This document shows positions 1-64,000 of a DNA stretch of 64,000 nucleotides, one piece after another. A program made the translations under genes and the position numbers. The notes beneath the pieces are model-generated. The model ran no database searches and was not told where the DNA came from. It saw nothing but the letters and a program-made list of their open reading frames with translations. Source of the DNA: Flavobacteriales bacterium (GTDB lineage: Bacteria > Bacteroidota > Bacteroidia > UBA10329); assembly GCA_016124845.1 (NCBI GenBank), contig WGMW01000004.1, positions 4,242 to 68,241 on the forward strand. The letters are read 5' to 3'. The first letter of the stretch is position 1, and each line of letters opens with the position of its first letter.

Positions 1-1
1 G

Positions 2-979
2 GGCGTGAGAGACCGGGCTTCCTATGTGCTGAAGCAAGACAAGATCAGATTGGTGCTGACCACCGCTTTGAACAGCGAATCTCCCATTGGGGAACACGTG
101 AAAAAGCATGGCGATGGCGTGAAAGTGACGGCTTTATGGGTTGAGGATGCACGGGCTGCATTTAAGGAAACGACCAAGCGCGGTGCCAAGCCATACATGC
201 AACCAACCGTTGAAAAGGATGAACACGGTGAAGTTGTCCGTGCGGGTATTTACACCTATGGAGAAACGGTTCACATGTTCGTGGAGCGCAAGAATTATAA
301 TGGCACATTCCTTCCTGGTTACAAAGAGTGGAAATCGGATTACAACCCCGCTCCAACTGGCCTGAAGTACATCGACCATATGGTCGGTAACGTTGGTTGG
401 GGAGAAATGAACACATGGGTGAAATGGTACGAGGACGTGATGGGTTTTGTGAACTTCCTATCCTTCGATGACAAGCAAATTCATACCGAATACTCGGCTC
501 TGATGAGTAAGGTGATGAGCAACGGGAATGGCCGAATCAAATTCCCGATCAACGAGCCCGCTGAAGGCAAGAAAAAATCTCAGATCGAAGAATACTTGGA
601 TTTCTACGAAAGCCCAGGCGTGCAGCACTTGGCATTAGCTACGGATGATATTCTTAAGACCGTGGCCGACCTCAGAAGTCGTGGCGTGGAGTTCCTTTCA
701 ACACCTCCAGAAGCGTATTATGATGAAATTCCGAAGCGTTTGGGCAAGCACATGGATATGATGAAGGAAGACATCAACGAATTGGCCAAACTCGGCATCA
801 TGATCGATGCGGATGAGGAAGGCTACCTGCTTCAGATATTCACCAAACCTGTGGAAGACCGACCAACGCTTTTCTATGAGATCATCCAGCGAATGGGTGC
901 TCGCGGTTTCGGTGCAGGAAACTTTAAAGCATTGTTCGAAAGCATTGAGCGCGAGCAGGAATTGCGGGGAACTTTATAG
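2..979 (+). CDS. hppD: 4-hydroxyphenylpyruvate dioxygenase, C-terminal ~324 aa (gene starts upstream of the window)
   Basis: The ORF runs in from the window edge. Both vicinal-oxygen-chelate repeats and the C-terminal ...FGAGNFKALFESIEREQ segment typical of HPPD are recognisable. Confidence 0.85.
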   Translation, partial: GVRDRASYVLKQDKIRLVLTTALNSESPIGEHVKKHGDGVKVTALWVEDARAAFKETTKRGAKPYMQPTVEKDEHGEVVRAGIYTYGETVHMFVERKNYNGTFLPGYKEWKSDYNPAPTGLKYIDHMVGNVGWGEMNTWVKWYEDVMGFVNFLSFDDKQIHTEYSALMSKVMSNGNGRIKFPINEPAEGKKKSQIEEYLDFYESPGVQHLALATDDILKTVADLRSRGVEFLSTPPEAYYDEIPKRLGKHMDMMKEDINELAKLGIMIDADEEGYLLQIFTKPVEDRPTLFYEIIQRMGARGFGAGNFKALFESIEREQELRGTL

Positions 980-982
980 CGG

Positions 983-1321
983 GTGAAACGCCTTATTGAA
1001 TTATCTAAATCTTGTACGATTTACTATGCTTCCGTTTCTACGTTTTTATTCTCGATAGTTTGGTGGAAGCACAGCGTTGAAACTGCTATATGGTCCACTG
1101 TTGCAATTTGGCAGATACTACTTACCGTAGACTTAATGCCAAGGCTTGTCTTAAAAAAGTTGAAGTTTCAATGGCAATATGTATTGAAGGGTGCAATATG
1201 GCTTGGCCTCGCAGTTGTTTTAGTGTGGTTTAGTATAAAAGTGTCGCTGATGGTATTGGGTGTAAGCTCAATAATATCCACTTACGCGGTTTATATTACA
1301 AACAAAGCCAGAAATCAATGA
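983..1321 (+). CDS. hypothetical small membrane protein
   Basis: 112-aa ORF with a GTG start and 3-4 hydrophobic segments. It fills the gap between hppD and the HAD gene. No recognisable family. Confidence 0.35.
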   Translation: MKRLIELSKSCTIYYASVSTFLFSIVWWKHSVETAIWSTVAIWQILLTVDLMPRLVLKKLKFQWQYVLKGAIWLGLAVVLVWFSIKVSLMVLGVSSIISTYAVYITNKARNQ

Positions 1322-1935
1322 ATCATGTTGAAGCTAAGCAAAATCGATCTTTGGCGCTGTTTGATTTTGACGGCACCATTTCCAACAAGGACAGCTTTGT
1401 GGCTTTCATGAAATTCACGCATGGAAAACCCGTGTTTATGATGCGCATGGCCATGGGTTTTCTCACGTTTGCGGGTTGGAAATTGGGTCTGGTGAAAAGT
1501 CATTTTACGAAGGTGAAAGCACTTCGATCCTTCTACAGAGGTTGGACGGAAGAACGGATGGCCGATGCGCGCAAGCGATTTACAGCTGAGGTCATTCCAA
1601 CCATTTTATTCCCGAAGGCAATCGAGAAGATCAACTGGCATAAGGAAAACGGTCATCGAATTATTGTGGTAACCGCAAGTTGCGATGCTTGGCTGAGCGA
1701 TTGGGCACACGAAATGGGATTGGAAATCCTATGCACCGAAATGGAACTGGAAAACGGCATTTACACGGGCAATCTCTCTAAACCGAACTGCCGTGGCCGA
1801 GAAAAAGTGAACCGCATCAACCAACATCTGAATTTGGAAGATTATTCAGCGATCTACGCTTACGGCAACGATCATGGCGACAATCAGATGCTTTCGATTG
1901 CCACGCATCCGCACATGCGAGAGTTTGAGAAATAA
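1318..1935 (+). CDS. HAD-IB family hydrolase/phosphatase
   Basis: N-terminal LFDFDGTI motif (HAD motif I) and a C-terminal GNDHGDN-like motif. ATG start overlaps the previous stop. Confidence 0.75.
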   Translation: MNHVEAKQNRSLALFDFDGTISNKDSFVAFMKFTHGKPVFMMRMAMGFLTFAGWKLGLVKSHFTKVKALRSFYRGWTEERMADARKRFTAEVIPTILFPKAIEKINWHKENGHRIIVVTASCDAWLSDWAHEMGLEILCTEMELENGIYTGNLSKPNCRGREKVNRINQHLNLEDYSAIYAYGNDHGDNQMLSIATHPHMREFEK

Positions 1936-1958
1936 GCCTTTACGATTACCTTGCTTTC

Positions 1959-3086
1959 ATGGATCAATTCAAAGAGTTCTTCCGAAAGAATGATGTAAAA
2001 ATTGGTGAAGGGAAGGATTTTGTCAGGATACCTCCGATTCACTATTCATCACTTCATAATGCTGTTCGTAGCTACTACGAGTCGTTCAGGACAAACCAAA
2101 GTATGATGCCATACATTTCAGACATCCACACTTGGTCGAGAGAAGCACACGCATTCAATTTTAAATCAACCGATGAAATCGTTCAGTCTATTTTAGGATT
2201 CCATCGATTCATCGAACTGTTATTGAAAGACATTCTTAGGCGGGTCAATCCATTTCTCGTTGTACGACTGGACCAGCATCCAAAGGACGTATTTGCTTTT
2301 CTTGACCAAACCGCAGACCCAGACACAATCAGAACTGTTGAATTTCAGGAAACACTAAGAAGGTTCAAACAGGCATTTTTACACTATGACTCAACATCTG
2401 AAGTTTACCAGAACGTGTTGAAACGATATAAATTCATCCTGTCAAAGGAGAATCAAGAAACGATTTCTGTCCTAACAGAATGGCGAAACCGAATTATGCA
2501 CAACGGGAACACACTTCCAAACTTCATTTCATTCGAGTATTTGGTTTCGCAAAGATTGTTCCCAATGCTTCAAAGCCTTCTGAAGGCTGAAAAGGACATG
2601 TTGAAGAATTGGCGACCGTTGTACTTCGAAACCCATACCGGTCTTAACCTATTGGAGGAAATTCTTTCCGTAAGGTTTTCTTTTACGGACTTTTCAAATG
2701 AAACCAAGACCAAAACAATAATAAAGGCGCTACTAAAACTTGGCCATCTAAAGGAGTTGGGACGTGCCGCTGACAACCATGATTTTGGTAAGCGAAATGG
2801 TATTTCATACTATGAACCTCAATCTGGCAACCCGAATATCAGAACTGAACGATTTGTCGAATCAGAAACTCAGTTACCTGATTTCTTTAGTCGCCACAAT
2901 TGTATTTGCTGTGGAGCGAAAACTTTAATCGTTTATCGGAGCATCGTTGAGCTTCCCGACCCAACAAAAGCCATCCCCATTAGCTGGTTGAAGTGTTATA
3001 ATTGTGACTATTCGATTTCGCGAGGACATGTCGGAGACCCATTTGACTTTGGACTTTCCGAAAAGAGACTGTTCCCCGATTATTAA
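1959..3086 (+). CDS. hypothetical protein with a HEPN-like RNxxxH motif and a C-terminal four-cysteine zinc ribbon
   Basis: 375-aa ORF. Mid-protein motif EWRNRIMHNG fits the R-[N]-x3-H HEPN consensus. C-terminus carries CICCG...CYNCD (CxxC...CxxC). No recognisable housekeeping family. Confidence 0.6.
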   Translation: MDQFKEFFRKNDVKIGEGKDFVRIPPIHYSSLHNAVRSYYESFRTNQSMMPYISDIHTWSREAHAFNFKSTDEIVQSILGFHRFIELLLKDILRRVNPFLVVRLDQHPKDVFAFLDQTADPDTIRTVEFQETLRRFKQAFLHYDSTSEVYQNVLKRYKFILSKENQETISVLTEWRNRIMHNGNTLPNFISFEYLVSQRLFPMLQSLLKAEKDMLKNWRPLYFETHTGLNLLEEILSVRFSFTDFSNETKTKTIIKALLKLGHLKELGRAADNHDFGKRNGISYYEPQSGNPNIRTERFVESETQLPDFFSRHNCICCGAKTLIVYRSIVELPDPTKAIPISWLKCYNCDYSISRGHVGDPFDFGLSEKRLFPDY

Positions 3087-3781
3087 AACACCCTCTTCGG
3101 CTTCCCAGCCACAAAATCTTTCAGGTAATAGGGTTCAAAGTAGGCGACATCTTCAAACTGTTTGGCTGCAAACTTTCCTTCCGCCAAACCGATCATTCCT
3201 CTTGCACTTGGGTTGAAATCATCCAAGAAGATGGCATTCGGGTGGTTGATGAACTCTTTGCATTTGCCCGCGCCATCACCCAAAAACGCCACGTTGCCTT
3301 TTTCCAATTCTTCGGCAAAACTGGCTTCATCAATGATCTCTGCGGAAACAGGTTGAAGCTCTTTCAGCGAAGCATCGAACATTTGAGTGTAAACTTCCAT
3401 CCTGCGCGCATCGATCATCGGACAGAAAAAGGAGATATCGGTCAGTTGTTCTGAAAATTCTGTCATTGCCCAATGAGTCATGGATTCCAACGAACCGACC
3501 GAAAGCAACGGAATTCCCAGCCCATAACACAACCCTTTTGCAGCAGAAACACCGATGCGCAAACCTGTGTAGGAACCAGGGCCTTTCGAGACGCAGACCG
3601 CATCCAGATCGGAAGGTTTCAAACCTGCCTTTTTGATGGTCTCATCGATAAAAACCACCAGTTTTTCGGAATGGGAATAGGTTTGATCGTGCGTCTCTTT
3701 CAGCGCAAGCGTTTCGCCATTGCGCGACACAGCGACCGAACATGTGAGCGTGGCACTTTCAATATGAAGAATGGTTGGCAA
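3083..3781 (-). CDS. tsaB: tRNA threonylcarbamoyladenosine biosynthesis protein TsaB (YeaZ)
   Basis: 232 aa. N-terminal ILHIESATLTCSVAV.NGE fold characteristic of TsaB/YeaZ (inactive Kae1 paralogue). Its 3' end overlaps the convergent gene by 4 nt. Confidence 0.85.
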   Translation of the reverse strand: MPTILHIESATLTCSVAVSRNGETLALKETHDQTYSHSEKLVVFIDETIKKAGLKPSDLDAVCVSKGPGSYTGLRIGVSAAKGLCYGLGIPLLSVGSLESMTHWAMTEFSEQLTDISFFCPMIDARRMEVYTQMFDASLKELQPVSAEIIDEASFAEELEKGNVAFLGDGAGKCKEFINHPNAIFLDDFNPSARGMIGLAEGKFAAKQFEDVAYFEPYYLKDFVAGKPKRVF

Positions 3782-3792
3782 ACCGCTTGGGT

Positions 3793-5211
3793 TTAGTCAC
3801 CGAAGCCGCCTTCGCCTTCGTTGGATTTGTACAGTTCGTCTTTGGAAACGACCTCAACCTCATCGCCTGGCGCAAGTTTTTTGGAGATGGCACGGTAAGG
3901 AGCGGTCACCACACGGTCTCCGAGCTCAACACCCGAAACAACCTCAATGTACTCGTTGTCCTGAATGCCCGTTTTCACCTGCTTCACCACTACATCGTTC
4001 CCATCCACCACAAATACAAGTTCAATGGCATCTTCTTCCCGTGCAGGTTTATCTATCGCTTCTTCCTCTTCATCATCACCCTCATCCGATGGCGGACCTT
4101 TTCTGCGTTCACGTCTTTCTTCACGGTTTTCCACCTGCTTCTCCAGTTCAGACTTGGTGCGTGTGGTGACCGCCTGAATCGGTACACTCAACACATCTTT
4201 TACCTGTCGCGTTCTGATGTCGACCGTGGCGCTCATACCAGGGCGGAATGGCGACTGATCGGGCTGCTTCTCATTCACGAGATCCGAATAAGAAGTTCTT
4301 AGAATACGGACCTTTACTTCGAAATTGGTGATCTGATCGGTACCCGTTCCATCCGACTTGGCCGAATTGGCAATATTGGTCACAATGCCTTTGAACGTCT
4401 TGTCGAGATACGCATCCACCTCAATATCACAGGTGTCGTTGTAACCCACACGGATGATGTCGTTCTCATTTACTTCTACCACCACTTCCATTTCCGCGAG
4501 GTCGGCAATGGTCATGATCTCCGAACCTTGCATCTGAGAAGTTCCCACCACGCGCTCGCCCTTCTCGAAATTGAGTTTGGAAATGGTTCCATTTACAGGC
4601 GAGTAGATCTCCGTTCGCGTAAGGCTTTTCTGTGCTTCCTGTAGCGATGCTTCGGCACTTTTCACTTGGAAGCGACTGGCCTCCACGCTTTGCTGTGATG
4701 CTTCCACATCGCTTTGCGCCACGTTGTATTCGCTTAGCGAAGCATCATACTCCGATTGCGCCACCACCTTATCCTCAAACAACTGTTTTACCCGCTCATA
4801 ATTGGCTTTGGAATTGGTCAATCGCGCTTCCGATTGCGCCAATCGAGATTGCGCATTTGCCAAGTTGGCACGACTTGTATTCAGAGCAGCTTCCAATCGC
4901 TCCACATTCGATTTCTGAATATCTGGATCGATCTTCACCAACAGCTGTCCTTCTTCCACGCGGTCGCCTTCCTTTACGGGAAGTTCCATGATCTCTCCCG
5001 AAACATCTGGACTGATCTTCACTTCCGATTCGGACTGGATCTTGCCGCTGGCAGAAACTGTTTCGGTGATGTCGCGCTTGGCAACTTCCTCCACGGCCAC
5101 TTTTTCGGCAGATGAACTACCGACAAGACCTTTCTTCTTTAAGATGATGGCAACTACCAGCAGTGCCACAACGGCCACCGCCAGAACGATGAGAATTCGA
5201 TTGTTTTTCAT
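3793..5211 (-). CDS. HlyD/MacA-family efflux periplasmic adaptor subunit
   Basis: N-terminal transmembrane anchor, a long coiled-coil hairpin and beta-barrel/lipoyl segments typical of membrane fusion proteins. Contains an unusual acidic insert (DEGDDEEEEAIDKPAREED). Confidence 0.85.
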   Translation of the reverse strand: MKNNRILIVLAVAVVALLVVAIILKKKGLVGSSSAEKVAVEEVAKRDITETVSASGKIQSESEVKISPDVSGEIMELPVKEGDRVEEGQLLVKIDPDIQKSNVERLEAALNTSRANLANAQSRLAQSEARLTNSKANYERVKQLFEDKVVAQSEYDASLSEYNVAQSDVEASQQSVEASRFQVKSAEASLQEAQKSLTRTEIYSPVNGTISKLNFEKGERVVGTSQMQGSEIMTIADLAEMEVVVEVNENDIIRVGYNDTCDIEVDAYLDKTFKGIVTNIANSAKSDGTGTDQITNFEVKVRILRTSYSDLVNEKQPDQSPFRPGMSATVDIRTRQVKDVLSVPIQAVTTRTKSELEKQVENREERRERRKGPPSDEGDDEEEEAIDKPAREEDAIELVFVVDGNDVVVKQVKTGIQDNEYIEVVSGVELGDRVVTAPYRAISKKLAPGDEVEVVSKDELYKSNEGEGGFGD

Positions 5212-6563
5212 TTGGTCTGGTCAAAAGTAATCGGTTTGCCTTGGTAGAAATCCAACACCTTCATTTTGAAAATGTAGTCGTATTTCGCTCGCAGCAGTTC
5301 CGACCTTGTCCGTGTGAGGTTATTGGAAGCCGTATTGAAATCCAGCGCGTTCATCATGCCCACATCATAGCGCTGTTTGGCGTATTCGAATGCCTGTTCG
5401 GTGGCCTTCACGCTCTTGTCGCTGGCATCGAACTGACGCTTGGATGAACTGGCATCATTGTACGCCTGTTGTACCGAGGAATAGAGCTTGTTCTTCTCGT
5501 CCTGCAAAGAGAGCTCTGCATTGATGCGGCTCAACCGCGCCTTGCCCACCGAAGTGCGGCTGCGCAACCCATTGAAGATCGGAACACTAAGCGAGAATCC
5601 GATGTTCTCACCAAGGTTGTTCTGAAGCTGCTTTCCGTACGGATCGGAAACACCCGTAAAAGATTTGGCACTTGAATATCTCGTTCCCAGCGAAGCACTA
5701 CCGCTTATTGTTGGTGTGTACGAAGCAAAAGCGATCTTCTCCCCTTTCTCGGCACTTCTCAATCTGGCCTCCTTTGCCTTGATCTTCGGCCAATTGTCCA
5801 ACGCCTGATCGTAAATGATTCCAACCGTAACTGCATTCAGACCTGTTAAGGGCAGGTCCACCTCTGGCCGCTCAATTCGAAATGGCTCCGAAGCAGGCAG
5901 GTTCAGCATTTGTTTGAGTGTGAGAATGGACGTGTTGAGCGCATTCTCCGCATTGACCACCTGAAGTTCGTTGCTTGCCAACTGCGCTTCCACATCATAG
6001 ACATTTCCCAGCGGCACCGAACCAGCATCCGCCATTTTCCTCGTACGCTCCAATTGCTCTTTTGTCACCTCCAACTGCTGGTAGGCCACATCCAAAAGCT
6101 CCTCGTTGAACATGATCTGCATGAAAGCCGTGGCAATGTTGAGGCTGATGTCGTTGCCCAGGCCATCCAGATCGTAACCTGCGGCCTGCAGATCCACCTG
6201 CGACTGCTTGAACGTGTTCAGCAGACGGAAACCGTTGAAGAGCGTAACGTTACTCTGCGCACCCCAACTGTTGTTGTTGATCTGCTGATTCACATACGTG
6301 TTGGTCACGAAGTCGATGTTCCGACCAAAGTTGATGTTGAAACTGGAACTGGCGTTGAGGTTCGGAAACATCATGGCCAACGCCTGCGACTTGTCCAAGC
6401 GGGCAGACTCCTGCTGTAATACCGACTGTTTGATCTGAATGTTGTGCTCGAACGCGTAACTGATGCAACGCTCCAATGTCCACTCATCCTGCGCCATGGT
6501 GCGGGAAGATGAGAAGAGGAAGAGCACGGTCAGCGTTAGAGCAATGGTTTTGAATGGATTCAT
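5208..6563 (-). CDS. TolC-family outer membrane efflux protein
   Basis: Two-repeat TolC architecture. Signal peptide starts at an internal Met (MNPFKTIALTLTVLFLF); the track ORF extends to 6635 via an alternative start. Overlaps the adaptor gene by 4 nt, so they form an operon. Confidence 0.85.
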   Translation of the reverse strand: MNPFKTIALTLTVLFLFSSSRTMAQDEWTLERCISYAFEHNIQIKQSVLQQESARLDKSQALAMMFPNLNASSSFNINFGRNIDFVTNTYVNQQINNNSWGAQSNVTLFNGFRLLNTFKQSQVDLQAAGYDLDGLGNDISLNIATAFMQIMFNEELLDVAYQQLEVTKEQLERTRKMADAGSVPLGNVYDVEAQLASNELQVVNAENALNTSILTLKQMLNLPASEPFRIERPEVDLPLTGLNAVTVGIIYDQALDNWPKIKAKEARLRSAEKGEKIAFASYTPTISGSASLGTRYSSAKSFTGVSDPYGKQLQNNLGENIGFSLSVPIFNGLRSRTSVGKARLSRINAELSLQDEKNKLYSSVQQAYNDASSSKRQFDASDKSVKATEQAFEYAKQRYDVGMMNALDFNTASNNLTRTRSELLRAKYDYIFKMKVLDFYQGKPITFDQTK

Positions 6564-6812
6564 ACTCCCTGTTTTCACGCGCCAAAAGTAACCAAATGGG
6601 CTGGCCTTGGTCTGAACTTGCCAGTTATCGATCACAATTAATGTTAAGGTCAGATTGCTGCGTTTTGTTCAAAATGTGCAGGTTCGAACAGGCCGTTAAC
6701 TTAACGTAATAGACCGTTTGGCAGCACCCGCGAGGGGTGGATAACAAACGTTTGCAGAATTGAAATTTGCTTATGTTTGCAGCGATTTTAAACCTACCAA
6801 AAGCAGATAATC

Positions 6813-7049
6813 ATGTCTGATATTGCATCAAGAGTAAAAGCTATTATCGTAGATAAATTGGGTGTTGATGAGAACGAGGTGACACCAGAGGCAAGTTTCA
6901 CAAACGACCTTGGGGCCGATTCGTTGGATACGGTTGAGCTGATCATGGAGTTTGAGAAGGAATTCAATATTGCCATTCCTGACGATCAGGCCGAGAACAT
7001 CGGTACAGTCGGTGAGGCGATCAAATACATAGAGGAGAACGCCAAGTAG
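6813..7049 (+). CDS. acpP: acyl carrier protein
   Basis: 78 aa with the [16 protein letters not shown] phosphopantetheine attachment motif. Confidence 0.95.
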
Positions 7050-7074
7050 ATCTCCCTTATTGGGATAAAGAACT

Positions 7075-7117
7075 TACCCGCTTCCCATCCGCCCGAGGCG
7101 GATTCGGGTAGCGGGTA
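7075..7117. repeat. nested GC-rich hairpin (REP-like) between acpP and fabF with core CCGCCCGAGGCGG
   Basis: tacccgc...gcgggta encloses atccgcc-cgag-ggcggat. The same CCGCCCGAGGCGG hairpin core recurs at 29263-29279. Confidence 0.4.
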
Positions 7118-7130
7118 TTTAAGTTAATAG

Positions 7131-8384
7131 ATGGAGCTTAAACGAGCGGTAATAACAGGTATGGGTGCGCTTACACCCGTTGGCAATACGCTGGATGCGT
7201 ATTGGCAGAACCTGATCGCTGGGAAAAGTGGTGCCGCTCCCATCACGCATTTCGATGCCTCCAAGTTCAAAACGCAGTTTGCCTGCGAGGTGAAGAACTT
7301 CGATCCCGAAGAACACTTCGACCGTAAGGAAGCCCGCAAACTGGACCCGTTCGCGCAGTATGCGCTGGTAAGCGCCACAGAGGCGTGGGCAGATTCTGGG
7401 TTGGATGAGAACACGATCAACCACGACCGCGCGGGCGTTATCTGGGGTTCGGGCATCGGAGGCTTGAAGACCTTTTATGATGAATGCACCGAGTTTGCCG
7501 CAGGCGATGGTACGCCACGGTTCAACCCGTTCTTCATCCCGAAGATGATCGCGGACATTGCCGCAGGTCACATCTCCATGAAATGGAACTTGCGCGGTCC
7601 GAATTTCACCACGGTTTCGGCCTGCGCATCCTCCACCAATTCGCTGATCGATTCGTTCAATTACATCCGCTTGGGCAAAGCAGACATCTTCGTTACTGGA
7701 GGTTCGGAAGCGGCCGTAACACAAGCTGGTGTTGGCGGATTCAACGCCATGAAAGCGCTCTCGCAACGGAATGATTCGCCTGAAACAGCTTCGCGTCCGT
7801 TTGACCTTGACCGCGATGGTTTTGTTCTGGGAGAAGGTGCTGGCTCGCTCATCGTAGAAGAATTGGAGCATGCGCTTGCACGAGGTGCCAAGATCTATGC
7901 TGAGATTGTTGGTGGCGGCATGAGTGCCGATGCGCACCACATCACCGCTCCGCACCCAGAAGGTTTGGGCGCGATGAACGTGATGCGGGCTGCTTTGGAA
8001 GATGCGGGCATGAACGCAAGTGAGATTGATTACATCAACGTGCACGGAACAAGCACGCCATTGGGCGATATTGCTGAATCAAAAGCCATCATGGAAGTAT
8101 TCGGTGAGCAGGCTTTCAACATGAACATCAGTTCCACCAAATCGATGACAGGGCACTTGCTTGGTGCAGCTGGTGCAATCGAGGCCATTGCTTCGGTGAT
8201 GGCTGTGAAGAACGATATCGTTCCACCGACCATCAACCATTTTACAGATGACCCCGAGTTCAACCCGAAGTTGAATTTCACATTCAATAAGGCGCAAAAG
8301 CGAACCGTGAATGCTGCCCTCAGCAACACGTTCGGGTTTGGAGGCCACAACGCCTCGGTCATCGTCAAGAAGTTCGTTCAGTAA
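7131..8384 (+). CDS. fabF: beta-ketoacyl-ACP synthase II
   Basis: 417 aa. Active-site regions (ACASS Cys, HGTSTPLGD His, GHLLGAAG) typical of FabF. Sits immediately after acpP. Confidence 0.95.
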   Translation: MELKRAVITGMGALTPVGNTLDAYWQNLIAGKSGAAPITHFDASKFKTQFACEVKNFDPEEHFDRKEARKLDPFAQYALVSATEAWADSGLDENTINHDRAGVIWGSGIGGLKTFYDECTEFAAGDGTPRFNPFFIPKMIADIAAGHISMKWNLRGPNFTTVSACASSTNSLIDSFNYIRLGKADIFVTGGSEAAVTQAGVGGFNAMKALSQRNDSPETASRPFDLDRDGFVLGEGAGSLIVEELEHALARGAKIYAEIVGGGMSADAHHITAPHPEGLGAMNVMRAALEDAGMNASEIDYINVHGTSTPLGDIAESKAIMEVFGEQAFNMNISSTKSMTGHLLGAAGAIEAIASVMAVKNDIVPPTINHFTDDPEFNPKLNFTFNKAQKRTVNAALSNTFGFGGHNASVIVKKFVQ

Positions 8385-8394
8385 TCATTCTCCG

Positions 8395-9114
8395 TTGATC
8401 AATTCTCTTCGCAGCTTTTTCGGTCGAGACAAGGAACTGACGAAATCGCTGCGCAATCTGCTTGGATTCACCCCAAGAAACGTATCCGTCTATCGCTTGG
8501 CGCTGATACATAAATCTGCTGGAGAACGATTATCTGATGGCACGCTTGTGAGCAACGAACGCTTGGAGTTTTTGGGCGATGCTGTGCTGAGCGCGGTGGT
8601 GGCCAAGTACCTTTTTCAGCGTTATCCGTTCGAAAACGAAGGCTTCCTGACGGAAACCCGATCGAAAGTGGTGAGCCGAAAGAACCTGAACGGTTTGGCC
8701 CGCAAACTTGGCCTGCCAGAAATGGTGGAAAAAAGCAATGAAAACCACCGTATTAGTTCTTCCCTTGGCGGAGACGCATTGGAAGCATTGGTCGGGGCCA
8801 TCTTCCTCGATCGTGGCTTTCAAGCAGCCGAGAAGTTCATCCTGGACCGAATGATCGATCACTACGTGGACCTCGATAAACTTTTGGTGGAAGACGCCAA
8901 TTTCAAAAGCCGCCTGATAGAATGGTGCCAGAAAGAGAAGCACAAATTCGAATTCGAACTCCTGGAGGGAACTGTTGACGGCCACCGGCCATCATTCACC
9001 ATTCAAGTGAAGGTGGATGGCAAGCCACAGGGAAAAGGAACCGACCGCACCAAGAAGCGCGCTGAACAGGCCGCAGCCAAAGTAGCCTGCGAAAACCTCA
9101 AACTTGGGGTTTAG
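8395..9114 (+). CDS. rnc: ribonuclease III
   Basis: RNase III signature ERLEFLGDAVL plus a C-terminal dsRBD. The track ORF (8311) is an upstream extension overlapping fabF. The likely start is the TTG/ATC near 8395, just after the fabF stop. Confidence 0.88.
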   Translation: MINSLRSFFGRDKELTKSLRNLLGFTPRNVSVYRLALIHKSAGERLSDGTLVSNERLEFLGDAVLSAVVAKYLFQRYPFENEGFLTETRSKVVSRKNLNGLARKLGLPEMVEKSNENHRISSSLGGDALEALVGAIFLDRGFQAAEKFILDRMIDHYVDLDKLLVEDANFKSRLIEWCQKEKHKFEFELLEGTVDGHRPSFTIQVKVDGKPQGKGTDRTKKRAEQAAAKVACENLKLGV

Positions 9115-9119
9115 ATTTA

Positions 9120-9389
9120 AGACCTTCAAGGTTTTAGAAATAGGGGGCCGAAATGCCACTTTTAAGGATGGATTCATCCTCCTTTTCAGTTTCGCTCTTA
9201 TGGAGCTCATGACCGTCAGTAGGCGCATTTCTACCATAGTGCCGTTCCTACGGAACTGCGCAAGTCCCAGCGGGACGGAATTATGGTAGCAATAGGTTCC
9301 ATCTGTACATCAAAGTCCCGTAGGGACGACACCTTTTCAGAACAGATTTCTCTTTTCGGACACCCCTGTTTTAGTAACCTTGAAGGTCT
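9120..9389. repeat. intergenic element bounded by perfect 14-bp inverted repeats (AGACCTTCAAGGTT / AACCTTGAAGGTCT); MITE-like element or structured RNA
   Basis: IRs at 9120-9133 and 9376-9389 lie 242 bp apart. The interior has a 7-bp closing helix (CTACCAT/ATGGTAG) around two GTYCC-NNN-GGRAC hairpins, plus a third similar hairpin. Confidence 0.3.
9164..9186 (+). terminator. rho-independent terminator after rnc
   Basis: AGGATG-GATT-CATCCT stem followed by CCTTTT. Confidence 0.5.
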
Positions 9390-9464
9390 CATCCGTCATT
9401 TAACCCAAATGCAATGTGCCGACCAACGAACAATCCGTTCTAATTATACCTTTGGTGGCACACC

Positions 9465-9932
9465 ATGAAACTGCAACTCTCCGATTGGCTGCCTCAGGAA
9501 CCCGACTTTGAACTTATTCATATTTATTGTCACCAGAAGGATTACAGATTGTGTTTTTCCCTGAACGAGCAGTTCAAATGTGAGTTTGCACGCATCCGCG
9601 ATTTTGCGGAGGAGGAAGACAAACCGCATCTTCCGACCTATTCGCGGTTCATGTACGAAGATGAGGTGACGCACAAGGAATACTTCGTCATTTCCAATCA
9701 ACCTTTGGTGCGCGAACTTGTTACGAAAGAAGGCGACCTCTTCCCAACGGAGCAGCCAGCGTTACTGATCCCCGAATTGCCGCGTGTGGATTACTTCTTC
9801 CTTCTTTACGGTCAGTTTGAGGAGGATGAATTGGAAGAGATCGAAGACCAACTGAACCTGATTCCAGCGATCAATGCGGCCAAACGCGTAGATCCGCGAT
9901 CGCTGAAAGCATACATAAACCTGATGCATTGA
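9465..9932 (+). CDS. IPExxxVDY family protein (Bacteroidota-specific, function unknown)
   Basis: 155 aa containing LLIPELPRVDYFFLL, which matches the name-giving IPExxxVDY motif. Precedes pyk by 1 nt. Confidence 0.7.
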   Translation: MKLQLSDWLPQEPDFELIHIYCHQKDYRLCFSLNEQFKCEFARIRDFAEEEDKPHLPTYSRFMYEDEVTHKEYFVISNQPLVRELVTKEGDLFPTEQPALLIPELPRVDYFFLLYGQFEEDELEEIEDQLNLIPAINAAKRVDPRSLKAYINLMH

Positions 9933-9933
9933 T

Positions 9934-11358
9934 ATGAGTTTCAACAAGACAAAGATCGTAGCCACCATCGGCCCAGCATCCTCTTCAAAAGCAATGCTGA
10001 AGACGATGATCGAAAGCGGAATGAACATCGCTCGATTGAACTTTTCGCATGGGAAATATGAAGACCACTCGAAAGTGATCAAGAACATTCGTGAACTGAA
10101 CGAAGAACTCGGAACACACGTGGGCATGCTGGCCGACCTGCAAGGTCCGAAGATCCGTTTGGGAGAAGTGAAAGATGGCGGAGTGGAAATACGAAGCGGC
10201 CATCAGATCACGATCACCACCAAAAAATGCGAGGGTAACGCCAAGAAGGTTTATCTCACCTATCCCGAATTTCCGAAAGACGTGGCGGAAGGCGATACGA
10301 TTCTCATCAACGATGGAAAACTGGTGCTTCAGGTGACGGGAACGAACCGAAAGGACGAAGTGACCGCATCGGTAGAGCATGGCGGCATGATGGAATCGCG
10401 TAAAGGCGTGAACCTTCCAAACACGAAAATCTCCATGCCTTGCCTTACAGAAAAAGATCTGGCGGATCTTGACTTTGTACTTGAGCACAAATTGGAATGG
10501 GTCGGGCTTTCCTTTGTGCGGAGTGCGGAGGACATTCTGGAACTGAAAAGCATCATCAAAAAGCAAGGTTCAAAGACGCGAGTTGTAGCCAAGATCGAAA
10601 AGCCCGAAGCGGTGAAAGACCTGAACAACATCATCCGCGAAACCGATGCCGTAATGGTAGCGCGTGGCGACCTCGGTGTAGAAATTCCGATGCAAGAAGT
10701 TCCTGTGGTGCAAAAGAAAATCGTGAAGAAATGCCTGAACGAGGCGAAACCTGTGATCATTGCCACGCAGATGATGGAAAGCATGATCACCAACCCCGCA
10801 CCGACACGCGCGGAAGTGAATGATGTGGCCAATTCGGTTCTTGATGGCGCTGATGCGCTGATGCTGAGTGGCGAAACCAGCGTTGGAGACCATCCGGCCA
10901 TGGTCATCAAAGCCATGTACAGCATCATCCGTCACCTCGAAACCAAAGGCGACATCTACTACCGCAAACTCAACCCGATCTCGAGCATCGATCGTACTAT
11001 CACCGATTCCATCTGTCAGGCATCGGTGGAATTGGCCGCGCAATCTGATGCGAAGGGCATCATCACGATGACCAATTCGGGTTACACAGCATTTAAGATC
11101 GCGAGCTATCGGCCAAAGGCCAACATTTTCGTATTCACGGACAACCGCGCCATTCTGGATATGCTCAGTCTGGTGTGGGGCGTGCGCGGCTTCTTCTATG
11201 ACAAATACGTGAGCACCGACCACACCATCGCTGACCTGAAACTTCGGCTCAAACGCGAAGGGTTGGTGAAAGAGGGCGACCTCGTGATCAACATCGCCAG
11301 TATTCCGATCTCGGAACGCGGCCAATCGAACATGATGAAGTTGAGCATGGTGAATTGA
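9934..11358 (+). CDS. pyk: pyruvate kinase
   Basis: 474 aa. TKIVATIGPAS start and the MVARGDLGVEIP active-site motif. Confidence 0.95.
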   Translation: MSFNKTKIVATIGPASSSKAMLKTMIESGMNIARLNFSHGKYEDHSKVIKNIRELNEELGTHVGMLADLQGPKIRLGEVKDGGVEIRSGHQITITTKKCEGNAKKVYLTYPEFPKDVAEGDTILINDGKLVLQVTGTNRKDEVTASVEHGGMMESRKGVNLPNTKISMPCLTEKDLADLDFVLEHKLEWVGLSFVRSAEDILELKSIIKKQGSKTRVVAKIEKPEAVKDLNNIIRETDAVMVARGDLGVEIPMQEVPVVQKKIVKKCLNEAKPVIIATQMMESMITNPAPTRAEVNDVANSVLDGADALMLSGETSVGDHPAMVIKAMYSIIRHLETKGDIYYRKLNPISSIDRTITDSICQASVELAAQSDAKGIITMTNSGYTAFKIASYRPKANIFVFTDNRAILDMLSLVWGVRGFFYDKYVSTDHTIADLKLRLKREGLVKEGDLVINIASIPISERGQSNMMKLSMVN

Positions 11359-11444
11359 TATTGGCATTAGGTTAGATACGCGATGCATCGCGTCACTACG
11401 AGCAATAATCCTTTTCATAGTTTTGGCGATTCAAAACTGAAATC

Positions 11445-12491
11445 ATGGCTATAAACGTTCAATTGCTGGCTGAAATATGTGAAGTTGCTGGCGCACCAGG
11501 TTACGAAAAACGCATCCGAGATATTGTACTTCGTGAAGTAACACCTTTGGTTGATGAGGTGAAAGTTGACAACATGGGCAACGTCACCGCCATCAAAAAA
11601 GGCAAGAAGGACAAGAAAGTGATGATCGGTGCGCACATGGACGAGATCAGTTTCATTGTGACACATATCGAAGAAGGAGGTTTCCTGCGTTTCCACACGC
11701 TCGGTGGTTTCGATCCGAAAACGCTTACGGCTCAGCGCGTAATTGTTCACGGAAAGAAAGACCTAATCGGTGTGATGGGCTCCAAACCCATTCATGTAAT
11801 GACTGCTGAGGAACGCACCAAGCTGCCGAAGACCACCGATTACTTCATCGATATGGGAATGTCGAAAGAGGAAGTGGAGAAATACGTTTCCGTTGGCGAT
11901 GTCGTCACACGCGAGCGCAAACTCATTGAAATGGGCAATTGCGTGAACTGCAAAAGCATCGACAACCGTGTTTCCGTATTCATTCTAATTGAAGCGCTGA
12001 GAACGTTGGGAGATGTGCCGTATGATGTTTACGGAGTCTTTACCGTGCAAGAAGAGATCGGCATCCGAGGTGCGCAGGTTTCATCCTTGCAACATCAGCC
12101 CGATTTCGGTTTCGGGTTGGACACGACCATTGCCTATGATGTTCCTGGAGCACAGGCTCATGAGAAGATCACGGAGCTTGGTAAAGGCACGGGCATCAAG
12201 ATCATGGATGCTTCTACCGTTTGCGATTACCGCATGGTGGAATACATGAAAAAAACTGCCGACAAGCACAAGATCCAATGGCAGCCTGAGGTGCTTACCG
12301 CTGGCGGAACCGATACCGCAGCCATTCAGCGTTACAGCGCGGGTGGTGCCATTTCAGGTGCTATTTCCATCCCCACGCGCCACATTCATCAGGTTATTGA
12401 AATGGCCGACAAAGGCGACATCGAAAAGAGCATTCTTCTTCTTCAGCGTTGTCTGGAAGAGCTGCATACGTTTGATTGGGAGCATCGGTGA
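11445..12491 (+). CDS. M42 family metallopeptidase (glutamyl aminopeptidase / FrvX-like)
   Basis: 348 aa. N-terminal APGYE, HMDEI and QEEIG.RGA motifs typical of the M42 family. Confidence 0.85.
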   Translation: MAINVQLLAEICEVAGAPGYEKRIRDIVLREVTPLVDEVKVDNMGNVTAIKKGKKDKKVMIGAHMDEISFIVTHIEEGGFLRFHTLGGFDPKTLTAQRVIVHGKKDLIGVMGSKPIHVMTAEERTKLPKTTDYFIDMGMSKEEVEKYVSVGDVVTRERKLIEMGNCVNCKSIDNRVSVFILIEALRTLGDVPYDVYGVFTVQEEIGIRGAQVSSLQHQPDFGFGLDTTIAYDVPGAQAHEKITELGKGTGIKIMDASTVCDYRMVEYMKKTADKHKIQWQPEVLTAGGTDTAAIQRYSAGGAISGAISIPTRHIHQVIEMADKGDIEKSILLLQRCLEELHTFDWEHR

Positions 12492-12514
12492 GTCCAATTC
12501 GAATCATCGGACTG

Positions 12515-13213
12515 ATGCTACTTTGCGGAGCGACTGCTGCGATGGCTCGGTTCGCTGTACCATCACAAGAAACCAAAATTGTAAGCCACGAAGTGGATCC
12601 GAAAAAAGGTTCACTATCGTTGGTTTGGAAAGATGGAAACAATCATGTTTACGGAAATTTCGGAACGCTGATAACGGAACTTGAACACAATGGTCAGGAT
12701 TTGGTGTTCGCAATGAATGGAGGCATGTATATGGCAGACCAAACACCACTTGGTCTCTATATTGAAAATGGGAACACGCTCAGAAATGTGAACAAGGTTC
12801 AAGAAGCACACGGCAATTTTTATCTTCAACCGAACGGCATCTTTTACATCACCAAGGACAATAAGGCTGTTGTTTGCACCACACCAAAATTTGACGTTTC
12901 AAACGTGAAATATGCCACCCAGTCTGGTCCAATGTTGGTGATCGATGGGAAAATCCATCCAAAGTTCACGGAAGTTTCTTCCAATGTGCATATCCGAAAC
13001 GGTGTTGGTATTCTTCCCAATGGGAACGTTCTTTTTGCCATTTCCACGGAAAAGGTCAACCTGTTTGATTTCGCTACTTTCTTCCAATCCAAAGGCTGCA
13101 AAAACGCGCTCTACTTGGACGGGTTTGTATCACGGATGTACCTCCCAGAAAAAGGATGGAATGGACTTGATGGCAATTTCGGTGTCATCATTTCCGAAAT
13201 AAAAGGTAAATAA
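12515..13213 (+). CDS. phosphodiester glycosidase family protein (DUF2233-like), secreted
   Basis: Track ORF starts at a TTG (12476) overlapping the M42 stop. An internal ATG (MLLCGATAAMA) gives a signal peptide. GPMLVIDGK and ALYLDGF regions resemble the NAGPA/DUF2233 fold. Confidence 0.65.
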   Translation: MLLCGATAAMARFAVPSQETKIVSHEVDPKKGSLSLVWKDGNNHVYGNFGTLITELEHNGQDLVFAMNGGMYMADQTPLGLYIENGNTLRNVNKVQEAHGNFYLQPNGIFYITKDNKAVVCTTPKFDVSNVKYATQSGPMLVIDGKIHPKFTEVSSNVHIRNGVGILPNGNVLFAISTEKVNLFDFATFFQSKGCKNALYLDGFVSRMYLPEKGWNGLDGNFGVIISEIKGK

Positions 13214-13227
13214 TTGTTTACTTTTGT

Positions 13228-13419
13228 TTGGTGAAATGTTCACAGCTTTTACGGATTCTTCAAAAAGACGGCTGGTATGCTGTTTCTCAGAAAGGTTCCC
13301 ACGTGAAACTGCAACATGACACGAAAAGCGGCACTATCATCTTTCCGAACCACGGTAGTCAGGAAATGGGAAAAGGTTTGGAAAAGAAGATACTGAAGGA
13401 TGCTGGAATAAAGTTGTAA
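13228..13419 (+). CDS. hicA: type II toxin-antitoxin system HicA family toxin
   Basis: 63 aa. LLRILQKDGW....KGSHVKL matches the HicA (YcfA-like) mRNA interferase consensus. Confidence 0.85.
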   Translation: MVKCSQLLRILQKDGWYAVSQKGSHVKLQHDTKSGTIIFPNHGSQEMGKGLEKKILKDAGIKL

Positions 13420-13423
13420 GACC

Positions 13424-13819
13424 ATGGCAAAGAAGAAGATCACATTCGTAGTTGAAAAGACTGATACGGGGTTTTCCGCTTACGCTGATGCTCAATCAGT
13501 GTTCACCACAGGGCGCACCATACCTGAACTGATGAATAACGCCTTGGAGGCGGTGCAACTTTACTTCGAAGACGAAATTGTGGTGATCAAACACGAAGAC
13601 CTTCGGTTCGAATTCGACTTCCAACAGTTCTTTCAATACTATAAGGTCCTGAACGCTAAATTCCTTGCAGAGAAGATCGGTATGAATCCCACGTTGCTTT
13701 CTCAGTATGTGCAGGGACACAAAAAGCCTTCGCGCAAGCAGACAGAGAAAATCCTGAACGGAATTCATCAAATAGGCCAGGAGCTTGCAGACCTCAATCT
13801 TTTCTCCAAAGCCTCTTAA
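13424..13819 (+). CDS. hicB: HicB family antitoxin with a C-terminal HTH domain
   Basis: 131 aa immediately after hicA. N-terminal HicB-like (UPF0150) fold, C-terminal LAEKIGMNPTLLSQYVQG XRE-type HTH. Confidence 0.8.
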   Translation: MAKKKITFVVEKTDTGFSAYADAQSVFTTGRTIPELMNNALEAVQLYFEDEIVVIKHEDLRFEFDFQQFFQYYKVLNAKFLAEKIGMNPTLLSQYVQGHKKPSRKQTEKILNGIHQIGQELADLNLFSKAS

Positions 13820-13823
13820 AAAC

Positions 13824-14786
13824 CTACCTCCCCCCGATCGTCAAATAAGCGATGTACGCCATGTAGGCCAGCAGCATCAAACCGCCTTGCCATTTCTGCA
13901 AGACCTGTTTCTTGCCGATGAAGAGCAGGATGAACAGCAGCGCACTACAAGCAATGTTGACGATGATGCTGAAGTTGTCCTCTGGGTTGAAATCCATGGG
14001 GCTGATGGTGGCAGAAAGACCCAGCACCCAAAAAGTGTTGAAGATGTTGGAACCGATCACATTGCCGATGGCCAGATCGGTGTTGCCTTTTCTTACTGCC
14101 ACCACGCCAGTTGCCAGTTCAGGAAGCGAGGTTCCAACAGCTACAATGGTGAATCCGATGAACGATTCGGAATACCCGAAGAGTCGCGCCAACGCCACGG
14201 CACCATCCACGATCCATTGTCCGCCAATGACCAGTCCCGTCAATCCTACGAGCAGCATGCCGATGGATTTCCACATGGGGCGTGCATCATGCGTTTCTGG
14301 AAGTTCTTCGGTAAGATTGTTCTTCCCCAAACGGAACGTGTAGAACATGAACAACAGAAACAGCGCGATGAGTACCAGCCCATCTGCGCGGCTTACCATA
14401 TCACTCGCATAATTGCCAGATATCTGGTCGTTGACCATGTAACCTAAAATCAGCGCAGCAAAGAGGCTGAATGGAATCTCGCGCCAGACCGTATTCCGTT
14501 GCACGGAAAGGTCACGGATCATGGCGCTTACGCCCAGAATAAGCAGGATATTGGCAATGTTGCTTCCAACGATATTGCCAATGGCCAACCCGTTGTTTCC
14601 ACTCACCGATGCAATAACGTTGACCGCCAGTTCGGGTGCAGATGTGCCGAACGCCACCACCGTCAGCCCGATAACGATCTCAGGAATTCGGAATTTCCGT
14701 GCGATGTCGGCCGCACCTTCAATGAGCCAATCAGCGCCCTTTATCAGCAGCACAAACCCAACGGCAAACAGGAAGTAGACGAGCAT
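13824..14786 (-). CDS. calcium/sodium antiporter (CaCA family, YrbG-like)
   Basis: 320 aa with two alpha-repeat GTSAPEL / GTSLPEL motifs. Confidence 0.85.
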   Translation of the reverse strand: MLVYFLFAVGFVLLIKGADWLIEGAADIARKFRIPEIVIGLTVVAFGTSAPELAVNVIASVSGNNGLAIGNIVGSNIANILLILGVSAMIRDLSVQRNTVWREIPFSLFAALILGYMVNDQISGNYASDMVSRADGLVLIALFLLFMFYTFRLGKNNLTEELPETHDARPMWKSIGMLLVGLTGLVIGGQWIVDGAVALARLFGYSESFIGFTIVAVGTSLPELATGVVAVRKGNTDLAIGNVIGSNIFNTFWVLGLSATISPMDFNPEDNFSIIVNIACSALLFILLFIGKKQVLQKWQGGLMLLAYMAYIAYLTIGGR

Positions 14787-14823
14787 GCGGCAAAGATAGA
14801 TTTAGGATTGATGCAGCGTGAGA

Positions 14824-14902
14824 TGTCATTCCGACCGAAGCGGAGGAATCTATTTCTTCCAGCCAAAGATTTCTCCGCTCACTTCGGTCGGTCGAAATGA
14901 CA
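14824..14902. repeat. imperfect palindromic intergenic element, copy 1 of a repeat family
   Basis: Left arm TGTCATTCCGACCGAAGCGGAG pairs with right arm CTCCGCTCACTTCGGTCGGTCGAAATGACA. The right arm is 34/36 identical to the copy at 27689-27718. Lies between the acyltransferase stop and the antiporter start. Confidence 0.5.
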
Positions 14903-14908
14903 CGGAAA

Positions 14909-15757
14909 TCACCGCGCGTGCTTCCAACGATTATGCGTCCAAAGCCAATTCTCAGGCTGCCGCGAGATGCTTTCTTCTAAAAAACGAACGTACGCTTCGG
15001 TTATCTCGCCTTCGCTGGTTTTGCTGCCATCCTCAAACGCCAGTTTCGAAACGCTTTTGTAGTGTCCGCGCTTTATGCGCACCATCTCATCAAACACCAC
15101 GGCATGGCCTTTCCGTCTGGCAAGGATCTCCAGCCCTTTGTGAAAAGGCACTTCGCGGCCGAAGAAATCCGTCCAATATGCACGTCTTCTATCTGATGGA
15201 TTCTGATCGGCCAGAAAAACGGTCATCGAAGGCTTTTCGGGGTCGGTCATCATGGCTTTGAGGTCGTTTGCAGGAATGAGTTCCGTACCGTATTTCAAGC
15301 GGTAATCGTTTACCAATCGCTCCATCGCCTTGTTGTTCACCATCATGTAAATGATACGGATGTGGAACTGCGTGTGGTGGTTCAGGATCCAATTTCCCCA
15401 CTCCCAATTGAACTGATGCGAAGTGGCCTGAAGCACATGTCTTCCATCTGCATAAAGCTTATCGTACACGGATGTATCAACCTCAAACCGCTCCGAAATC
15501 TCTTCAGGCGAAGCCTTGAGCAACTTGATGGTTTCCAGCACCTGATCACAGAAATTCCTGTAAAACTGGATACTGATGTCGTAAAGTTCTTCCGTTTTCT
15601 TCTCAGGAAAAGCGGCCGTGAGATTGCGCATCACCAACTTTCTACGATACCAGATGACGTGATAAAGCACGAAAAAGAACAGGTCCGAGACCACATACAG
15701 CGCCCACCACGGCAAGCGGGCAATGCCACCCAAAAAGAATTTGAGAAAACCGTACAT
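14909..15757 (-). CDS. lipid A biosynthesis (lauroyl/myristoyl) acyltransferase, LpxL/HtrB family
   Basis: Internal Met start MYGFLKFFLGG (the track ORF extends to 15892). N-terminal TM segment plus the NLTAAFPEK and HQFNWEWG acyltransferase regions. Confidence 0.8.
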   Translation of the reverse strand: MYGFLKFFLGGIARLPWWALYVVSDLFFFVLYHVIWYRRKLVMRNLTAAFPEKKTEELYDISIQFYRNFCDQVLETIKLLKASPEEISERFEVDTSVYDKLYADGRHVLQATSHQFNWEWGNWILNHHTQFHIRIIYMMVNNKAMERLVNDYRLKYGTELIPANDLKAMMTDPEKPSMTVFLADQNPSDRRRAYWTDFFGREVPFHKGLEILARRKGHAVVFDEMVRIKRGHYKSVSKLAFEDGSKTSEGEITEAYVRFLEESISRQPENWLWTHNRWKHAR

Positions 15758-15820
15758 GCTGCAAAGATGCTCACTCCCAAGAAAAGACCATATAACACCG
15801 CAATGTTCGTATATTGAACC

Positions 15821-17086
15821 ATGCTTCGCGGAATCGGAATGTCTGTCCTGCTCTCGTGGATCTGTTTGAATTCGTACGCTCAATTGCCGCATCCCAACGA
15901 CACGTTGGAGAATGGCAAAAAAGTGCCGTTCAATCAGTTCATGGGAAGGTTTTCCGTGTTCAATGATCTTGGAGGAGCTGCTTACTACTATTCGCTAAAT
16001 GTTGGCTATAGCGTGTTCAAGTCCGATCTGGCGTCAATTGACATAACCTTAGGAGCAAATAGGGTTCAATACGGTCAGTACGGTTGGAAAGAAGGGGTGG
16101 TAAATGGTTTTTTCATTCCGGTTGGAATCAGCTCCTACATTGGGAGACGTAAAAGTCGATTCAACTTACGAGCAGGTTATTCCCCACAGGTTTTTTCCCA
16201 ACTATTAAGCACTAAAAAATTAGATGATTGCAGCGGTTGTTCTCTCGTAGAGCAACGGTTCTTTTTCTCCGTTGGATATACCTACCAAAACCCTTATGGC
16301 TTCTTTTTGGGTGTCAATGCCAACTTGCTACTTCAGATATGGTCACAGGCTGAGCGAGATTTCTTTCCGGGCAAAGTCGGTTATCAACCATGGCCCGGAT
16401 TGGTTCTTGGCTATCGGCTTCCTTCCAAACAGCGACATAATGAATGGCGAGAACGGGGATTTAAGAAGCGGGTTCTTCGACTCGAAGACAAGAAAGAAAA
16501 ACAGCAAGAAGCGTATAATGATATCGATCGGGTTTTCTATAAAGATGAACCTCTTGAGGTTGACTCTGCCGACATGAAGGAAATTGAGGCCAAACTTGCC
16601 AAACTGAAACGCCAACACGAACGCTACCTGAAAGAAGAACAGCGACTGAACGGAAGAAGTCTTGTGTATGCGGAGTTTTTCGGTGCCACAGGAATTGCTT
16701 CTGTCAATTACACCTACACGCATCCCATTGCAAGGTCGAAAATCTTTATGATGGAATATCGCGGAGGTTTCGGGGCAGACCGCCACAATTTGCAGTTGCC
16801 CGTACATGTTGGTTTCAAAGCCATGAAGAACTATCGAGGCACAGGGGTTTTTCTGGGCGTGGTTCCACAATACAACCCGAGAACAGGCTCGTTCGGGGCT
16901 GTGTATTTTCTCGAACACAATGTCGAATTCCACTTCGCGTACGGAATAACAGGTGGCGTGGCCTTCTACCTTTTCTATGACCCTTCTTACTACAAGAACC
17001 AATGGAACTTTTCTCCGTACGGTGGCTTCTTCCTCGGTTATCGTCTGCCGCAGATGAAGCGGGACAAAACAAAAGAAGCACCCTGA
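15821..17086 (+). CDS. hypothetical secreted/outer-membrane-like protein with internal duplication and a central coiled coil
   Basis: Signal peptide (LLSWICLNSYAQ). Two beta-rich halves, each ending in a G(F/L)(F/V)LGYRLP motif, separated by a charged coiled-coil segment (KKRVLRLEDKKEKQQE...KLAKLKRQHERYLKEEQRL). Confidence 0.6.
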   Translation: MLRGIGMSVLLSWICLNSYAQLPHPNDTLENGKKVPFNQFMGRFSVFNDLGGAAYYYSLNVGYSVFKSDLASIDITLGANRVQYGQYGWKEGVVNGFFIPVGISSYIGRRKSRFNLRAGYSPQVFSQLLSTKKLDDCSGCSLVEQRFFFSVGYTYQNPYGFFLGVNANLLLQIWSQAERDFFPGKVGYQPWPGLVLGYRLPSKQRHNEWRERGFKKRVLRLEDKKEKQQEAYNDIDRVFYKDEPLEVDSADMKEIEAKLAKLKRQHERYLKEEQRLNGRSLVYAEFFGATGIASVNYTYTHPIARSKIFMMEYRGGFGADRHNLQLPVHVGFKAMKNYRGTGVFLGVVPQYNPRTGSFGAVYFLEHNVEFHFAYGITGGVAFYLFYDPSYYKNQWNFSPYGGFFLGYRLPQMKRDKTKEAP

Positions 17087-17119
17087 AAAAGGATGCTTCT
17101 TTCCGGAAATCAAACCGAA

Positions 17120-17419
17120 TCAGTCGGTGGTCTGACAGACCTCTTGTGGAACCGATGACGTAATGGAAATGGTGGCCTGAATTCTGAGTTCAGCCCGATC
17201 TTTCTCTGCCTTTTCGGTCACCTGATGCATGAATCTGCACGATTCCTTCAGTTCAGCGATGCGGTGGGTTGACGCGGAGGTATCTGTCCCTCGCTCAAAT
17301 CCGCTGATCACTTTGATGTTGTGAAAACGGATCTTGTCTTCCAGTACCGTCAGAACAATCTCTTTGGCATCCTGCGGAGAAAACGTGCCGTTTATCAATT
17401 CTATCTGTTGTGTCTGCAT
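17120..17419 (-). CDS. hypothetical small protein
   Basis: 99-aa ORF starting 12 nt downstream of the icd stop on the same strand. No recognisable family. Confidence 0.45.
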   Translation of the reverse strand: MQTQQIELINGTFSPQDAKEIVLTVLEDKIRFHNIKVISGFERGTDTSASTHRIAELKESCRFMHQVTEKAEKDRAELRIQATISITSSVPQEVCQTTD

Positions 17420-17431
17420 GTCAGTCGTTTT

Positions 17432-18871
17432 TTATTGTCCCTGTCCGAGTGAAAAGGCCGGTTTACCATCGAATTTGTAAAGATTCTCGGTCTTGATCGT
17501 GTCGATGTCATTTACCACAGCGTTACCCAAGATATCCACGATATGTTTCCGTTCTATCGGATGACCATTGGCAGGCGTAAAGCGGCAGCGCCAGTGATCG
17601 GTGCAGAAGGTTTCTTCAAACCCATCTGGCCACACCTTGATGCCCCGGTTGGTGATCATGGAAAGCATCAGGTCGTTGTTGTTCATGCCGTTGCTCAGCT
17701 TCTCGGCCAGTTCATTCGGGTTTCTGCCCGACCAGTGTACGAACACATCAACTCCCACCAGGTCTTTCTTGGCTGCGGGTTTTAATGTTGCCTTCGGTGG
17801 GCTGAACGGTTTTCCTTCTTGGTAAGAAACCGCATCCAGTTTTTGAGGAAGTTGACCCAAGTTGGCGATGACCGCATCTGCAAATTCCTTGGTGCCCACA
17901 CGCTTTTGGCTTACGCCCGCTTCATAAACGTCCTTGGTGTGAATTCCCTGTTCAACCGTGGTCAGCCAAGCGTTGTGCACCTTTTCGGCCACTGCGTTCT
18001 GTCCTATGTGGTTCAGCATCATAATGGCCCCGTGGATCAATCCCGAAGGATTGGCCGCATCCTGCCCTGCCAAGCGCGGTGCCGAACCGTGAATGGCCTC
18101 GAACATGGCGCAGGTTTCGCCAATGTTGGATGAGCCTGCCAACCCGACCGAACCAGCTATCTGCGCGGCCACATCCGAAAGCACATCTCCGTAAAGATTG
18201 GGCATGACGATGACATCGAAATTCTCTGGCGTGTCTGAGAGTTTGGCCGCACCGATGTCCACGATCCAGTGCTCGTTCTCTATTTCCGGATACTCTGGAG
18301 CGATCTCATCGAACACCTTATGGAAGAGGCCGTCCGTCTGCTTCATGATGTTGTCCTTGGTGAAGCACGTCACCTTCTTTCTGCCGTACTGTTTGGCATA
18401 TTCAAATGCGTAGCGGATGATCTTTTCGCAACCGGGTCGGCTGATGAGTTTAAGGCACTGCACCACTTCATCGGTCTGTTGGTGTTCGATGCCCGCGTAG
18501 AGGTCCTCCTCGTTTTCGCGGATGATGACCACATCCATTTTCGGATGTTTGGTGCGCACAAACGGATGCAAACTCCTGCATGGACGAACGTTGGCGTAGA
18601 GCCCCAGCATTTTCCGTGTGGTCACATTCAGGCTCTTGTACCCACCACCCTGTGGCGTAGTGATCGGTGCCTTCAGAAAAACCTTGTTTCTGCGGATACT
18701 TTCCCAGGCTTCCTTGCTAATTCCTGAGGTGTTCCCGGCCAGGTAGACTTGCTCACCCACTTCAATAAAATCGATGTCAAGTTCTGCTCCGGCAGCTTCC
18801 AGAATTCGGAGCGTGGCATCCATGATCTCTGGACCGATGCCGTCTCCTTTTGCAACTGTAATTCGTGTCAT
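17432..18871 (-). CDS. icd: NADP-dependent isocitrate dehydrogenase (isocitrate/isopropylmalate dehydrogenase family)
   Basis: MTRITVAKGDGIGPEI start (internal Met of the track ORF) and the NLYGDVLSD metal/substrate motif. Carries a ~70-aa C-terminal extension relative to the classic 416-aa enzyme. Confidence 0.85.
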   Translation of the reverse strand: MTRITVAKGDGIGPEIMDATLRILEAAGAELDIDFIEVGEQVYLAGNTSGISKEAWESIRRNKVFLKAPITTPQGGGYKSLNVTTRKMLGLYANVRPCRSLHPFVRTKHPKMDVVIIRENEEDLYAGIEHQQTDEVVQCLKLISRPGCEKIIRYAFEYAKQYGRKKVTCFTKDNIMKQTDGLFHKVFDEIAPEYPEIENEHWIVDIGAAKLSDTPENFDVIVMPNLYGDVLSDVAAQIAGSVGLAGSSNIGETCAMFEAIHGSAPRLAGQDAANPSGLIHGAIMMLNHIGQNAVAEKVHNAWLTTVEQGIHTKDVYEAGVSQKRVGTKEFADAVIANLGQLPQKLDAVSYQEGKPFSPPKATLKPAAKKDLVGVDVFVHWSGRNPNELAEKLSNGMNNNDLMLSMITNRGIKVWPDGFEETFCTDHWRCRFTPANGHPIERKHIVDILGNAVVNDIDTIKTENLYKFDGKPAFSLGQGQ

Positions 18872-18964
18872 GGCTTTTGTTTTTTGAGTTTGACACTGCA
18901 AATTTGAGTCGTCTAAAACATAATTGAAAGTTTATTGTTTTTATCAAAATCATAAGCAATAATT

Positions 18965-19891
18965 ATGAACTTCACTTTACATCAGTTACGTGTCTTTCAG
19001 AAGATCTGTGAAACCGGTAGCATCACCAAAGCTGCCAAGGAACTCTATCTCACGCAGCCTGCGGTCTCCATTCAACTGAAGAATCTGCAGGATCAATTCG
19101 ATATTCCCCTGACCGAGCTGATCGGCCGGAAAATTCACGTCACCGATTTCGGACGGCAAATAGCCGAAGCGGCATCCAACATTCTCAAAGAGGTGGAAAC
19201 GATCAATTATCAGACAATGATCCACAAGGGGCTGCTGGCCGGGAAACTCCGCATATCGGTGGTTTCTACTGGAAAATATGTGATGCCTTATTTCCTGACC
19301 GAATTTCTGCAACAGCATGATGGTGTGGAACTGGCCATGGATGTGACCAATAAATCGCAGGTGGTGGAAAGTTTGGAGAACAACGAGGTCGATTTTGCAC
19401 TGGTGTCCATTTTGCCCGAGCATCTGGAACTGGATTCGGTTTCGCTGATGCCGAACATGCTTTACCTGGTCGGCAGCCAAGTTCCGCCCAACGCAAAAGC
19501 GGACGGTCCGAACAATTTTCAGCTGTTGAACGACATCCAACTCATTTACCGAGAGAACGGCTCTGGTACCCGATTTACCATGGAGAATTTTCTGAAAGCG
19601 AACGGGCTTTCGACCAAAAAGCAACTTGAGCTCACATCAAACGAAGCGGTAAAACAGGCCGTTCTGGCTGGTCTTGGTTATTCCATTATGCCACTCATCG
19701 GAATCAGGAATGAACTGAAAAACGGCACGTTGAAGATCATTCCGGTCAAAGGCCTGCCGCTACAGACCAACTGGCATTTGACCTGGCTCAAGCAGAAACG
19801 ATTGTCACCGGTGGCCACCGCTTTTGTCAATTATCTGGAAACGAACAAAGACGAGATCATCCGATCGAAGTTTGAAGCATTGGCCGTGTAA
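18965..19891 (+). CDS. LysR family transcriptional regulator
   Basis: N-terminal LHQLRVFQKICETGSITKAAKELYLTQPAVSIQL HTH, followed by a substrate-binding domain. Confidence 0.9.
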   Translation: MNFTLHQLRVFQKICETGSITKAAKELYLTQPAVSIQLKNLQDQFDIPLTELIGRKIHVTDFGRQIAEAASNILKEVETINYQTMIHKGLLAGKLRISVVSTGKYVMPYFLTEFLQQHDGVELAMDVTNKSQVVESLENNEVDFALVSILPEHLELDSVSLMPNMLYLVGSQVPPNAKADGPNNFQLLNDIQLIYRENGSGTRFTMENFLKANGLSTKKQLELTSNEAVKQAVLAGLGYSIMPLIGIRNELKNGTLKIIPVKGLPLQTNWHLTWLKQKRLSPVATAFVNYLETNKDEIIRSKFEALAV

Positions 19892-19915
19892 CATTTTTCG
19901 TTTTCCTTTAGCATC

Positions 19916-21400
19916 ATGGGAATCCGCTCCATATTGGCCAAACCTTTAGCGTGGTGGACGCACCGCCAAACGGTTGCGTGGAGCAGCAAGCCCGTTGCAA
20001 CACAACAGAAGGTTTTCGCAGAACTCATCTCAAAGGCCAAGGAAACTTCCTTCGGGAAAGACCACGATTTTCTGCGGATCCGGAACCATGAAGATTTTGT
20101 AAAACGCGTTCCTATTCGGGATTATGAGGAATTGAAACCCTATTTCGAACGAACGGCAAGCGGAGAAGAAAATGTGCTGTGGCCAGGAAAACCGCTCTAT
20201 TTGGCCAAAACCAGCGGAACCACTTCGGGCGCTAAGTACATTCCGATAACTCGCGATAGCATTCCGAACCATTTGAACGGAGCCAAGAATGCATTGCTTA
20301 GTTACATCCACGAAACAGGAAATTCGCAGTTTTTGGATGGTAAACTGATATTTCTTTCGGGTTCGCCCGAACTGGAAAAGAAGAACGGCATTCATGTAGG
20401 GCGACTTTCTGGCATCAGCAACCATTTCGTTCCTGATTATCTGCGCACCAATCAAATGCCGAGTTACGAGACCAACTGTATCGAAGATTGGGAAACCAAG
20501 GTCGATGCCGTTGTGGAAGAAACATTGAAAGAACGCATGACGCTCATTTCGGGCATTCCAAGTTGGGTTCAGATGTATTTCGATAAGATTCAAGAACGCA
20601 CAGGAAAGCAAGTGAAAGATGTGTTTCCTGATTTCTCCCTGTTCGTTTACGGAGGCGTGAACTTTGAACCTTATCGCGCCAAAATGGAAGCCAGCATCGG
20701 CAAGAAGATCGACAGCATTGAGCTGTTTCCGGCATCGGAAGGTTTCTTCGCGTATCAGGACAAACAGCATGAAAAAGGCATGCTGCTCATTCTCAATGCG
20801 GGCATTTTCTACGAGTTCGTTCCTGCGGATGAAGTTCACAACGAAAACCCAACACGCCTGACCATTGGCGAAGTGGAACTGGGCAAGAATTACGCGCTTA
20901 TTGTGAGTAATAACGCTGGTCTGTGGGGCTACAATATTGGCGATATGGTTCAGTTCGTAAGCAAAGACCCTTACCGCGTGATCGTTTCAGGCCGCGTAAA
21001 GCATTTTACCTCCGCCTTTGGTGAGCACGTGATTGCCAAGGAAGTGGAAGCTGCGCTGAACAAGGCTTTGACGGAAAACGGTGGCGAGGTGATCGACTTT
21101 CATGTGGCACCACAGGTCAACCCCGCCTCAGGCGGGTTGCCATACCATGAGTGGTTCATCAGCTTCGCGAAGCGCCCTGAAAACATGGAGCAATTCGCTT
21201 CAACTATCGATAAGGAATTACAGGAACAGAACATCTACTACAAAGATCTGATTTCGGGGAATATTCTCCGACCAGCGGTAATTACCGAAGTCGCTGAAGA
21301 TGCGTTCATCAACTACGCACGTTCGCAAGGAAAATTGGGCGGGCAGTTCAAATTGCCACGCTTGGCGAATGATAGAAACGTGGCGGATCAGCTTACTTGA
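19916..21400 (+). CDS. GH3 auxin-responsive-promoter family protein (acyl-acid amido synthetase-like adenylating enzyme)
   Basis: 494 aa with a TSGTTSGAKYIP adenylation P-loop and GH3-family architecture. Confidence 0.85.
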   Translation: MGIRSILAKPLAWWTHRQTVAWSSKPVATQQKVFAELISKAKETSFGKDHDFLRIRNHEDFVKRVPIRDYEELKPYFERTASGEENVLWPGKPLYLAKTSGTTSGAKYIPITRDSIPNHLNGAKNALLSYIHETGNSQFLDGKLIFLSGSPELEKKNGIHVGRLSGISNHFVPDYLRTNQMPSYETNCIEDWETKVDAVVEETLKERMTLISGIPSWVQMYFDKIQERTGKQVKDVFPDFSLFVYGGVNFEPYRAKMEASIGKKIDSIELFPASEGFFAYQDKQHEKGMLLILNAGIFYEFVPADEVHNENPTRLTIGEVELGKNYALIVSNNAGLWGYNIGDMVQFVSKDPYRVIVSGRVKHFTSAFGEHVIAKEVEAALNKALTENGGEVIDFHVAPQVNPASGGLPYHEWFISFAKRPENMEQFASTIDKELQEQNIYYKDLISGNILRPAVITEVAEDAFINYARSQGKLGGQFKLPRLANDRNVADQLT

Positions 21401-21419
21401 TCATTCCTATTTTCGGAGT

Positions 21420-22814
21420 ATGAAAACAACCGTCCGAATCCTCGCCTTCCTCGTCCTTCTTTACCTCATCCCGACCGCTTACCTCAATTTCAAAGAACCC
21501 GTGGAGCATTGGGATTGGGACAAGATTGACCTGAGCGACATTTCGTTCCCTGATAATTTCATTTGGGGCGTTTCGTCAGCAGCGCATCAGGTGGAAGGAA
21601 ACCACACCACCAACAATTGGGCGGACTGGGAAAAGCAAGTGGACGAAGATGGAAATCCACGCATAGCGCGAGGTGAAAAATGTGGCCTCGCATGCGACCA
21701 CTGGAACCGCTATCCCGAAGACATCAAACTGATGCAGGAACTGGGCGTTTCAAGCTATCGTTTCTCTGTTTCGTGGAGCAAGATCATGCCTGAAGAAGGC
21801 AAGGTTGATACAGCCGCACTTCAACATTATTCTGATATGGTCGATAGCCTTTTGGCAGCTGGAATTGAGCCGATGATCACGCTGCATCACTTCTGTCACC
21901 CAATGTGGTTCGAGGAAAAAGGAGCGTTCGAAAAGGAGGAGAACATTCAGGATTTCGTGGATTTCTCGGCCATCGTTTTCAAGGCACTTCACGAACGGGT
22001 GAAGTATTGGTGTACGCTCAATGAGCCAGCTGTTTTCGTCATCGCGGCCTACTTCGATGGCAATTTCCCGCCAGGAAAACAAGACCCGAAATTGGCCGCA
22101 GAGGTGTTGAAGAACATGTACCTCGCTCACGTTAAGGTTTATGAGAAATTGAAGAGTATCCCTCGCGGAGAACGCGCCATGATCGGCATTGTGAAGAACA
22201 TGCACCAGATTGACCCGATGAACGATTGGAATCTCTTTGACAGGTTGCTTTCACGAACCGTGAACCAAGGTTTCAACGGCTCGTTCATCGGCACATTCAC
22301 CAAAGGTGTTTACCGTTTCAGTTTCCCAACATTGGTTGATCTGAAAGCAGACATTCCGAACGCGCCTTACACGCTCGATTTCGTTGGATTGAATTACTAC
22401 AGTCACAACGCCATGGATTTCTCACTGAACTTGGATGAAGCGCTGAAAACCCGCATGTACCCCAACGAAACCCCGACCGACATGGATTACACCATGTACC
22501 CCGAAGGTTTTTACCGAGCCATCAAGGAGATTTCGGCTCTCAATCGTCCAATAATTATCACAGAAAATGGCGTGGCCGATGCGGATGATGACATCCGTGG
22601 CGAGTTCATCAGAAAGTATCTCTATGCTGTTTCGAAGGCGATAAAAGATGGGTATAATGTGCGCGGCTATTACTACTGGTCGCTGATGGACAACTTTGAG
22701 TGGGACCTCGGTTATGATGAACGTTTCGGGTTGTACGAAGTGAATTTCGACACGCAGGAACGCACGCTTCGCGAAGGTTCAAAAGAATATCAGCGGATTG
22801 TGAAAGCGAATTAA
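21420..22814 (+). CDS. GH1 family beta-glucosidase
   Basis: Signal/TM start MKTTVRILAFLVL (internal Met of the track ORF). F.WG.SSAAHQVEG N-terminal signature, TLNEP acid/base motif and ITENG nucleophile motif. Confidence 0.9.
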   Translation: MKTTVRILAFLVLLYLIPTAYLNFKEPVEHWDWDKIDLSDISFPDNFIWGVSSAAHQVEGNHTTNNWADWEKQVDEDGNPRIARGEKCGLACDHWNRYPEDIKLMQELGVSSYRFSVSWSKIMPEEGKVDTAALQHYSDMVDSLLAAGIEPMITLHHFCHPMWFEEKGAFEKEENIQDFVDFSAIVFKALHERVKYWCTLNEPAVFVIAAYFDGNFPPGKQDPKLAAEVLKNMYLAHVKVYEKLKSIPRGERAMIGIVKNMHQIDPMNDWNLFDRLLSRTVNQGFNGSFIGTFTKGVYRFSFPTLVDLKADIPNAPYTLDFVGLNYYSHNAMDFSLNLDEALKTRMYPNETPTDMDYTMYPEGFYRAIKEISALNRPIIITENGVADADDDIRGEFIRKYLYAVSKAIKDGYNVRGYYYWSLMDNFEWDLGYDERFGLYEVNFDTQERTLREGSKEYQRIVKAN

Positions 22815-22906
22815 CCTCGTCATGCTGAACTTGTTTCAGCATCTACTGGAGACCCTGAAACAAGTTCAGGGTGACGGACGAGAGACGTTGACTCGTAAAT
22901 TCGACC

Positions 22907-24208
22907 ATGCGAAACCCATTTTTCGTTTTTCCTTTTCTCTTTTTTCTGACCATCGGCAACGCATTTGGTCAATCCCAGCATTGCCTTGCCGACCGCTACG
23001 CGCAAGATGCGCTTTTCGATAGTTCAGAAATTCAGATCACGCCAGATGTGCATTTCGCCACTTCCATGCGTTGGCCAAGTGCAACCATGGACAGTTTGCG
23101 GATGGATATTTACATGCCCGACCCGAACATCGATCCAGTTCAATCGCGACCACTGATCGTGATGACGCATGGCGGTGCGTTTTTAGCTGGCGACCGAACC
23201 GACATGGCCCCTTACGCCATGGAGATGGCAAGGCGCGGTTTCGTTACGGCCACCATCTCGTACCGTTTGGGCTGGAACTGTTCGGCAACCGATGTTTTCG
23301 GTCCGTGCATCAGTTGCCAGTCGGAAGCGTGGCGGTTGAAAGCCGCTGCTTATCGTGCGGTGCAGGACAACCGCGCGGCCATCCGCCATTTGGTGCATAA
23401 TGCCGCAGACCTCGGCATCGATACTTCGTACATTTTCCTGCAAGGCGAAAGTGCGGGCTCCATCACTTCGTTGAAATCCGCGTTTTGGGATCAATCCGAA
23501 GGTGAAGCGTTCTGCACCACCTGTTTGGATGACCTCGGCATGTTGGACACGGCAGGAAACGACCTGACGGAAACATTCACCATCAAAGGCGTGATCAACA
23601 ACTGTGGCGGCATTGCCAACGTGAACCAAGGCGTGATGGACGGACAGGATATTCCCGTGATCGGATTTCATACCGAATGGGATTGCGTGGTGCCATATCA
23701 GAGCGGTTCCGTGCTGAACTGCGCCCCAGCCAATTGCGGTGCGTTTTTCTGGGTCACGGGCTCCGATTACATCCGCGCGCGGCTCAATCAGAATGGCATT
23801 TGCTACAACATGAACCGCTACTTGGCCAACATCAACCATTGCGATTATCCGTTCGGTGCCATCGTGGGAAAATCGAGCTGTTTCCTGAAAAGTATTCTGT
23901 GCGAAAACTGCACGTCATCGGTCACCGATCAGATATGGGATATTCCCGATTGCTCTGCTGGCGGTTTTGTTTCCATTCAAGAAAAGGAAGCCACAAAATG
24001 GGTTCAGTTGAACGGAAACAGATTGATCTTCGAACCTGAAGCCACGATTACTTCCATTCAGGTTTTTGACGTTTCCATGCGATTGTTGATGAGCATTTCT
24101 GCAAACAGCTCCATCGTAGAACTTCCGTCAACGCTGCGCGGATGCATGTTCGTAAGGATCGATGCGGAAAACCGCACCACGGAGATGTTGAAGTGGTGTA
24201 ATTTCTAA
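22907..24208 (+). CDS. secreted alpha/beta hydrolase (carboxylesterase/lipase) with a type IX secretion C-terminal sorting domain
   Basis: Signal peptide, HGGAF oxyanion motif, GESAG nucleophile elbow and a C-terminal ~80-aa beta-sandwich tail resembling the T9SS type A sorting domain. Confidence 0.8.
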   Translation: MRNPFFVFPFLFFLTIGNAFGQSQHCLADRYAQDALFDSSEIQITPDVHFATSMRWPSATMDSLRMDIYMPDPNIDPVQSRPLIVMTHGGAFLAGDRTDMAPYAMEMARRGFVTATISYRLGWNCSATDVFGPCISCQSEAWRLKAAAYRAVQDNRAAIRHLVHNAADLGIDTSYIFLQGESAGSITSLKSAFWDQSEGEAFCTTCLDDLGMLDTAGNDLTETFTIKGVINNCGGIANVNQGVMDGQDIPVIGFHTEWDCVVPYQSGSVLNCAPANCGAFFWVTGSDYIRARLNQNGICYNMNRYLANINHCDYPFGAIVGKSSCFLKSILCENCTSSVTDQIWDIPDCSAGGFVSIQEKEATKWVQLNGNRLIFEPEATITSIQVFDVSMRLLMSISANSSIVELPSTLRGCMFVRIDAENRTTEMLKWCNF

Positions 24209-24252
24209 CTCTTGCCCATCCTACCAATTGAGGTACTTTTGCGGCTTCGCGA

Positions 24253-25422
24253 ATGAGTGACAACAAGACAGATAAACGGCACATCGCCATCCTTGGCTCC
24301 ACCGGTTCTATTGGAACACAGGCGCTGGAGGTTTTGGAGGCAAATCCTGAGGTTTTTGAGTTAGAGGTGCTAACTGCGCATAGCAGTGCTGAACTTCTGA
24401 TAGAGCAAGCGCTCAAATTCAAACCTAATTGCGTGGTCATTGGCGATGAAAGCCAATTCAAGAAGGTGCAGGACGCACTTTTCGATGAGGGCATCAAGGT
24501 GTATGCTGGCGCGGACAGTCTGGCGCAGGTGGTGCAGATGGAAGACATCGATATTGTGCTTACTGCGTTGGTCGGTTATGCAGGATTGCGCCCTACATTG
24601 GCGGCAATTGACGCAGGAAAACACATCGCGTTAGCCAACAAGGAAACGCTTGTTGTGGCTGGCGAAATCGTAACCGACCTCGCTCGGAAAAAGGGCGTAA
24701 ACATCTATCCTGTCGATAGTGAGCATTCGGCCATTTTCCAATGTTTGGTAGGTGAGTTTCACAATCCGATCGAAAAGATCTATCTGACGGCTTCTGGTGG
24801 TCCGTTCCGTGGACAGAAACGTGAACAATTGGCGGCTGTGACCAAAGCTCAGGCCCTCAAACACCCGAATTGGGACATGGGTGCCAAGATCACCATCGAC
24901 AGTGCTTCGATGATGAACAAAGGCTTGGAAGTGATCGAAGCAAAATGGCTGTTCGGGCTGAAGAATGAGCAGATCGATGTGATTGTGCATCCGCAAAGCA
25001 TCATCCACAGCATTGTTCAGTTTGAGGACGGTAGCATGAAAGCGCAGATGGGTTTGCCGGACATGAAGCTTCCGATCCAGTTTGCGCTCGGCTATCCGAA
25101 CCGATTGAAGTCGGATTTTCCTCGTTTCAACTTCTTGAATTACCCGCAACTCACGTTTGAGAAGGCGGACACGGAAACCTTCCGCAACTTGGCATTGGCG
25201 TTTGAGGCGCTGAACCAAGGTGGAAATCAACCCTGCATTCTCAACGCGGCCAATGAAATTGCTGTTGATGCGTTCCTGAAAGACCGCATCGGCTTCCTCG
25301 AAATGTCAGACATCATCGAACAATCGATGCAACGCGTGTCTTTCATAAAAAAACCTAACTATGACGACTATGTGGCAACAGATGCGGAAACTCGCGTGTT
25401 GGCACTCGAAATGATCAACTAA
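24253..25422 (+). CDS. dxr: 1-deoxy-D-xylulose 5-phosphate reductoisomerase
   Basis: ILGSTGSIGTQALEV NADPH motif and the LANKE and DSEHSA motifs. Confidence 0.95.
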   Translation: MSDNKTDKRHIAILGSTGSIGTQALEVLEANPEVFELEVLTAHSSAELLIEQALKFKPNCVVIGDESQFKKVQDALFDEGIKVYAGADSLAQVVQMEDIDIVLTALVGYAGLRPTLAAIDAGKHIALANKETLVVAGEIVTDLARKKGVNIYPVDSEHSAIFQCLVGEFHNPIEKIYLTASGGPFRGQKREQLAAVTKAQALKHPNWDMGAKITIDSASMMNKGLEVIEAKWLFGLKNEQIDVIVHPQSIIHSIVQFEDGSMKAQMGLPDMKLPIQFALGYPNRLKSDFPRFNFLNYPQLTFEKADTETFRNLALAFEALNQGGNQPCILNAANEIAVDAFLKDRIGFLEMSDIIEQSMQRVSFIKKPNYDDYVATDAETRVLALEMIN

Positions 25423-26766
25423 ATGGATATACTCATCAAGGCGGGACAGCTCCTGCTCAGTCTCACCATCCTTGTCACACTTCACGAGCTCGGGCACTTC
25501 ATCCCAGCACGGCTTTTCGGCACACGTGTCAAGAAATTCTACCTGTTCTTCGACTTCCTTTTTCCGCTTCCGAACGTGCTCAACTTCTCGCTTTTCAAGA
25601 TAAAGCGTGGCGAAACTGAGTACGGAATCGGTTGGTTCCCAATGGGCGGCTACGTGCAAATTGACGGCATGGTGGACGAAAGCATGGACACAGAAGCGTT
25701 GAAGGAAGAACCAAAGCCATGGGAGTTCCGCAGCAAACCAGCTTGGCAACGATTGATCATCATGCTTGGTGGAGTGACGGTAAATCTGATCCTCGGATTC
25801 CTCATTTACAGCATGGTGCTGTTCACTTGGGGTAAGGAGAAATTGCCGCTTGCCAACATGGATTATGGCGTTTACGCAGACTCTACACTCCACAAATACG
25901 GCATTGCGGATGGTGATAAGATCCTTGGTCTCAATGATACGAGCGTGCATTACTTCGAACAGCTTGGGAAGGCGGTTCTGATCCATGGCGCACGGACCAT
26001 TGAGATTGAGCATAATGGTAAGAAAGAGATGGTCGCACTTCCGGCAGACATCGAGAAAGAACTGCTTGGAAATGGAACCAAAAGTCTGTTCATGCCACGC
26101 TATCCGTTCGAGGTGGACAGCGTCCTACCCGGTGATCTGGCCATGCAGGCAGGGTTCAAAAAAGGCGACCGCATTATTCGTGTTGATACCACTTCAACGC
26201 CTGGTTTCTTTGAGGGATTGAAAGCCATTAAGGCAAATACCGGGAAAGAAATCAACGTAGTTGTACTGCGTGACGGAGAGGAAAAAACACTCACAACCAA
26301 AGTGAGTGATGAAGGCCGCATCGGTATTCAGCTTTGCATGGTGAACGACTTCCTGAAAACGGAAACCTACCGTTACACGTTCTTCGAATCAATTCCTGCC
26401 GGGTTTGTGGAGACGGGAAATGTGCTGAACGGATATGTTTCAAGCCTTAAGCTGCTTTTCTCAAAAGAAGGTGCTTCGCAGATCGGTGGTTTCGGCTCCA
26501 TTGGAAGCATGTTCCCTTCCACTTGGGATTGGCATTCGTTCTGGTCGATGACCGCATTTCTCTCGCTGGTGCTGGCCATCATGAACGTACTTCCGATACC
26601 TGCTTTGGATGGTGGCCACGTGGTATTCCTGCTCTACGAGATGGTGGTGGGCAAAAAGCCGAGCGACAAGTTCATGGAGTACACCCAAACCGTTGGAATG
26701 ATCCTGTTGCTTACCTTGCTGTTGCTCGCCAACGGCAACGACATCTACAAGTTCTTCCTCAAATAG
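25423..26766 (+). CDS. rseP: RIP metalloprotease RseP (site-2 protease)
   Basis: HELGH zinc motif in the first TM segment, a PDZ domain, and the C-terminal LNVLPIPALDGG motif. Confidence 0.9.
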   Translation: MDILIKAGQLLLSLTILVTLHELGHFIPARLFGTRVKKFYLFFDFLFPLPNVLNFSLFKIKRGETEYGIGWFPMGGYVQIDGMVDESMDTEALKEEPKPWEFRSKPAWQRLIIMLGGVTVNLILGFLIYSMVLFTWGKEKLPLANMDYGVYADSTLHKYGIADGDKILGLNDTSVHYFEQLGKAVLIHGARTIEIEHNGKKEMVALPADIEKELLGNGTKSLFMPRYPFEVDSVLPGDLAMQAGFKKGDRIIRVDTTSTPGFFEGLKAIKANTGKEINVVVLRDGEEKTLTTKVSDEGRIGIQLCMVNDFLKTETYRYTFFESIPAGFVETGNVLNGYVSSLKLLFSKEGASQIGGFGSIGSMFPSTWDWHSFWSMTAFLSLVLAIMNVLPIPALDGGHVVFLLYEMVVGKKPSDKFMEYTQTVGMILLLTLLLLANGNDIYKFFLK

Positions 26767-26771
26767 ACCGA

Positions 26772-27629
26772 ATGCGTTTTCTGGTTCTTGCTTTCCTTCT
26801 CTTTCCGCTGTTCGGGATTTCCCAAACAGACATGTTCGGAGATGAAAAAGTGACAAAAACGGACCAAGACGTTTACGCAGAAGGAACGAAGGAAGAAGCC
26901 AAGATCCTGATCATTCCGTTTGAGGAAAAGCTGTTCTACTGCGACATTATGCGTGACCTGACCGAGGTGAACCAAATGACGCAGCTGGAAATTTTCAATC
27001 GCTTGCGAAATGAGATCCAATTGAGTTTGCAGGCTGCGCTGAAAGACAGCATGGAAACGGCCACGTTCCTGAATACCGACAGCATTACGGATGAAGACCT
27101 CATTGACATTTACGAGGTTCTTGGCTACAAGTATGTTCCCGTTCCGGTTGAAGAGAAAGATGAGAAATCAGGGAAAACAAAAAAGAAAACGGTTCAGCCG
27201 CCAGCACCCCAAAAGGAAGTGGGCATCCGTAACGGACATGTAGTTGCTGAGCGCGATGCAACCGAGCGTTATATGAACGCCCAGCTGAAAAACTACGCTG
27301 TTCTCAATCGGTTTTACTCCAATTATGGACTGAACCGCTTTCTGTTCATCAACCAGATGGATGTGAAAATGGACCTCTCCGATCCCGAAACCGCTTTTAT
27401 TGATCCGAAACGCATGGTAGCCATCCACTACACTATTATGGACAAAGATGGGAAACAGATTAGCGGTGGATTGGCCTCGGAGCATTTCCCAGGAACGGAA
27501 AGCCGCCTCAACTACATCATCGGCAGCACATTCTACAAGCTGTCTACAGAGGTTTTAAAATCGCTGGTCAAAGCGGAGAAGAAGGAAGAAGAAGCGGAGG
27601 AAAATCGCCAATCGAAAACGAAGGACTGA
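26772..27629 (+). CDS. hypothetical secreted protein
   Basis: ATG at 26772 gives the signal peptide MRFLVLAFLLFPLFGISQ. The track ORF (26523) is an upstream extension overlapping rseP. No recognisable family. Confidence 0.6.
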   Translation: MRFLVLAFLLFPLFGISQTDMFGDEKVTKTDQDVYAEGTKEEAKILIIPFEEKLFYCDIMRDLTEVNQMTQLEIFNRLRNEIQLSLQAALKDSMETATFLNTDSITDEDLIDIYEVLGYKYVPVPVEEKDEKSGKTKKKTVQPPAPQKEVGIRNGHVVAERDATERYMNAQLKNYAVLNRFYSNYGLNRFLFINQMDVKMDLSDPETAFIDPKRMVAIHYTIMDKDGKQISGGLASEHFPGTESRLNYIIGSTFYKLSTEVLKSLVKAEKKEEEAEENRQSKTKD

Positions 27630-27631
27630 TT

Positions 27632-27718
27632 TGTCATGCCGAGCAAAGCTTGCGTAGCCGAGACATCTAACTCTATGGGCTAAGATTTCTCCGCTCCCTT
27701 CGGTCGATCGAAATGACA
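27632..27718. repeat. imperfect palindromic intergenic element, copy 2 of the family seen at 14824-14902
   Basis: Right arm CTCCGCTCCCTTCGGTCGATCGAAATGACA plus a degenerate left arm TGTCATGCCGAGCAAAGC. Lies between two convergent genes. Confidence 0.45.
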
Positions 27719-27724
27719 GAAGCC

Positions 27725-28339
27725 TTATGGAATCAACACCGTTCCCGTCAGGATCAACACTCCAAGCACAAAACCAACATACACCTGAAGAGGTGTGTGG
27801 GCATTCAGTTTCAAACGTGCAAAACCGACCAATCCGCTCAGAACGGTAAGCGCCATCACCAGCGGCACCACATCCACTTGGTAACGCAGCGCCAAACCGA
27901 TGATCGTTCCCACAATGCCGCCCATGCCGAGCATGTGGATGCTCACTTTCCATTTCAGGTTGATGACAAATGCGATTGCTACCGAAAGCGCGGCACCAAG
28001 GATCAAATCCAAAAACAGGCTCGGAACAGGAACGCGGGAGAAAATGTAGAACGTGCTGAGATGAAAGACGATGATGCTCAGGAATGGCAACGACCGCTCT
28101 TTGGCCGTGTGCATGTGCAACGATTCGATCAACCCGCTGCGCAGAAAGTAATAGAACACGCTCATCGGAAAGATCACCGTGTTCAGTAGCGTGATGATGA
28201 AAATGGATTTCCACACATCCAGCGGAACCGCGTATGTGATGTAGGTGTTGGCGTGATAGAGAATGACCAACGAGTAGATCGGAACGAAAATGGGTTGGAA
28301 AATGATGGACAGCGCCATCGCGAAGTTTCTTTCCATCAC
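27725..28339 (-). CDS. hypothetical polytopic membrane protein (possibly a degenerate PAP2-like phosphatase)
   Basis: 204 aa with ~6 TM segments. A weak SR.....H-like motif near the C-terminus; family not securely recognised. Confidence 0.5.
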   Translation of the reverse strand: MMERNFAMALSIIFQPIFVPIYSLVILYHANTYITYAVPLDVWKSIFIITLLNTVIFPMSVFYYFLRSGLIESLHMHTAKERSLPFLSIIVFHLSTFYIFSRVPVPSLFLDLILGAALSVAIAFVINLKWKVSIHMLGMGGIVGTIIGLALRYQVDVVPLVMALTVLSGLVGFARLKLNAHTPLQVYVGFVLGVLILTGTVLIP

Positions 28340-29145
28340 AGTTTCAGTTCAAATTCATCAGCATCATCCAACGGGCGGAACTTAGCGCGAAAATCGTCCA
28401 GGTCCGTTTTGGAAAGTGCAATCGTTTCGATGGCCGCTTCTCCCACTTCAAATGAGCAAAGAATCTCGCCTTTCGGGCTTACCACCAACGAACTTCCATC
28501 GTATTCAATTCCTTTTCCGTCCGTACCAACGCGGTTCACACCAACTACATAACATTGGTTTTCGTGCGCCCGCGCCACCAGCAAACTTCTCCATGCTGAA
28601 GAACGCACAGCAGGCCAATTGGCCACGTAGATCAACACGTCATACATGTCCGATTTCAAGTTTCTGCTGAAAACAGGAAAACGCAGATCGTAGCACACCT
28701 GTGGCATCACTCGCCAACCGTTCGGGCCATCTATCAGAACGCGCTGTTTCCCTGCGGTGAAGAACTTGTCTTCATCTGCAAAACTGAACCGATGCCGCTT
28801 GTCATACCATGTAAAACTACGGTCGGGATTTGCCCATAGCATGCGGTTGTAAAACTTCCCACCAGAACCGCCTGTAGTGCATTCTTCACGAATGATGACG
28901 CTGCCAGTGATTGTTGCATCCAATTCGGTGGAAAGGTCACGGACCCAAGCTACAGTTCTGCCATCCATCGGTTCGGCCAATTGACGGACATTCATGGTAA
29001 AACCTGTGGTGAACATTTCGGGCAGCACGATCAGATCGGTCTGGCGTTTGAGCGGACGAAGTTTCTCCTCCCAGAATTTTAGGTTGGCCGCTTTGTCTTC
29101 CCAAACCAGCGGTTGCTGGCAAACGGTTACGCGTAGATCATTCAT
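28336..29145 (-). CDS. carbon-nitrogen hydrolase family amidohydrolase (nitrilase superfamily)
   Basis: Internal Met start MNDLRVTVCQ and the E-K-C catalytic-triad context (LIVLPEMFTTG...C.D.RFP). Overlaps the upstream gene by 4 nt. Confidence 0.85.
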   Translation of the reverse strand: MNDLRVTVCQQPLVWEDKAANLKFWEEKLRPLKRQTDLIVLPEMFTTGFTMNVRQLAEPMDGRTVAWVRDLSTELDATITGSVIIREECTTGGSGGKFYNRMLWANPDRSFTWYDKRHRFSFADEDKFFTAGKQRVLIDGPNGWRVMPQVCYDLRFPVFSRNLKSDMYDVLIYVANWPAVRSSAWRSLLVARAHENQCYVVGVNRVGTDGKGIEYDGSSLVVSPKGEILCSFEVGEAAIETIALSKTDLDDFRAKFRPLDDADEFELKL

Positions 29146-29181
29146 TTGAGGAAAGATTTGATTGAAAAAGACCTCCCCCAA

Positions 29182-29279
29182 CCCCTCCTATCAAGGAGGG
29201 GAGCCATGATTCTTCGCAGAGCTCAGATGTACCCACCAATTCTCCCCCATGAAAGGGGGAGTGTCCGCCCGAGGCGGAC
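29182..29279. repeat. three tandem GC-rich hairpins (REP-like cluster) between convergent/tandem minus-strand genes
   Basis: CCCCTCC-TATCAA-GGAGGGG (29182-29201), CTCCCCC-ATGAAA-GGGGGAG (29242-29261) and GTCCGCC-CGA-GGCGGAC (29263-29279). The last shares its core with the acpP-fabF hairpin. Confidence 0.4.
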
Positions 29280-29307
29280 GAGGGGGTCGTTTCAAACCAT
29301 CGCTGGC

Positions 29308-30462
29308 TCATAATTTAACCAGTTTTTCTGCCGCTTTCTCCAAGGTTTCGTCCTCTTTCGCAAAGCAGAAACGGAGAAAATGGTCGTCATTTTTCTCGTG
29401 ATAGAACACAGAAACGGGAATGGATGCCACCCCGAACTCCTTGGTCATTCGCACCGCGTATTCGGTGTCTTTTTCGTCTGATATTTTGGAATAGTCCAAC
29501 AACTGAAAGTAGGTTCCTTCACTTGGCCTGATCTTGAAACGCGAACCTGAAAGCAGCTGCACAAAACGGTCGCGTTTTTCCTGATAGAAACTACCGAGTT
29601 CCAGATAATGTTCGCGGTCGTTGAGGAACTCGGCCAGCGCGTGTTGCGCAGGCGTGTTCACCGAAAACACATTGAACTGATGCACCTTCCTGAACTCTGT
29701 CATCAGCTCCTTCGGTGCCAACACATGGCCGATCTTCCAACCCGTGTTATGATACGTTTTCCCGAAAGATGAAACGATGATGGAACGCTCCGCCAGCTTC
29801 GGATAGCGCGCCACGCTCTGATGTTCCAACCCATCGAAAATGATGTGCTCATACACCTCATCGCTCAAGATGATGATGTCGGTGTTGTCCGTAAGCTTTT
29901 GCAGCTTGAGCATGTCGGCCGCACTCATCACGCGCCCCGAAGGGTTGTGAGGCGTGTTGATGATGATCATCCGCGTACGCTGATTGATAAGGCGTTTTAC
30001 TTTTTCCCAATCGATCAGTTCGCCCGAAAGGTTCATCTGAATGTACATGGCCTTGCCGCCATGGATCTCGATGGCTGGCACATAGCAATCGTATGCTGGC
30101 TCAAAAATGATGACCTCATCGCCTTCGTTGATGAAGGCCGAGATGGCCGTGTAAATGGCCTGCGTGGCACCAGCCGTAATGTTGATCTCCGTTTCGGGAT
30201 CGTACTTGGCCGAATAGAGCTCTTCCACTTTCTCCGCCAACTTTTCGCGGAGCGAAATCACGCCCTGCATGGGCGAATACTGATTGAACCCTTTCAGCAT
30301 GTACTGATGCGTGAGCTCGACCAATCGTTTCGGGATGCTGAAATCAGGAAATCCTTGCGAGAGATTGATGGCACCTGTTTCGCGCGCCAGACCGCTCATC
30401 ACCGTAAAAATGGTAGTGCCTTGCTGCGGCAATTTCGAACGGACAACGCCAGGGAATTTCAT
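29308..30462 (-). CDS. pyridoxal phosphate-dependent aminotransferase, class I/II (MalY/YbdL/kynurenine aminotransferase-like)
   Basis: 384 aa with the INLSQGFPDF N-terminal motif and fold-type I architecture. Confidence 0.85.
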   Translation of the reverse strand: MKFPGVVRSKLPQQGTTIFTVMSGLARETGAINLSQGFPDFSIPKRLVELTHQYMLKGFNQYSPMQGVISLREKLAEKVEELYSAKYDPETEINITAGATQAIYTAISAFINEGDEVIIFEPAYDCYVPAIEIHGGKAMYIQMNLSGELIDWEKVKRLINQRTRMIIINTPHNPSGRVMSAADMLKLQKLTDNTDIIILSDEVYEHIIFDGLEHQSVARYPKLAERSIIVSSFGKTYHNTGWKIGHVLAPKELMTEFRKVHQFNVFSVNTPAQHALAEFLNDREHYLELGSFYQEKRDRFVQLLSGSRFKIRPSEGTYFQLLDYSKISDEKDTEYAVRMTKEFGVASIPVSVFYHEKNDDHFLRFCFAKEDETLEKAAEKLVKL

Positions 30463-30528
30463 AGGGGCGAAGTTAACGATGTATGATATTCACAATCGAG
30501 ATTAACTTAGAGGAACCATAATCTCGAA

Positions 30529-31547
30529 ATGAAAAAACACGGTTATATACTCCTTTTGGTTCCGCTCTACTTTGGATGCAACGAGGACAACCCGCTTCCA
30601 GATGTCATCTCTTTGGATTCCTTAAAGCAAACTGAGTTTGTGCTTACGATCGAACAACCTGTTGACCTTCAAAAAACGCAGATCTATTGTTCCACTGGGG
30701 AATATGCTTGGAACCAAGTAAAACAGATAATAAATCGACCATTGACAATACCTGAAGCTCATAGTCAGTTGATGTGGTTGAACGAGGCCACCTCTTTTGA
30801 GAATTCAATCTCAGATAATGAAATTGACGTTGCAGCCACGGTTGATGAAACCTTAATTTCTGTAACAGCGGTATTCAAGAAGTCACTACCGTTTGCCAAG
30901 AAGTTCAAGCGCAACCATTCAGAGCTTGTATTCAAAAACACGGTTGTTGAATCGTTGGGGGCTATGGTTATGATGAGGAATTAATAGATCAAGTCCAGAT
31001 TCTTTATTACCTAAATGATAATGACTTTGCGGTAAGGTTAAAGCCGAAATCTTCCGCCCATGAGATACTACTTTTTACCTCCACCGCACCTGAAGTGAAA
31101 TCAATTCGAGATTTGTATTCCTTTTATCAAGCTAAGATTTCAGATAAAGAATCCACACATAAAATGGAACCTTGGAAATTGCTTTTCCTTGAATCAGACC
31201 TGCTTAATATTCCGGTTGTCGAATTCAATTTGGATAAAAACTTCGACAACCTAATCGGAAATCGATTTAGTGCGGACACCGATACATTTCAAATTGACAA
31301 GGCGTATCAAAGAATTGGATTGCGATTGGATGAAGAAGGTGCTGAAGTTGAAAGCGTGGTTGAATATGGAGTTGCCACCGAAGAAGCTCCTGCTCAAATA
31401 GAAAAGCCAACCCCAAAGCATTTAATCTTCGACTCACCATTCTTGCTTGTTATGAAAAGGGTTGATAGCGCAAACCCTTATCTTGTAGTGTGGATTGAGA
31501 ACACTGAACTCTTAAAACCCACAGTTAATGGTGGGAAAGTTGGGTGA
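30529..31547 (+). pseudogene. serpin-like gene split into two ORFs in different frames (30529-30984 and 31095-31547); probably disrupted or highly divergent
   Basis: ORF2 ends with EEGAEVES....PFLLVMKRVDSANPYLVVWIENTELLKP, matching the serpin reactive-centre-loop hinge and C-terminal FxxxxPF...P consensus. ORF1 carries a lipoprotein-type signal peptide and an s3A-like segment (TLISVTAVFKKSLPF). A 110-bp gap and a frame change separate the two ORFs. Confidence 0.45.
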
Positions 31548-31657
31548 TTTGCATTTGAACACTGCAGGCCGATGGCGTTTCTGCTAATCCTACGTTTTTG
31601 ATCACGCGAATCGCGTAGTTAATGCTGTGGCTTATACCTTTGCACCACATTTCAACC

Positions 31658-32995
31658 ATGCGAATAATCATTGCAGGGGCAGGAGATGTGGGTTTTCACC
31701 TCGCAAAGCTGCTCACACAGGAGAATCAGGACATTGCCCTGATCGATACAGATGCCGATAAACTGAAATATGCGGCCGACCACTTGGATATTTCCACCAT
31801 CCGTGGGAACTCCATCTCTTACACCATTTTGGAGGAGGCGAACGTTTTCAAGGCCGATCTGGTGATCGCGGCCACCAACTCGGAAGAGGCCAACATCAGC
31901 ACGTGCATCATTGCCAAACATCTGGGTGCCAAACGGACCATTGCCCGCGTTCGGAACACGGAGTTTCTACTGAAAAAGGAGAAACTCGACCTGGAAGAAC
32001 TTGGCATTGACGAGATCATCAGCACCGAAACGCTGGCAGCACGCGAGATAAAACGACTGTTGAAAGAAGTAGCGTTCACCGACTCGTATGAGTTCGACCG
32101 CGGATTGCTGAACCTGGCAGGAATCTCCATTGAAGAGACCAGTCCGCTGGCTGGAAAAACGGTTTCGGAAGCCGCTTATCTGAACCCTGAAAATAATTTT
32201 TTGACCGTTGCCATTCTACGTAAGAATGAGACCATCATTCCGCGTGGCGATGTGAGTTTCCACGTGGGCGATCACGTGTATTTCATTGCGCAGCAAGATG
32301 CCATGGAGCATATTCTCTCGCTATCGGGCAAGGAGCGCAGACGCATTAAGAACGTGATGGTGATAGGTGGCAACGAGGTGGGAATGCACACGGCCAAGAA
32401 ACTCAGTCTGAAGTTCAATGTGAAGTTGATAGAAGCGGACAAGGACCGCTGTTTTGAACTGGCCGATCAGCTGCAAGGCACGCTGGTGATCAACGGAGAT
32501 GGAAGCGATGTGGAACTGCTTCAAGAGGAAGGTATCGATCAGATGGATGCGTTCATTGCCGTGACCGATAACTCTGAGACCAACATCATCTCGTGCCTCG
32601 TGGCCAAGAACCACGGTGTACGTAAGACCATTGCGCTGGTGGAGAACATGGATTACATCCACCTTTCGCAGAACATCGGTGTCGACACCATGATCAACAA
32701 AAAACTGATTGCGGCCAATTTCATTTTCCGCCACATTCGTAAGGGCGAAGTGCTTTCGCTCACCAGTCTGCATGGCGTGGATGCGGAAGTTGTGGAGTTC
32801 GAGGTCAGCGAAAAATCGCAGTTGGTTGGCAAAGTGCTCAAGGGCATCAACTTCCCAAAGTCGGCCATTGTGGGCGGTGTCATCCGCCACGGAAAAAGCT
32901 TTACTCCGAACGGAGATTTCGTCTTCGAGCCATTGGATCACGTGGTGGTGGTTTCACGCCCAACCTGCATCCACAAGGTCGAAAGCTATTTTTGA
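31658..32995 (+). CDS. trkA: Trk system potassium uptake protein TrkA
   Basis: MRIIIAGAGDVG Rossmann start (internal Met of the track ORF). Two RCK_N/RCK_C repeats. Confidence 0.9.
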   Translation: MRIIIAGAGDVGFHLAKLLTQENQDIALIDTDADKLKYAADHLDISTIRGNSISYTILEEANVFKADLVIAATNSEEANISTCIIAKHLGAKRTIARVRNTEFLLKKEKLDLEELGIDEIISTETLAAREIKRLLKEVAFTDSYEFDRGLLNLAGISIEETSPLAGKTVSEAAYLNPENNFLTVAILRKNETIIPRGDVSFHVGDHVYFIAQQDAMEHILSLSGKERRRIKNVMVIGGNEVGMHTAKKLSLKFNVKLIEADKDRCFELADQLQGTLVINGDGSDVELLQEEGIDQMDAFIAVTDNSETNIISCLVAKNHGVRKTIALVENMDYIHLSQNIGVDTMINKKLIAANFIFRHIRKGEVLSLTSLHGVDAEVVEFEVSEKSQLVGKVLKGINFPKSAIVGGVIRHGKSFTPNGDFVFEPLDHVVVVSRPTCIHKVESYF

Positions 32996-33229
32996 TCTGA
33001 TAATTCGCCTGTATTCACAAACAACATGAATAAGCCACAGATGCACAGATTTTCACAGAACAAACGCAGATGATCTGTGAAAAAATCAGTGTTCATCCGT
33101 GGCTCAAAAAATATCTATTCCACTATTTACAGTCGTAATTTTTAAAGCTGAAAATTGAAACATGAAGTATAAAATGACCATTTGGTCGGTCCGTTTTTCC
33201 TTTTTCCAGTTTCTAATTTCCTCTTTGAG

Positions 33230-34687
33230 ATGAACAACAACTACCGTGTAGTTCTTCATGTACTGGGTCTGCTGCTGGTCTTCAACGGACTGTTCATGGT
33301 CCTTTGTCTTCCTGCTTCGCTCTATTACAATGCGCACGATCTTGTTCCCATCGGTTTTTCGGCCTGCGCAACGCTTGGTACTGGACTGCTGACGTGGGCC
33401 TTGACCCGCTCTCAGGAGAAACCGAACATCCGCAAGCGCGAAGGTTTCCTTATTGTATCATTCGGTTGGTTGGTAATGTCGCTTTCGGGTACGCTTCCTT
33501 ATGTGATGAGCGGCAGCGTGCCACACTTTACCGATGCGTTCTTCGAAACCATGTCGGGTTACACCACAACGGGCGCGTCCATCATCAACGACCTTGATAT
33601 CATTCCGCGCGACATTCTGCTTTGGCGAAGCATGACGCAGTGGATCGGTGGAATGGGAATTATTGTGCTGGCCGTGGCCATTCTTCCCGTGTTGGGAATT
33701 GGTGGCATGCAGCTTTTTGTGGCCGAATCACCTGGCCTGAAGCCTGATAAATTGGCACCGAAGATCCGCGATACTGCCAAGAGACTGTGGTTGGTCTATT
33801 TGGGATTGACGGTTGCTGAATTCATTGCGCTGAAAGTTGCAGGCATGGGTTGGTTTGATTCGCTGAACCACGCACTGACAACCATGGCCACAGGTGGATT
33901 TTCGACTTACAACAGCAGTGCTGCCGAATTTTCGCCAGCCATTCAATATGTCATCATCGTATTCATGTTCTTGGCAGGAACAAGCTTTACGTTGACCTAT
34001 TTCGGAATAACAGGTCAGATAAAGAAGGTCATTGAAAATGAAGAATTCAGGTACTATGCGGGCATTACCGCTCTCGTATCGATTGCGGCTACCGTTGTGG
34101 TGGCCAACGTGATCGATGAAGGCGTTGAAAAGGCGTTCCGCGATTCGCTGTTTCAGGTCGTTTCTCTTATCACAACCACAGGTTTCGTATCGGCCGATTA
34201 CACCAGTTGGACTCCATTTCTGACCATCGTATTCTTCATGCTGCTGTTCATTGGTGGTTCGGCAGGTTCCACAGCAGGTGGTGTAAAAGTGGTGCGCCAC
34301 ATCATTCTTTTCAAGAACAGTTTCTTGGAACTGAAGCGTCAATTGCACCCTTCTGCCATCATTCCTGTGCGGTTGAACAAACGGGCGGTGGAACAGTCCA
34401 TAACCTACAACGTGGTGGCATTCATCATGATGTACATTCTCATTTTCGCCATTGGCTCCATTATCATCACAACACTTGGAGTTGACCTCGACACCGCCAT
34501 GGGAGCTGTGGCCACATCGCTCGGTAACGTGGGTCCTGGCATCGGCCATGTTGGCCCTACAGATAATTTTTCGTGGCTTTCTTCGGGTGCCAAGTGGTTA
34601 TTGTCCATTCTCATGCTCATCGGTCGTTTGGAACTGTTCACCGTACTTATTCTCTTCACTCCTTATTTTTGGAGGAAGCACGGATGA
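33230..34687 (+). CDS. trkH: Trk/Ktr potassium transporter TrkH
   Basis: Start MNNNYRVVLHV. Multi-pass membrane protein with TrkH/KtrB selectivity-filter-like repeats (TTTGAS, ATGGFS, TTTGFV, SAGSTAGG). Confidence 0.9.
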   Translation: MNNNYRVVLHVLGLLLVFNGLFMVLCLPASLYYNAHDLVPIGFSACATLGTGLLTWALTRSQEKPNIRKREGFLIVSFGWLVMSLSGTLPYVMSGSVPHFTDAFFETMSGYTTTGASIINDLDIIPRDILLWRSMTQWIGGMGIIVLAVAILPVLGIGGMQLFVAESPGLKPDKLAPKIRDTAKRLWLVYLGLTVAEFIALKVAGMGWFDSLNHALTTMATGGFSTYNSSAAEFSPAIQYVIIVFMFLAGTSFTLTYFGITGQIKKVIENEEFRYYAGITALVSIAATVVVANVIDEGVEKAFRDSLFQVVSLITTTGFVSADYTSWTPFLTIVFFMLLFIGGSAGSTAGGVKVVRHIILFKNSFLELKRQLHPSAIIPVRLNKRAVEQSITYNVVAFIMMYILIFAIGSIIITTLGVDLDTAMGAVATSLGNVGPGIGHVGPTDNFSWLSSGAKWLLSILMLIGRLELFTVLILFTPYFWRKHG

Positions 34688-35208
34688 GATTCACAACACA
34701 ACTTGCCAAAGACGACAATTCGGACCTGTACCATTGGTTCTTTTCGGTGCCGAACGAGATTGCCGTGCAGTTGATCGAAGGCAACGACCGAAGGGTTGTT
34801 ACCACGGTGAACGGAGCGGTCAAATATCATTGCGCCATTTATGGCGATGGCATGGGCGGGCATCGCATTCTGCTGAACAGCGAACGCGTGAAAAAACTCG
34901 GTCTGGTGCGTGGCGAAACGATTTCCGTTGAACTGGAAAAAGACCGTTCGGAATACGGTGTGCCGATGAGTGAGGAGCTTCGCGAAGTGCTGGATCAGAA
35001 CCCAGAAGCGGACGAGCTTTTCCACAAACTGACCAAAGGCACGCAGCGCACCTTGATCTACTGGAGCGACAATGTGAAGAGTTCGGAGATCAAGATCAGA
35101 CGCGCCATCGTCATGACCGACCATTTGGTGACGCAAAACGGCAAACCCGATTTCAAACTGCTGAACGTGGCGATCAAAGAGGCCAATCAGGCGGCCAAAC
35201 GTGGTTGA
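34684..35208 (+). CDS. YdeI/OmpD-associated family protein (DUF1905 + YdeI-like)
   Basis: ATG overlaps the trkH stop (ATGA). The ...YWSDNVKSSEIKIRRAI region is recalled as YdeI-like. Confidence 0.7.
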   Translation: MRFTTQLAKDDNSDLYHWFFSVPNEIAVQLIEGNDRRVVTTVNGAVKYHCAIYGDGMGGHRILLNSERVKKLGLVRGETISVELEKDRSEYGVPMSEELREVLDQNPEADELFHKLTKGTQRTLIYWSDNVKSSEIKIRRAIVMTDHLVTQNGKPDFKLLNVAIKEANQAAKRG

Positions 35209-35264
35209 CCGATTAATGTAGTTGTACTGATAATCAGTAACTTGGTTCATCTAATTCGATTCCC

Positions 35265-35705
35265 ATGAAACAACTCGGCTCCATTTTCATTTGCTTGTGC
35301 TTCGCACAACTTGGTTTTTCTGAACCGCAGGACACATGTAAAATGCTTTCGGAAGACCACATTAAATTGTGGTACAACAAATCGAACAATGAACTCAAGG
35401 AAAACCCACCATTTCAGATTCTGATCCGTGATACCATTGTTGTCGGCATCAGAAATTCAGACATCTCCAAACTGCGCATGTTGGAGTCTTGGGCCCGATC
35501 AGAAAAATGTGTCAGCGAGATCAGAACCGATGTAGAGATCGATAATGAAACCACCAACTACATCCATTTGGAATCGCGATTGCAGGAAGATCGGTTTGAG
35601 TTGGTCATGCTGTTCCTGAATCGCGTTCGGAAAAAATGTGAGCAGCTGGGAATTGACCCCTGTCATGCCCTCATCGGTTTTAAGACCAACCACAGAGACC
35701 TATAA
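35265..35705 (+). CDS. hypothetical small secreted Cys-containing protein (paralogue A)
   Basis: Signal peptide. Collinear similarity to the next ORF (SKLRMLESWARSEKC vs SKLEALEKWANTHKL; CEQLGIDPC vs CEEQNINLC). Confidence 0.55.
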   Translation: MKQLGSIFICLCFAQLGFSEPQDTCKMLSEDHIKLWYNKSNNELKENPPFQILIRDTIVVGIRNSDISKLRMLESWARSEKCVSEIRTDVEIDNETTNYIHLESRLQEDRFELVMLFLNRVRKKCEQLGIDPCHALIGFKTNHRDL

Positions 35706-35707
35706 AC

Positions 35708-36133
35708 ATGAAACGACTTATTTCCATCTTATTTCTGGTGTCCTTTTCATTTATCGTGAATGGACAATCGTCCAAGAGCACTTGTAGAGCAGATTGGGAA
35801 GAGCAGCTGAGAAAATCGTACGACAATGGCAGCGAAAACCCTTCTGTCCTTGAATCCCTTGAAATTGGAATCTATGGGAAGGATCTTTCCAAATTAGAAG
35901 CACTTGAAAAGTGGGCAAACACCCATAAACTTGAATCAACGCTGCTTACGAATGTTGAGCCTTGGGAGGACAATGCCAGTAATAAACTCGAAATTCAGAC
36001 ACACATCGATGAAGATTCATTCGAAAATGTCTTGGCCTTCCTCAACCCGATAGCTGATCTGTGCGAAGAACAGAACATCAATCTTTGCAAGATGGTCGTG
36101 ATAGAGATGAAATTTGATGTGGACAACGACTAA
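35708..36133 (+). CDS. hypothetical small secreted Cys-containing protein (paralogue B, tandem duplicate)
   Basis: Starts 3 nt after the paralogue A stop. Signal peptide LFLVSFSFIVNGQS. Confidence 0.55.
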   Translation: MKRLISILFLVSFSFIVNGQSSKSTCRADWEEQLRKSYDNGSENPSVLESLEIGIYGKDLSKLEALEKWANTHKLESTLLTNVEPWEDNASNKLEIQTHIDEDSFENVLAFLNPIADLCEEQNINLCKMVVIEMKFDVDND

Positions 36134-36549
36134 TTCTTCTTCAGCACCTGTTTGATGACGACTTTCCCGCCTGCGGAAAGATGAAAATAGTACCGCCCTG
36201 CGGGAAGGTCGCTGCCCAGATACTTCAGCGTATGCGGTCCTTCGGTCATGTATTCGTTGGCCACGGTCTCCACTTCCTGACCGAGAATATCGAACACTTT
36301 CAGCGAAACCTTTCCGCTCTCAGGCAAGGTGAGATTGACCGTGATCTCTCCCGCAAACGGGTTGGGTGCAAACCCCAATTCCAAACTTGGACGCGATGAT
36401 CGGTCCATAGTGGTGGAAGGTTCTCCCCACATCGATTCTTCCTCCGAAACAGCTACCATATTCGTTTGCTGCCCGAACAATTGCGACACCAAAAACGTAA
36501 GCAGCATGGACAGTTGTATACTTTTTCCCATGACATTGACTTTTCCCAT
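36130..36549 (-). CDS. small secreted protein with a T9SS C-terminal sorting domain
   Basis: Internal Met start (MGKVNVMGKSIQLSMLLTFLVSQLFGQQ signal). The C-terminal ~85 aa (ITVNLTLPESGKVSLKVFDILGQEV...GRYYFHLSAGGKVVIKQVLKKN) matches the type A CTD consensus. The track ORF extends to 36759. Confidence 0.6.
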   Translation of the reverse strand: MGKVNVMGKSIQLSMLLTFLVSQLFGQQTNMVAVSEEESMWGEPSTTMDRSSRPSLELGFAPNPFAGEITVNLTLPESGKVSLKVFDILGQEVETVANEYMTEGPHTLKYLGSDLPAGRYYFHLSAGGKVVIKQVLKKN

Positions 36550-36576
36550 CCTAAAGTTAGCATTGAAGTCAATTAA

Positions 36577-37332
36577 TTGATAGTCACTAACTTGCCTTGC
36601 TTTTCGGTTTTGTTGCGAATCCTTGTAATCATAACGTTTCTGTGCTCGTTGGCAGCAGATGTGGCCTTCGGCCAGATCGCGTGTCCTGCCATGGGATTTA
36701 CGCAGGTAAACGTGAACAAAAAGGACCGTTTGGCAGGTTTCAGTTCGGCCGTGCGCCACAACCGAAAGAAGACACGGATGGGCGATTTCTTTGTGGCCAA
36801 GAAACGTTCGGGTTCAGGGTTCTCCAACAAGGATCCTTTCAGCGTGAAGACAAGCCGCAAGAAGCTTTTCCGCGACTATGACGAGTTTGCAAGCAAAGGC
36901 CGAGGCAAAGGAAATTATTACGACAAGGATGAATTCGCTACGCGGAACAAACGAAAAGGTCGGTTCCGAAGTTTTGATGAGTTTGCCACACGTGAAAGGC
37001 GCAGCAAGCAGTTCCATGATTTTGATGAGTTCGCCTACCGCAGAAAGACCAAACGCGTGAACATCGATTCGCAGTTTGCGGTGCGTTCCACGGAGAAACG
37101 CTTCAACAGCAGCAAGAAGCAGAAAAGCGAATTCCGATCCAAGAAGAAACGCGCCAAACAGGCACGAAGCGAATACACTCCTTTTGCCAGCACGCGTTCG
37201 CCATTTGTGGGCGAAAAGCAGCACCGCGACCCACAGATCGGCCTTTGGGGCGGCTCGGTGGGCAACCGCAGCGGCAAAGACAAACGCCCGATGACCCCGC
37301 TACCCGATCCAGAGAAGAAAAAAGACGATTAA
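36577..37332 (+). CDS. hypothetical highly basic protein with repeated DEFA motifs
   Basis: 251 aa. Hydrophobic N-terminus, then a K/R-rich low-complexity region with four (D/Y)DEFA(S/T/Y)(K/R) repeats. Its 3' end overlaps the convergent rluB by 4 nt. Start codon uncertain. Confidence 0.45.
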   Translation: MIVTNLPCFSVLLRILVIITFLCSLAADVAFGQIACPAMGFTQVNVNKKDRLAGFSSAVRHNRKKTRMGDFFVAKKRSGSGFSNKDPFSVKTSRKKLFRDYDEFASKGRGKGNYYDKDEFATRNKRKGRFRSFDEFATRERRSKQFHDFDEFAYRRKTKRVNIDSQFAVRSTEKRFNSSKKQKSEFRSKKKRAKQARSEYTPFASTRSPFVGEKQHRDPQIGLWGGSVGNRSGKDKRPMTPLPDPEKKKDD

Positions 37333-38291
37333 GGTTTTGCCTTGCCCTTCTTAGCCGTTTTCCCCGCCACCTGCTTCAACATGGTCACTTCATTGTCCCG
37401 TAAGAAACGCCATTTCCCGCGCGGAATGTCCTTTTTGGTGAGGTTGGCAAAGAGTGAGCGGTCGAGCCGAATGACCTTGTAACCGAAATGCTCGAAAAGC
37501 CTTCGCACAATACGGTTTCGGCCTGAATGGAGTTGAATTCCCAGTTCGGTTCCGTTCGGTTGTTCCTGCACATAATTCACAATATCGGGCTGCATGAAGC
37601 CGTCTTCCAACTCCACGCCTTCATTCATGGCGTCCAAGTGTTCCTCGGTCATCGGTTTGTCGAGATACACGTGGTAGATCTTCTTTACGAGGCTTGAAGG
37701 ATGCGTGAGCTTTTTGGCCAGATCGCCATCGTTGGTAAAAAGCAACAATCCTGTTGTATCCTTATCCAATCTTCCAACTGGATAGATGCGCTCCGAACAG
37801 GCATTCTTCACCAGATCCATCACCGTTTTGCGGCCTTTTTCGTCAGATGTGGTGGTAATGAAATTCTTGGGTTTGTTAAGCAGCAGATAACGCAGCTCTT
37901 CGCCTCGCAGCAACTTCCCTTCGTACTTCACTTTATCATCGCGCTGCACGCGATAACCCATTTCTCGAACCACTTTCCCGTTCACCTCGATCTTCCCTGT
38001 GGCAATGAGCTCATCGGCCTCGCGTCTCGAACAAACACCCGCCTTGGCGATGTATTGATTGAGGCGCGGTAGCGGATTGGCACCTTCCACCTCTACGGGA
38101 CGTTTCTTGCCTTTTCCTCCCAAGCGCGGTTTTCCCGCTGGCTTGGAATCGGAGAAACGCTTTTTCGGTCTTTCTCCACCTTCTCCGAACTTCTTGCGGT
38201 CGCCCGATGCGAATGGTTTTCTGTCGCGGCCTTCTTCGTTGGGCCGACCCTGACCGCGTTTGCCGAACGGCTTTTTTCCTTGTTCTCTCAT
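37329..38291 (-). CDS. rluB: rRNA pseudouridine synthase (RluB/RsuA family) with a basic N-terminal extension
   Basis: S4 domain (LNQYIAKAGVCSRREADELI), catalytic GRLD motif (YPVGRLDKDTTGLLLFTNDG), and an RG/K-rich N-terminal tail. Confidence 0.85.
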   Translation of the reverse strand: MREQGKKPFGKRGQGRPNEEGRDRKPFASGDRKKFGEGGERPKKRFSDSKPAGKPRLGGKGKKRPVEVEGANPLPRLNQYIAKAGVCSRREADELIATGKIEVNGKVVREMGYRVQRDDKVKYEGKLLRGEELRYLLLNKPKNFITTTSDEKGRKTVMDLVKNACSERIYPVGRLDKDTTGLLLFTNDGDLAKKLTHPSSLVKKIYHVYLDKPMTEEHLDAMNEGVELEDGFMQPDIVNYVQEQPNGTELGIQLHSGRNRIVRRLFEHFGYKVIRLDRSLFANLTKKDIPRGKWRFLRDNEVTMLKQVAGKTAKKGKAKP

Positions 38292-38309
38292 TGCGTGCGC
38301 AAAGATAGT

Positions 38310-38672
38310 TTAGGCCAGAGGATAGAATGCGTCTTCCATGTGGTCGATGCTGGTTTCTTTGGCGGTGGCCACAATGGAAATGACATCGAATCGGGCTTCC
38401 AGTTCCAGTTCGTGTTGCTGCAAATAATCGTTTGCCGCCTGAATGATGCGTTTCTGCTTAGCCATCGAAACGGCCTCGCTCGGATCACCGAAAAAGTCTG
38501 TGGAGCGCGTTTTCACTTCCACAAAAACAATGGTGTTGCCAATTCGAGCCACAATATCGAGTTCGTTTCGGCCGCTGCGCCAGTTCTCATCCAGAATGGA
38601 ATAGCCTTTTTTCAGAAGTTCCTTCACCGCAAGGTTCTCCCCTTTCTCTCCAAGTTTGTTGTGGTCGGCCAT
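38310..38672 (-). CDS. yraN: YraN family protein (UPF0102 putative endonuclease)
   Basis: 120 aa with GE.LA...L...GY.IL..N.R....ELDIVA...T.VFVEVK.R matching the YraN consensus. Confidence 0.85.
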   Translation of the reverse strand: MADHNKLGEKGENLAVKELLKKGYSILDENWRSGRNELDIVARIGNTIVFVEVKTRSTDFFGDPSEAVSMAKQKRIIQAANDYLQQHELELEARFDVISIVATAKETSIDHMEDAFYPLA

Positions 38673-38769
38673 TTGATTTCAATGAATCTTGAAGGTAAAG
38701 GAAACCTTTGAGACATCAATCACGTAAAGCCGCCCGACCATAAACTGAAAACGCACAAAAACTCTGCTC

Positions 38770-39408
38770 ATGCGAATCGGGAATCTGCTGGCCGCAGGCC
38801 TTCTAACAATCGTCTCACTTGGCGCGTTTGCCCAAGGATTTGAGGGATCGATATACTTCACAAAGTCAAACATGATGGATGTGACGCAGTATGCGTACCA
38901 CGTGAAGGGAAACATGGTTCGGATAGATGAGATCGTAGAGGGAAGCGATAAGTTGGTGGCCACGTTATTGGTAAACTTGGAAACGGGCGATATGACCGCT
39001 TTGAGCCACGAGCGTAATCTGTATATGAACCGCCCAGGCAGCTTAGACAAAGCAAGTGCTTCGGGCTCTGAAGTGATCGAAGGACAACTGAAGCGTTCCA
39101 TACATGGCATGAACTGTTCGCAGTACCGTGTAAAGAACAAGGATGCGGATCGCGAGATCATGTATTGGGTAACGGAAGGCGATTATGCATTCTTCCCAAA
39201 GCTGTTGAAGATCCTGAACCGAAAAGACAATTTCTCCACCTACTACATGGAGATTCCGAACTTGGACAATAAGCTACCGCTGTTGGCTCAAGAAAACACG
39301 CTTTTGCGCGATAAGAAAGGTTTCCTTCAGGTAGATAAGATCGAGAACAAGAAGTTGGACGATGCGCTTTTCAAAATTCCAGAAGGGTTTGAGAAGGTAG
39401 AGCGCTAA
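38770..39408 (+). CDS. hypothetical secreted protein (DUF4412-like)
   Basis: Signal peptide, beta-rich. Family recalled only weakly. Confidence 0.55.
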   Translation: MRIGNLLAAGLLTIVSLGAFAQGFEGSIYFTKSNMMDVTQYAYHVKGNMVRIDEIVEGSDKLVATLLVNLETGDMTALSHERNLYMNRPGSLDKASASGSEVIEGQLKRSIHGMNCSQYRVKNKDADREIMYWVTEGDYAFFPKLLKILNRKDNFSTYYMEIPNLDNKLPLLAQENTLLRDKKGFLQVDKIENKKLDDALFKIPEGFEKVER

Positions 39409-40317
39409 TTACGATACATATTGGAACTGCGAGCCGCTGTCTGTAATTCGGACAGCGGCTTTTTTGCCTAAAACAAGTGCGCGGTTGTCGTCAATATGCC
39501 CTGCGGGGAAATTGAAACAAATGGGATAATCGTATTCTTCCACCGCTGCGCGAATGATCTCTTCAGCCGTTTTACCGAACGGAATCGCATTGTCGTTCAT
39601 GTCGCTCATGCCGCCAATGATCAAACCTTTCAAGTTGTCCAATTTCCCGTTGCGTTTGAGGTTCATCATCATGCGATCAATGTGATAGAGATACTCATCC
39701 AGATCTTCCAAAAACAGAATTTTTCCATCTGTTTTGATGCCTGATTTTGAACCAAGAATGGAATACAGAACCGACAGATTTCCACCAACAATCTCGCCTT
39801 CCATTACACCATTTCGGTTGAGCGGATGCGATGCAAATTCGTAGCTCGGTAAATCACCTTTCAACGAGTTGATGAGTGTGGTGATCTGCACATGGTCTTC
39901 GGGCAGATCTTTCATGCTCAAAGGCATGGAACTGTGCAACGTTGCAACCCCGTAATTCTGGTTGATGTGCGCATGCAGAACAGTGATATCGCTGAATCCG
40001 CACAGCCATTTCGGGTGCTTCACAAACTCCGAGAAATCAAGTTTGTCAATGATTCGTACCGTTCCATAACCACCGCGTGCACAAAGAATGGCGTTGATGT
40101 CGGGGTCATCCAACATGCGCTGCATGTCGGCAGCCCGATCTTCATCACTTCCCGAAAACTGATTCTGCGCCCCGAACATGCGTTGTCCCGTTCGAACCGT
40201 GAAACCTGCATCAGCCAAAACACCAATGGTCGGTTCTACTTCTTCCCAGGTCAGTTTACGTGCTGTTGCAACGATACCGATTGTGCTTCCAGGTTTAAGA
40301 AATGGTGGAATTTTCAT
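39409..40317 (-). CDS. ldcA: LD-carboxypeptidase (muramoyltetrapeptide carboxypeptidase, S66 family)
   Basis: LKPGSTIGIVA and GFSDIT motifs plus a His context typical of the Ser-His-Glu triad. Confidence 0.85.
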   Translation of the reverse strand: MKIPPFLKPGSTIGIVATARKLTWEEVEPTIGVLADAGFTVRTGQRMFGAQNQFSGSDEDRAADMQRMLDDPDINAILCARGGYGTVRIIDKLDFSEFVKHPKWLCGFSDITVLHAHINQNYGVATLHSSMPLSMKDLPEDHVQITTLINSLKGDLPSYEFASHPLNRNGVMEGEIVGGNLSVLYSILGSKSGIKTDGKILFLEDLDEYLYHIDRMMMNLKRNGKLDNLKGLIIGGMSDMNDNAIPFGKTAEEIIRAAVEEYDYPICFNFPAGHIDDNRALVLGKKAAVRITDSGSQFQYVS

Positions 40318-40329
40318 GCGACTGCGAAC

Positions 40330-40632
40330 TTAGAAATGTCTTGGCAGATCACGGCTTCCATGCAGCACGCGAACAATTCTGACGTGGTCTGCGAGGATGC
40401 GATAGAACACGACATGCGAGCCCGAAGGAAAACTCCGCAGACCTTTCTTTATCTCATTCCTTTCCCTGCCGAGTTCGGGATTGCCCACCAATTGATAGAA
40501 GACGGTATCAAGTTCCGTCAGATACTCAACGGCCTGATCCGTTCCGAATTCCTCTTCCGTATAGATGAATATTTCTTCCAGGTCTTCATCCGCTGGAAGA
40601 GAAATTTCAAAATGTCCTTTTTTGCTGAACAT
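40330..40632 (-). CDS. parE: type II toxin-antitoxin system RelE/ParE family toxin
   Basis: Start at the internal Met MFSKKGHFEI (the track ORF extends to 40680). ParE-like fold; lies directly downstream of the parD-like gene. Confidence 0.78.
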   Translation of the reverse strand: MFSKKGHFEISLPADEDLEEIFIYTEEEFGTDQAVEYLTELDTVFYQLVGNPELGRERNEIKKGLRSFPSGSHVVFYRILADHVRIVRVLHGSRDLPRHF

Positions 40633-40645
40633 GCTACGAACCTGA

Positions 40646-40867
40646 CTAACGGGTTCGGGTCTTGATAATATCCTTGACACTGCGCTTGCTTGCTGGCCCA
40701 GACCATCCTTTCTCGATTTCCTTTCTCAGATCCTCGATCATACGGTTTCTCAGGGCCTCATGCAGTCTGAGCGCATCGCGCACTACCTCGCTGGCATTCT
40801 GAAAATCGCCCGATTTGATCTGCTCAGCGATGTACTTTTCCTGCTTTTCCGTGAAACTGACGTTCAT
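40646..40867 (-). CDS. parD: type II toxin-antitoxin system ParD family antitoxin (ribbon-helix-helix)
   Basis: 73 aa. MNVSFTEKQEKYIAEQIKSGDFQNASEVVRDALRLHE matches the ParD/CopG consensus. Confidence 0.8.
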   Translation of the reverse strand: MNVSFTEKQEKYIAEQIKSGDFQNASEVVRDALRLHEALRNRMIEDLRKEIEKGWSGPASKRSVKDIIKTRTR

Positions 40868-41031
40868 AGTTTCCTTCTTTTGAAATACCTCTCAAAGATA
40901 AGCTCGATGTCCGTATTTGACAAATATGGACAGGTGCGCTGTCCACAGAACGAATGAAAGCTCAGCATTAGGACGGGCTCTTCATTCATGCGTACTCGTA
41001 TTGCTATCTTCGCAGGCCAAATTAACAAGCT

Positions 41032-43077
41032 TTGACCGCATACAAACGACATCTGATCACAGCCGCACTGCCATACGCCAACGGCCCCATCCATTTGGGT
41101 CACTTGGCAGGCGCTTACCTGCCATCCGACATTTACGTTCGGTATATGCGTTTGAAGGGTGAAGATGTGCTTTTCGTGTGTGGTTCGGATGAGCACGGAG
41201 CGGCCATTACCATCAAGGCCAAAAAAGAAGGAATTACGCCACAGGAAGTAGTTGACCGCTACGATGCGATCATCCGAAAATCCTTTGCCGATTTTGGAAT
41301 TGATTTCGACATCTATCATCGAACGTCCTCGAAGTTGCATCACGAAACGGCTTCCAACTACTTTTTGGAACTGCTGGAAAAAGATGCGTTCACCGTTCAG
41401 GAAAGCGAGCAGTATTTTGATGAGGAGGCGCAGCAGTTCCTGGCCGACCGATACATCACAGGAACGTGTCCGAAATGTGGCCACGATTCCGCATTTGGTG
41501 ATCAATGCGAGAATTGCGGAAGTGCGTTGAGCCCAACAGAGCTCATCGACCCGAAATCAACACTTAGTGGCAGTAAACCCGTTTTGAAAACCACCAAGCA
41601 CTGGTACTTGCCCATGCAGGACCACGAACAATGGTTGAAGGAATGGATCAACCAGGGAACGCTCGAAGGCAAGCAGCATCACAACCCCAAAGAGTGGAAA
41701 AACCACGTGGTCGGACAGTGCAATTCATGGATCGATGGTGGATTGCAACCGCGCGCCATGACACGCGACCTCGATTGGGGTGTCCGCGTTCCAGTTGAAG
41801 GTGCTGAAGGGAAAGTGCTTTACGTTTGGTTGGATGCACCCATAGGTTACATCAGTGCCACCAAGCAGTGGGCGCTCGACAATGGCAAGAACTGGGAAAC
41901 GTACTGGAAAGACGAGGAAACGCGTTTGGTGCATTTCATCGGCAAGGACAATATTGTTTTCCATTGCATCATCTTCCCCATTTTGCTGAAAGCACATGGC
42001 GAGTTCGTTCTGCCAAATAATGTTCCCGCCAACGAGTTCTTGAATCTGGAAGGACAGAAGCTTTCCACTTCGCGCAACTGGGCAGTTTGGTTGCATGAGT
42101 ACTTGGAGGAATATCCAGACAGGATTGACGCGTTGCGTTATTGTATCACTTCTATTCTTCCAGAAAACAAGGACAGCGAGTTCACGTGGGCTGATTATCA
42201 GGCACGGAACAATAACGAGTTGGTGGCCATTCTGGGCAACTTCGTGAACCGTGCCGTGGTGCTTACGCACAAGTACTTTGAAGGAAAAGTTCCCACTTCT
42301 GACTTCGACCAAGATGTGTTGGATGAAGTGAAAACCCACTACGGTAAGGTTTCGGAGAATTTAGACAAGTTCAATTTTCGTCAGGCATTGAGCGAAGCCA
42401 TGAACGTGTCTCGTATCGGCAATAAATATCTGGCCGATAACGAACCTTGGAAGACAATCAAAATAGACGAAGCTGCGGCTAAAAAGGTCATTGCAACCTC
42501 ACTGGCGATTGCCGAGCATTTAAAGAATTTGATTGCTCCATTCTTGCCAAACACTTCCGAAAAACTTGCTCAAATCCTTAATGTTTCAGCACCGAATTGG
42601 AATGCGGAAAGCACCATCACCGAAGATCATCAATTGAACAAGGCCGAACTGCTTTTCACCAAGTTTGAGGATGAAGAGGTTGAGAAGCAAGTGAATAAGC
42701 TGAAGGAAGCTTCGGCAGCGGCCAAACCAATTGAGCTGGAGCCTGCCAAACCGGAAACCACCTTCGATGTTTTCCAAAAACTCGACATCCGCATAGCGAC
42801 CATACTTGAAGCTGAAAAAGTGGCGAAAACCAAAAAGCTGCTCAAACTGAAAGTGGATACGGGTTCTGATCAACGTACCGTTGTTTCCGGAATTGCAGAA
42901 TTCTACTCGCCCGAAGAAATTATCGGAAAACAGGTCTGTCTGTTGGCCAACCTCGCCCCACGCGACATCAAAGGCATTACCAGCCAAGGCATGATCCTGA
43001 TGGCAGAAAGTCCTGATGGAAAACTGTCTTTTTTGCTTCCGAGCCAAGCGGTAGCCAATGGCTCATCCATAAGTTAG
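41032..43077 (+). CDS. metG: methionine--tRNA ligase
   Basis: [12 protein letters not shown] (HIGH) motif, KMSKS region, zinc knuckle CPKCG...CENCG, and a C-terminal tRNA-binding domain. TTG start per the track. Confidence 0.95.
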
Positions 43078-43109
43078 AAGGGGTTATTTTTGCCCCGCCT
43101 TTCGGCAAT

Positions 43110-43151
43110 GGCCTCGTAGTTCAATGGATAGAATAGAAGTTTCCTAAACTT
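43110..43151 (+). repeat. 42-nt duplicate of the 5' portion (acceptor to anticodon stem) of tRNA-Arg(CCT); left attachment-site repeat of the integrated element
   Basis: GGCCTCGTAGTTCAATGGATAGAATAGAAGTTTCCTAAACTT is 41/42 identical to 49678-49719 in the intact tRNA. Confidence 0.75.
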
Positions 43152-43298
43152 GGTCAATATAACACATTGATTTTCAAATAAGTAAGCAAGTTTTTATCGA
43201 GCTTATTGTCAAACATTTAAGGTACCGCTCTTTTATGTTTACGCAGCTAGAAAATAATTGAAATCGGATCACGCATAGCGTGATCCGATTCATCACAT

Positions 43299-43784
43299 TT
43301 ACTCTTCAATGACAATGACATCATTGAATGTTGTACTGAATTGCTCAACCTGATGGGTTGGAACTATGACCACGATTCTTTCAGCGCCTAGCGCATGAGC
43401 AACACTCAATCGATGTTTGCCGTCATGAACCCAAATCTTGTTAGGCATTGGATGGGCTTGGAAATGCTTGTCTCTAAACAGCACCATAGGTGGTGTTAGT
43501 GGAACAGCCTCTTCCCATTCCAAAAGAATCTCGCATAGGGTTTCTCGGATTTGGTCACGTCTAAAAAGATGTGGTTCCCTCACGATTGGGGCGTACAATT
43601 CATCAAAGTGCTGTACCAAGTCGTCCATTGGAACTTCAATTATTGATAGCCCTTCTGGAATGATTCGTTGTACAGGTGCGTTGATGTGTTCATCGATGTC
43701 ATCAATGTCATTGAACGACCTGTGAAAAATTGGTTCAACCTGAGCAAAATGCCCATGGTTAAATAGTCTAATTACTTCTTCCAT
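43299..43784 (-). CDS. ParB/sulfiredoxin-fold (ParB-like nuclease domain) protein
   Basis: 161 aa. ...IWVHDGKHRLSVAHALGAERIVVIV resembles the ParB N-terminal (V/I)DGHHR...A motif region. Confidence 0.45.
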   Translation of the reverse strand: MEEVIRLFNHGHFAQVEPIFHRSFNDIDDIDEHINAPVQRIIPEGLSIIEVPMDDLVQHFDELYAPIVREPHLFRRDQIRETLCEILLEWEEAVPLTPPMVLFRDKHFQAHPMPNKIWVHDGKHRLSVAHALGAERIVVIVPTHQVEQFSTTFNDVIVIEE

Positions 43785-44119
43785 TGCTTTGAAGATTTCG
43801 TTTATAAAGTATCTCGGAACCAGTGTCCCTTGATACTATTAGAAGGAAATGTCAAAATGTTTCACCTATGCTGAAGAAATTCAAGAAGCCCCATTCCGCT
43901 TGACAGGAACTCCCAAGCGCAAAAAACCAATACAATCGCTAAAACCACCAAGCTGTAAACGAGAATTGCCTTACCTAGTTCGTCCTGTTGACCGTCATTC
44001 ATTGGGTTAAACCGTATCAAACGTGCTGGTGTATCAAAAAATCCTTGAGACAGGAAAGATACAGCGAGCTAGAGCGTATCTCGTTTATTCTTTTGAAACT
44101 CCTGATACACCTTTTAACC

Positions 44120-44497
44120 TTACTCTATACCTTTTCGAAATCTTGCTAACGCGTACCCGATTATACTTCCAAATAATGTTCCTAGCGTACAGTCGGTAAT
44201 GTTCTCGGTATATCCAAGAATGCATATTGGTATTACCACAGCCAGAATAGTTGCTAAATCGAACGCGTACTTCCACCACTTGGGATTAAACAGGTCGGCA
44301 AGGGATTTGCCTATTTGTCCGAATACAGGTGTGACCTTTTCTATTATCTCGGCAAGCTGTAGTTGTTTGGCTTGTTCCTCAAGTACTGAGGTCATTTGAG
44401 TAACCTGCTGCTTCAGTCCTTGATTCTCTTTGGTTAACTGTTCAATGATGTCTTCTGGTCGTGCTTCTGGTTGATGTTCCTGTTCTTCTTTGCTCAT
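44120..44497 (-). CDS. hypothetical coiled-coil protein with a C-terminal transmembrane segment
   Basis: 125-aa ORF inside the element. Confidence 0.4.
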   Translation of the reverse strand: MSKEEQEHQPEARPEDIIEQLTKENQGLKQQVTQMTSVLEEQAKQLQLAEIIEKVTPVFGQIGKSLADLFNPKWWKYAFDLATILAVVIPICILGYTENITDCTLGTLFGSIIGYALARFRKGIE

Positions 44498-44603
44498 GGT
44501 GGGGAGAATTATTTAGAAGTCCGTGATTGCAACCATCGTGCCACTAAGAAGCCAAGAATACAATAGTTTTTGAATTTGTAATAAAATTAGTTACATTAGT
44601 ACC

Positions 44604-45242
44604 ATGAAAGAAAAAGCAATAATCATATCAAGGTGTTCTACTAATGAGAACCGTCAGGATGTAACCCGTCAGTCAGAGGAACTACGGTCTAAGTATGGGC
44701 AATCGTATACTCTGGTCAAAGAATTCAGCTACTACCAATCAGGTACTAAGAATGACCAGGTGAATGATGAGATATTGGAATACGCCATTGCCAATGATGT
44801 TAAGCATATCATCGCACTCGAAATTTCACGGATTTCTCGTAAGATTTCATCGTTTGCCCTCTTCCTAGAAAATTGCAATTCTCGCCACATCAACATAATC
44901 ATAGATAACTTCGGTATGCACACCTTGCTTCCAGATGGAACGCAGAACGCCTTAATTCAGAGTACGCTTAGTATCGCGAGTGCCTTTAGTTCAATGGAGC
45001 TATCGTTGATAAAATCGAGATTGGACAGTGGACGGGAAAAATATATCCGTGATGGTGGTAAACTGGGGCGTAAGGTAGGTTCGACCGAAAGCGATGCCAC
45101 AACCCTCCAAAAACATTCGGACGTGGTAAAATACTTGAGACAACGGCAATCGGTTCGCATCACTATGAAACTCACAGGAAAAAGTAGTGGTACGGTTCAG
45201 AAGGTAAAACGAATTCTTTCAAGCACGAAGAAAGCCGCGTAA
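44604..45242 (+). CDS. serine recombinase (resolvase/invertase family) with a C-terminal HTH
   Basis: N-terminal IISRCSTNENRQD (catalytic Ser context) and a C-terminal helix-turn-helix. Confidence 0.8.
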   Translation: MKEKAIIISRCSTNENRQDVTRQSEELRSKYGQSYTLVKEFSYYQSGTKNDQVNDEILEYAIANDVKHIIALEISRISRKISSFALFLENCNSRHINIIIDNFGMHTLLPDGTQNALIQSTLSIASAFSSMELSLIKSRLDSGREKYIRDGGKLGRKVGSTESDATTLQKHSDVVKYLRQRQSVRITMKLTGKSSGTVQKVKRILSSTKKAA

Positions 45243-45257
45243 TTCACGCGGCTTTCT
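45228..45257. repeat. palindromic hairpin AAGCCGCGT-AATT-CACGCGGCTT (element-internal hairpin family, copy 1; bidirectional terminator)
   Basis: Overlaps the recombinase stop. Near-identical to the copies at 45737-45764 and 46377-46408. Confidence 0.5.
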
Positions 45258-45277
45258 TATAAGCCAAATGCTTCTGT

Positions 45278-45712
45278 TCACTTGGAACGCCTAGATTCCA
45301 CTCCCTCCTTAAATCCCTTGCAATAGCAGGGCGTTGGATTTATAAGTGAGTTGGCTGATTGATTGTGTCTCTGAACATAACTATGACAGCAACTGCTACA
45401 GTCACTACCCATATCAGAAACCATCTGACCAGCCGCAAAGCCTCGGTCATAGTCTGCTGGTCTACTACTACAATCTATGGCTTTTGGGGAATCACCACCA
45501 GTCAATTCAGCAAACCCAATCACCACCACAAGTGTTAAACACAACGTTATATACATGGAAGCCAGTAGTATCGACATCCTTCCCTTAGTAAATGCCTCCC
45601 ATACACCTACTTTCGCTATGTGCCCTTGATTCTCTCTATAGAACTTCTGAAGCAAATAAATGCTGTAAAGCAGCAGCAGAAGAAAGATTCCATTTATCAC
45701 CCAAACCATCAT
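45278..45712 (-). CDS. hypothetical membrane protein
   Basis: 144 aa with 3 hydrophobic segments. Inside the element. Confidence 0.4.
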   Translation of the reverse strand: MMVWVINGIFLLLLLYSIYLLQKFYRENQGHIAKVGVWEAFTKGRMSILLASMYITLCLTLVVVIGFAELTGGDSPKAIDCSSRPADYDRGFAAGQMVSDMGSDCSSCCHSYVQRHNQSANSLINPTPCYCKGFKEGVESRRSK

Positions 45713-45736
45713 TAAATCTAAGGATTACAATTGGAG

Positions 45737-45764
45737 GGAAAGCCGCGTGATCACGCGGCTTTCT
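45737..45764. repeat. perfect palindrome GGAAAGCCGCGTGATCACGCGGCTTTCC (hairpin family copy 2)
   Basis: Seen directly in sequence, between two minus-strand element genes. Confidence 0.5.
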
Positions 45765-45778
45765 CCATTAATATTTGT

Positions 45779-46021
45779 TCAATCACATGAACAGGTGGTT
45801 TGTGCATCACCAAGTTCGTTTTCCACCCAGTCTGTCCATTCTTCGGCATCATCAAACAGTGGGTTATTATCGGAAATGTCTTCCCAGCAAACGCCTTGTT
45901 CATAATTGGCGTAAATCGGAGTGTTCACATCTGAACATTGACAACATGGGTTTGAATTCTGACTGCATGATACAAGCAGAAGTGAGACAACCAGTAGAGG
46001 TAATGCATTGATTCTTTTCAT
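45779..46021 (-). CDS. hypothetical Cys-rich small lipoprotein
   Basis: 80 aa. Lipobox LLVSC, multiple Cys residues, acidic C-terminus. Confidence 0.4.
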   Translation of the reverse strand: MKRINALPLLVVSLLLVSCSQNSNPCCQCSDVNTPIYANYEQGVCWEDISDNNPLFDDAEEWTDWVENELGDAQTTCSCD

Positions 46022-46118
46022 GTGTTGTGATTTGGATTAATAGTTCCCCGTAAACATATAAAAATAGGTTCACATGTGAACCTATTGGGTCGAGGTCTCA
46101 TTTGCACCTTTCCAGTTC

Positions 46119-46346
46119 ATGGAATCTGAACGGGAAGTAACATTTCGAACGGCATTTGGGGAGCGTGTGAGACGTTTACGAATTGAAAAGGGGCTAAGCC
46201 AATACCAACTGGCGGACATTAGCAATCTGGACAGGTCAACCATCAAAAGAGTGGAAGCTGGCACAATAAACACCACTTTGGAAACCGCAAAGGCTATTGC
46301 CGAGGCTCTCGGAATGACACTAAGCGAGTTGGTTGACCTTGGTTAA
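46119..46346 (+). CDS. XRE family helix-turn-helix transcriptional regulator
   Basis: 75 aa. RLRIEKGLSQYQLADISNLDRSTIKRVE matches the Cro/C1-type HTH. Confidence 0.75.
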   Translation: MESEREVTFRTAFGERVRRLRIEKGLSQYQLADISNLDRSTIKRVEAGTINTTLETAKAIAEALGMTLSELVDLG

Positions 46347-46376
46347 TTGCATGGTATAAATCATTATCGGTATGAA

Positions 46377-46408
46377 GGAAAGAGCCGCGTGATCACGCGG
46401 CTCTTTCC
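46377..46408. repeat. palindrome GGAAAGAGCCGCGTGATCACGCGGCTCTTTCC (hairpin family copy 3)
   Basis: Seen directly in sequence, downstream of the XRE gene. Confidence 0.5.
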
Positions 46409-46759
46409 TCTTATTAAATCTCTAGTTGTTGCTGAATCTGTCCTATTTCTTTCCGCAGCTTTAGAATCATCAACTGTTTGCGGTATCGTTCTTTCTTAGC
46501 TAAATCGGTTTCCACCTCCACTTTTTTCTCGGCAACCGCTATTCTGCTGTCTATGTCATCTGTCATATCACTTCCTCTTCAATTGTCCTCCACGATGCGG
46601 AGGTTATTCGTCAAATTCATCATAGCGAACACGTGTTCATATCTCCCCTTTTTGGTACAGATTTTCCAAAAAATTTGCGAGGCACATGACCCGTGTTTTG
46701 TACATGATTTACATTCATCACCGATGAGTTAGGTTACGTAGTCCCCGGTCCCCTCCCCG

Positions 46760-46963
46760 TCAATCGTAGGCAGGGGGGTGTAGTGTAAACTCAATTTGTT
46801 GGTAAAGCTCACGTAAAACTTTCTTCCGTTTCTCTGGTATCTGTTTCAACCATGCGTATGACCCTGTGGCAGTTTTTGCCTCTTCCAAGTCCCTGAACAA
46901 CCTTGGATAACCATATTGTAAGACGGCTTGGTCAAATATGTCTAATTCGTAATTCTCACTCAT
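46760..46963 (-). CDS. hypothetical small protein
   Basis: 67-aa ORF overlapping the upstream gene by 8 nt, inside the element. Confidence 0.35.
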   Translation of the reverse strand: MSENYELDIFDQAVLQYGYPRLFRDLEEAKTATGSYAWLKQIPEKRKKVLRELYQQIEFTLHPPAYD

Positions 46964-47492
46964 AATCTTTCGTTTTAATAGTGGTTATGGAGACCCCCGT
47001 TTTGGTGATGTATTCTATCCATCGTTCCAAGTCGTGAACCTCTTGCTGGTAATAGTTCATTTCTGAAAATGCCGTTTTCAATAGTTGTACAAACTGATTT
47101 CGGTCTTCTGCTTTGTAGTAGGCATGAATGTGATTATGCTTGTTTACCAAGCCCTGCTCGATGGTGTAGTGGATTTCCACGTCCTTGTATCCCATTCCTC
47201 TTACTGCGTACCCGATAAGCTCGTGTATGTCACTTTCGCTAATCGGTGTGTTTGGGTCTATCGTTAACGAATAATACCCTGATGACCTTGGCAACTTACG
47301 TTTTCGCTTTCGTTGCCTCTTGAATACAGGTATTAGCATGTCGTGTATTCTCCATCCGTTCATGCCATCCTTGTATAGTACAGTTTCTGGTTTGGTCTCA
47401 GATAATTGTGCTGCAATCTTCCTTACTTGTCTCACACTGAGGTCTGTTTTCTCTGCTACCTCTTGAGTTGTGTATTCTTCCTTTCTAATCAT
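46956..47492 (-). CDS. hypothetical DNA-binding protein with N-terminal HTH and a possible HUH-type (H-I-H) motif; candidate replication/mobilisation or excision protein
   Basis: 178 aa. TQEVAEKTDLSVRQVRKIAAQL is HTH-like. Also a basic KRQRKRKRK linker and a C-terminal ...KHNHIHAYY motif. Confidence 0.45.
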   Translation of the reverse strand: MIRKEEYTTQEVAEKTDLSVRQVRKIAAQLSETKPETVLYKDGMNGWRIHDMLIPVFKRQRKRKRKLPRSSGYYSLTIDPNTPISESDIHELIGYAVRGMGYKDVEIHYTIEQGLVNKHNHIHAYYKAEDRNQFVQLLKTAFSEMNYYQQEVHDLERWIEYITKTGVSITTIKTKDYE

Positions 47493-47912
47493 TCTTTAAT
47501 CTTTAATTAAGTCCATGTCACACCCTAGTCGGAGTATCATTTGACCTCTAGCGTGACTTGGTTATTTATATATAAATAGGACGGTCTTAGTCAAAAGACC
47601 GATGTCGGACTGAAAAAGTCTGCCGAGACTTAATTAACCGAATATTTCAAGTACAAACCGTAACATTTGGTCAGTCTTGTGGTGACGTTTTGGACGCCTG
47701 AAAATGTGGTTTTAGAGCGTAACCATAATTTTAGATGGATAACCATCAACGCTTCTGATGAATCGGCAACTGGCTTAGGTTACGACTACCAGTTATTCAG
47801 GAGAAACAACAAACCGTTCGGTTCTAAAGCAAACATATCACGGATTTTTGACACTTTCCACAATTTGGATGAATTCGGGTGAAATTTGTTATGGATTGTA
47901 CCGCATTTCTAT

Positions 47913-49598
47913 TCACAAATCGAATTGGTCTCCCAGTGCTTTCAATACACTATCCGTTCGACCATCGTTAAACCCTGTCTTAAGATATGCATCTGTGACA
48001 CCCAATGAAGAATGTGCCATTGCTTTAGAAACATCCATGGTTGAAGCACCAGAATTCATCATAATGTTTGCAAAAGAAGTCCTTGGTAAATGAGTGCTGA
48101 ACGTCCTATCGATTCCAATGTGCTTCTGTAACTGCTTCAGGTGGCGATTGTAAACAATACCAGCTTTGGTGACTTTTAGGTACTGCTGTTCGTCTATGAT
48201 GGAGAAATCGTTCTGCTTACCAACGTTGGCAAAGTCCGAATCTTTAAGCATTCCAAAAACGAATCTAGTGGAGGTTCGTTCGTTTGTTGCGAACTCATTA
48301 ATAACGCCAACGCTATTATCAAAATGAATCCTGTTGAGTTCGGCTATTCGGGTTTTTATTTGCGTGACGAGGCTCTTGTAGAATAGCTCATAGTTCGCAT
48401 AGAGAGAGCTAAAGTCAAACTTGTATAAAGAATACGTGATACGTCCTTCTGATTCAACAAACTTACAAAGACAGCCCAGTTCTGTCTTTAGTTCTTCCAA
48501 TGTCATAGACATGATGACCTTTGCTGAATGCAACCAATACGACTTGTCAATAGCTACGCTAAGTGGCACATTTCCAATCAATTCATCTGGAAACCCATAC
48601 GGTGGTGTCGGTAACATGCCATATTGCATTTGTTGTAAAAGCCGTAGCCGTTCTTGTTGGAGTGCACTAACATCAGCCTGAGCCTCTATCGGAGCATTTA
48701 CATCCACTTCAAGCCCCAGCAGCCGCTTTAATAAATCCAAAATGATGTCCGTAATAGCAATATCGACAATCGCATTGGTTTTGAACATATTATAGACGAT
48801 TCTACCATTATGAAGATTTCCATACCTCAGAGTAACGAGGTCTGACACCCTCATTCCACCTGTGAAGAACTGAAATAGAAATAGGTCGCGAGCCTTAGAT
48901 AAGCGAGGAATATCAATTTTAGAATCTATAAGTTTAGTTATGTCATCTCGGTACAAACTTTCCTTCCTTTTCGGTTGTTTACGCCCATAATCATATGAAT
49001 AGAAAGGGTTGTTCCCAACAATCACGCTTTTGTCCTTTTTCGCGTGACCATAGATAACCTGTAATATTTTGAGATAATGAGTGGCAGTATTGGATTCCAT
49101 GCCCCCCTTCTTCATATAGAACCGAAATTGGTCTAAGAAATCTTGGGTCAACTCGGAGAACAACAAATCCGTCTTGCTCTCCGATGCCAAGAACTTCTTT
49201 AGTTTTTTGTACACGGTCTGAAGTTTTATTCGCGTACCCGTTTTATCCTTCAGCTTCGCACTGTTCAAATACCCTTGGTAAAACGCTAGAAATGATGCCT
49301 TACTGTTGGCACCATCGTATGTGTCGAACGACCTACCATCAGCCAACACCACCGAAAGGTGCTGCTCAATAGTGTCGTTGTATCCCTGGTAATCAATTTT
49401 AACCGACTTCTTGACCCTTTGTTTGACCTTATCCCAGTACTTAATGTCTAATGGAGGCAGTTTTAATGACCTTACACTGCTTTTGCGGTTTTCAACTCGC
49501 TGAAGGAACAAGTAGCCAAGAGTGTCATCTTTACTAATTTTGCGAAATATGACCTTGATACTTGAACTCATCAGTTTTGTCGAACAATTGTCAAACAA
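47913..49598 (-). CDS. tyrosine-type site-specific integrase
   Basis: 561 aa with the C-terminal catalytic region (...HLPRTSFANIMMNSGASTMDVSKAMAHSSLGVTDAYL, R...H.R.Y context). Lies adjacent to the tRNA-Arg attachment site. Confidence 0.9.
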   Translation of the reverse strand: MFDNCSTKLMSSSIKVIFRKISKDDTLGYLFLQRVENRKSSVRSLKLPPLDIKYWDKVKQRVKKSVKIDYQGYNDTIEQHLSVVLADGRSFDTYDGANSKASFLAFYQGYLNSAKLKDKTGTRIKLQTVYKKLKKFLASESKTDLLFSELTQDFLDQFRFYMKKGGMESNTATHYLKILQVIYGHAKKDKSVIVGNNPFYSYDYGRKQPKRKESLYRDDITKLIDSKIDIPRLSKARDLFLFQFFTGGMRVSDLVTLRYGNLHNGRIVYNMFKTNAIVDIAITDIILDLLKRLLGLEVDVNAPIEAQADVSALQQERLRLLQQMQYGMLPTPPYGFPDELIGNVPLSVAIDKSYWLHSAKVIMSMTLEELKTELGCLCKFVESEGRITYSLYKFDFSSLYANYELFYKSLVTQIKTRIAELNRIHFDNSVGVINEFATNERTSTRFVFGMLKDSDFANVGKQNDFSIIDEQQYLKVTKAGIVYNRHLKQLQKHIGIDRTFSTHLPRTSFANIMMNSGASTMDVSKAMAHSSLGVTDAYLKTGFNDGRTDSVLKALGDQFDL

Positions 49599-49677
49599 AG
49601 CTAGTATGTTCTACAAAAAATGAAGAATGTTTGATAATCAATAATCATATAAACTACTGATATTCAGTAGGTATAAT

Positions 49678-49752
49678 GGCTTCGTAGTTCAATGGATAGA
49701 ATAGAAGTTTCCTAAACTTTTGATACAGGTTCGATTCCTGTCGAGGCTACCA
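49678..49752 (+). tRNA. tRNA-Arg (anticodon CCT), with encoded CCA
   Basis: Cloverleaf readable by hand: acceptor GGCTTCG/CGAGGCT (two G-U pairs), D arm GTTC-AATGGATA-GAAT, anticodon arm GAAGT-TTCCTAA-ACTTT, T arm ACAGG-TTCGATT-CCTGT, then ACCA. Confidence 0.85.
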
Positions 49753-49758
49753 ACCAAT

Positions 49759-51474
49759 CTACATTTTCTCCGCCCACTCCAAACCATCAGGCAATTCGGA
49801 GGACGAAAACTCCAAGTGCAGCACCCTTCTCGGTTTCTGTTTCGCTGAGCGATTGGAAGAGTGAAGCAACAACGGCTTCATCAGCAACACGCCTCCTGCC
49901 GAAATTTCGCAATCGTACGGAATGCTGTTTTCTGTGATGGTTTTTATCTCATCCGTTGATAGAATTTTATTGTGACTTCCCGGCATTACGCGCAAACATC
50001 CATTCTCCCGGTCCGCATCATCTAAATGAACTCGAATGGTGAAGACGTTGCGATTGATCTCGACCGGTGGCAGCACGCTGATGACATCATCGCGCTCGGC
50101 CCAGCCAGTGAATCCTTCAACCTCCGCTTTTTGCTTCACATGAATGGTTCTATCCTGATGCCAACCTACCGACCAATTGGCACTCGGTTGCTTGTTCATG
50201 TAAATGGCTTTTACCAAAAACGCCTTCGGGTCGACAGACGATACCACGCGCTGCAAATTCTTGTTGAACAACATCGGCTTGAGCTCAGGAATGGCCTCGA
50301 GCAAGCCCCGCTTCACATAATTCTGATTGCTCTCCGCGTCAAACGCCTTTTCCAACAATCGGTTCATCTGCTTGATGGCGCGCTGGGAATACACATGATT
50401 CAGAATTCCGAAACCCTTGTGTTTCATCTTTCGCGAAGCACTGATCAACCCCTTTTCATTCAGATCGGTATTATAGAGGTCAATAGCCCCTTCCAATCTA
50501 TCGCGTATGCTTCTTTTGAGTCGCTCCGGTTTAATGACCATCAAGCCATCTCCAAAGGCCAAAAGTTCTTTCTCCAACTCAAAATTGTGCTGAACATGAA
50601 TTCTGAATGTCATGCCGTAATGGTCTCTCTCCAGCAGCTGTTGTGACCAGTGCAACGGTTTCGTCATCACGTATGGCGCATGCGTGTGATTCACGAAAAA
50701 ATCAACCTCCATCGGCTTTAAAGATGGACTGACCGAAACCCCGATCGCATCTCTGAAATAATCTTCGGCATTGAAATCAGGCCTATCCCAATAGACAGCA
50801 TCTGAATACTCGATCTGAATTATTCTGTCCAAGGCTGGAGTCATAAGTTGCGCCTGTCTGCCCTTGGCTCCGATGAGAAACCAACGGTTTCGGAACTCCT
50901 TCAACAGATACGGATGAAACTCGAATGTCTGCGGATGACGTGCCTTGAATGATTGGTACGTAAGCCGAATGACGTGCTTTTTGATGATGGCCTGATACAG
51001 CGGCTCCAAGAAATCCAACCCTTTCAGGTTCTCATTCTTTTCCATATCGATCACCGGTTTCTGATGCGTTTTCTGCGCGTAAACGTGGTCTTCGAGCTTC
51101 TGCACCATCGCATCCAATTCCTTGAAGTGCGAAAACCCTTTGAACTCCTTCAGAAACTCCACGGTCTCCATCAAACGACCAAGGTCTTGGTCAGTAATTG
51201 GAATGTTGGTGATACTGTAATCGCGGTCTTCGTAGGTGTAATACTTCTTATCGGTGACAACAATGGGCGCATTGTACCCCAACTTATCGCTGCGCATCAT
51301 CTGAATATCACCCTGCACCGTTCTCCGGCTCACGCCTTTGTCAATGCCTTCATATTCATACAACGCATCCGAAACGGCATCAATCAGATCTTCCAATGTC
51401 CATTGGCGATAATGGTTCTGCAAACACTTATCAATGGTCTTGTAGCGAATAAGCGCGTTCCGATTTACAGGCAT
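49759..51474 (-). CDS. WYL-domain transcriptional regulator fused to a C-terminal phytanoyl-CoA dioxygenase (PhyH)-like Fe(II)/2-oxoglutarate dioxygenase domain
   Basis: N-terminal HTH (NRNALIRYKTIDKCL), WYL-like core (RLTYQSFKARHPQTFEFHPYLLKEFRNRWFLIGAKG), then ~200 aa with PhyH-like motifs (WHQDRT..., ENGCLRVMPGSH, RRVLHLEF). Confidence 0.7.
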   Translation of the reverse strand: MPVNRNALIRYKTIDKCLQNHYRQWTLEDLIDAVSDALYEYEGIDKGVSRRTVQGDIQMMRSDKLGYNAPIVVTDKKYYTYEDRDYSITNIPITDQDLGRLMETVEFLKEFKGFSHFKELDAMVQKLEDHVYAQKTHQKPVIDMEKNENLKGLDFLEPLYQAIIKKHVIRLTYQSFKARHPQTFEFHPYLLKEFRNRWFLIGAKGRQAQLMTPALDRIIQIEYSDAVYWDRPDFNAEDYFRDAIGVSVSPSLKPMEVDFFVNHTHAPYVMTKPLHWSQQLLERDHYGMTFRIHVQHNFELEKELLAFGDGLMVIKPERLKRSIRDRLEGAIDLYNTDLNEKGLISASRKMKHKGFGILNHVYSQRAIKQMNRLLEKAFDAESNQNYVKRGLLEAIPELKPMLFNKNLQRVVSSVDPKAFLVKAIYMNKQPSANWSVGWHQDRTIHVKQKAEVEGFTGWAERDDVISVLPPVEINRNVFTIRVHLDDADRENGCLRVMPGSHNKILSTDEIKTITENSIPYDCEISAGGVLLMKPLLLHSSNRSAKQKPRRVLHLEFSSSELPDGLEWAEKM

Positions 51475-51615
51475 TTTGAACTTAATTTTTGAAAAAGTAG
51501 AAATTATTTTCTACTGCGCAAAAAGACTGCGCAGTGGGTCAGAAATCTTTGTCCAGTTCATTGAAATAAGGCCCTGGCGCAGAAGAGTGAAGAGGTTGCG
51601 TCAGGGCCACATTAA

Positions 51616-51691
51616 GGAGCAGTGGCAGAGATGGTCAATGCGTCCCGCTGAAAACGGGAAGATAGAGGTTCAATTCCTTTCTACTCCACCA
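51616..51691 (+). tRNA. tRNA-Phe(GAA)-like sequence with encoded CCA; possibly functional but non-canonical
   Basis: Anticodon arm TCCCG-CTGAAAA-CGGGA and T loop TTCAATT. Acceptor GGAGCAG/CTACTCC has one C-A mismatch and the D stem is weak. Preceded by a 12-bp hairpin (GGCCCTGGCGCA...TGCGTCAGGGCC). Confidence 0.45.
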
Positions 51692-51695
51692 AATT

Positions 51696-51777
51696 GGGAA
51701 TGCGCCAGCGTTGGAGAGCTGGGCCGGACTGTAAATCCGGTGTGCAAACTGAATAGGTTCGAATCCTTTCATTCCCA
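51696..51777 (+). tRNA. tRNA-Tyr(GTA)-like sequence
   Basis: Perfect acceptor GGGAATG/CATTCCC, D arm CCAG-CGTTGGAGAG-CTGG, anticodon arm CCGGA-CTGTAAA-TCCGG, long extra arm, T loop TTCGAAT. Position 8 is C, the extra arm does not pair well, and there is no CCA. Confidence 0.5.
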
Positions 51778-51949
51778 CGGTTCTTTGAAAATATTGTGCT
51801 TAGCACGCAAGGCCTTTCCCCGAAAGGGAAAGACGGAAAGCAACAGAAGTGACGGCCCGGGCACGGGTTTCTGTATGGCTCTGCAGTCTGATTCCAGTTG
51901 GAAGTTCAGATACTGCCCGATCCAATGTCCGTTTTCCGCCACGTTGTTG

Positions 51950-52095
51950 ATGGGGGTTCGAATCCCTCATTCCGAAATACGGAATTAGTTCAATGGTAGA
52001 ATGGCAACTCCAAAAGCGCAGGTTCGAATCCTGCCACCGAGAGATCGGTGTAGCTCAGCTGGCCAGAGCACTGGACGTTTAATCCAGGTTGAGAT
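51950..52095 (+). other. array of tRNA-like fragments (two T-arm/3' acceptor pieces, a Trp-like D-arm/CCA anticodon piece, a Lys(TTT)-like 5' half)
   Basis: GGGGGTTCGAATCCCTC-ATTCCG-aaata-CGGAAT-TAGTTCAATGGTAGAAT...CTCCAAA...GCAGGTTCGAATCCTGC-CACCGA-gaga-TCGGTG-TAGCTCAGCTGGCCAGAGCA-CTGGA-CGTTTAA-TCCAG. No complete cloverleaf can be closed. Confidence 0.4.
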
Positions 52096-52429
52096 AGACT
52101 CATAATCTATCATCGAGAAGCGGTCACTTCTAAAAATGACCACCCGAGAAGATCGTGCTGAGTTGGTCGGTTCCGAAACTGCTTGCAGTTGACGAACAGT
52201 CTGAAAAAGGCTCTGAAGCTTCAGGATACCGCTTGAGGAATTCAGGCCACTTTCTGTTGAGGGAGATGAATGGAGAATGCGAAATGTCGCGTTCAAAAAT
52301 CCATCCGAATCTGTAGAAACTGGTCCGAATGCAACATGCTCAATGCAGCTTCCGCCTTTGCCAGATGATCGGCTCAGCAAGGTCTTCTCTTTTAAGAGAA
52401 ATATGAATGATGAATAAATAATAGAAACG

Positions 52430-53521
52430 ATGAAACGAGTAAGAATTAACATCGGAAAAGTTGGTTTGGTATTCAGGTATGGCGATTTCACACGCGTTAT
52501 TACCGAAGGTGTACATTGGATCGGTCTGTTTGACGAGGTCAAACTTTACGACCAGACCCAGCCTTTCTACTCCACCATCAACCTGAACATTCTTTTGCGA
52601 AACACCGAACTGGTCAGCATGCTTGAAGTGGTGGAAGTGAAAGAATCGCAGATAGCACTTCAGTTTGAGAAGGACGTTTTCAAAGGTGTGCTTACCGCAG
52701 GTTCGTACGCTTTCTGGAAAGGCGTGATCGATCATCGTTTTCAGTTGATCGACCTCTCGAACTACGAAATCGCAGCGGATGTTGAGAAAGACATCTTGAC
52801 CAAACCTGAAGTATTGCGTTACGTGAGGGTTTTTGTGGTCGAGTCGTTTGAGAAAGGTCTGATGTTCGTGAATGGTGAGTTCAAGAAAGAAATGAAGGCG
52901 GGTGTGTACTACTTCTGGAAGAACACCGATGCCATCAGCTTTCAGAAAGTTGATCTGCGACAGCAGCAAATGGAGATCCCAGGTCAGGAAATTCTGACCA
53001 AGGACAAGGCTGCCTTGCGAGTGAACTTCAACGTGAAGTACAAGGTGACCGATGCACAGAAGGCGCTTGTTGAGAACAAGGACTTCGAGAAGCAACTGTA
53101 CGTAGCCGTGCAAATGGCATTGCGTGAATTTGTTGGAGGCCTGGATCTGGACGAGCTGCTTGAACGCAAGGAATCCGTGAGCGACTTCGTGCTGAAAGAG
53201 GTGAAAGCCCGAGCGGTGGTGCTTGGTATCGAGATCGCAGATTGCGGTATCAAGGACATCATCCTGCCTGGCGAAGTGAAGGACATTATGAACCGTGTTC
53301 TCATTGCGCAGAAACAGGCACAGGCCAACATCATCACCCGAAGGGAAGAAACAGCCTCTACCAGAAGCTTGCTGAACACCGCCAAGCTGATGGAAGACAA
53401 CGAGATGCTGTACAAGCTGAAGGAGATGGAATACGTTGAGAAGATCGCGGATAAGATCAATAGTATCACCCTCTCTGGAGGTGGTCAGGTTGTCAACCAA
53501 CTGAAGGAGATCTTTACCTGA
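52430..53521 (+). CDS. SPFH/band-7 domain protein (stomatin/prohibitin/flotillin superfamily)
   Basis: 363 aa with the SPFH core (...LRVNFNVKYKVTD...ELLERKESVSDFVLKEVKARAVVLGIEIADCGIKDIILPGEVKDIMNRVLIAQKQAQANII...). Confidence 0.85.
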   Translation: MKRVRINIGKVGLVFRYGDFTRVITEGVHWIGLFDEVKLYDQTQPFYSTINLNILLRNTELVSMLEVVEVKESQIALQFEKDVFKGVLTAGSYAFWKGVIDHRFQLIDLSNYEIAADVEKDILTKPEVLRYVRVFVVESFEKGLMFVNGEFKKEMKAGVYYFWKNTDAISFQKVDLRQQQMEIPGQEILTKDKAALRVNFNVKYKVTDAQKALVENKDFEKQLYVAVQMALREFVGGLDLDELLERKESVSDFVLKEVKARAVVLGIEIADCGIKDIILPGEVKDIMNRVLIAQKQAQANIITRREETASTRSLLNTAKLMEDNEMLYKLKEMEYVEKIADKINSITLSGGGQVVNQLKEIFT

Positions 53522-53534
53522 TCTCCTTCACCAT

Positions 53535-53611
53535 GGTGCCGTAGCTCAATTGGCCAGAGCACCCGACTGTCTCTCGGGCGGTTGAGGGTTCGAGTCCCTT
53601 CGGCACCGCCA
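53535..53611 (+). tRNA. tRNA-Asp (anticodon GTC), CCA encoded
   Basis: GGTGCCG-TA-GCTC-AATTGGCCA-GAGC-A-CCCGA-CTGTCTC-TCGGG-CGGTT-GAGGG-TTCGAGT-CCCTT-CGGCACC-G-CCA. Position 37 is T, which is unusual. Confidence 0.75.
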
Positions 53612-53613
53612 AT

Positions 53614-53686
53614 CAATCCATAGGTTCAATCGGTAGACTATCCGACTTTTAATCGGAGGGTGCAGGTTCGAATCCTGCTGGGTTGA
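53614..53686 (+). tRNA. tRNA-Lys (anticodon TTT)-like
   Basis: Acceptor CAATCCA/TGGGTTG (one G-U pair), anticodon arm TCCGA-CTTTTAA-TCGGA, T arm GCAGG-TTCGAAT-CCTGC. D stem needs G-U pairs. No CCA. Confidence 0.55.
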
Positions 53687-53717
53687 CAAAAGCCGTAATC
53701 CTGCCGTATCGACCAAA

Positions 53718-54479
53718 TTGGTTGAATCCTACATGAATCGCATAAGATTGAGACTATTTACTTTGCGGTCGATGAGCGCAGCGGTTCAACTTGATGCAGA
53801 AAAGATCATTGCAACGATCGATCGGCTTGAAAAGCGGATAGCAGACCGATTTCCTGATTCGGGTCTGAGGAAGATCTGTGGGGAATTTCTGGAGATTGCC
53901 AGTCACAGCAAACAGAATATCGAATGGATAGGTGCTCCGAATATTCCGCTTCGCCTGTTTTCTGCCATGGCCATTCTCATTGGCCTGAGCGGATTGATCT
54001 ACAGCATCACTTATATCGACCTGCGAATTGACAACACCACCTTGGGGAACATGGTAACGATCTCTGAGGCCGTATTCAACGACCTTGTTCTTATCGGTGC
54101 GGCCGTCTTCTTCGTTGTGAGTATCGAGTCGCGGGTCAAACGCAACCGCGCACTCAAATCGTTGAATGAACTGCGTGTGATCGCCCATGTGATCGACATG
54201 CTTCAGCTGACAAAGGACCCGAACCATTCCATGACCGGACGCGAAGACACGGTCAATTCACCGAAACGCACATTGTCGAAAGTGGAGCTGCAACGCTATC
54301 TCGATTATTGCTCTGAGGCAACTGCGCTCATTGCCAAGGTGGCCGCTCTGTATTCGCAGAGTTTGCCGGATGAAGTGGTGGTTGGCGCGGTCAATGAGAT
54401 CGAGGTGCTCAGCACAGGATTGAGCCGTAAGATCTGGCAGAAGATCATCATTCTGAACACACGCCAGACCGAAGTGTGA
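53718..54479 (+). CDS. hypothetical membrane protein
   Basis: 253 aa with two central TM helices. No recognisable family. Confidence 0.55.
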   Translation: MVESYMNRIRLRLFTLRSMSAAVQLDAEKIIATIDRLEKRIADRFPDSGLRKICGEFLEIASHSKQNIEWIGAPNIPLRLFSAMAILIGLSGLIYSITYIDLRIDNTTLGNMVTISEAVFNDLVLIGAAVFFVVSIESRVKRNRALKSLNELRVIAHVIDMLQLTKDPNHSMTGREDTVNSPKRTLSKVELQRYLDYCSEATALIAKVAALYSQSLPDEVVVGAVNEIEVLSTGLSRKIWQKIIILNTRQTEV

Positions 54480-54500
54480 GAATCATTTTATATTGAGCGC

Positions 54501-55316
54501 ATGAAAGCATACGAGAACAATCTGGATGTTTTCGCTTCCGTTTTCAAGCGATCGCTGAAACATCATTTCAGGTTTGAGGGATTGAAACTGAATAAAATGA
54601 TGGTGGTGGCAGATGAAAAGCAATTGGATCAATTGGACGCATTTGCCGAAACGTATTGCGATGCGCGACCACAGTTCGTTTATGATGAACAATTCGATTG
54701 GAACCGGCTGAAAAACTTCATCGGTCAGGAGAAACCAGATGTCATTCTTATTCAGCGTTTTCTCGGAATCCATGCGGAAGGATTGCGGTTCAGTATCGGC
54801 CCGATACTGGAAAGCATTACGCAGGAACTGAACATTCCTGTGCTGATTCTTCCCAAGGACCGTTCGGAGTTCAGGATCCGGACCATCGGCATTGGCTTCG
54901 ACCACCAGATAGACAACAGCAATTTGGTGAACAGGGCCTTGCTGATGAGCAAATTTGCCACCGCGCTGCAACTCATTCACATCGAAGATGAAAGCATCTT
55001 CAACTATTACATGGATGCCATTGCCAAAATACCGGGCATCAACACGGAGTATGCTTCCAAGAATATCAGAGAGACCATTCTTGACCTTTCTGGCGATTTC
55101 TTTTCGGATGTGAAGGAAAAGTTGGCAACCGAAAACCTGCAGGTCACCGCCCGCTGCTCTTTCGGAAATGTGGCCGCAACGTATGATCGGTTGGTGTCTG
55201 AGAACAACATCGACCTGCTTGTTTTTGAGGCCGAGGACGATTCGAAACTTGCCATGCACAGCTTGGGACAGTCACTTACCATTCAATTTCCAGAAAAAGC
55301 CGTACTGCTGGTATGA
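54501..55316 (+). CDS. universal stress protein family protein (tandem UspA-like domains), tentative
   Basis: 271 aa. Two alpha/beta halves each ending in hydrophobic ...LVF / ...VLLV strands typical of Usp domains. Assignment from recall only. Confidence 0.55.
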   Translation: MKAYENNLDVFASVFKRSLKHHFRFEGLKLNKMMVVADEKQLDQLDAFAETYCDARPQFVYDEQFDWNRLKNFIGQEKPDVILIQRFLGIHAEGLRFSIGPILESITQELNIPVLILPKDRSEFRIRTIGIGFDHQIDNSNLVNRALLMSKFATALQLIHIEDESIFNYYMDAIAKIPGINTEYASKNIRETILDLSGDFFSDVKEKLATENLQVTARCSFGNVAATYDRLVSENNIDLLVFEAEDDSKLAMHSLGQSLTIQFPEKAVLLV

Positions 55317-56686
55317 TGCTGAGTGCTGAAATAACCCACGTTTCTACAGGTGTTACCTTGATCTTCCTCGGTCTTCTGGTCCTGATGATCCTTGCGTTGG
55401 CCTTGGAAACCAAACTGCATGCACACAAATCGGTGATAACGGGTGTTACCGCTGGCATTGCGTTGCTGTTGGGCCAGTCGCTCGGAATCTTTGACGGGGT
55501 TGAAGCGCATAGCGGTCACATGAAATTCTATGTGGAGTTCATCGATTGGGGCGTGATCGCCATCATTCTCGGTTCAAGCATCTTCATCGATATCACTTCA
55601 AAAAGCGGCATCTTCTCGTGGTTGGCCATCAAACTCACCAAAATGACCAAGGGCGACCCGTTCCGATTATTGGTCTATTATTCTTTTCTCACGGTGGTGT
55701 TTTCAGCTTTGCTGAACAACGTAACGGCCATGCTCATTATCGGTTCGCTTACCGTGGTATCGCTTACCAACCTGAGGCGAAAGGACCTACTTCTCGGTTT
55801 TTTGCTTTGCGAAGGACTTCTGACCAACGTTGGAGGACTGCTTACGCTTATCAGTTCGGTTCCCAACATTATTGTGGGGAACACCGCTGGCATTTCGTTC
55901 GTCACATTTTTCATGATCTCTGCACCGTATGTGCTGTTGGCAACGGTTGCCACCATTCTTTTGGCCAGTAGACTTTTCGGTATCAACCGCCTAAAAACGG
56001 AAAAGGAGAAGAATGAAGCTGAGAAGCTGATCAACGATTTTGACGAGAAGGAAGGCGTTGATTCGGAATCGTTTTTCATTATCGGCTGGATCGCATTCCT
56101 GTCGTTCATCCTCGTGCTTGCCACTACCGATATCATTCCCTACATCAACCAGCTTGGAATCGGTTTCGTGGCCATGGCCTTTGGAGTGATGATGTTGCTG
56201 AAGGTGAAGAACCGAACGGAGGCCACATATCAGGTTTTGGACTGGGACCTGCTGTTCTTCTTTGCATTTCTGTTCGTGGTCATTGGTGCCATGGAACACG
56301 CACAGGTTCTTGGACTTATCGGTGGCTTTGTGGTGAAACTGATGTCGCTGGGAGATGTGGGAGGCCCACTTGCGTTGCTTTGGGCAAGCGCGCTTGCAAG
56401 TTCGGTCACCGATAATATTCCGCTTGCGGCCATGCTGGCCAAAACCATGTCATCGCTACCCGAATTTGCGCAGGGTTTCTGGTGGTCGGTGATCTACGGT
56501 GCAAATCTTGGCGGAAATATCACACCTATAGGTAGTGCATCAACCGTGGTGGCGGTCACCATCATCCAAAAAAACAACTTGAACCTTTCTTTTGTGGGCT
56601 TCATAGTAAAGGCCGTTCCATTTGCGCTGGTGCAACTTTTTCTTGCCAGCGTTTACGTCTATCTTATTGGAATTCAGGTGGGATAG
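55313..56686 (+). CDS. ArsB/NhaD-superfamily anion permease (citrate/arsenite transporter-like), 10-12 TM
   Basis: 457-aa polytopic membrane protein. Start overlaps the previous stop (ATGA). Two-repeat architecture with a central hydrophilic loop. Confidence 0.7.
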   Translation: MMLSAEITHVSTGVTLIFLGLLVLMILALALETKLHAHKSVITGVTAGIALLLGQSLGIFDGVEAHSGHMKFYVEFIDWGVIAIILGSSIFIDITSKSGIFSWLAIKLTKMTKGDPFRLLVYYSFLTVVFSALLNNVTAMLIIGSLTVVSLTNLRRKDLLLGFLLCEGLLTNVGGLLTLISSVPNIIVGNTAGISFVTFFMISAPYVLLATVATILLASRLFGINRLKTEKEKNEAEKLINDFDEKEGVDSESFFIIGWIAFLSFILVLATTDIIPYINQLGIGFVAMAFGVMMLLKVKNRTEATYQVLDWDLLFFFAFLFVVIGAMEHAQVLGLIGGFVVKLMSLGDVGGPLALLWASALASSVTDNIPLAAMLAKTMSSLPEFAQGFWWSVIYGANLGGNITPIGSASTVVAVTIIQKNNLNLSFVGFIVKAVPFALVQLFLASVYVYLIGIQVG

Positions 56687-56804
56687 AGGTGTTACAACAA
56701 AGCAAACGGAAATAATAACCGTATTGTCACAGACCTATCGTACCACTTTACCTCCAATCCATTAGATTTGGACAACAAACAATCGCAAAATCAAAACATA
56801 GGAC

Positions 56805-58175
56805 ATGTCCGACTCATTCGATCTTTTAGACCAGCTTGGAGATTCTAAGAAAGTGGAGAACCTCAAGGCCAAAATTCAAAAGCAAAAAACATCAGACGTA
56901 GTATCAAAACTCGATCAGATTGAATCTCAGATAGACCGCGCGGTCTCGGAACAGCGCGACCCGGAAGAGATCGTTTCCGGCATCATCGAATCGAATTTCG
57001 AAACCCTGAACGGAGATGTGAATCAGACCGAACAGGACTTGCAGGAACTGATGCTTCATTTGCGTGGCATGTTGGATTCATGCGGTGGCGAATTCTCCAA
57101 ACTTCAGGAATTGAACCCAGAGGAACTCGGATGGATAGAACAGGCCAAAAAGAAGCTGGCCGATGCCGAAAATGAGCTTGCGGGTGCCAAAGGAATGAGC
57201 AACGCTTGGAATATCCTTTTCGGCTACAAGAACAGCCAGATCTCTAAAAAGGAGCAGGAACTGACACAGAGCCAGACCAACCTGAAGGATACGGAAGCAC
57301 GCGCCAACAAAAGCTACCGCGACCGTTTGAAGAATGCAGACATTGGTGAGTCGTTGAACCGGGTGATCAGCCAAGTTCAAGGAATGGTGGGCATTATTGA
57401 GGATATGATCCTTGATGTTGAGAAGCAGATCGATGCGCTTAAAAACCGCAAGGAGCTTGCTTTTGAAACAAAGGAGAAAGCTGCGGTGGTGATGCGTGAT
57501 AAGAAAAAGGAGCTCGAAGACATTGAGGCGCAACTGAAAAATGCCGAAAATGAACTTACAGAACTGCCTAACAACAGCCCTGAATACACCGAGCAGGAGA
57601 AAAAGATCGCTGATCTGCGCGAGAAGCGCGCAACGGCCAAAGGCAGTTACAATATCGCTTTGGGCATCTTTCAAAGTAAGGAGCGTTTCGTAGATCAGAT
57701 CGTGATCCATTTGGAAGCGCAGACCACTACCAAAAACAACCTGAAGCAGTTGATCGGTCAGTTGAAGAGTGATACGGAAGAACGTGTCACCACCTACGAA
57801 TCCGGTCTTCAGCTGATTCAAACAGCCACCGCGCAAGAGGCCGCCTCGCTCTACGAAGAAGCAGGTGTGAAGACGGATCAGAAAATAACCGAGATAGCAG
57901 CGAAGGTGCTGGTAGGTTCAGAAAAAGACCGCGTGGAACGCGTGAAGAAACACCCGGAGCGTATGACCGAGCTGCATAAAGTGCTTGTGGCCATGGCTGA
58001 AGCAACTGCCAAGTACAAGCAGGAAGATGCCAAGATCATGGAGCAGCACAGCAAGAAATTCGGTATCGATGTAAAGGAAACGTTCTCGCACCGTTACGAA
58101 AAGTCGGCCGATGCGCCTGCAGCGGCTCCCTCAGAGCCAAGCAAGGACAAATCTGTGAACGACCTCATGGAGTGA
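56805..58175 (+). CDS. hypothetical long alpha-helical coiled-coil protein (first gene of the six-gene operon); possibly TelA/PspA-like, unconfirmed
   Basis: 456 aa, almost entirely heptad-like charged helices. No enzymatic motif. Confidence 0.65.
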   Translation: MSDSFDLLDQLGDSKKVENLKAKIQKQKTSDVVSKLDQIESQIDRAVSEQRDPEEIVSGIIESNFETLNGDVNQTEQDLQELMLHLRGMLDSCGGEFSKLQELNPEELGWIEQAKKKLADAENELAGAKGMSNAWNILFGYKNSQISKKEQELTQSQTNLKDTEARANKSYRDRLKNADIGESLNRVISQVQGMVGIIEDMILDVEKQIDALKNRKELAFETKEKAAVVMRDKKKELEDIEAQLKNAENELTELPNNSPEYTEQEKKIADLREKRATAKGSYNIALGIFQSKERFVDQIVIHLEAQTTTKNNLKQLIGQLKSDTEERVTTYESGLQLIQTATAQEAASLYEEAGVKTDQKITEIAAKVLVGSEKDRVERVKKHPERMTELHKVLVAMAEATAKYKQEDAKIMEQHSKKFGIDVKETFSHRYEKSADAPAAAPSEPSKDKSVNDLME

Positions 58176-58193
58176 TCGGCCTGACCGTATTTC

Positions 58194-59285
58194 ATGAAAA
58201 CCTCTGAAGTAGCCGAACATTTTACACCCCTCGATAGAAGCGTGCTCGAAGGTGAGCACCCTTACTACGAGTACTTCAAGTACCTGAAATTTGCGTTGGA
58301 GCAGTTCATCAACTCGGTTGACAACTACCAAGGAGATGAACCCTACGAGGCCGCGATCATCAAAGATTTCTCACAGAAGTTCCTGAATTCCATCGAGGTG
58401 CTTTCGCTGAAGTACGCATTCAATGAAACACACCCGATGTTGATCGACCTGACGGAATCAGGGTTTCCGAATCACATGGAGTTCAAGCGGCTGGAGGACG
58501 ACCTGCAGCGCAAAGCGGATGAGCTGAAAGAAGGACCATCGGTGGAAACACTCAAAACGTTGATCCTGGATCAGATGATCCGAAGCAAGACCGAGCCCGT
58601 ACGGTTGTTGAAACAGATCAGCAAGCGTTCGTATTTTGAGATGATCGATGGACGGAAACTTTTCAAGGAATTCGTTTCGGGGCCGTTGAAGCTCATCTCG
58701 AAGGGAAATGACTTCAACTGGCGCTATCTGTACAGTTGGGGTTCGTTCGATAGTGTCACCAATCGGCCGTACATCTACATTCTCGTGTTCGACCATCATC
58801 GCGAAGATGCAGAAGCGGAAAAAGCCCTCCACAGCTTCGGTTTTGTGGACAGCATCCGGAAGACCACGCACAACACCGCACCGCTAAAGGTGATGATCTC
58901 GGATATTGACGCATTGAGCGAACTCATTATGCCCAAGGTGCTGAAGCGCATTGCCATTGGCCCGATCTACGGAGCCTATGCACAGGATGAGCATCCGTTC
59001 ACAACCATGCTCAAAAAGCGGTTCGATTACAAGGATTTCATCTTCCGCTACGATGCGGAGGTCATTTTCTCCATCGGTCAATCTCGCAAAGAGAGTTTTC
59101 TCTCCAAAGGGGAACTGCGGCAGATATTCTATATCGATGAATCGAACAAGGAGTGCATGGAAAAGATGATCTCTCGCCTCAACAAATACAGCATTACCAG
59201 CCATGCGGTGTGGCAACATCTGAGCGAATATCATCCCGAAGCACTGAATGAACTGGTAGTGCAGCCATACATATATCATCATTGA
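58194..59285 (+). CDS. hypothetical protein (operon gene 2)
   Basis: 363 aa, soluble, no recognisable motif. Starts 19 nt after gene 1. Confidence 0.6.
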   Translation: MKTSEVAEHFTPLDRSVLEGEHPYYEYFKYLKFALEQFINSVDNYQGDEPYEAAIIKDFSQKFLNSIEVLSLKYAFNETHPMLIDLTESGFPNHMEFKRLEDDLQRKADELKEGPSVETLKTLILDQMIRSKTEPVRLLKQISKRSYFEMIDGRKLFKEFVSGPLKLISKGNDFNWRYLYSWGSFDSVTNRPYIYILVFDHHREDAEAEKALHSFGFVDSIRKTTHNTAPLKVMISDIDALSELIMPKVLKRIAIGPIYGAYAQDEHPFTTMLKKRFDYKDFIFRYDAEVIFSIGQSRKESFLSKGELRQIFYIDESNKECMEKMISRLNKYSITSHAVWQHLSEYHPEALNELVVQPYIYHH

Positions 59286-61246
59286 TGGAGAAAACAGACT
59301 CATCCTTACTGATCATTAAAGAAGAATACCTTGAAGAGTTCAAGGAGGAAGTAACCGGTTATTTGAAAACCGTTGGTTGGGTGGCCGATGTCAATAAGAC
59401 CAAAAGCGATATCGATCTTTCCTTTCTCATTCAGGCTGGTAAAGCTCTGAACCTGAACGAGACGGATGAACTTTCCATCATCCGCAACGCGGTTCGCATC
59501 AGCAACGACCGCGTCATTCTTTCCACTACGTCAAGCGTCATCCTCAATGCCCTGAAAAAGGGCTATTGTCTTGGAAAATATGTGGGCGATCAGTACAGCC
59601 GTGCCTGTGGTTTGGAACTTCTCATCCAAAAGAACAAGGACGGAAGTTTGCATCAGTCCGAACTGCCCGAATTTCACGATAAGTCGCAGACACAGGCGGC
59701 CGTGGTGTTGATGGTCGCTTCGAGTTACGTGCAATTTGCGCTTCGCGATCATCTGGCCGATGAAACGTCTTCCATCAACATCGATTTCAACGGAATTCCG
59801 GAAGTGAACCTGAACCGTCCGTCAAAGGCCATTCAGTGTTCGTTGTATTACTACGCGGCCTACCTCGAACGTTCGGGTGTGGTGAACGGTGATCTGGACT
59901 TCCTCAAGATCACCGAACTCTATTTCCAGCGATTGAGCGAAGAGGTGAAACTTCGCAAAGACGGCTTCAAATACGTGGAGCCGTTCATAGAGAACCATTA
60001 CAAATTGGAAAAGACCGATTTTGTGGTTCAAGGCTTCGAAACCATGTCAACAAGTGTGACGGTCGGCATGAGTTTCAACCCCACGCGGATGGAAGACATT
60101 GTGGCCAACAAGCAGGCCAAGCACCTTTTTCAGCGTTATGCCGAACGTCTTCTCTGCTACGATCTGGAAACCAAGCGGAATCCGTTGAACGAGTTGGGCG
60201 GACTGCCGAATGTGACCATGGCAGACGGTAAACCCGGAACGGGAAAAAGTATGCTTATTGCAGCCACCGCAACGTTGCTCAAGGAACGCTGCGACCTGCT
60301 CGGGTACGACTTCCTTTTCTGGCCGCTGCCAGAGAATATCGTTTCCACTTACCAAGGCGGAACGGCCGAGCGGGCCATGGAGTGGTTCAAACCCATTCAA
60401 GACCCAACCAAGATCATTTTTGCGCCCATTGATGATGCGGAGAACAACTTGGAGGAACGTACCCGCCAAGGCGTTTCGGCCGGGGTCCGTGAGTTCATTG
60501 GCGTGTTCCTGAGAAATACCGAAGGAGCTTATGCGGTGAACTATGGCAACCGTCTCATCAGCCTGTTCACCAACATTCCCGATCAGATTGATAAAGCGGT
60601 GCTTTCCCGCATTCAGATGCGTGTAAAAATGGATGGTGCCGGAACAGACAGAGACTTTATTGATCAGGATTACCTGTGGTGGCGGAAGTACGAGAAACTT
60701 GAACAAGGCTTCGTCAACTCGCCTCCGCCAAAAGGCTACGAATACATGGCCGCTCAGAAGCGACCTGAATCGCTGAATGAACTGCTGCATCACAATTATG
60801 AGTTTACCAATGAGGATGTAAAGGCCATTTTTGATGAGACGATGGCCAACGCAGGTTCCACTTCGCACGATTTCTTCGGTGATCTCTATGCCGCCATCCA
60901 ACGGAAATATCCATTCTTCTCATCTCGCGATCTACGAAACATTCAGAAAGCCGTGGATGCGCGTGTGATCGATTTCGATCTTCCCGAAATATGGTGGGAG
61001 AAACCGGAGGATTTCTTCCTGAAGGATTACGACACCAAGGTGGAAATGCTAAAGGTGCTGATGAAGGAAAACCTGAAGGGCTCCAATTTCTCGCAACTTC
61101 GGTTGTACGAGGCGTTGAATTACATCGAAACATCCATCCGCATCAACGAAACGGGCATCAACCGTGAGATAAAGGAAGCGGCCAAGCGACTGTACATACA
61201 GGGCGAGGCGCGCGAAATGGCAAGCAAAGGTCAGATCCATGATTAG
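59285..61246 (+). CDS. AAA+ ATPase with a ~300-aa N-terminal domain of unknown function (operon gene 3)
   Basis: Walker A GKPGTGKS, Walker B-like IIFAPIDDAE, and a sensor-1 region. Classical-AAA-like features. ATG overlaps the gene 2 stop (TGATG). Confidence 0.75.
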   Translation: MEKTDSSLLIIKEEYLEEFKEEVTGYLKTVGWVADVNKTKSDIDLSFLIQAGKALNLNETDELSIIRNAVRISNDRVILSTTSSVILNALKKGYCLGKYVGDQYSRACGLELLIQKNKDGSLHQSELPEFHDKSQTQAAVVLMVASSYVQFALRDHLADETSSINIDFNGIPEVNLNRPSKAIQCSLYYYAAYLERSGVVNGDLDFLKITELYFQRLSEEVKLRKDGFKYVEPFIENHYKLEKTDFVVQGFETMSTSVTVGMSFNPTRMEDIVANKQAKHLFQRYAERLLCYDLETKRNPLNELGGLPNVTMADGKPGTGKSMLIAATATLLKERCDLLGYDFLFWPLPENIVSTYQGGTAERAMEWFKPIQDPTKIIFAPIDDAENNLEERTRQGVSAGVREFIGVFLRNTEGAYAVNYGNRLISLFTNIPDQIDKAVLSRIQMRVKMDGAGTDRDFIDQDYLWWRKYEKLEQGFVNSPPPKGYEYMAAQKRPESLNELLHHNYEFTNEDVKAIFDETMANAGSTSHDFFGDLYAAIQRKYPFFSSRDLRNIQKAVDARVIDFDLPEIWWEKPEDFFLKDYDTKVEMLKVLMKENLKGSNFSQLRLYEALNYIETSIRINETGINREIKEAAKRLYIQGEAREMASKGQIHD

Positions 61247-62507
61247 ACTGATCGAGTCGAAGCTGTTTGGCGACCGCCTTTTTTACATCGACAGTGCGTT
61301 GATGCAGAAGCGCTACAACCGATGTTTGGAGGACATTGGAATTGAACCCACCAAGCTCAAGAATTTCCACGTGGACGGTTGGGGCTGGAGCCCCGAAATA
61401 GCCAAGGAGAAGGACGATCGATTCTACCTGTCTCACGGACTCGCCAATCCGTTTGCCATTATCGTTTCTCCCGATCAGAAAGACTGCCCCGTGTACATGC
61501 CTTACCACACGTTTGATTGGGAGATACACAGACGTGTTTTCGAAAACTATGCGTTGCAGATAGAGGACATCACCTCGCTTAATGCCATTTGGTTCGAATT
61601 GGATCAGAACATCAGCTCCTACCGATCGCCACAGGATCTGTTGATGATGGAGGTGGTGAATCTGAAATTTAATGTGGCCGGGGATCTTGCAACTGCTGCA
61701 GCCGAACAGAAAAAACTGGTCGGCACATACCTCACCGAACCCCGTAGTTGGATGAACGCTGAACTTCGCGAACAGATCATTGCAAGTAGCAAGAAACACG
61801 GAGATCTACGCTACCGCAATCTCGATATGCCAGATTTCCCATTTTCAAATCTGTCTTCTTATTACACCTTGGCGTTCAACGGCATGTTCGTGTTCAAAAA
61901 GACCGCGGGCGGCAAACCCATCCTGATCTTCGAAGACAACTCGTCTGAGATGAGCGGGAACGGCAATCACTTGCACATTGAGTTCAATTTGGAGGACAAG
62001 AGCTTCATCCCCTACCTCTACAATTTGGATCTTTTGGACAGCGAAACGGATTGTTTTCTGGATCATATTGAGTTGCTTGAGTTGCAGTTGGAACACATGA
62101 TCGTTTCTGCGGCCATGCAATTGGACGAAACCATTCCGGTGGACAAGATGACGCGCACGCAGCGAAAAGGACTGATCGGAAAATTGGAGAGCGCGTCCTT
62201 GCTGGATGAAAACTATTTCGAACTCGAAATGGTGATCAATAAACTGGTAAATGGCCCGGATAAAGTTCGGATATCGGAAAAGCTGAACCAGTACATGCTG
62301 CAACCACACGTTACAACCACTCCCGAACAGAAAACCGTACTCTGGCACCTGATCTCCAAGGTGCAGAAAAACAACCCGGTGCTACAATTTGCTTTCGATA
62401 AGACCTCGTTCTATCAAGAATACCAAACATGGAAGCCCCCAATGCAGGAATGGGCGATCGGTTGTATATTGAGAAACCGAGGCATTTACGCTAAACTCAT
62501 CAAATAA
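61239..62507 (+). CDS. hypothetical protein (operon gene 4)
   Basis: 422 aa. Overlaps gene 3 by 8 nt. Confidence 0.6.
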   Translation: MIRLIESKLFGDRLFYIDSALMQKRYNRCLEDIGIEPTKLKNFHVDGWGWSPEIAKEKDDRFYLSHGLANPFAIIVSPDQKDCPVYMPYHTFDWEIHRRVFENYALQIEDITSLNAIWFELDQNISSYRSPQDLLMMEVVNLKFNVAGDLATAAAEQKKLVGTYLTEPRSWMNAELREQIIASSKKHGDLRYRNLDMPDFPFSNLSSYYTLAFNGMFVFKKTAGGKPILIFEDNSSEMSGNGNHLHIEFNLEDKSFIPYLYNLDLLDSETDCFLDHIELLELQLEHMIVSAAMQLDETIPVDKMTRTQRKGLIGKLESASLLDENYFELEMVINKLVNGPDKVRISEKLNQYMLQPHVTTTPEQKTVLWHLISKVQKNNPVLQFAFDKTSFYQEYQTWKPPMQEWAIGCILRNRGIYAKLIK

Positions 62508-63031
62508 TGGATACGCTCCTTGCATTTTTCATTGGTCTTGCCGCTGGCATCGCCTACTATTTTCTGGATTATAAAAGTCTGACCAACAGCTATCGAAGTT
62601 GGTACAAACTGACGCACAAAGACCCGTTGCCAAATGATGTGGAGCAAGGGTTTGTGTATGCGCAGCCTTTCTCCGGCAAGCTCTATAGTGCCGTTTTCAT
62701 TGCCATGATCATCACAGTAATCATCATTCTGACAGGAAGCGCAAATATTCTCATCCAGTTGCTTTATGGTGTTTTCATCATGGTCGGACTGATGGTGTCG
62801 TTTTACCTCGCTCCGCTCATTTTCCGACATGCGCCTTCCAATGTCTCCAAGCTGAAAAAGCACTTGGATAGAATTGATGAGATGGAAGCGGACCTCAAGA
62901 CCGATAAATTGGAAGAGAAACCTCAGCCGGTCGAACCTGCAAAACCAGAATTGGAGGAAGGGAAAAAACCGGGTGAAGACAAGAAGGATGACGACTGGCG
63001 CAAGGGCATTAAAGATTATTTGAATGGCTGA
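62507..63031 (+). CDS. hypothetical membrane protein with a K/E/D-rich tail (operon gene 5)
   Basis: 174 aa, 3 TM helices. Start overlaps the gene 4 stop (TAATG). Confidence 0.6.
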   Translation: MDTLLAFFIGLAAGIAYYFLDYKSLTNSYRSWYKLTHKDPLPNDVEQGFVYAQPFSGKLYSAVFIAMIITVIIILTGSANILIQLLYGVFIMVGLMVSFYLAPLIFRHAPSNVSKLKKHLDRIDEMEADLKTDKLEEKPQPVEPAKPELEEGKKPGEDKKDDDWRKGIKDYLNG

Positions 63032-64000
63032 GCAGACTCAAACGCCCGAAGAGGACAAGAACCGTATCTACTGGTTCTTCCATAACCTCAGAACCCGTAT
63101 TGGCGGTGCCATTAAAGGTTGGATGAAACGACATCCGATCTGGGTTGTCATCCTTTTTCTCATTGCTCTCTATACGCTTTTTGTCGACCGAGGGAGTGTT
63201 CAACCGCTTGTACTCTTGGTACGACAATATTTGGCATTGGTGATCCTGATCTTGTTGGTATTCGGCCTGTTCGCACTTTTCATCCGAAAACGGACCTGGA
63301 AACAGGCCATTGTTCCTTCAATTCTCTTTTTGGCATTTTTGGTGTTGAGCTGGTTTGTGGGCCCATACGTTCACAATTACTTCAGTCTTTACATTCATTA
63401 CGCAAAGTTGAACAAGGTGGAGCTGGCCGAAATGCCCATCTCGGGTCACGAACGGATTCAACCTGTCAATTCCATTCGCACGTTGATCAACCAAGAGGCA
63501 TTGAGTGAAACAGAGGATGCCACAAACCCGCGCTTCACCAAAGGAGCAGACGGAAACTACTACTTCACAGCAGCTGTTGGGCCCGCCACTCATTATTGGA
63601 TCCAACGGTTCAGCAAGCACATGTACGAAGTGCTGAATGTTCCGGCAAATCTGCCGTCACCGGTTTTTGACAGTAAGCATCGCTCCAAGGTCAATTTCGA
63701 GATCGGGGAGCAACTTCTTTTCAGCCATAAGACCGAAAATGCGGTCATCAAACGTTTCGGTATCGATGCTTTTCTGAACTGCGAACCGGCTGAACCGCTC
63801 TACCTTCGCGATGATTCTGGCAATTGGGTACAGGTGGTTCCGATCGTTCGTTGGACGGGTTTCTTTTTTCCGCGACCCGTGTTCGGTGGTGTATACATCA
63901 TTCAGCAGGAGGGGGGCGATGACAATTACTTTAAACGCGTTCTTTTAGGAAAGGGAGACTTCATTTCGCCAGAGGAAATTGCACAGCACAGCTATCTTTC
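63029..64000 (+). CDS. hypothetical membrane protein, N-terminal 324 aa (operon gene 6; continues beyond the window)
   Basis: Not in the ORF track because it has no stop in the window. Read by hand from ATG 63029 (ATGGCTGA overlap with the gene 5 stop), open to the window end. Three TM helices, then a soluble domain. Confidence 0.5.

Follow-up and report, generated by a model that had tools for sequence, protein, structure and literature searches.

A probable 6.6-kb integrative element that carries the 5′ part of tRNA-Arg(CCT) in a Flavobacteriales genome

The genomic islands and integrative mobilisable elements (IMEs) that tyrosine integrases insert into tRNA genes include an anticodon-loop class, which PMC8371274 and PMC4383910 trace to Williams 2002. 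Mycobacteriophage L5-type phages and, in the Bacteroidota, NBU1, NBU2 and Tn6031 are examples from a table of PMC5704250, where the tRNA-targeting IMEs that are listed all use the 3′ end of the gene. Integration that uses the 5′ half has been documented for the pTN3-like integrases of archaea; in bacteria it occurs "seldom" (PMC8371274). These pTN3-like (SSV-type) integrases of the Thermococcales have an attB that is a tRNA gene's 5′ half, with 41 bp shared (Cossu et al. 2017, PMC5495485; PMC8371274). Phages with tRNA-dependent lysogeny (Fionnbharth and others) have closely related integrases and a single tRNA attB, and the length of tRNA in their attP varies (PMC10865867).

The window analysed here is a 64-kb stretch (64,000 nt) of contig WGMW01000004.1 from a Flavobacteriales bacterium. 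The reading that we favour, with a probability of about 0.85, is that positions 43152-49719 are a 6,568-bp integrative element with a lambda-like tyrosine integrase, inserted in the chromosomal tRNA-Arg(CCT) at its anticodon stem-loop, and that the attP of the element carries the 5′ part of the tRNA. An earlier, sequence-only reading of the locus had set this 5′ duplication against the usual 3′ one; it is indeed rare, but not without precedent (PMC8371274). As 5′-half use is already documented, the element would represent a rare variant, and the point added here is a switch of polarity within one integrase family.

The repeat, the empty site and the chimeric tRNA

The boundaries of the element are formed by the following features:

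41032-43077, + strand: metG (methionine-tRNA ligase), the left chromosomal flank; 100% to P0040, MAG Flavobacteriales MetG
43107-43151, + strand: attL core, the chromosome's own 5′ fragment, now displaced: AAT followed by tRNA-Arg(CCT) positions 1-42, C4 (repeat search; no tRNA call)
49675-49719, + strand: attR core, the copy derived from the element: AAT followed by tRNA positions 1-42, T4 (same T in the element-side copy of locus L047)
49678-49752, + strand: intact chimeric tRNA-Arg(CCT), 5′ part from the element and 3′ part from the chromosome, with a U4-G69 wobble pair (ARAGORN; Rfam 65 bits)

The duplication of the 5′ part of tRNA-Arg(CCT) with one mismatch at position 4, claimed in the sequence-only reading, is recovered by a repeat search of the window as a direct repeat of 45 nt that includes AAT ahead of tRNA positions 1-42. 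The two copies are 98% identical (44/45) at a spacing of 6,568, the sole mismatch is C (43113) versus T (49681), and a 45-nt repeat with one mismatch within 13 kb far exceeds chance. The intact gene is called by both ARAGORN and Rfam (model positions 1-71), and neither calls a tRNA at 43110; past position 42 the left copy is no longer tRNA and is thus a truncated 5′ fragment, which excludes that it belongs to a second full tRNA gene. The repeat search reveals no tRNA 3′ fragment anywhere in the 64-kb window, and ARAGORN finds no further tRNA inside the element. A repeat of positions 1-42 does not conform to the classical 3′-restoring polarity; the locus does agree with the Islander rule that a 5′ fragment of the tRNA must stand upstream (PMC4383910), the intact tRNA being preceded by a 5′ fragment in the same orientation. 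The GC content is 0.40-0.45 across 43000-50000, compared with about 0.47-0.51 in the flanks.

Comparison with genomes that lack the insertion, which the sequence-only reading had proposed, bears out the expected empty site. In L035-L040, whose MetG is 87% identical, metG is followed after 32 nt by an intact tRNA-Arg(CCT) without an integrase, and the upstream context (GGCAAT, then the GG of the tRNA) matches that of the window; the fragment at 43110 occupies exactly the place of the whole tRNA in these element-free relatives. In the closest of them the genes to the right of the tRNA differ from those of the window. The fragment at 43110 could be unrelated to the element, either a partial tRNA duplication or the leftover of an earlier element, with the integrase segment merely lying beside a tRNA, and tandem or remnant structures do exist in the family (L007, L008). 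This is very improbable given that the fragment takes the position of the whole tRNA in relatives, that the GC drop falls exactly between the repeats and that one decamer flanks both junctions; furthermore, the gene set of L047 is bounded on both sides by tRNA 5′ sequence, and L046 displays the same pattern in its own sequence.

The working tRNA owes its T at position 4 to the element: the element-side copy of L047, which stems from another sample, likewise reads GGCTTCG. The working tRNA is therefore chimeric, with U4-G69 instead of C4-G69, in agreement with the earlier suggestion that the functional tRNA is partly element-encoded. The crossover is bounded to the right of tRNA position 4 and to the left of about position 39. 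The identity block ends at position 39 in L047 (a 94%-identical element) and at position 34 in L046, and it starts at about position 19-22 in relatives that carry the 3′ part of the tRNA (3′-type); these limits place the crossover in the anticodon stem-loop, consistent with the earlier assignment between acceptor stem and anticodon loop, and we infer that it lies inside the loop itself.

Integrase, arm-type sites and gene content

The recombination module comprises the integrase gene (int) and two arms with putative integrase-binding sites:

47913-49571, − strand: tyrosine integrase, 552 aa from ATG at 49571 (the ORF reaches TTG at 49598); Pfam PF13102 1.1e-16, PF00589 1.8e-15; 100% to P0001
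43206-43215, + strand: P′ arm, putative integrase-binding decamer TTGTCAAACA, an exact TTGTCRAACA match
49577-49637, no strand given: P arm, in the gap from the int start codon to the tRNA, with decamer matches

The integrase has a SAM_5 domain, and its catalytic domain is interrupted by about 180 inserted residues; in the alignment the catalytic residues R241, K264, H494, R497, H520 and Y529 are invariant across 26 family members. Its gene is oriented head-to-head with the tRNA and is uninterrupted in the integrated state, attP being intergenic. The P arm contains two direct decamers, TTGTCGAACA (49577) and TTGTCAAACA (49588), at a spacing of 11 bp, and two inverted copies with one mismatch each (49607 and 49628). 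Exact TTGTCRAACA occurs only three times in the 64 kb, at 43206-43215 and twice in 49577-49597, in all cases within about 130 nt of the junctions. P′ sites analogous to that of the window are present in L027, L034, L046 and L047, and every relative repeats its own decamer between int and the tRNA, the place of the P arm.

The target would have been a tRNA-Arg(CCT) gene originally located 32 nt after metG, and attP would be ordered as int start, P arm (TTGTCRAACA twice direct and twice inverted), AAT plus tRNA positions 1-42, and the P′ arm TTGTCAAACA. With the tRNA 5′ part held in such an attP, recombination in the anticodon-loop region would leave the chromosomal 5′ fragment, along with its presumed native promoter, stranded at attL. 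At attR the 5′ part of the element would be joined to the chromosomal 3′ part, yielding the intact chimeric tRNA (U4-G69), and the intergenic DNA between int and the tRNA would become its new upstream region.

The remaining genes of the element, from left to right, are:

43299-43784, − strand: 161-aa cargo protein (ORF) in the variable left-end cargo region
44120-44497, − strand: 125-aa cargo protein (ORF) with a coiled coil and a C-terminal membrane segment
44604-45242, + strand: small serine recombinase of the resolvase/invertase type, 212 aa (Pfam Resolvase 1.3e-13; PHROG DNA invertase)
45278-45712, − strand: 144-aa predicted membrane protein (ORF; no family match in Pfam and PHROG searches)
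45779-46021, − strand: 80-aa predicted lipoprotein with lipobox LLVSC (from the translation)
46119-46346, + strand: XRE-family HTH regulator, 75 aa (Pfam HTH_3 7.4e-16)
46414-46566, − strand: conserved small ORF of 50 aa, with a 50-aa counterpart at this place in L028; candidate excision or accessory factor
46760-46963, − strand: conserved small ORF of 67 aa that overlaps the end of the HUH gene, with an ORF of identical length in L047; candidate excisionase or accessory protein
46956-47492, − strand: protein of 178 aa, HTH at the N terminus, plus a predicted Rep-type HUH nuclease domain, motifs LTIDP, NHIHAY and YITKT (alignment, AlphaFold, Foldseek)

All ORFs of the element are intact. Resolvase genes recur in L027, L034, L046, L047 and L017, and the position of the XRE regulator is kept in L026, L028 and L047. 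Sequence searches of Pfam, PHROG, PADLOC and the PDB return nothing for the 161-aa protein, and its AlphaFold model (pLDDT 51) is unusable. A family search with the 67-aa ORF gave no match, and Pfam and PHROG searches detect no recognisable excisionase in the element. The 178-aa protein (AlphaFold pLDDT 72) has its motifs in the Rep-type order; its best Foldseek matches in the PDB are viral Rep endonuclease domains, all weak (9pqf, E 2.5e-3; PCV2, WDV and TYLCV Rep; none at E≤0.001), and it scores 22.3 bits with Pfam Relaxase, below the cut-off of 24.6. Judged by its motifs, the sub-threshold Pfam score and the weak Foldseek E-values, this H-I-H protein is probably better described as a Rep-type HUH nuclease. 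The gene inventory of the sequence-only reading otherwise stands for the integrase, serine recombinase, XRE regulator, HTH/H-I-H protein, small membrane protein and lipoprotein; its label "ParB/Srx-like" finds no backing in these databases.

The HTH-HUH Rep-like protein would replicate or mobilise the excised circle, and excision would use one of the small conserved ORFs. The ORF list and Pfam reveal no type IV secretion (T4SS) genes in the 6.6 kb, and no oriT was identified in the element. As conjugation genes cannot fit in 6.6 kb, the right size class is that of an integrative, possibly mobilisable or replicative element, in agreement with the earlier view that its size speaks against an integrative conjugative element (ICE). 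A prophage or phage satellite was considered and rejected: the PHROGs search yields integrase, invertase and regulator only, with no virion or packaging genes. IMG/VR and the phage collection contain no relatives.

Polarity in the integrase family and the promoter of the rebuilt tRNA

The integrase is a member of a small Bacteroidota family that has no name. All members with readable flanks are located at tRNA-Arg(CCT), and int is head-to-head with this tRNA or its 3′ part in 14/14 loci with enough flank. A second complete 5′-type element, L046 (10.4 kb), has a perfect 34-nt repeat corresponding to tRNA positions 1-34 and a full tRNA adjoining int. The third, L047, is 94% identical to window positions 44568-49712, and both ends of its contig carry tRNA 5′ sequence, with T4 as in the window; its left-end cargo differs, other genes replacing window positions 43152-44567. 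Such identity in another sample, combined with different cargo, points to recent spread and module exchange. The left end would be a swappable cargo bay, often with defence genes in relatives, and cargo in the family includes restriction-modification systems as well as an ATPase that resembles those of defence systems; elements of this family appear to be compact carriers of swappable cargo in uncultured aquatic Bacteroidota. In L007 and L008 a 5′ fragment precedes a full tRNA, and the roughly 200 nt in between contain foreign arm-like sites.

A classical sister element at the same site, L027, is seen with both ends: the full tRNA adjoins metG and a 3′ fragment adjoins int. The 3′-type relatives are devoid of the 5′ strands of the acceptor and D stems, and members with the classical 3′ part include one nested within the clade of the window (bootstrap 200/200). 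The attP series comprises 5′-only (window, L046, L047), whole-tRNA (L014), degenerate-5′ (L016/L017) and 3′-only (L027, L029) forms. The assembly of L017, a 3′-type member, is a 10.6-kb circle that includes attP; its ends overlap by 127 nt, and L016, which comes from another assembly, is a circular permutation of it. Sequence comparison thus indicates that polarity (5′ versus 3′ part) switches within one integrase family and, as close relatives carry the usual 3′ part, that the orientation can flip during evolution.

The element could be real and nonetheless a fixed, immobile remnant of an old insertion that the integrase no longer excises. The circular form within the family is L016/L017 and not the window copy, no excisionase is recognised, and no empty site turned up in the same species, whose contigs L031 and L032 stop within the tRNA and, being broken at the repeat, offer no view of one. 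We regard immobility as quite unlikely because the repeat copies are still 44/45 identical, the catalytic residues and ORFs are all intact, a 94%-identical element with other cargo exists in another sample, and a family member exists as a circle.

Carriage of the 3′ part is usually explained by the promoter, which the rebuilt gene then retains; in the bacterial integrase family of the window this rule is broken as a family trait, and it is kept by sister elements in the same site. In the window, one promoter-like box lies to the left of the attL core:

43085-43092, + strand: TATTTTTG, match to the Bacteroidota −7 box TAnnTTTG; same box, same place in the empty site of L035

From general knowledge of Bacteroidota promoters we take this box to be the probable native promoter of the tRNA, and it is now upstream of the 5′ fragment only. 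Upstream of the rebuilt tRNA there is neither a convincing promoter, a sigma-70-like match at 49610-49638 being no better than chance, nor a clean TAnnTTTG box, and the rebuilt tRNA could therefore be poorly expressed. In the reading favoured here it would be transcribed from an element-borne promoter.

Alternatively, integration may silence tRNA-Arg(CCT), with the attR copy devoid of a promoter, AGG read by, for example, tRNA-Arg(UCU) wobble, and the 5′ part in attP serving merely as a recombination substrate. The CCU isoacceptor is plausibly dispensable, given wobble decoding, and both the lack of a promoter above chance upstream of the tRNA and the −7-like box left with the attL fragment speak for silencing. 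However, the divergent 5′-type elements (window, L026, L028, L046, L003-L006) all retain the complete 5′ part, and the pairing of its acceptor strand with the 3′ strand of the host is preserved, G-U wobbles being the only departure. Judging by the 3′-type relatives, an anticodon-arm core suffices for recombination; conservation of positions 1-20 beyond this core argues for selection on tRNA function and makes silencing rather unlikely. A broader proposal is speculative and unlikely to hold: 5′-type elements would take control of the AGG-decoding tRNA-Arg(CCU) via the divergent int/arm-site region, replacing the promoter and the first ~35-42 nt, and the repeated polarity switches via whole-tRNA attP would reflect selection on tRNA control. 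If so, rare-codon decoding would depend on the state of the element.

The attP series makes the evolution of the identity block testable with site choice and att geometry fixed, and likewise the cost of promoter replacement. Island finders that seek 3′ fragments alone would miss 5′-type elements.

Comparison with described systems

The 10K genomic island of Riemerella anatipestifer is located downstream of a tRNA and bounded by a 53-bp repeat of the extreme tRNA 3′ end and downstream sequence, and it encodes a different integrase (1,356-bp coding sequence; PMC6764341). The phages with tRNA-dependent lysogeny share with the family of the window an identity block that evolves faster than site choice. 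In these phages the core is ~10 bp and the tRNA is not rebuilt, a separate complete tRNA gene being carried, whereas the window tRNA is rebuilt from a 42-nt 5′ block; with the tRNA rebuilt and no separate tRNA in the element, this mode of lysogeny is ruled out.

In common with the pTN3-like integrases, the window element rebuilds a full tRNA that is nevertheless separated from its original promoter. The pTN3-like systems are archaeal, with attP inside an int gene that is split on integration; the window element is bacterial, with an intact int and an intergenic attP with lambda-like arms, and the sequences are unrelated. Membership of the pTN3-like/SSV-type group was rejected on the uninterrupted 552-aa ORF in the integrated state and the intergenic attP.

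The classical islands and IMEs resemble the window element in most respects: a tyrosine integrase with arm-type sites, a crossover in a symmetric tRNA stem-loop, a partial tRNA in attP that rebuilds the intact gene, bounds formed by the intact tRNA and a displaced fragment, and a small size without conjugation genes. In contrast to them, the window element carries and displaces the 5′ part, so that the rebuilt gene is parted from the promoter it had, and the integrase of the element belongs to an unnamed family with a ~180-aa insertion in the catalytic domain.

A tRNA-Arg(CCT) gene parted by a 6.6-kb element

The window carries five tRNA genes according to ARAGORN, including a tRNA-Arg(CCT) at 49678-49752 on the plus strand that covers the entire Rfam model and scores 65 bits. 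A repeat search identifies a two-copy direct repeat at 43107-43151 and 49675-49719, 45 nt in length, 98% identical and with a spacing of 6,568 nt. The right copy comprises AAT and tRNA positions 1-42; the left copy has a C in place of the T at tRNA position 4, is otherwise the same sequence, and continues into non-tRNA sequence (GGTCAATATAAC…). The GC content is 0.40-0.45 inside the repeats compared with about 0.47-0.51 in the flanks. The sequence-only reading had proposed a truncated tRNA duplicate bounding an integrative element, and this is correct as described: there is one 45-nt repeat, one intact tRNA, and nothing is called at 43110. A second complete tRNA at 43110 is ruled out, as neither ARAGORN nor Rfam calls one there, and so is a classical element on the right side of the tRNA, since a BLAST search with the tRNA finds no 3′ fragment of it anywhere in the 64-kb window.

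Relatives with an empty site were reached via an 87%-identical MetG. These contigs (L035-L040) have no integrase, and an intact tRNA-Arg(CCT) lies 32 nt beyond metG; the upstream context of the tRNA matches that of the window (TTATTTTTGC…GGCAAT, then GGCC). This arrangement, which the sequence-only reading had named as the empty site to look for, implies that the 5′ end of the original gene has stayed where it was, as the fragment at 43110, and that the 3′ part has been displaced by 6.6 kb. Two contigs of the same species (L031 and L032), reached via the downstream WYL-PhyH gene, stop 29-30 nt into the repeat and are hence uninformative on occupancy; contig breaks inside the repeat are not specific evidence in k=31 assemblies. 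An exact-sequence look-up of the window's MetG returned no record, and the contig with a 93%-identical MetG (L033) has an additional radical-SAM gene ahead of the tRNA and stops inside the tRNA.

The genes between the repeats are as follows.

43299-43784, minus strand, putative protein of 161 aa
44120-44497, minus strand, putative protein
44604-45242, plus strand, resolvase-type serine recombinase (1.3e-13)
45278-45712, minus strand, membrane protein
45779-46021, minus strand, lipoprotein
46119-46346, plus strand, XRE regulator, divergent
46414-46566, minus strand, small ORF of 50 aa
46760-46963, minus strand, small ORF of 67 aa
46956-47492, minus strand, 178-aa protein with motifs LTIDP, NHIHAY and YITKT
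47913-49571, minus strand, tyrosine integrase, 552 aa from ATG (SAM_5 1.1e-16, Phage_integrase 1.8e-15)

The catalytic domain of the integrase is matched as two pieces with an insertion of about 180 aa between them, and all 26 aligned family members share R241, K264, H494, R497, H520 and Y529. The insertion (residues ~290-475 of the window's integrase) is common to all family members of 545-590 aa, while the deeper-branching integrase of locus L006 is correspondingly shorter, at 419 aa. The order of the three motifs in the 178-aa protein is that of a typical Rep-type HUH nuclease. Its AlphaFold model has a pLDDT of 72; the best PDB structure match, a weak one, is the viral Rep endonuclease domain 9pqf (E 2.5e-3, target-normalised TM-score 0.61), followed by the Rep proteins of PCV2, WDV and TYLCV, none of the matches reaching E 0.001. 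The match of this protein to Pfam Relaxase is sub-threshold. The 161-aa protein, labelled 'ParB/Srx-like' in the sequence-only reading, has no family or PDB match, and its single-sequence structure model is unusable.

Two almost identical perfect palindromes (AGCCGCGTGATCACGCGGCT) at 45741-45766 and 46377-46402, 610 nt apart, bracket the lipoprotein and XRE genes; one of them scores as a terminator, and they could be protein-binding or nicking sites. In the flanks, the gene directly to the right of the tRNA (49759-51474, minus strand) encodes a 571-aa WYL/WCX and PhyH dioxygenase fusion (precomputed Pfam). Directly upstream of metG, at 40330-40867 on the minus strand, overlapping ORFs of 116 and 73 aa look, by eye from their translations, like a ParE/RelE-type toxin and a ribbon-helix-helix antitoxin.

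Attachment sites, crossover and the rebuilt tRNA

The 64-kb window has only three exact copies of the decamer TTGTCRAACA. Two, at 49577 and 49588 with 11-bp spacing, are directly upstream of the integrase ATG; the third, at 43206, lies 55 nt beyond the right edge of the attL core. Inverted copies with one mismatch are present at 49607 and 49628. This placement is that of lambda-type attP arms, with a P arm on the integrase side and a P′ arm on the far side of the tRNA core. When both ends are joined, the predicted attP spans about 270 bp and consists of the P arm, AAT with tRNA positions 1-42, and the P′ arm (…GGTATAATGGCTTCG…CCTAAACTT joined to GGTCAATATAAC…). Each relative repeats its own decamer at the same places, for example TTGTAGAACA, TTGGAGAACA, TTGCTGAACA, ACGACAACA, TTTGGGGGA and GTGGAACA. 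Most family members also have short palindromes 10-40 nt to each side of the att core (in the window at 49654-49670 and 43168-43178; also in L026-L029, L034 and L046), with forms including CTGATATTCAG, TGATAATCA and TTGATTTTCAA; they may serve as sites for accessory factors.

L047, an element found in a different sample, matches window positions 44568-49712 at 94% identity. Each end of its contig has tRNA 5′ sequence: the left end has positions 10-39 and then the P′ arm, the right end AATGGCTTCG…position 35. The element shares T4 with the window but has different left-end genes. Since the element-side copy in L047 also has T4, the T at position 4 is inherited with the element, which bears out the suggestion that the functional tRNA is partly element-encoded. 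The crossover lies between tRNA position 4 and about position 39. In elements of the classical 3′-type, identity begins at about position 19-22, so the core shared by both types is the 3′ strand of the D stem plus the anticodon arm. From these identity limits, the crossover, which the sequence-only reading had put between acceptor stem and anticodon loop, falls into the classical anticodon-loop sublocation.

The sequence TATTTTTG at 43085, a putative promoter element, matches the Bacteroidota -7 box; it is kept in the empty site, and in the window it precedes the 5′ fragment only. Upstream of the rebuilt tRNA, neither a convincing promoter nor a clean Bacteroidota -7 box was found, the sole sigma-70-like match being at chance level compared with shuffles. 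All 5′-type elements retain a full acceptor 5′ strand and D arm, and their pairing with the 3′ strand from the host deviates by G-U wobbles only, which argues that the rebuilt tRNA is probably in use. Wobbles also occur in the acceptor stems of the presumed chimeric tRNAs beside the integrase in four related loci (G2-U71 in L003, U6-G67 in L004, G7-U66 in L005 and U4-G69 in L006), as separate origins of the 5′ and 3′ strands would predict.

Polarity and mobility across the integrase family

A protein search returns only 39 relatives of the integrase, none of them specifically named, and the window's own copy is from a Flavobacteriales MAG. Genome and metagenome scans combined with exact look-ups provide about 30 family loci; members are absent from IMG/VR, PLSDB and a phage collection. 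In every locus with flanking sequence, int and tRNA-Arg(CCT), or the 3′ part of that tRNA, are in head-to-head orientation.

Two arrangements can be distinguished. In the first, the complete tRNA adjoins the P arm, i.e. the 5′ part is element-borne; it is found in the window, L047, L028, L026 and L046 (integrases 75%, 52% and 38% identical in the latter three), and in L003-L006, which have shorter, deeper-branching integrases and chromosomal DNA beyond the tRNA. Within 10 kb of int, no distal end was found for L005 or L006, so their attP may hold the 5′ part alone or the whole tRNA. L046 is a second 5′-type element with both ends; it is 10.4 kb long, and the repeat that bounds it, 34 nt without a mismatch, corresponds to tRNA positions 1-34. 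In the second arrangement, the tRNA sequence beside the P arm starts only at about position 20 and runs on to the 3′ end, with non-tRNA filler ahead of it (L027, L029/L030 (52%), L001/L011/L012/L013, L002/L015/L041 and L010). L027 is a classical element with both ends at the same metG site: metG, the complete tRNA and the P′ arm at one end, and int, the P arm and a tRNA 3′ fragment at the other.

Some loci are more complex. In L007 (3342-3770) and L008 (6310-6762), an extra tRNA 5′ fragment (positions 1-31) lies between int and the full tRNA, followed by about 200 nt with the arm-like sites GTGGNACA of another family member, also present in L010; the structure resembles a tandem insertion beside a stripped-down remnant. 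L034 (13610-14400; MetG 86% identical) has tRNA-Arg(CCT) followed by a P′ arm (TTGTAGAACA twice) and a resolvase, with no integrase called in the next 8 kb and no downstream tRNA core motif in the orientation of the tRNA; it may be a decayed classical element.

In a neighbour-joining tree with 200 bootstraps, both the clade of the window, L028, L026 and L029 and an all-3′ clade (L027, the L001 group and the L002 group) have 200/200 support. The 3′-type L029 is thus nested among 5′-type elements under any root, and at least two polarity changes overall are needed. An intermediate state is present in L014 (544-800), where a whole intact tRNA-Arg(CCT) lies between the P arm and the P′ arm; L016/L017, with an integrase 88% identical to that of L014, has the same layout with a decayed tRNA 5′ part. 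P arm and anticodon loop are about equally far apart in both types, and the filler of 3′-type elements, located where the tRNA 5′ part would be, has vestigial similarity to that part. In our reading, whole-tRNA attP sites may lose one half or the other.

L017 (1-10752) has a 127-nt terminal overlap, and L016 (1-10495), from a different assembly, is a circular permutation of it. This 10.6-kb circle carries attP and the genes for the integrase, a resolvase and a complete type I restriction-modification system (hsdR, hsdS, hsdM). Family members thus do occur in circular form, which is no evidence that the window's own copy does. The elements differ in their cargo at the P′ end: small proteins without assigned function in the window, two DNA methylases (type II) and a BpuJI-like nuclease in L046, and, in L047 (5234-8153), a 426-aa PIN_4 protein and a 513-aa ABC ATPase in place of window positions 43152-44567. 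The ATPase matches the AriA, GajA and AbiLi models, and the two proteins are a candidate defence pair.

Relation to known systems

The observation holds, and its original interpretation is essentially right. In bacteria, all but very few rebuilt tRNA genes retain the promoter they had, and pTN3-like integrases are unique among archaea in using the tRNA 5′ half, a situation similar to which is 'seldomly encountered in bacteria' (PMC8371274). In pTN3, 41 bp are shared, the tRNA is parted from its promoter, and attP lies inside int, which is split upon integration (PMC5495485); in contrast, int is not split in the window's element. The Islander filters permit an upstream 5′ fragment (PMC4383910). 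The tRNA-targeting IMEs tabulated in PMC5704250 all use the 3′ end, as does the Riemerella Arg-tRNA island, where the extreme 3′ end is used (PMC6764341). In mycobacteriophages, related integrases with one attB can vary in the tRNA share of attP (PMC10865867). Overall, the arrangement is rare and of a previously documented kind; the Bacteroidota integrase family that shows it here is undescribed. The present analysis adds 5′ polarity as a family trait, the switching to and from classical polarity between closely related elements at one site, and the occurrence of whole-tRNA attP sites and a circular form within the family.

Follow-up and report, generated by a model that had tools for sequence, protein, structure and literature searches.

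A WYL-PhyH fusion protein of Bacteroidota as predicted regulator of spare tRNA and RNA-repair genes

RtcR of Proteobacteria, a sigma54-dependent regulator with a CARF-AAA+-HTH architecture, is encoded divergently from an RtcB operon with a tRNA-like RNA (rsr-yrlBA-rtcBA) and has a nucleic-acid-sensing domain; it senses damaged tRNA, by which it is activated (PMC7790460). In Anabaena, rtcB, a slipin gene and an array of tRNAs form a translational-stress regulon under TrcR (PMC10272220, PMC8421152), a repressor of the ribbon-helix-helix (RHH) family whose operator consists of direct repeats that cover the -10 box. [quoted passage not shown] Among WYL regulators, DriD of Caulobacter and PafBC of Actinobacteria respond to single-stranded DNA, and their targets are DNA-damage genes. 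PafBC acts by 'sigma adaptation', with its operator in the -35-equivalent region and a normal box downstream, and its promoters, which are without a -35 element, contain a -26 element specific to the factor (PMC8635444).

Here, we analyzed a WYL regulator gene in a 64-kb stretch of DNA (the window, meaning the whole stretch analyzed) together with related loci. The regulator has the same order and fold of HTH, WYL and WCX domains as DriD and PafBC; these two lack an enzyme domain, whereas the regulator carries a PhyH-type oxygenase domain, and its predicted operator fronts tRNAs, a tRNA-like RNA, Band-7, RtcB and RlaP rather than DNA-damage genes. As judged by comparative sequence analysis, a conserved palindrome appears to serve the regulator in switching on neighboring spare tRNAs, the tRNA-like RNA and genes for RNA repair. 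We regard as probable the model as a whole, in which a Bacteroidota regulon for RNA damage and translational stress has this protein as its dedicated factor, with a palindromic operator, ligand-triggered activation and an accessory oxygenase.

Architecture and neighborhood of the regulator

The HTH-WYL-WCX-PhyH architecture was borne out by Pfam matches above cut-offs for WYL (PF13280, 46.6 bits vs. a cut-off of 21.8), WCX (PF25583, 31.6 bits vs. 23.9) and PhyH (residues 401-550, 58 bits vs. 22), and a PADLOC WYL model matches at an E-value of 3e-25. The HTH_11 match is weak (E 0.2), and this region was assigned through the structural model, in which the N-terminus forms three helices and a beta-hairpin, and through Foldseek; when 25 homologues are aligned, conservation within the family is also highest here. 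Foldseek aligned the N-terminal 335 amino acids end to end with the structures of DriD (8tp8, E 9e-11) and PafBC, over ~347 columns in the case of full-length DriD (326 amino acids), and profile matches to DriD and PafBC chains extend across residues 213-330. The motifs quoted in the first-pass annotation are all present in the ORF (WHQDRT, residues 438-443; ENGCLRVMPGSH, residues 490-501; RRVLHLEF, residues 549-556).

Within the WYL domain, residues K192, R195, R197, W198 and R217 are invariant among the 25 homologues, and the basic ones (K192, R195, R197 and R217) are compatible with a nucleic-acid or nucleotide ligand. The linker between WCX and PhyH (residues 328-336) was modelled with low confidence, and the full-length model (pTM 0.46) gave no confident interdomain packing, including that of PhyH against WYL.

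Divergent from the regulator lies a unit of tRNA genes, a conserved non-coding region and a gene encoding a Band-7 protein (Table 1). The non-coding region is probably equivalent to the b7a-tRNA: its Rfam YrlA and tRNA matches (51986-52118) fall below the gathering score, similar sub-threshold matches occur in loci L001, L002, L025, L075 and L078, and blocks corresponding to the D-arm and T-arm are kept upstream of Band-7 in 32 loci. In L001 and L002, where ARAGORN predicted zero tRNAs, tRNA-like RNAs appear only as such sub-threshold Rfam matches. Band-7 homologues with 46-64% identity are encoded divergently from the regulator at most loci that contain Band-7. Neither RtcB nor RlaP was found to be encoded in the 64-kb window by tblastn, so the local regulon would comprise only the tRNAs, the tRNA-like RNA and Band-7. 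The window thus shares with the Band-7/b7a-tRNA/RtcB systems a Band-7 gene preceded by a tRNA-like RNA and itself lacks an adjacent RtcB, while its relatives add RtcB and RlaP nucleotidyltransferases; RtcB is present in most of them, including the closest one (L088).

Table 1. Positions of the regulator, its predicted control region and neighboring features in the 64-kb window.
Feature	Coordinates	Strand	Evidence
Integrated mobilisable element, 6.57 kb, in tRNA-Arg(CCT), 45-nt direct repeat at ends	43107..49719	.	repeats, integrase, relaxase-like ORF, resolvase
Regulator gene, 571 aa, HTH-WYL-WCX-linker-PhyH	49759..51474	-	one ORF, Pfam domains, full-length homologues
PhyH-type Fe(II)/2-oxoglutarate dioxygenase domain, residues 340-571	49762..50457	-	Pfam, triad, model, Foldseek
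2OG-binding Arg R549 codon	49828-49830	-	alignments
Triad codons H439; D441; H538	50158-50160; 50152-50154; 49861-49863	-	alignments
WCX domain, residues 254-330	50485..50715	-	Pfam PF25583, profile matches to DriD/PafBC
WYL domain, residues 155-222, presumed ligand sensor	50809..51012	-	Pfam PF13280, PADLOC
N-terminal winged-HTH DNA-binding region, ~residues 1-85	51220..51474	-	conservation, model, DriD/PafBC alignment
Predicted operator, 8-7-8 palindrome ACTGCGCA-AAAAGAC-TGCGCAGT (plus-strand reading)	51513..51535	.	comparative counts
Predicted -7 promoter box AATCTTTG (consensus TAnnTTTG) of the divergent tRNA/Band-7 operon	51544..51551	+	comparative
Stable leader hairpin between predicted start site and tRNA-Phe	51570..51608	+	fold -26.8 kcal/mol, z = -5.2
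tRNA-Phe(GAA) and tRNA-Tyr(GUA), first genes downstream of operator	51616..51778	+	ARAGORN; Rfam tRNA 64.8 and 38.4 bits
Conserved non-coding region with tRNA-like/YrlA-like modules, e.g. 51977-52044 and 52044-52118	51779..52429	+	Rfam, conservation
SPFH/Band-7 (slipin-like) protein, 363 aa	52430..53521	+	Pfam Band_7, E 1e-30
tRNA-Asp(GUC) and tRNA-Lys(UUU), co-oriented, directly after Band-7	53535..53687	+	ARAGORN, Rfam

A predicted operator ahead of tRNA, Band-7 and RNA-repair genes

The conserved palindrome ACTGCGCA-N7-TGCGCAGT occurs in 109 copies in 1.48 Mb of related loci, compared with 0.95 +/- 1.1 copies in shuffled sequence. A single copy is present in the window, between the regulator and tRNA-Phe; its core starts 101 nt before this first gene, and it points at the series tRNA-Phe, tRNA-Tyr, tRNA-like RNA, Band-7, tRNA-Asp and tRNA-Lys. 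The palindrome also lies upstream of the regulator itself, within 250 nt of the ATG in 61 of 83 loci (most of these sites being 47-50 nt from it); the other 22 loci have no strict match within this distance, and many of them carry one farther off. Other genes preceded by copies are those encoding RtcB (34 copies), Band-7 (22), tRNA arrays (12) and RlaP (4), and another 31 copies precede genes not assigned to a class. One orientation is shared by 99 of 104 copies, and at 100 sites the sequence nAnCTTTG is conserved at a fixed distance from the operator, the same cassette of operator and -7 box being found at regulator-adjacent and internal copies. These counts point to a sequence-specific operator at the regulated promoters; both the operator and the promoter assignments are drawn from comparison of the loci.

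The operator core is located ~17 nt upstream of the Bacteroidota -7 box, which spans positions -12 to -5 (PMC9723704), so the operator would be centred near -31, and transcription of the tRNA/Band-7 operon is expected to start near position 51556. A TTTG -33 box is not conserved on the operon strand of the operator-bearing promoters, which makes these promoters look activator-dependent; on the regulator strand, the T-rich operator spacer yields a TTTG, which could mediate autorepression. A sigma70-type promoter and terminator scan, which is uninformative for Bacteroidota, gave no convincing terminator for the operon.

We considered whether the factor might instead be a repressor that sits over the promoter and is released by its ligand, as TrcR does in Anabaena. 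Its predicted operator core would cover approximately -40 to -22 of the operon promoter, a site from which many regulators repress, it overlaps the regulator's own upstream region, and TrcR, a functional analogue, is a repressor. However, DriD and PafBC, its nearest relatives by structure, act as activators, the operon strand lacks the conserved -33 box, and the constant spacing of operator and -7 box is reminiscent of the -26 element of PafBC; we consider repression of the operon rather unlikely.

In the activator model, the HTH-WYL-WCX module, homologous to the activators DriD and PafBC, would most likely bind the palindrome as a dimer, in the usual place of the -33 element and ahead of a normal -7 box. 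Binding of a damage-derived nucleic-acid ligand by the WYL domain would then allow the factor to recruit or adapt RNA polymerase; by analogy with RtcR, DriD and PafBC, this ligand may be cleaved tRNA or another single-stranded RNA. In the window, the outcome would be transcription of the divergent unit that runs from tRNA-Phe to tRNA-Lys, and in relatives the same operator would also drive rtcB, rlaP and tRNA arrays. What the analysis shows directly is the architecture, the intact active site, the gene linkage and the operator with its positions; that the factor activates and does not repress, what its ligand is and what the oxygenase does are inferred.

The oxygenase domain and its possible roles

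The iron-binding 2-His-1-Asp triad (H439, D441 and H538), whose conservation was to be checked according to the first-pass annotation, proved to be intact on alignment: these residues are invariant in 25 fused homologues and 20 stand-alone relatives, and throughout the 571-588 amino acid forms. The residues R549/R550 are at least 90% conserved among the 25 homologues, and remain so with the 20 stand-alone relatives added; R549 is 11 residues past H538, and the His-to-Arg spacing of human PhyH is also 11. AlphaFold modelled residues 340-571 with confidence (pLDDT 93, pTM 0.90) as a double-stranded beta-helix fold, with Foldseek matches to AviO1 (E 4e-13), PHYHD1, SnoK and MysH, although sequence identity to the nearest solved structures is only 12-22% (TM-score 0.6-0.7). 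On the basis of alignment and model, the domain is predicted to be active as an Fe(II)/2OG oxygenase. Enzymes of the PhyH clade (AviO1/EvdO/HygX, PHYHD1, SnoK/SnoN, MysH and FtmOx1) share its fold, HxD...H triad and Arg at +11 after the distal His; they differ in being stand-alone proteins that act on antibiotics, lipids or amino acids, with no fusion to a transcription factor.

Orthologues with an intact, degenerate or absent oxygenase domain have a common operator and regulon, which suggests that the oxygenase is an accessory module and not the core of the switch; the domain would thus not be needed for operator recognition or for the choice of regulon. In the first-pass annotation, the hydroxylase was suggested to generate or sense a modified small molecule or nucleotide; the domain does fall within a clade of oxygenases that act on small molecules, but the operator and regulon kept by orthologues with a dead or missing domain would place any such activity outside the core of the switch. 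Across loci, there was no clear correlation between PhyH presence and operon content. The catalytic residues have been lost repeatedly among orthologues, and several lineages retain the domain with every metal ligand lost, which argues for some non-catalytic role. At the four loci from anaerobic Bacteroidales or Lentimicrobiaceae, the domain is either dead or absent; together with the repeated loss of catalytic residues, this fits a real O2-dependent chemistry.

A different possibility is that the PhyH domain is an independent enzyme of RNA or tRNA repair or modification that is fused to the regulator for co-expression only. At three Chitinophaga loci, where the regulator is of the short form, the same cluster contains an overlapping RlaP2-RlaP1-PhyH operon whose third gene encodes a PhyH homologue that stands alone (35-39% identical); the invariant triad of the 571-588 amino acid forms is likewise what such an enzyme would display. 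Yet the Chitinophaga RlaP-PhyH operon has no operator copy of its own, domains that have lost all metal ligands persist, unlike what is expected of a pure enzyme, and the structural neighbors are all small-molecule enzymes, none of them acting on nucleic acids. In addition, stand-alone relatives on four contigs outside Chitinophaga, including Emticicia and Pedobacter, are 67-70% identical to the Chitinophaga protein and have unrelated, variable neighbors and no operator, which makes the link between PhyH and RNA repair lineage-specific. An independent enzyme is, in our view, unlikely, and the oxygenase as a general component of RNA repair was rejected on account of the same four loci.

Returning to an accessory module, PhyH on its flexible tether may provide an additional input or feedback, either by reporting O2, iron or 2-oxoglutarate status or by chemically modifying the ligand. 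We tentatively raise, as a doubtful idea, that the Fe(II)/2OG/O2-dependent reaction of the fused domain gates or resets the WYL nucleic-acid sensor, which would make the protein the first such transcription factor. In one version, by analogy, the oxygenase could hydroxylate or oxidatively destroy the RNA-derived ligand and so act as a built-in off-switch, for which the ring nucleases fused to CARF sensors offer a parallel; in another, it could report iron, oxygen or 2-oxoglutarate status. If such gating holds, one protein would couple a phylum-wide regulon of spare tRNAs and RNA repair both to RNA damage and to redox or metabolic state. The role of a tethered Fe/2OG oxygenase within a transcription factor is approachable by biochemistry.

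Distribution and relation to known systems

The fusion had been described as unusual, but it is not rare: the regulator has matches in more than 7,900 database proteins, a collection with one genome per species yielded more than 590 loci, and full-length HTH-WYL-WCX-PhyH homologues number in the thousands across Bacteroidota. The regulator is thus a common but unstudied Bacteroidota transcription factor with a WYL-type sensor and an intact oxygenase. Genes encoding RtcB, Band-7 or RlaP lie divergent from it within 8 kb at all 25 loci that have the active long form and enough flanking sequence, at 25 of 35 short-form loci and at two of five degenerate loci. At active-long loci, tRNA arrays often accompany the RNA-repair genes; in relatives, these arrays reach up to 18 genes, and across loci Lys, Tyr, Asp and Phe are among the five commonest tRNAs, with Gln(UUG) tied with Asp and Phe.

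An earlier proposal placed the factor over an anti-phage defence or DNA-damage locus, in the manner of BrxR, CapW, PafBC and DriD. The presence of a WYL domain, the PADLOC matches to CRISPR-associated WYL models and the structural similarity to DriD and PafBC all point that way, but those PADLOC matches are generic for WYL, no defence family was reported by PADLOC among the seven neighboring proteins tested, and the genes behind the operator copies are those for RtcB, Band-7, RlaP and tRNAs rather than for DNA repair or defence. We therefore consider this framing very improbable. A link to biological conflict is possible via RNA only, with RNA repair serving as counter-defence against tRNA-cleaving toxins. 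That the fusion is an artefact of a sequencing error or an overlooked frameshift that merged two separate genes can be dismissed, since the ORF has an ATG start and a continuous frame of 571 amino acids, as first annotated, the best 120 database homologues are all single proteins of 541-611 amino acids (119 of them with the same three Pfam domains), and the same form recurs in thousands of independent assemblies, both isolate and metagenome.

A dedicated factor for RNA damage would make the regulator, by analogy, the Bacteroidota counterpart of RtcR and TrcR. RtcR is a functional analogue only, as there is no homology, Pfam and NCBIfam searches found neither a CARF nor a sigma54-type AAA+ domain in the regulator, and no sigma54 promoter is involved. 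The regulon of TrcR is a close match, with rtcB, a slipin/Band-7 gene and a long tRNA array under one operator type, but its protein family, its operator and its mode of action differ. The PafBC motif (tGTCgg-N10-tA-N3-T; PMC8635444) is unrelated to the palindrome described here. It would appear that three unrelated regulators, RtcR in Proteobacteria, TrcR in cyanobacteria and the WYL factor in Bacteroidota, have solved the same problem, namely to sense damaged translation RNA and to turn on an RNA ligase, a Band-7 scaffold with a tRNA mimic, and back-up tRNAs. This suggests that RNA repair, too, can be under WYL sensors, which have until now been linked with DNA damage and phage defence. Several of the Lys, Tyr, Asp, Phe and Gln tRNAs are targets of known anticodon nucleases, and the operator before arrays of true tRNAs suggests an inducible supply of substitutes for tRNAs cleaved by toxins. 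The operator, the co-regulated true-tRNA arrays and the three states of the oxygenase were not found in the literature searched, in which Burroughs & Aravind (NAR 2016) was represented by papers citing it, and are products of the present analysis. The Bacteroidota version is now testable, since its regulon, a promoter model and an operator of 23 bp are at hand and nature offers regulators whose oxygenase is active, dead or missing.

Finally, the regulator gene was correctly placed by the first-pass annotation between the tRNA-Arg (49678-49752) occupied by the integrated element and the region of tRNA and tRNA-like genes. The element is a neighbor of the regulator system and not a part of it. 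In L088, rtcB-prfH is directly downstream of the regulator, and we considered that a mobile element of more than 49 kb might have parted the two in the window; this was rejected, as the element is only 6.57 kb long and MetRS and other housekeeping genes lie beyond it, so that the window genome and L088 simply differ 3' of the regulator. On the other side of the gene, the tRNA-like array, mentioned in that annotation as a mere landmark, is the predicted target of the regulator.

A WYL regulator with a fused Fe/2OG oxygenase domain

The regulator is encoded by a single ATG-started ORF of 571 aa (window 49759-51474, minus strand), which includes the motifs quoted in the first-pass annotation. Pfam searches placed WYL, WCX and PhyH domains in this protein, with a weak HTH_11 match at the N-terminus, and an NCBIfam search returned no specific family for it. 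The WYL-PhyH fusion proposed from the sequence is borne out by this ORF and its domains, and it is one gene rather than two, as the best 120 database homologues are without exception single proteins (541-611 aa), 119 of them with the same three Pfam domains. H439, D441 and H538 are invariant and R549/R550 nearly invariant among 25 homologues, also when 20 stand-alone relatives are added, showing that the iron ligands are present in the C-terminal region.

The confident structure model of residues 340-571 (pLDDT 93.1, pTM 0.90) has its best structural matches among PhyH-clade Fe/2OG oxygenases, including AviO1 (4xaa), PHYHD1, SnoK/SnoN, MysH, FtmOx1, and proline hydroxylases (12-22% identity, TM-score 0.6-0.7). 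In the full-length model the domains are confident and the overall pTM is low (0.46), with low-confidence segments at residues 90-150, 242-245, and the WCX-PhyH junction (328-336). A Foldseek search matched the first ~335 residues end to end with DriD (8tp8; ~347 columns, E 9e-11) and with PafBC (6sj9 and 9fnd), placing the N-terminal module in the DriD/PafBC class. PMC9186387 and PMC11804915 describe DriD and PafBC as transcription activators that respond to a ligand, single-stranded DNA bound by their WYL domains.

The fusion had been regarded as unusual, but it is common: a protein search gave 7,918 matches among 8,000 scored candidates, and at least 590 relatives occur in a collection with one genome per species. 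Named matches (Winogradskyella, Psychroserpens, Flexithrix, Roseivirga, Catalinimonas, and Limibacter) are annotated solely as "WYL domain-containing protein". Nearly all relatives in the one-genome-per-species collection belong to Bacteroidota or Balneolales; the two outside these groups come from possibly mis-binned MAGs with Glaciecola and Comamonadaceae labels. The suggested defence-type locus was not supported either, since PADLOC gave only generic WYL matches for the regulator and nothing for its neighbours. The first-pass observation stands, and its interpretation stands in part.

A predicted operator in front of RNA-repair genes

In Winogradskyella and Flexithrix, genes for Band-7, RtcB and RlaP proteins are divergent from the regulator. 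We searched the window and 83 related loci (L-numbers) by tblastn with these proteins, and counted a locus as linked when at least one of them lay on the divergent strand within 8 kb. All 25 loci with an active long form of the regulator (PhyH domain intact) and at least 4 kb of flank were linked, as were 25/35 with a short form (PhyH domain absent) and 2/5 with a degenerate form (metal ligands replaced). The window carries the Band-7 gene, and tblastn found neither RtcB nor RlaP in its entire 64 kb. Two RtcB types (~470 and ~386 aa, mutually ~25% identical) occur in L022, L062, L073, L074, and L082, in some of these within 10 kb of each other.

Alignment of the sequences upstream of the regulator ATG revealed the palindrome ACTGCGCA-gtcTTTT-TGCGYAGT. 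We counted 109 copies of its core, YRCGCA-N7-TGCGYD, in the 1.48 Mb of loci, whereas shuffles that preserve composition gave 0.95 +/- 1.1 (maximum 4). This predicted operator lies within 250 nt upstream of the regulator ATG in 61/83 loci, mostly 47-50 nt away, and its orientation is identical in 99/104 copies. Read towards the operon, the next gene is RtcB at 34 sites (typically 30-150 nt away), Band-7 at 22 (mostly 550-1,250 nt away, far enough for the tRNA-like RNA to fit in between), a tRNA array directly following at 12 (typically 70-125 nt away), RlaP at 4, and a gene without assignment at 31. The window has exactly one copy (51513-51535); on its regulator side, the ATG is 48-49 nt away.

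Regulator-adjacent and cluster-internal copies have a common operon-strand cassette, consisting of an A/T-rich tract, the palindrome, ~13 nt, and then nAnCTTTG. The latter matches the Bacteroidota sigma-A -7 box (TAnnTTTG, at -12 to -5; PMC9723704), which would put the operator core at about -40 to -22, with its centre near -31, the usual place of the -33 TTTG box. No conserved -33 TTTG box was found on the operon strand of the aligned copies. The predicted layout corresponds to that of promoters under the WYL activator PafBC, which lack a -35 element and combine a normal -10 with a factor-specific -26 element (PMC8635444). In the window, the stable hairpin that separates the predicted transcription start from tRNA-Phe may serve in processing or attenuation.

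Altogether, the gene very probably regulates the adjacent tRNA/tRNA-like RNA/Band-7 unit and, in relatives, rtcB, rlaP and tRNA arrays; as to the mode of control, we lean towards activation rather than repression. The regulator is a WYL transcription factor to which an Fe/2OG oxygenase is fused, and the RNA-repair system that it very probably controls is of an already known type. In content, the predicted regulon is a close counterpart of the one under TrcR in Anabaena, a ribbon-helix-helix protein that represses rtcB, a slipin gene, and an array of 26 tRNA genes induced by translational stress (PMC10272220, PMC8421152). A second resemblance is to rsr-yrlBA-rtcBA of Salmonella, an operon controlled by RtcR, a CARF protein, and switched on by damaged tRNAs (PMC7790460). 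Neither TrcR nor RtcR is homologous to the regulator described here, and the likeness is functional only. The literature searched gave no description of the WYL-PhyH fusion, the operator, or RtcB-co-regulated tRNA arrays in Bacteroidota, and Burroughs & Aravind (2016) may have noted the WYL regulator. Being specific and directly testable, the model is of moderately high interest.

Features of the window and related loci (window coordinates unless a locus or regulator residues are named)
Feature	Position	Remark
Integrated mobilisable element	43107-49719	6.57 kb, in tRNA-Arg(CCT)
Direct repeat bounding element	43107-43151 and 49675-49719	45 nt, 98% identical
Resolvase of element	44604-45242	
Relaxase-like ORF of element	46956-47492	
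Tyrosine integrase of element	47913-49598	
WYL domain	residues 155-222	Pfam, above curated cut-off
WCX domain	residues 254-330	Pfam, above curated cut-off
PhyH domain	residues 401-550	Pfam, above curated cut-off
AATCTTTG box	51544-51551	operon side of operator
Stable hairpin	51570-51608	13 bp, GC-rich, -26.8 kcal/mol, z = -5.2
tRNA-Phe	starts 51616	after hairpin
Window tRNAs	51616-51778 and 53535-53687	flank tRNA-like RNA and Band-7
tRNA-Tyr	51696-51778	window only, not in L088
Conserved non-coding region	51779-52429	upstream of Band-7, ~450-650 nt; tRNA-like modules 51977-52044 and 52044-52118
Band-7 gene	52430-53521	divergent from regulator
tRNA-Leu(UAG)	L088:7839-7913	L088 only, extra relative to window
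tRNA arrays	L075:4986-6503, L073:388-2082, L025:2792-4133, L062:86-1070, L008:9061-9861	within RtcB/Band-7 clusters

tRNA-like RNA and tRNA arrays

Rfam searches gave tRNA and YrlA (Y-RNA-like) matches directly upstream of Band-7, mostly below the gathering score, in the window (51986-52118) and in L001, L002, L025, L075, and L078. When the 520-nt sequences preceding Band-7 in 32 loci were aligned, they showed conserved D-arm and T-arm blocks, a truncated anticodon region in the tRNA-like modules, and further conserved blocks after the arms; the non-coding region is larger than a single tRNA mimic. It matches the "Band-7-associated tRNA" that bioRxiv 10.1101/312249 credits to Burroughs & Aravind (2016).

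True tRNA genes co-oriented with the repair genes were found by ARAGORN in 24/84 loci. Arrays within RtcB/Band-7 clusters hold 3-18 of them, with up to 18 in a row, as in L075 (Dokdonia, 18), L073 (16), L025 (12), L062 (11), and L008 (8). Lys(UUU), Tyr(GUA), Asp(GUC), Phe(GAA), and Gln(UUG) are the commonest, and the first four types are exactly the window's four tRNAs around the tRNA-like RNA and Band-7. The arrays look like an inducible set of back-up tRNAs, similar to the Anabaena trn operon. The tRNA content of the window differs from that of its closest relative, L088, despite 92-96% nucleotide identity, which suggests that operon tRNAs are gained and lost rapidly. The Chitinophaga arrays (L078) include a tRNA-Ile with the unusual anticodon UAU.

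Oxygenase states and the flanks of the regulator gene

Orthologues of the N-terminal module are 55-70% identical and occur in three states: active forms with the full triad (571-588 aa); degenerate forms in which the metal ligands are replaced and the domain is recognisable (521-568 aa; L017, L031, L032, L034-L037, L039, L042-L044); and short forms without a PhyH domain (333-360 aa; Chitinophaga, Spirosoma, Dyadobacter, Emticicia, Cellulophaga, Dokdonia, Balneola, and others). All three have the same operator. In degenerate forms, the C-terminal 190-230 aa lack the iron ligands and mostly retain W438 and Q440; judged by sequence, this domain appears to be a pseudo-enzyme, and its retention implies a non-catalytic role. 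In a neighbour-joining tree of the shared region, degenerate forms are scattered within the active clade, which also contains a few short forms, implying repeated inactivation and loss. The four loci from anaerobic Bacteroidales or Lentimicrobiaceae have dead or absent domains only, a pattern that fits O2-dependent activity (n = 4).

Because active, dead and absent forms occur, the oxygenase fits best as an accessory input or feedback module. Stand-alone PhyH relatives of 225-250 aa form 298 clusters at E <= 1e-30, and three Chitinophaga loci with a short regulator have one in the same cluster, where it ends an operon of overlapping genes, RlaP2-RlaP1-PhyH. The case for a direct repair role is weak, since in other taxa four stand-alone homologues lack the operator and lie among unrelated genes. 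In Chitinophaga L078 (3781-7599 and 11038-12642), the RlaP2-RlaP1-PhyH operon adjoins a DUF5690 membrane protein gene, and the short regulator gene is overlapped at its stop codon by a DUF6377/TPR protein gene.

The stop codon of the window's regulator gene abuts tRNA-Arg(CCT), which harbours the integrated element; the segment duplicated there is the tRNA 5' half, which is unusual, and not the 3' half. A co-oriented ORF run follows tRNA-Lys (53718-62507, syntenic with L088), comprising 253- and 271-aa ORFs without Pfam match, a CitMHS/ArsB-type transporter, a further two unknown ORFs, an AAA ATPase, and a DUF6638 protein; no terminator was detected, and some of these ORFs may belong to the regulated unit. 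The L088 regulator is 96% identical to that of the window, and the two loci are syntenic over window 49756-61464. Directly 3' of the regulator, L088 (11729-14130) carries rtcB and a PrfH-like gene of the RF-1 family in place of the window's tRNA-Arg and MetRS (49600-49760), and synteny ends within the last four codons of the regulator (...AEKM* vs ...SEQMMIPN*).

Follow-up and report, generated by a model that had tools for sequence, protein, structure and literature searches.

The 64,000-nt window analysed here, a stretch of forward-strand contig from a Flavobacteriales bacterium, ends in a run of six open reading frames (ORFs), which we refer to as g1 to g6 and which, according to the ORF list of the window, all lie on the + strand between position 56805 and a point beyond 64000. 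An earlier note on this DNA had claimed six same-strand genes joined by overlaps, and the ORF coordinates and junction letters bear this out: g2/g3 and g4/g5 overlap by 1 nt each (TGATG and TAATG, respectively), and g3/g4 and g5/g6 overlap by 8 nt each (ATGATTAG and ATGGCTGA, respectively). All four overlaps are as claimed, but the single gap, between g1 and g2, is 18 nt and not 19 nt. The last gene runs 619 nt past the window and has a full length of 531 aa, corresponding to positions 11786–13381 of an identical public contig (L001), on which g6 is the final gene of the unit and the next gene is convergent. The features of the locus are as follows.

56763..56770, + strand: candidate promoter −7 box TAGATTTG of the Bacteroidota TAnnTTTG type, read from the sequence 35 nt 5' of the g1 ATG
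56805..58175, + strand: g1, 456 aa, elongated all-helical bundle, proposed scaffold or ATPase client
56805..56831, + strand: g1 N-terminal short motif MSDSFDLLD, disordered in the model (residues 1–11, pLDDT <50)
57201..57227, + strand: g1 conserved hydrophobic loop NAWNILFGY, candidate membrane-contact tip
58155..58172, + strand: g1 C-terminal acidic-hydrophobic motif VNDLME, after a disordered linker of ~25 aa (residues 425–456, pLDDT <50)
58194..59285, + strand: g2, 363 aa, ORF for a soluble protein of an unnamed family
59285..61246, + strand: g3, 653 aa from ATG, with an N-domain of unknown fold (~1–300), a classical-clade AAA module and an extended lid
60227..60250, + strand: g3 Walker A GKPGTGKS, residues 315–322 (G315, P317, G318, T319, G320, and K321 invariant in 29 orthologues)
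60344..60361, + strand: g3 pore-loop-1 equivalent STYQGG, aligned to Cdc48 SKMAGES and SMWYGES
60428..60445, + strand: g3 Walker B region IDDAEN (D383, D384, and E386 invariant), aligned to Cdc48/Rpt4 DE(I/L)D
60566..60622, + strand: g3 sensor-1 FTNIP (N430) and arginine-finger region LSRIQMR (R442, R446), aligned to ATNRPD..A..R
61239..62507, + strand: g4, 422 aa, DUF6638 (PF20343), with an alpha/beta N-domain and a helical C-domain
62507..63031, + strand: g5, 174 aa, small membrane protein with hydrophobic segments 2–20, 59–77, and 81–106 (hydropathy), then a charged tail of ~70 aa
62987-63028, + strand: g5 tail end DDDWRKGIKDYLNG, C-terminal basic motif after a linker
63024..64000, + strand: g6, first 325 of 531 aa by translation
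63135-63185, 63228-63284, and 63306-63362, + strand: g6 transmembrane segments (hydropathy)

Both this locus and 12 of its closest relatives carry a TAnnTTTG box between −26 and −46 relative to g1, compared with 1 of 41 in a coding-region control, and the box may therefore work as a promoter. Several neighbours named earlier were confirmed, namely an SPFH protein (a Band_7 gene upstream), a tRNA pair (tRNA-Asp/Lys), and an ArsB/NhaD-type permease (ArsB/CitMHS), whereas the label "Usp-like" for 54501-55316 is unsupported, as this ORF has no Pfam match at an E value of 0.01 or less. As regards the integrated element reported at ~5 kb, a tyrosine integrase (47913-49598, minus strand) adjoins a tRNA-Arg ~7 kb upstream of the block. 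The SPFH gene, the tRNAs, the permease, and the integrated element are not kept as neighbours in the 80 best loci described below and are therefore uninformative on the function of the module.

Relatives of g4, which belongs to DUF6638, are encoded in at least 478 of 185,579 species genomes, and we used the 80 best DUF6638 loci, which cover five bacterial phyla, as a synteny set. The module occurs in Bacteroidota, Patescibacteria (including reduced genomes of this lineage), Desulfobacterota, Pseudomonadota, and Deinococcota. The families of g1–g6 are the only ones common to the 80 loci, each being present in 59–73 of them; the next commonest family reaches 6, and the flanks consist of unrelated housekeeping genes. 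Of the related loci, 57 offer enough sequence to hold the entire block; among these, g1 is present in 52, g2 in 53, g3 in 55, and g6 in 54, and the gene order shows zero violations in the loci compared. The six-gene arrangement is far beyond chance. The block is thus conserved as a unit across several phyla including Bacteroidota, and the proposal of a dedicated multi-protein module agrees with an order kept across phyla and with six families that alone are shared. The divergence of g3 moreover co-varies with that of every partner (Spearman 0.74–0.86). Conservation among close relatives is 74.7% for g1 versus 68.1% for g3, and 37–51% for g2, g4, and g5; the higher value of g1 relative to the ATPase is in keeping with a protein that has numerous contact surfaces.

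The composition of the module varies at its 3' end. The four-gene core g1–g4 is also found alone, with no membrane gene, in Vibrio and Trueperaceae, and in Sinorhizobium meliloti a membrane protein of the DUF2333 family accompanies the core where g5/g6 would otherwise stand. Given that the core is paired with g5/g6, with DUF2333, or with nothing, its activity is probably cytoplasmic and the membrane part a swappable accessory. Across phyla the module is found only patchily, Bacteroidota contain several divergent versions of it, and one copy resides on a Vibrio megaplasmid. In Flavobacteriaceae, the flanks suggest vertical inheritance, and a dedicated cis-element upstream of g1 suggests specific, possibly stress-linked, regulation. 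No account of the six-gene module was found in the literature searched.

The protein with the clearest relatives is g3. It matches PF00004 with an E value of 7e-9 (36.7 bits, cut-off 21.2), as do all 29 of 29 orthologues, and its profile matches in the PDB include Cdc48/p97, AFG2, Rpt4, and Vps4 as well as the ATPase domain of an i-AAA protease, with E values down to 3.7e-12. Cdc48/p97, AFG2, Rpt, and Vps4, its closest relatives of solved structure, are unfoldases of the threading type. The Walker A motif GKPGTGKS that had been claimed is found at residues 315-322. In the pore loop Y356-Q357-G358, the last two residues do not vary, and the position before them is occupied by Y in g3 but by F in the consensus; N430 and R442 are likewise invariant among the 29 orthologues and R446 is nearly so. 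The Walker B motif reads D-D, whereas classical AAA proteins have D-E, so that Asp replaces the catalytic Glu; because D384 occupies this position, the ATPase activity of g3 may be atypical. By its motifs, g3 belongs to the classical clade of AAA ATPases; the motif set is intact, this Asp being its sole departure, and the protein is probably a ring that threads polypeptide via an aromatic pore loop. An alternative TTG start for g3 is located at 59282. Profile searches of Pfam and the PDB found no relative of the N-domain; a MIT or other substrate-recognition domain had been considered for it, yet neither MIT nor CDC48_N is among the 25 commonest of the 26 families matched by the 29 orthologues at an E value of 1 or less.

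The AlphaFold model of g1 agrees with the earlier description of an all-helical protein and is of medium confidence (pLDDT 73, pTM 0.51). The NAWNILFGY loop sits between helices H105-129 and H141-176 of the model, residues N136, G140, and K142 are invariant (alignment A6), and counterpart segments (FIGIFSR and IVGIFFKKK) occur in the distant homologues from S. meliloti and Vibrio; placed in this way, the loop may contact the membrane. At the extreme N-terminus, M[SA]D.FDLL is kept in two Bacteroidota clades that are only ~28% identical overall, and the C-terminal motif takes the form VNDLM[DE], DDLL[SG], or ELSDMLG depending on the clade; the terminal motifs are absent from the proteobacterial homologues (S. 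meliloti, Vibrio). Kinship of g1 to ESCRT-III, PspA, or TelA had been suggested, but the sequences do not bear it out: neither Snf7 nor PspA_IM30 is among the matches listed for 27 diverse orthologues at an E value of 1 or less, TelA (PF05816) is missing from the 25 most frequent families, out of 57, that these orthologues match at the same threshold, and hhalign gives the g1 profile a 0.24% probability against Escherichia coli PspA. We therefore rejected g1 as a member of ESCRT-III/PspA/Vipp1 (PF03357, PF04012) by sequence. The fold of the medium-confidence model matches generic helical bundles only, with PspA no better than dozens of unrelated bundles, and sequence searches show weak similarity to SipB. 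That g1 forms a polymer is a guess.

For g2, nothing was found in Pfam, NCBIfam, PADLOC, PHROGs, or the PDB, and hhalign shows it to be unrelated to g3 or g4. Its family is small and uniform, with 289 clusters among 1.84 billion representatives, and the full-length members listed are ~340–415 aa, with no longer fusion proteins among them. The match of g4 to DUF6638 has an E value of 5e-36 (124.9 bits, cut-off 27) and covers profile positions 2–387 of 439, and its confident predicted model has no fold match in the PDB. The claim that only the AAA core is recognizable thus holds for the other genes but not for g4, which belongs to this uncharacterised family. In the literature searched we found no mention of DUF6638 (PF20343) and one incidental mention of DUF2333 (PF10095); both are names for uncharacterised families only. 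Many polar residues are invariant in both g2 and g4, which could be enzymes, and a pure remodelling model has no explanation for that.

Both g5 and g6 had been described as membrane-embedded, and each has three hydrophobic segments, in the case of g6 in 60 of 67 orthologues. The C-terminal basic motif of g5 is conserved within clades as DDWRxGVKxFLDK or KSARERLKDKGMIK, and the positive-inside rule would place the tail in the cytoplasm. The three transmembrane segments of g6 are followed by a conserved domain of ~410 aa; the RKRTWK loop that separates TM2 from TM3 predicts an extracytoplasmic location for this domain. g6 has no Pfam or PDB relative and is not detectably related to DUF2333.

Because no characterised family accounts for five of the six proteins, the function of the module has to be inferred. 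The best reading, which we put forward tentatively, is a membrane-tethered AAA+ remodelling machine acting on a g1 assembly. The six proteins would form a complex, a self-contained machine at the cytoplasmic face of the cell membrane with g1 as its client. As a classical-clade unfoldase, g3 would pull polypeptide through its aromatic pore loop, probably as a ring; g1 would probably assemble on or near the membrane through its conserved hydrophobic loop and offer its disordered N- and C-terminal acidic-hydrophobic peptides as handles; and g3, by hydrolysing ATP, would take apart, recycle, or reshape the assembly formed by g1. The soluble partners g2 and g4 may be adaptors, regulators, or enzymes. 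A membrane platform would be provided by g5 and g6, the tethered basic tail of g5 recruiting the cytoplasmic part and the large extracytoplasmic domain of g6 coupling the system to something in the envelope. The machine would work on the same principle as Vps4 acting on ESCRT-III or NSF acting on SNAREs, but with unrelated parts. A precedent is provided by bacterial PspA/Snf7 proteins that are paired with classical AAA+ ATPases (PMC11237479). What survives of the suggested ESCRT-like remodelling is therefore the analogy of an ATPase acting on a helical assembly, which stays the best working model, and not membership by descent. The Vibrio and Trueperaceae variants that have no membrane genes weaken the case for an obligate membrane role.

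Envelope or membrane-protein quality control is an unlikely alternative, in which g6 would capture damaged or misplaced envelope proteins that g3 extracts or unfolds in the manner of Msp1, FtsH, or Cdc48-ERAD, with g1, g2, and g4 as scaffold and cofactors rather than clients. The presence of Cdc48/p97 and an i-AAA protease ATPase domain among the nearest solved relatives of g3, the predicted topology of g6 with its large conserved extracytoplasmic domain, the housekeeping flanks with their suggestion of vertical inheritance in Flavobacteriaceae, and the possibly stress-linked cis-element in this family are all consistent with it, and a weaker pointer is a binding fragment of the envelope-stress regulator ChvI mapped within SMc02733 of S. 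meliloti (PMC3687685), a candidate module gene. However, the module includes no recognisable protease partner or substrate-recognition domain, the core occurs with no membrane gene in some genomes, and this reading would not account for why g1 and its terminal peptides are so exceptionally conserved. Still less likely is an anti-phage or conflict system in which g1–g4 senses infection and the variable membrane module is a membrane-damaging abortive effector. The patchy cross-phylum spread and divergent Bacteroidota versions also suit a mobile conflict system, as do a conserved core with interchangeable membrane partners (g5/g6, DUF2333, or none) and the megaplasmid copy in Vibrio.

The likeness to ATPase-driven defence systems that had been suggested was, however, not borne out by comparisons with defence and viral sequences. 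A search of the six proteins against PADLOC-DB 2.0 gave only sub-threshold, generic matches (JetC coiled coil, 0.0056; IetA AAA, 0.01; NsnC, 0.016); most of the 139 proteins encoded in the flanks of 30 loci are metabolic or housekeeping enzymes with no PADLOC family in more than two of them, so that residence in defence islands or on mobile elements was not borne out; and IMG/VR viral contigs, phage records, and PHROGs contain no relatives of the module except generic AAA matches. The slow evolution of g1 is unlike that of typical arms-race sensors or effectors, and presence in reduced Patescibacteria genomes also argues against this reading. We regard as least probable, and indeed as quite improbable, a secretion or insertion apparatus, with a loose resemblance to Bcs1 or to EccA of type VII secretion, in which g3 would unfold g1 or another client and hand it over to a g5/g6 channel. 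The conserved terminal peptides of g1 could be export signals, g1 has its weak SipB-type similarity, and an AAA ATPase is encoded beside two membrane proteins; yet g5 and g6, with only three transmembrane segments each, resemble no known translocon, core-only variants have no membrane component, the proteobacterial g1 homologues have no terminal motifs, and the 80 best loci show no additional substrate genes accompanying the module. Returning to the remodelling reading, its wider form is more doubtful than the machine itself: an undescribed, ancient, horizontally spread membrane-remodelling or envelope-maintenance machine that is a non-homologous functional counterpart of ESCRT-III/Vps4. If true, this would mean a new family of classical AAA unfoldases acting on a new membrane-binding helical polymer (g1), together with two new-fold partners (g2 and DUF6638) and a trans-membrane sensor/anchor pair.

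Family, PDB, and PADLOC searches support the view that the module matches no known system, and its closest counterparts are therefore matters of partial likeness. Its make-up recalls the Psp system (PspF-PspA-PspB-PspC), whose single locus likewise brings together two small membrane proteins with a coiled-coil protein and an AAA+ protein. The AAA+ protein of that system, PspF, carries a DNA-binding domain and is an enhancer-binding protein of the NtrC type, whereas g3 is of the classical clade with no DNA-binding domain reported. None of the six proteins matches a Psp family at an E value of 1 or less in Pfam or NCBIfam, and none is reported by PADLOC; we therefore rejected identity with the Psp system. 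Also counted among the closest systems are the tripartite alpha-helical pore-forming toxins (AhlABC, Hbl, Nhe) and the SipB/IpaB translocator coiled coil, and at the level of families g4 is a full-length member of DUF6638 and the S. meliloti module carries a DUF2333 protein. NSF/SNAP/SNARE is similar in logic, with a classical AAA protein and adaptors disassembling a membrane-anchored helical bundle, but this is an analogy only, with no sequence relation found beyond the AAA core; SNARE-type fusion is not known from bacteria. Cdc48/p97, AFG2, and proteasomal Rpt proteins are the best profile matches of g3 and share its layout of Walker A, pore loop, sensor-1, and arginine finger, a likeness limited to ~130 residues with E values of ~1e-12; g3 differs from all of them in its Walker B motif and in a lid insertion of ~90 aa, and from Cdc48 in having one AAA module instead of two and an N-domain unrelated to CDC48_N. 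From ESCRT-III and PspA, the module is set apart by a g1 with no sequence relation to Snf7 or PspA and about twice the length of ESCRT-III proteins, by a g3 N-domain in which no MIT domain was detected, and by g2, g4, g5, and g6, which have no counterparts. Nevertheless, it shares with Vps4/ESCRT-III (archaeal CdvB/CdvC and eukaryotic ESCRT) and with the bacterial PspA/Vipp1 proteins paired with classical AAA+ ATPases (PMC11237479) a classical-clade AAA protein with an aromatic pore loop, an all-helical protein with a conserved terminal peptide behind a disordered linker, a membrane context, and operon-encoded components.

The module consists of six co-directional genes, as the earlier note had claimed, and they are seen in the window as the following ORFs (in brackets, the mean identity to the window protein in the closest clade, which comprises 14 loci):

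56805-58175, plus strand: g1, helical protein, 456 aa (74.7%)
58194-59285, plus strand: g2, 363 aa (51.2%)
59285-61246, plus strand: g3, AAA ATPase, 653 aa (68.1%)
61239-62507, plus strand: g4, DUF6638 protein, 422 aa (45.8%)
62507-63031, plus strand: g5, membrane protein, 174 aa (37.2%)
63024 to beyond 64000, plus strand: g6, membrane protein, 531 aa at full length (55.7%)

The junctions that the earlier note had read as TGATG, ATGATTAG, TAATG, and ATGGCTGA all match the window sequence, and its single gap, between g1 and g2, is present with a length of 18 nt, not 19 nt. The full length of g6 was read from L001, a public contig that is identical to the window and extends past its end. Because the gene after g6 on L001 is convergent, the unit comprises six genes and no more. 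The window comes from a metagenome-assembled genome of a member of Flavobacteriales, and in GenBank the six proteins (MBI1286239.1 to MBI1286244.1) are entered as either "AAA family ATPase" or "hypothetical."

When one genome per species was scanned, relatives of g4 were identified in at least 478 of 185,579 genomes, and the 80 best loci constitute our locus set. They derive from Bacteroidota (Flavobacteriales, Chitinophagales, and cultured Flavobacteriaceae, among them Maribacter, Muriicola, Gaetbulibacter, and Mangrovimonas), roughly twelve lineages of Patescibacteria, Desulfobacterota including Desulfonema magnum, Gammaproteobacteria, and one Trueperaceae genome. TBLASTN searches with the six window proteins revealed that the order g1-g2-g3-g4-(g5)-g6 is kept almost everywhere in this set; among the 57 loci long enough for the whole block there are no violations of gene order, and g1 was found in 52, g2 in 53, g3 in 55, and g6 in 54. 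When all predicted proteins of the 80 loci (roughly 20 kb each) were clustered, each of the six families was present in 59–73 loci, and the next commonest cluster contained eight proteins from six loci. The flanks are unrelated housekeeping genes, for example those for GidA, DNA polymerase III delta', isocitrate lyase, ferrochelatase, and Lgt, and the divergence of g3 co-varies with that of every partner (Spearman 0.74–0.86). Given the shared families and order, the unrelated flanks, and the co-varying divergence, the block is inherited and transferred as one piece, which answers the earlier note's question of whether it moves as a unit.

The module spans marine Flavobacteriaceae to genome-reduced Patescibacteria as a unit; Sinorhizobium meliloti and Vibrio have a reduced form of it. 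Trueperaceae and a Vibrio vulnificus/parahaemolyticus megaplasmid encode g1-g4 and no further module genes, Desulfonema encodes g1-g4 followed by a sigma-70 region-4 protein, and S. meliloti has the layout g1-g2-g3-(IS element)-g4-DUF2333, its g1 and g2 homologs being identified by profile comparison with probabilities of 98.3% and 99.8%, respectively. Because such reduced forms exist, we regard g1-g4 as the core and the membrane partner as exchangeable. Profile comparison by hhalign finds no relation between g6 and DUF2333. Matches in the plasmid collection are distant only and comprise the Vibrio megaplasmids and large records that are entered as plasmids but are non-mobilizable; the S. meliloti PLSDB record labeled pSymB, at 3.7 Mb, is probably the chromosome.

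Several loci depart from the common layout in detail. In S. meliloti Ak57 (L085:7060-8805), an ISRm16 transposase gene and a small gene with an endonuclease domain lie between the g3 and g4 homologs; therefore, the operon may be disrupted in this strain. L038, L040, L045, and L048 belong to one divergent clade, a Paceibacterota genome among its members, in which another family of 185–200 aa (cluster c21) stands in the place of g5. The window g5 did not detect this family, and the small membrane subunit has thus been replaced or has undergone rapid divergence. Extra ORFs of 80–390 aa lie between g2 and g3, g3 and g4, or g5 and g6 at L014, L033, L034, L037, L058, and L063, a few of them found in two loci each (clusters c19, c36, c67, and c73); crude ORF calling may have produced them as artefacts, or they may be accessory components specific to their lineages.

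When the six window proteins were compared with Pfam, NCBIfam, PADLOC, and PHROGs, AAA and DUF6638 were the only matches, and member-by-member scans of the g1, g3, and g6 ortholog sets added no further families. Profile searches against PDB sequences with g1, g2, g4, g6, and the N-terminal domain of g3 likewise gave nothing meaningful. The g3 protein is a classical-clade AAA ATPase (PF00004) whose profile matches Cdc48/p97, AFG2, Rpt4, and Vps4. Across 29 orthologs, the Walker A motif GKPGTGKS, the pore-loop aromatic segment STYQGG, the sensor-1 residue N430, and the arginines R442 and R446 are invariant or nearly so; the Walker B motif is unusual in having D383-D384 and an invariant E386, in contrast to the D-E of classical AAA proteins. 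For the N-terminal domain (about 300 aa), the profile search yielded no PDB relative, and neither CDC48_N, any other known family, nor the MIT domain proposed as a check in the earlier note is among the matches listed for the 29 orthologs.

The g1 protein is the slowest-evolving component among close relatives; so low a rate is uncommon for coiled-coil proteins and points to numerous contact surfaces. Its predicted structure (pLDDT 73, from a shallow alignment) is entirely helical, in agreement with the earlier reading, and includes a hairpin of two helices of 74 and 94 residues. The extreme N-terminus, M[SA]D.FDLL, is kept in two Bacteroidota clades with an overall identity of only about 28%, and the C-terminus is a DDLL-type acidic-hydrophobic peptide preceded by some 25 disordered linker residues. 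Also conserved is the hydrophobic loop NAWNILFGY, whose counterparts FIGIFSR and IVGIFFKKK can still be recognized in distant proteobacterial homologs. Terminal peptides and loop bear the hallmarks of partner docking via tethered peptides and of membrane contact. PspA, Snf7, and TelA, to which the earlier note had likened the module, are absent from the Pfam matches listed for 27 g1 orthologs (E ≤ 1). A direct profile comparison of g1 with Escherichia coli PspA gave a probability of 0.24%, and weak, recurrent likenesses to SipB, HBL, and AhlB/C are equally non-specific.

Among the remaining proteins, g2 has no relative in Pfam, NCBIfam, PADLOC, PHROGs, or PDB. Its family is small (289 clusters among 1.84 billion representatives) and uniform in architecture, and profile comparison shows g2 to be a paralog of neither g4 nor g3. 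The fold of g4 is confidently predicted and is without a solved relative. The g5 protein has three hydrophobic segments followed by a charged tail of about 70 aa that ends in a conserved basic peptide, the same linker-plus-peptide plan as in the g1 termini. In g6, three transmembrane segments are accompanied by a conserved domain of about 410 aa, which by the positive-inside rule is predicted to face outward. The literature searched contains no mention of DUF6638/PF20343 and refers to DUF2333 and SMc02733 only in passing.

Upstream of g1 we found a candidate promoter, the Bacteroidota-type -7 box TAGATTTG, at a distance of 35 nt. A box of this type is present at -26 to -46 in the window locus and 12 of its closest relatives, compared with 1 of 41 coding-region controls. 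A scan for sigma-70 promoters and terminators is uninformative for this organism, and Rfam matches are confined to tRNAs. In the Flavobacteriaceae loci (L055-L082), a conserved non-coding box, TTTnnCGAAATT[GA], lies 48–84 nt upstream of g1 (e.g., L056:5471-5483); it precedes g1 in 17 of 19 loci and is farther upstream in one more, and 19 of the 21 copies counted on both strands of about 409 kb are upstream of g1. This box is distinct from the -7 box that is standard in Bacteroidota and is a candidate site for a dedicated regulator or an alternative sigma factor. Several of these loci also share TGTAACA...CTAC farther upstream.

We set aside the SPFH gene, the permease gene, and the NAD-salvage genes downstream as clues to function because locus clustering showed that they are not conserved neighbors of the module. 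Two plus-strand genes (53718-54479 and 54501-55316) separate the tRNA-Asp/Lys pair from the ArsB/CitMHS permease gene. Neither has a Pfam match at E ≤ 0.01, and the label "Usp-like" once given to the second finds no support; the stop of this second gene overlaps the permease start by 4 nt (55313-55316). Just past the window end (L001:13400-20833), the convergent gene downstream of g6 encodes an NrtR-type regulator (NUDIX and winged helix) and is followed by a plus-strand cluster for PRPP synthetase, NAMPT, a Macro domain protein, a metallo-beta-lactamase-fold protein, a KptA/Tpt1 (PTS_2-RNA) protein, and three unknowns; the genes suggest a locus for NAD salvage and ADP-ribose processing, which likewise is not a conserved neighbor in the locus clustering. 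Farther upstream in the window, 43299-49752 (approximate limits) is a small integrated element, possibly mobilizable, that follows the methionyl-tRNA synthetase gene (41032-43077), adjoins tRNA-Arg(CCT) at 49678-49752, and contains:

44604-45242, plus strand: serine resolvase
46956-47492, minus strand: relaxase-like fragment
47913-49598, minus strand: tyrosine integrase

Between this tRNA-Arg and a tRNA-Phe/Tyr pair, a minus-strand gene (49759-51474) encodes an unusual 571-aa fusion of WYL/WCX regulator domains and a PhyH (phytanoyl-CoA dioxygenase-like) domain.

The gene set, its conservation, the motifs, and the membrane segments are direct observations, and our tentative reading is that the module may be a membrane-tethered AAA+ remodeling machine. 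Here, g5 and g6 would form a membrane platform at which g1 assembles, and g3, with help from g2 and g4, would engage g1 via its terminal peptides and spend ATP to disassemble or reshape it; for the module proteins we infer complex formation, a client relationship, and a physiological role. Membrane-protein quality control, with g6 as sensor and g3 as extractor, seems unlikely to us. A conflict or defense system with a variable membrane effector would fit the patchy distribution and the modular membrane partner and is still somewhat less probable; there are no PADLOC matches and no viral relatives in the phage collection or IMG/VR, the flanks are housekeeping genes, and g1 evolves slowly. That the module is a secretion or insertion apparatus is highly improbable, given the core-only variants that have g1-g4 without membrane genes and the lack of a translocon-like protein. 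If the remodeling model is true, ATP-driven turnover of a helical assembly at a membrane was invented independently; if the defense or secretion alternative is true, the module is a new defense or secretion system. In each case, DUF6638, several hundred g2-family clusters, and DUF2333 gain a gene context and a testable hypothesis. Because the carriers S. meliloti and Vibrio are genetically tractable, the function of the module is directly testable.

To our knowledge, bacteria have few classical-clade AAA ATPases with dedicated partner sets. These are FtsH, ARC/Cpa, the CbbX/EccA/SpoVK group, and occasional Vps4 transfers, each of which defined a cellular process. The module adds a new family of this kind, partnered by five proteins outside any characterized family, and is a genuine, widely distributed, and uncharacterized system whose function we infer. 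In function, its nearest analogs are Vps4/ESCRT-III and NSF/SNARE. Bacterial PspA/Snf7-AAA+ pairings offer another analogy (PMC11237479), but their gene contexts in that study are without the gene set of the module.
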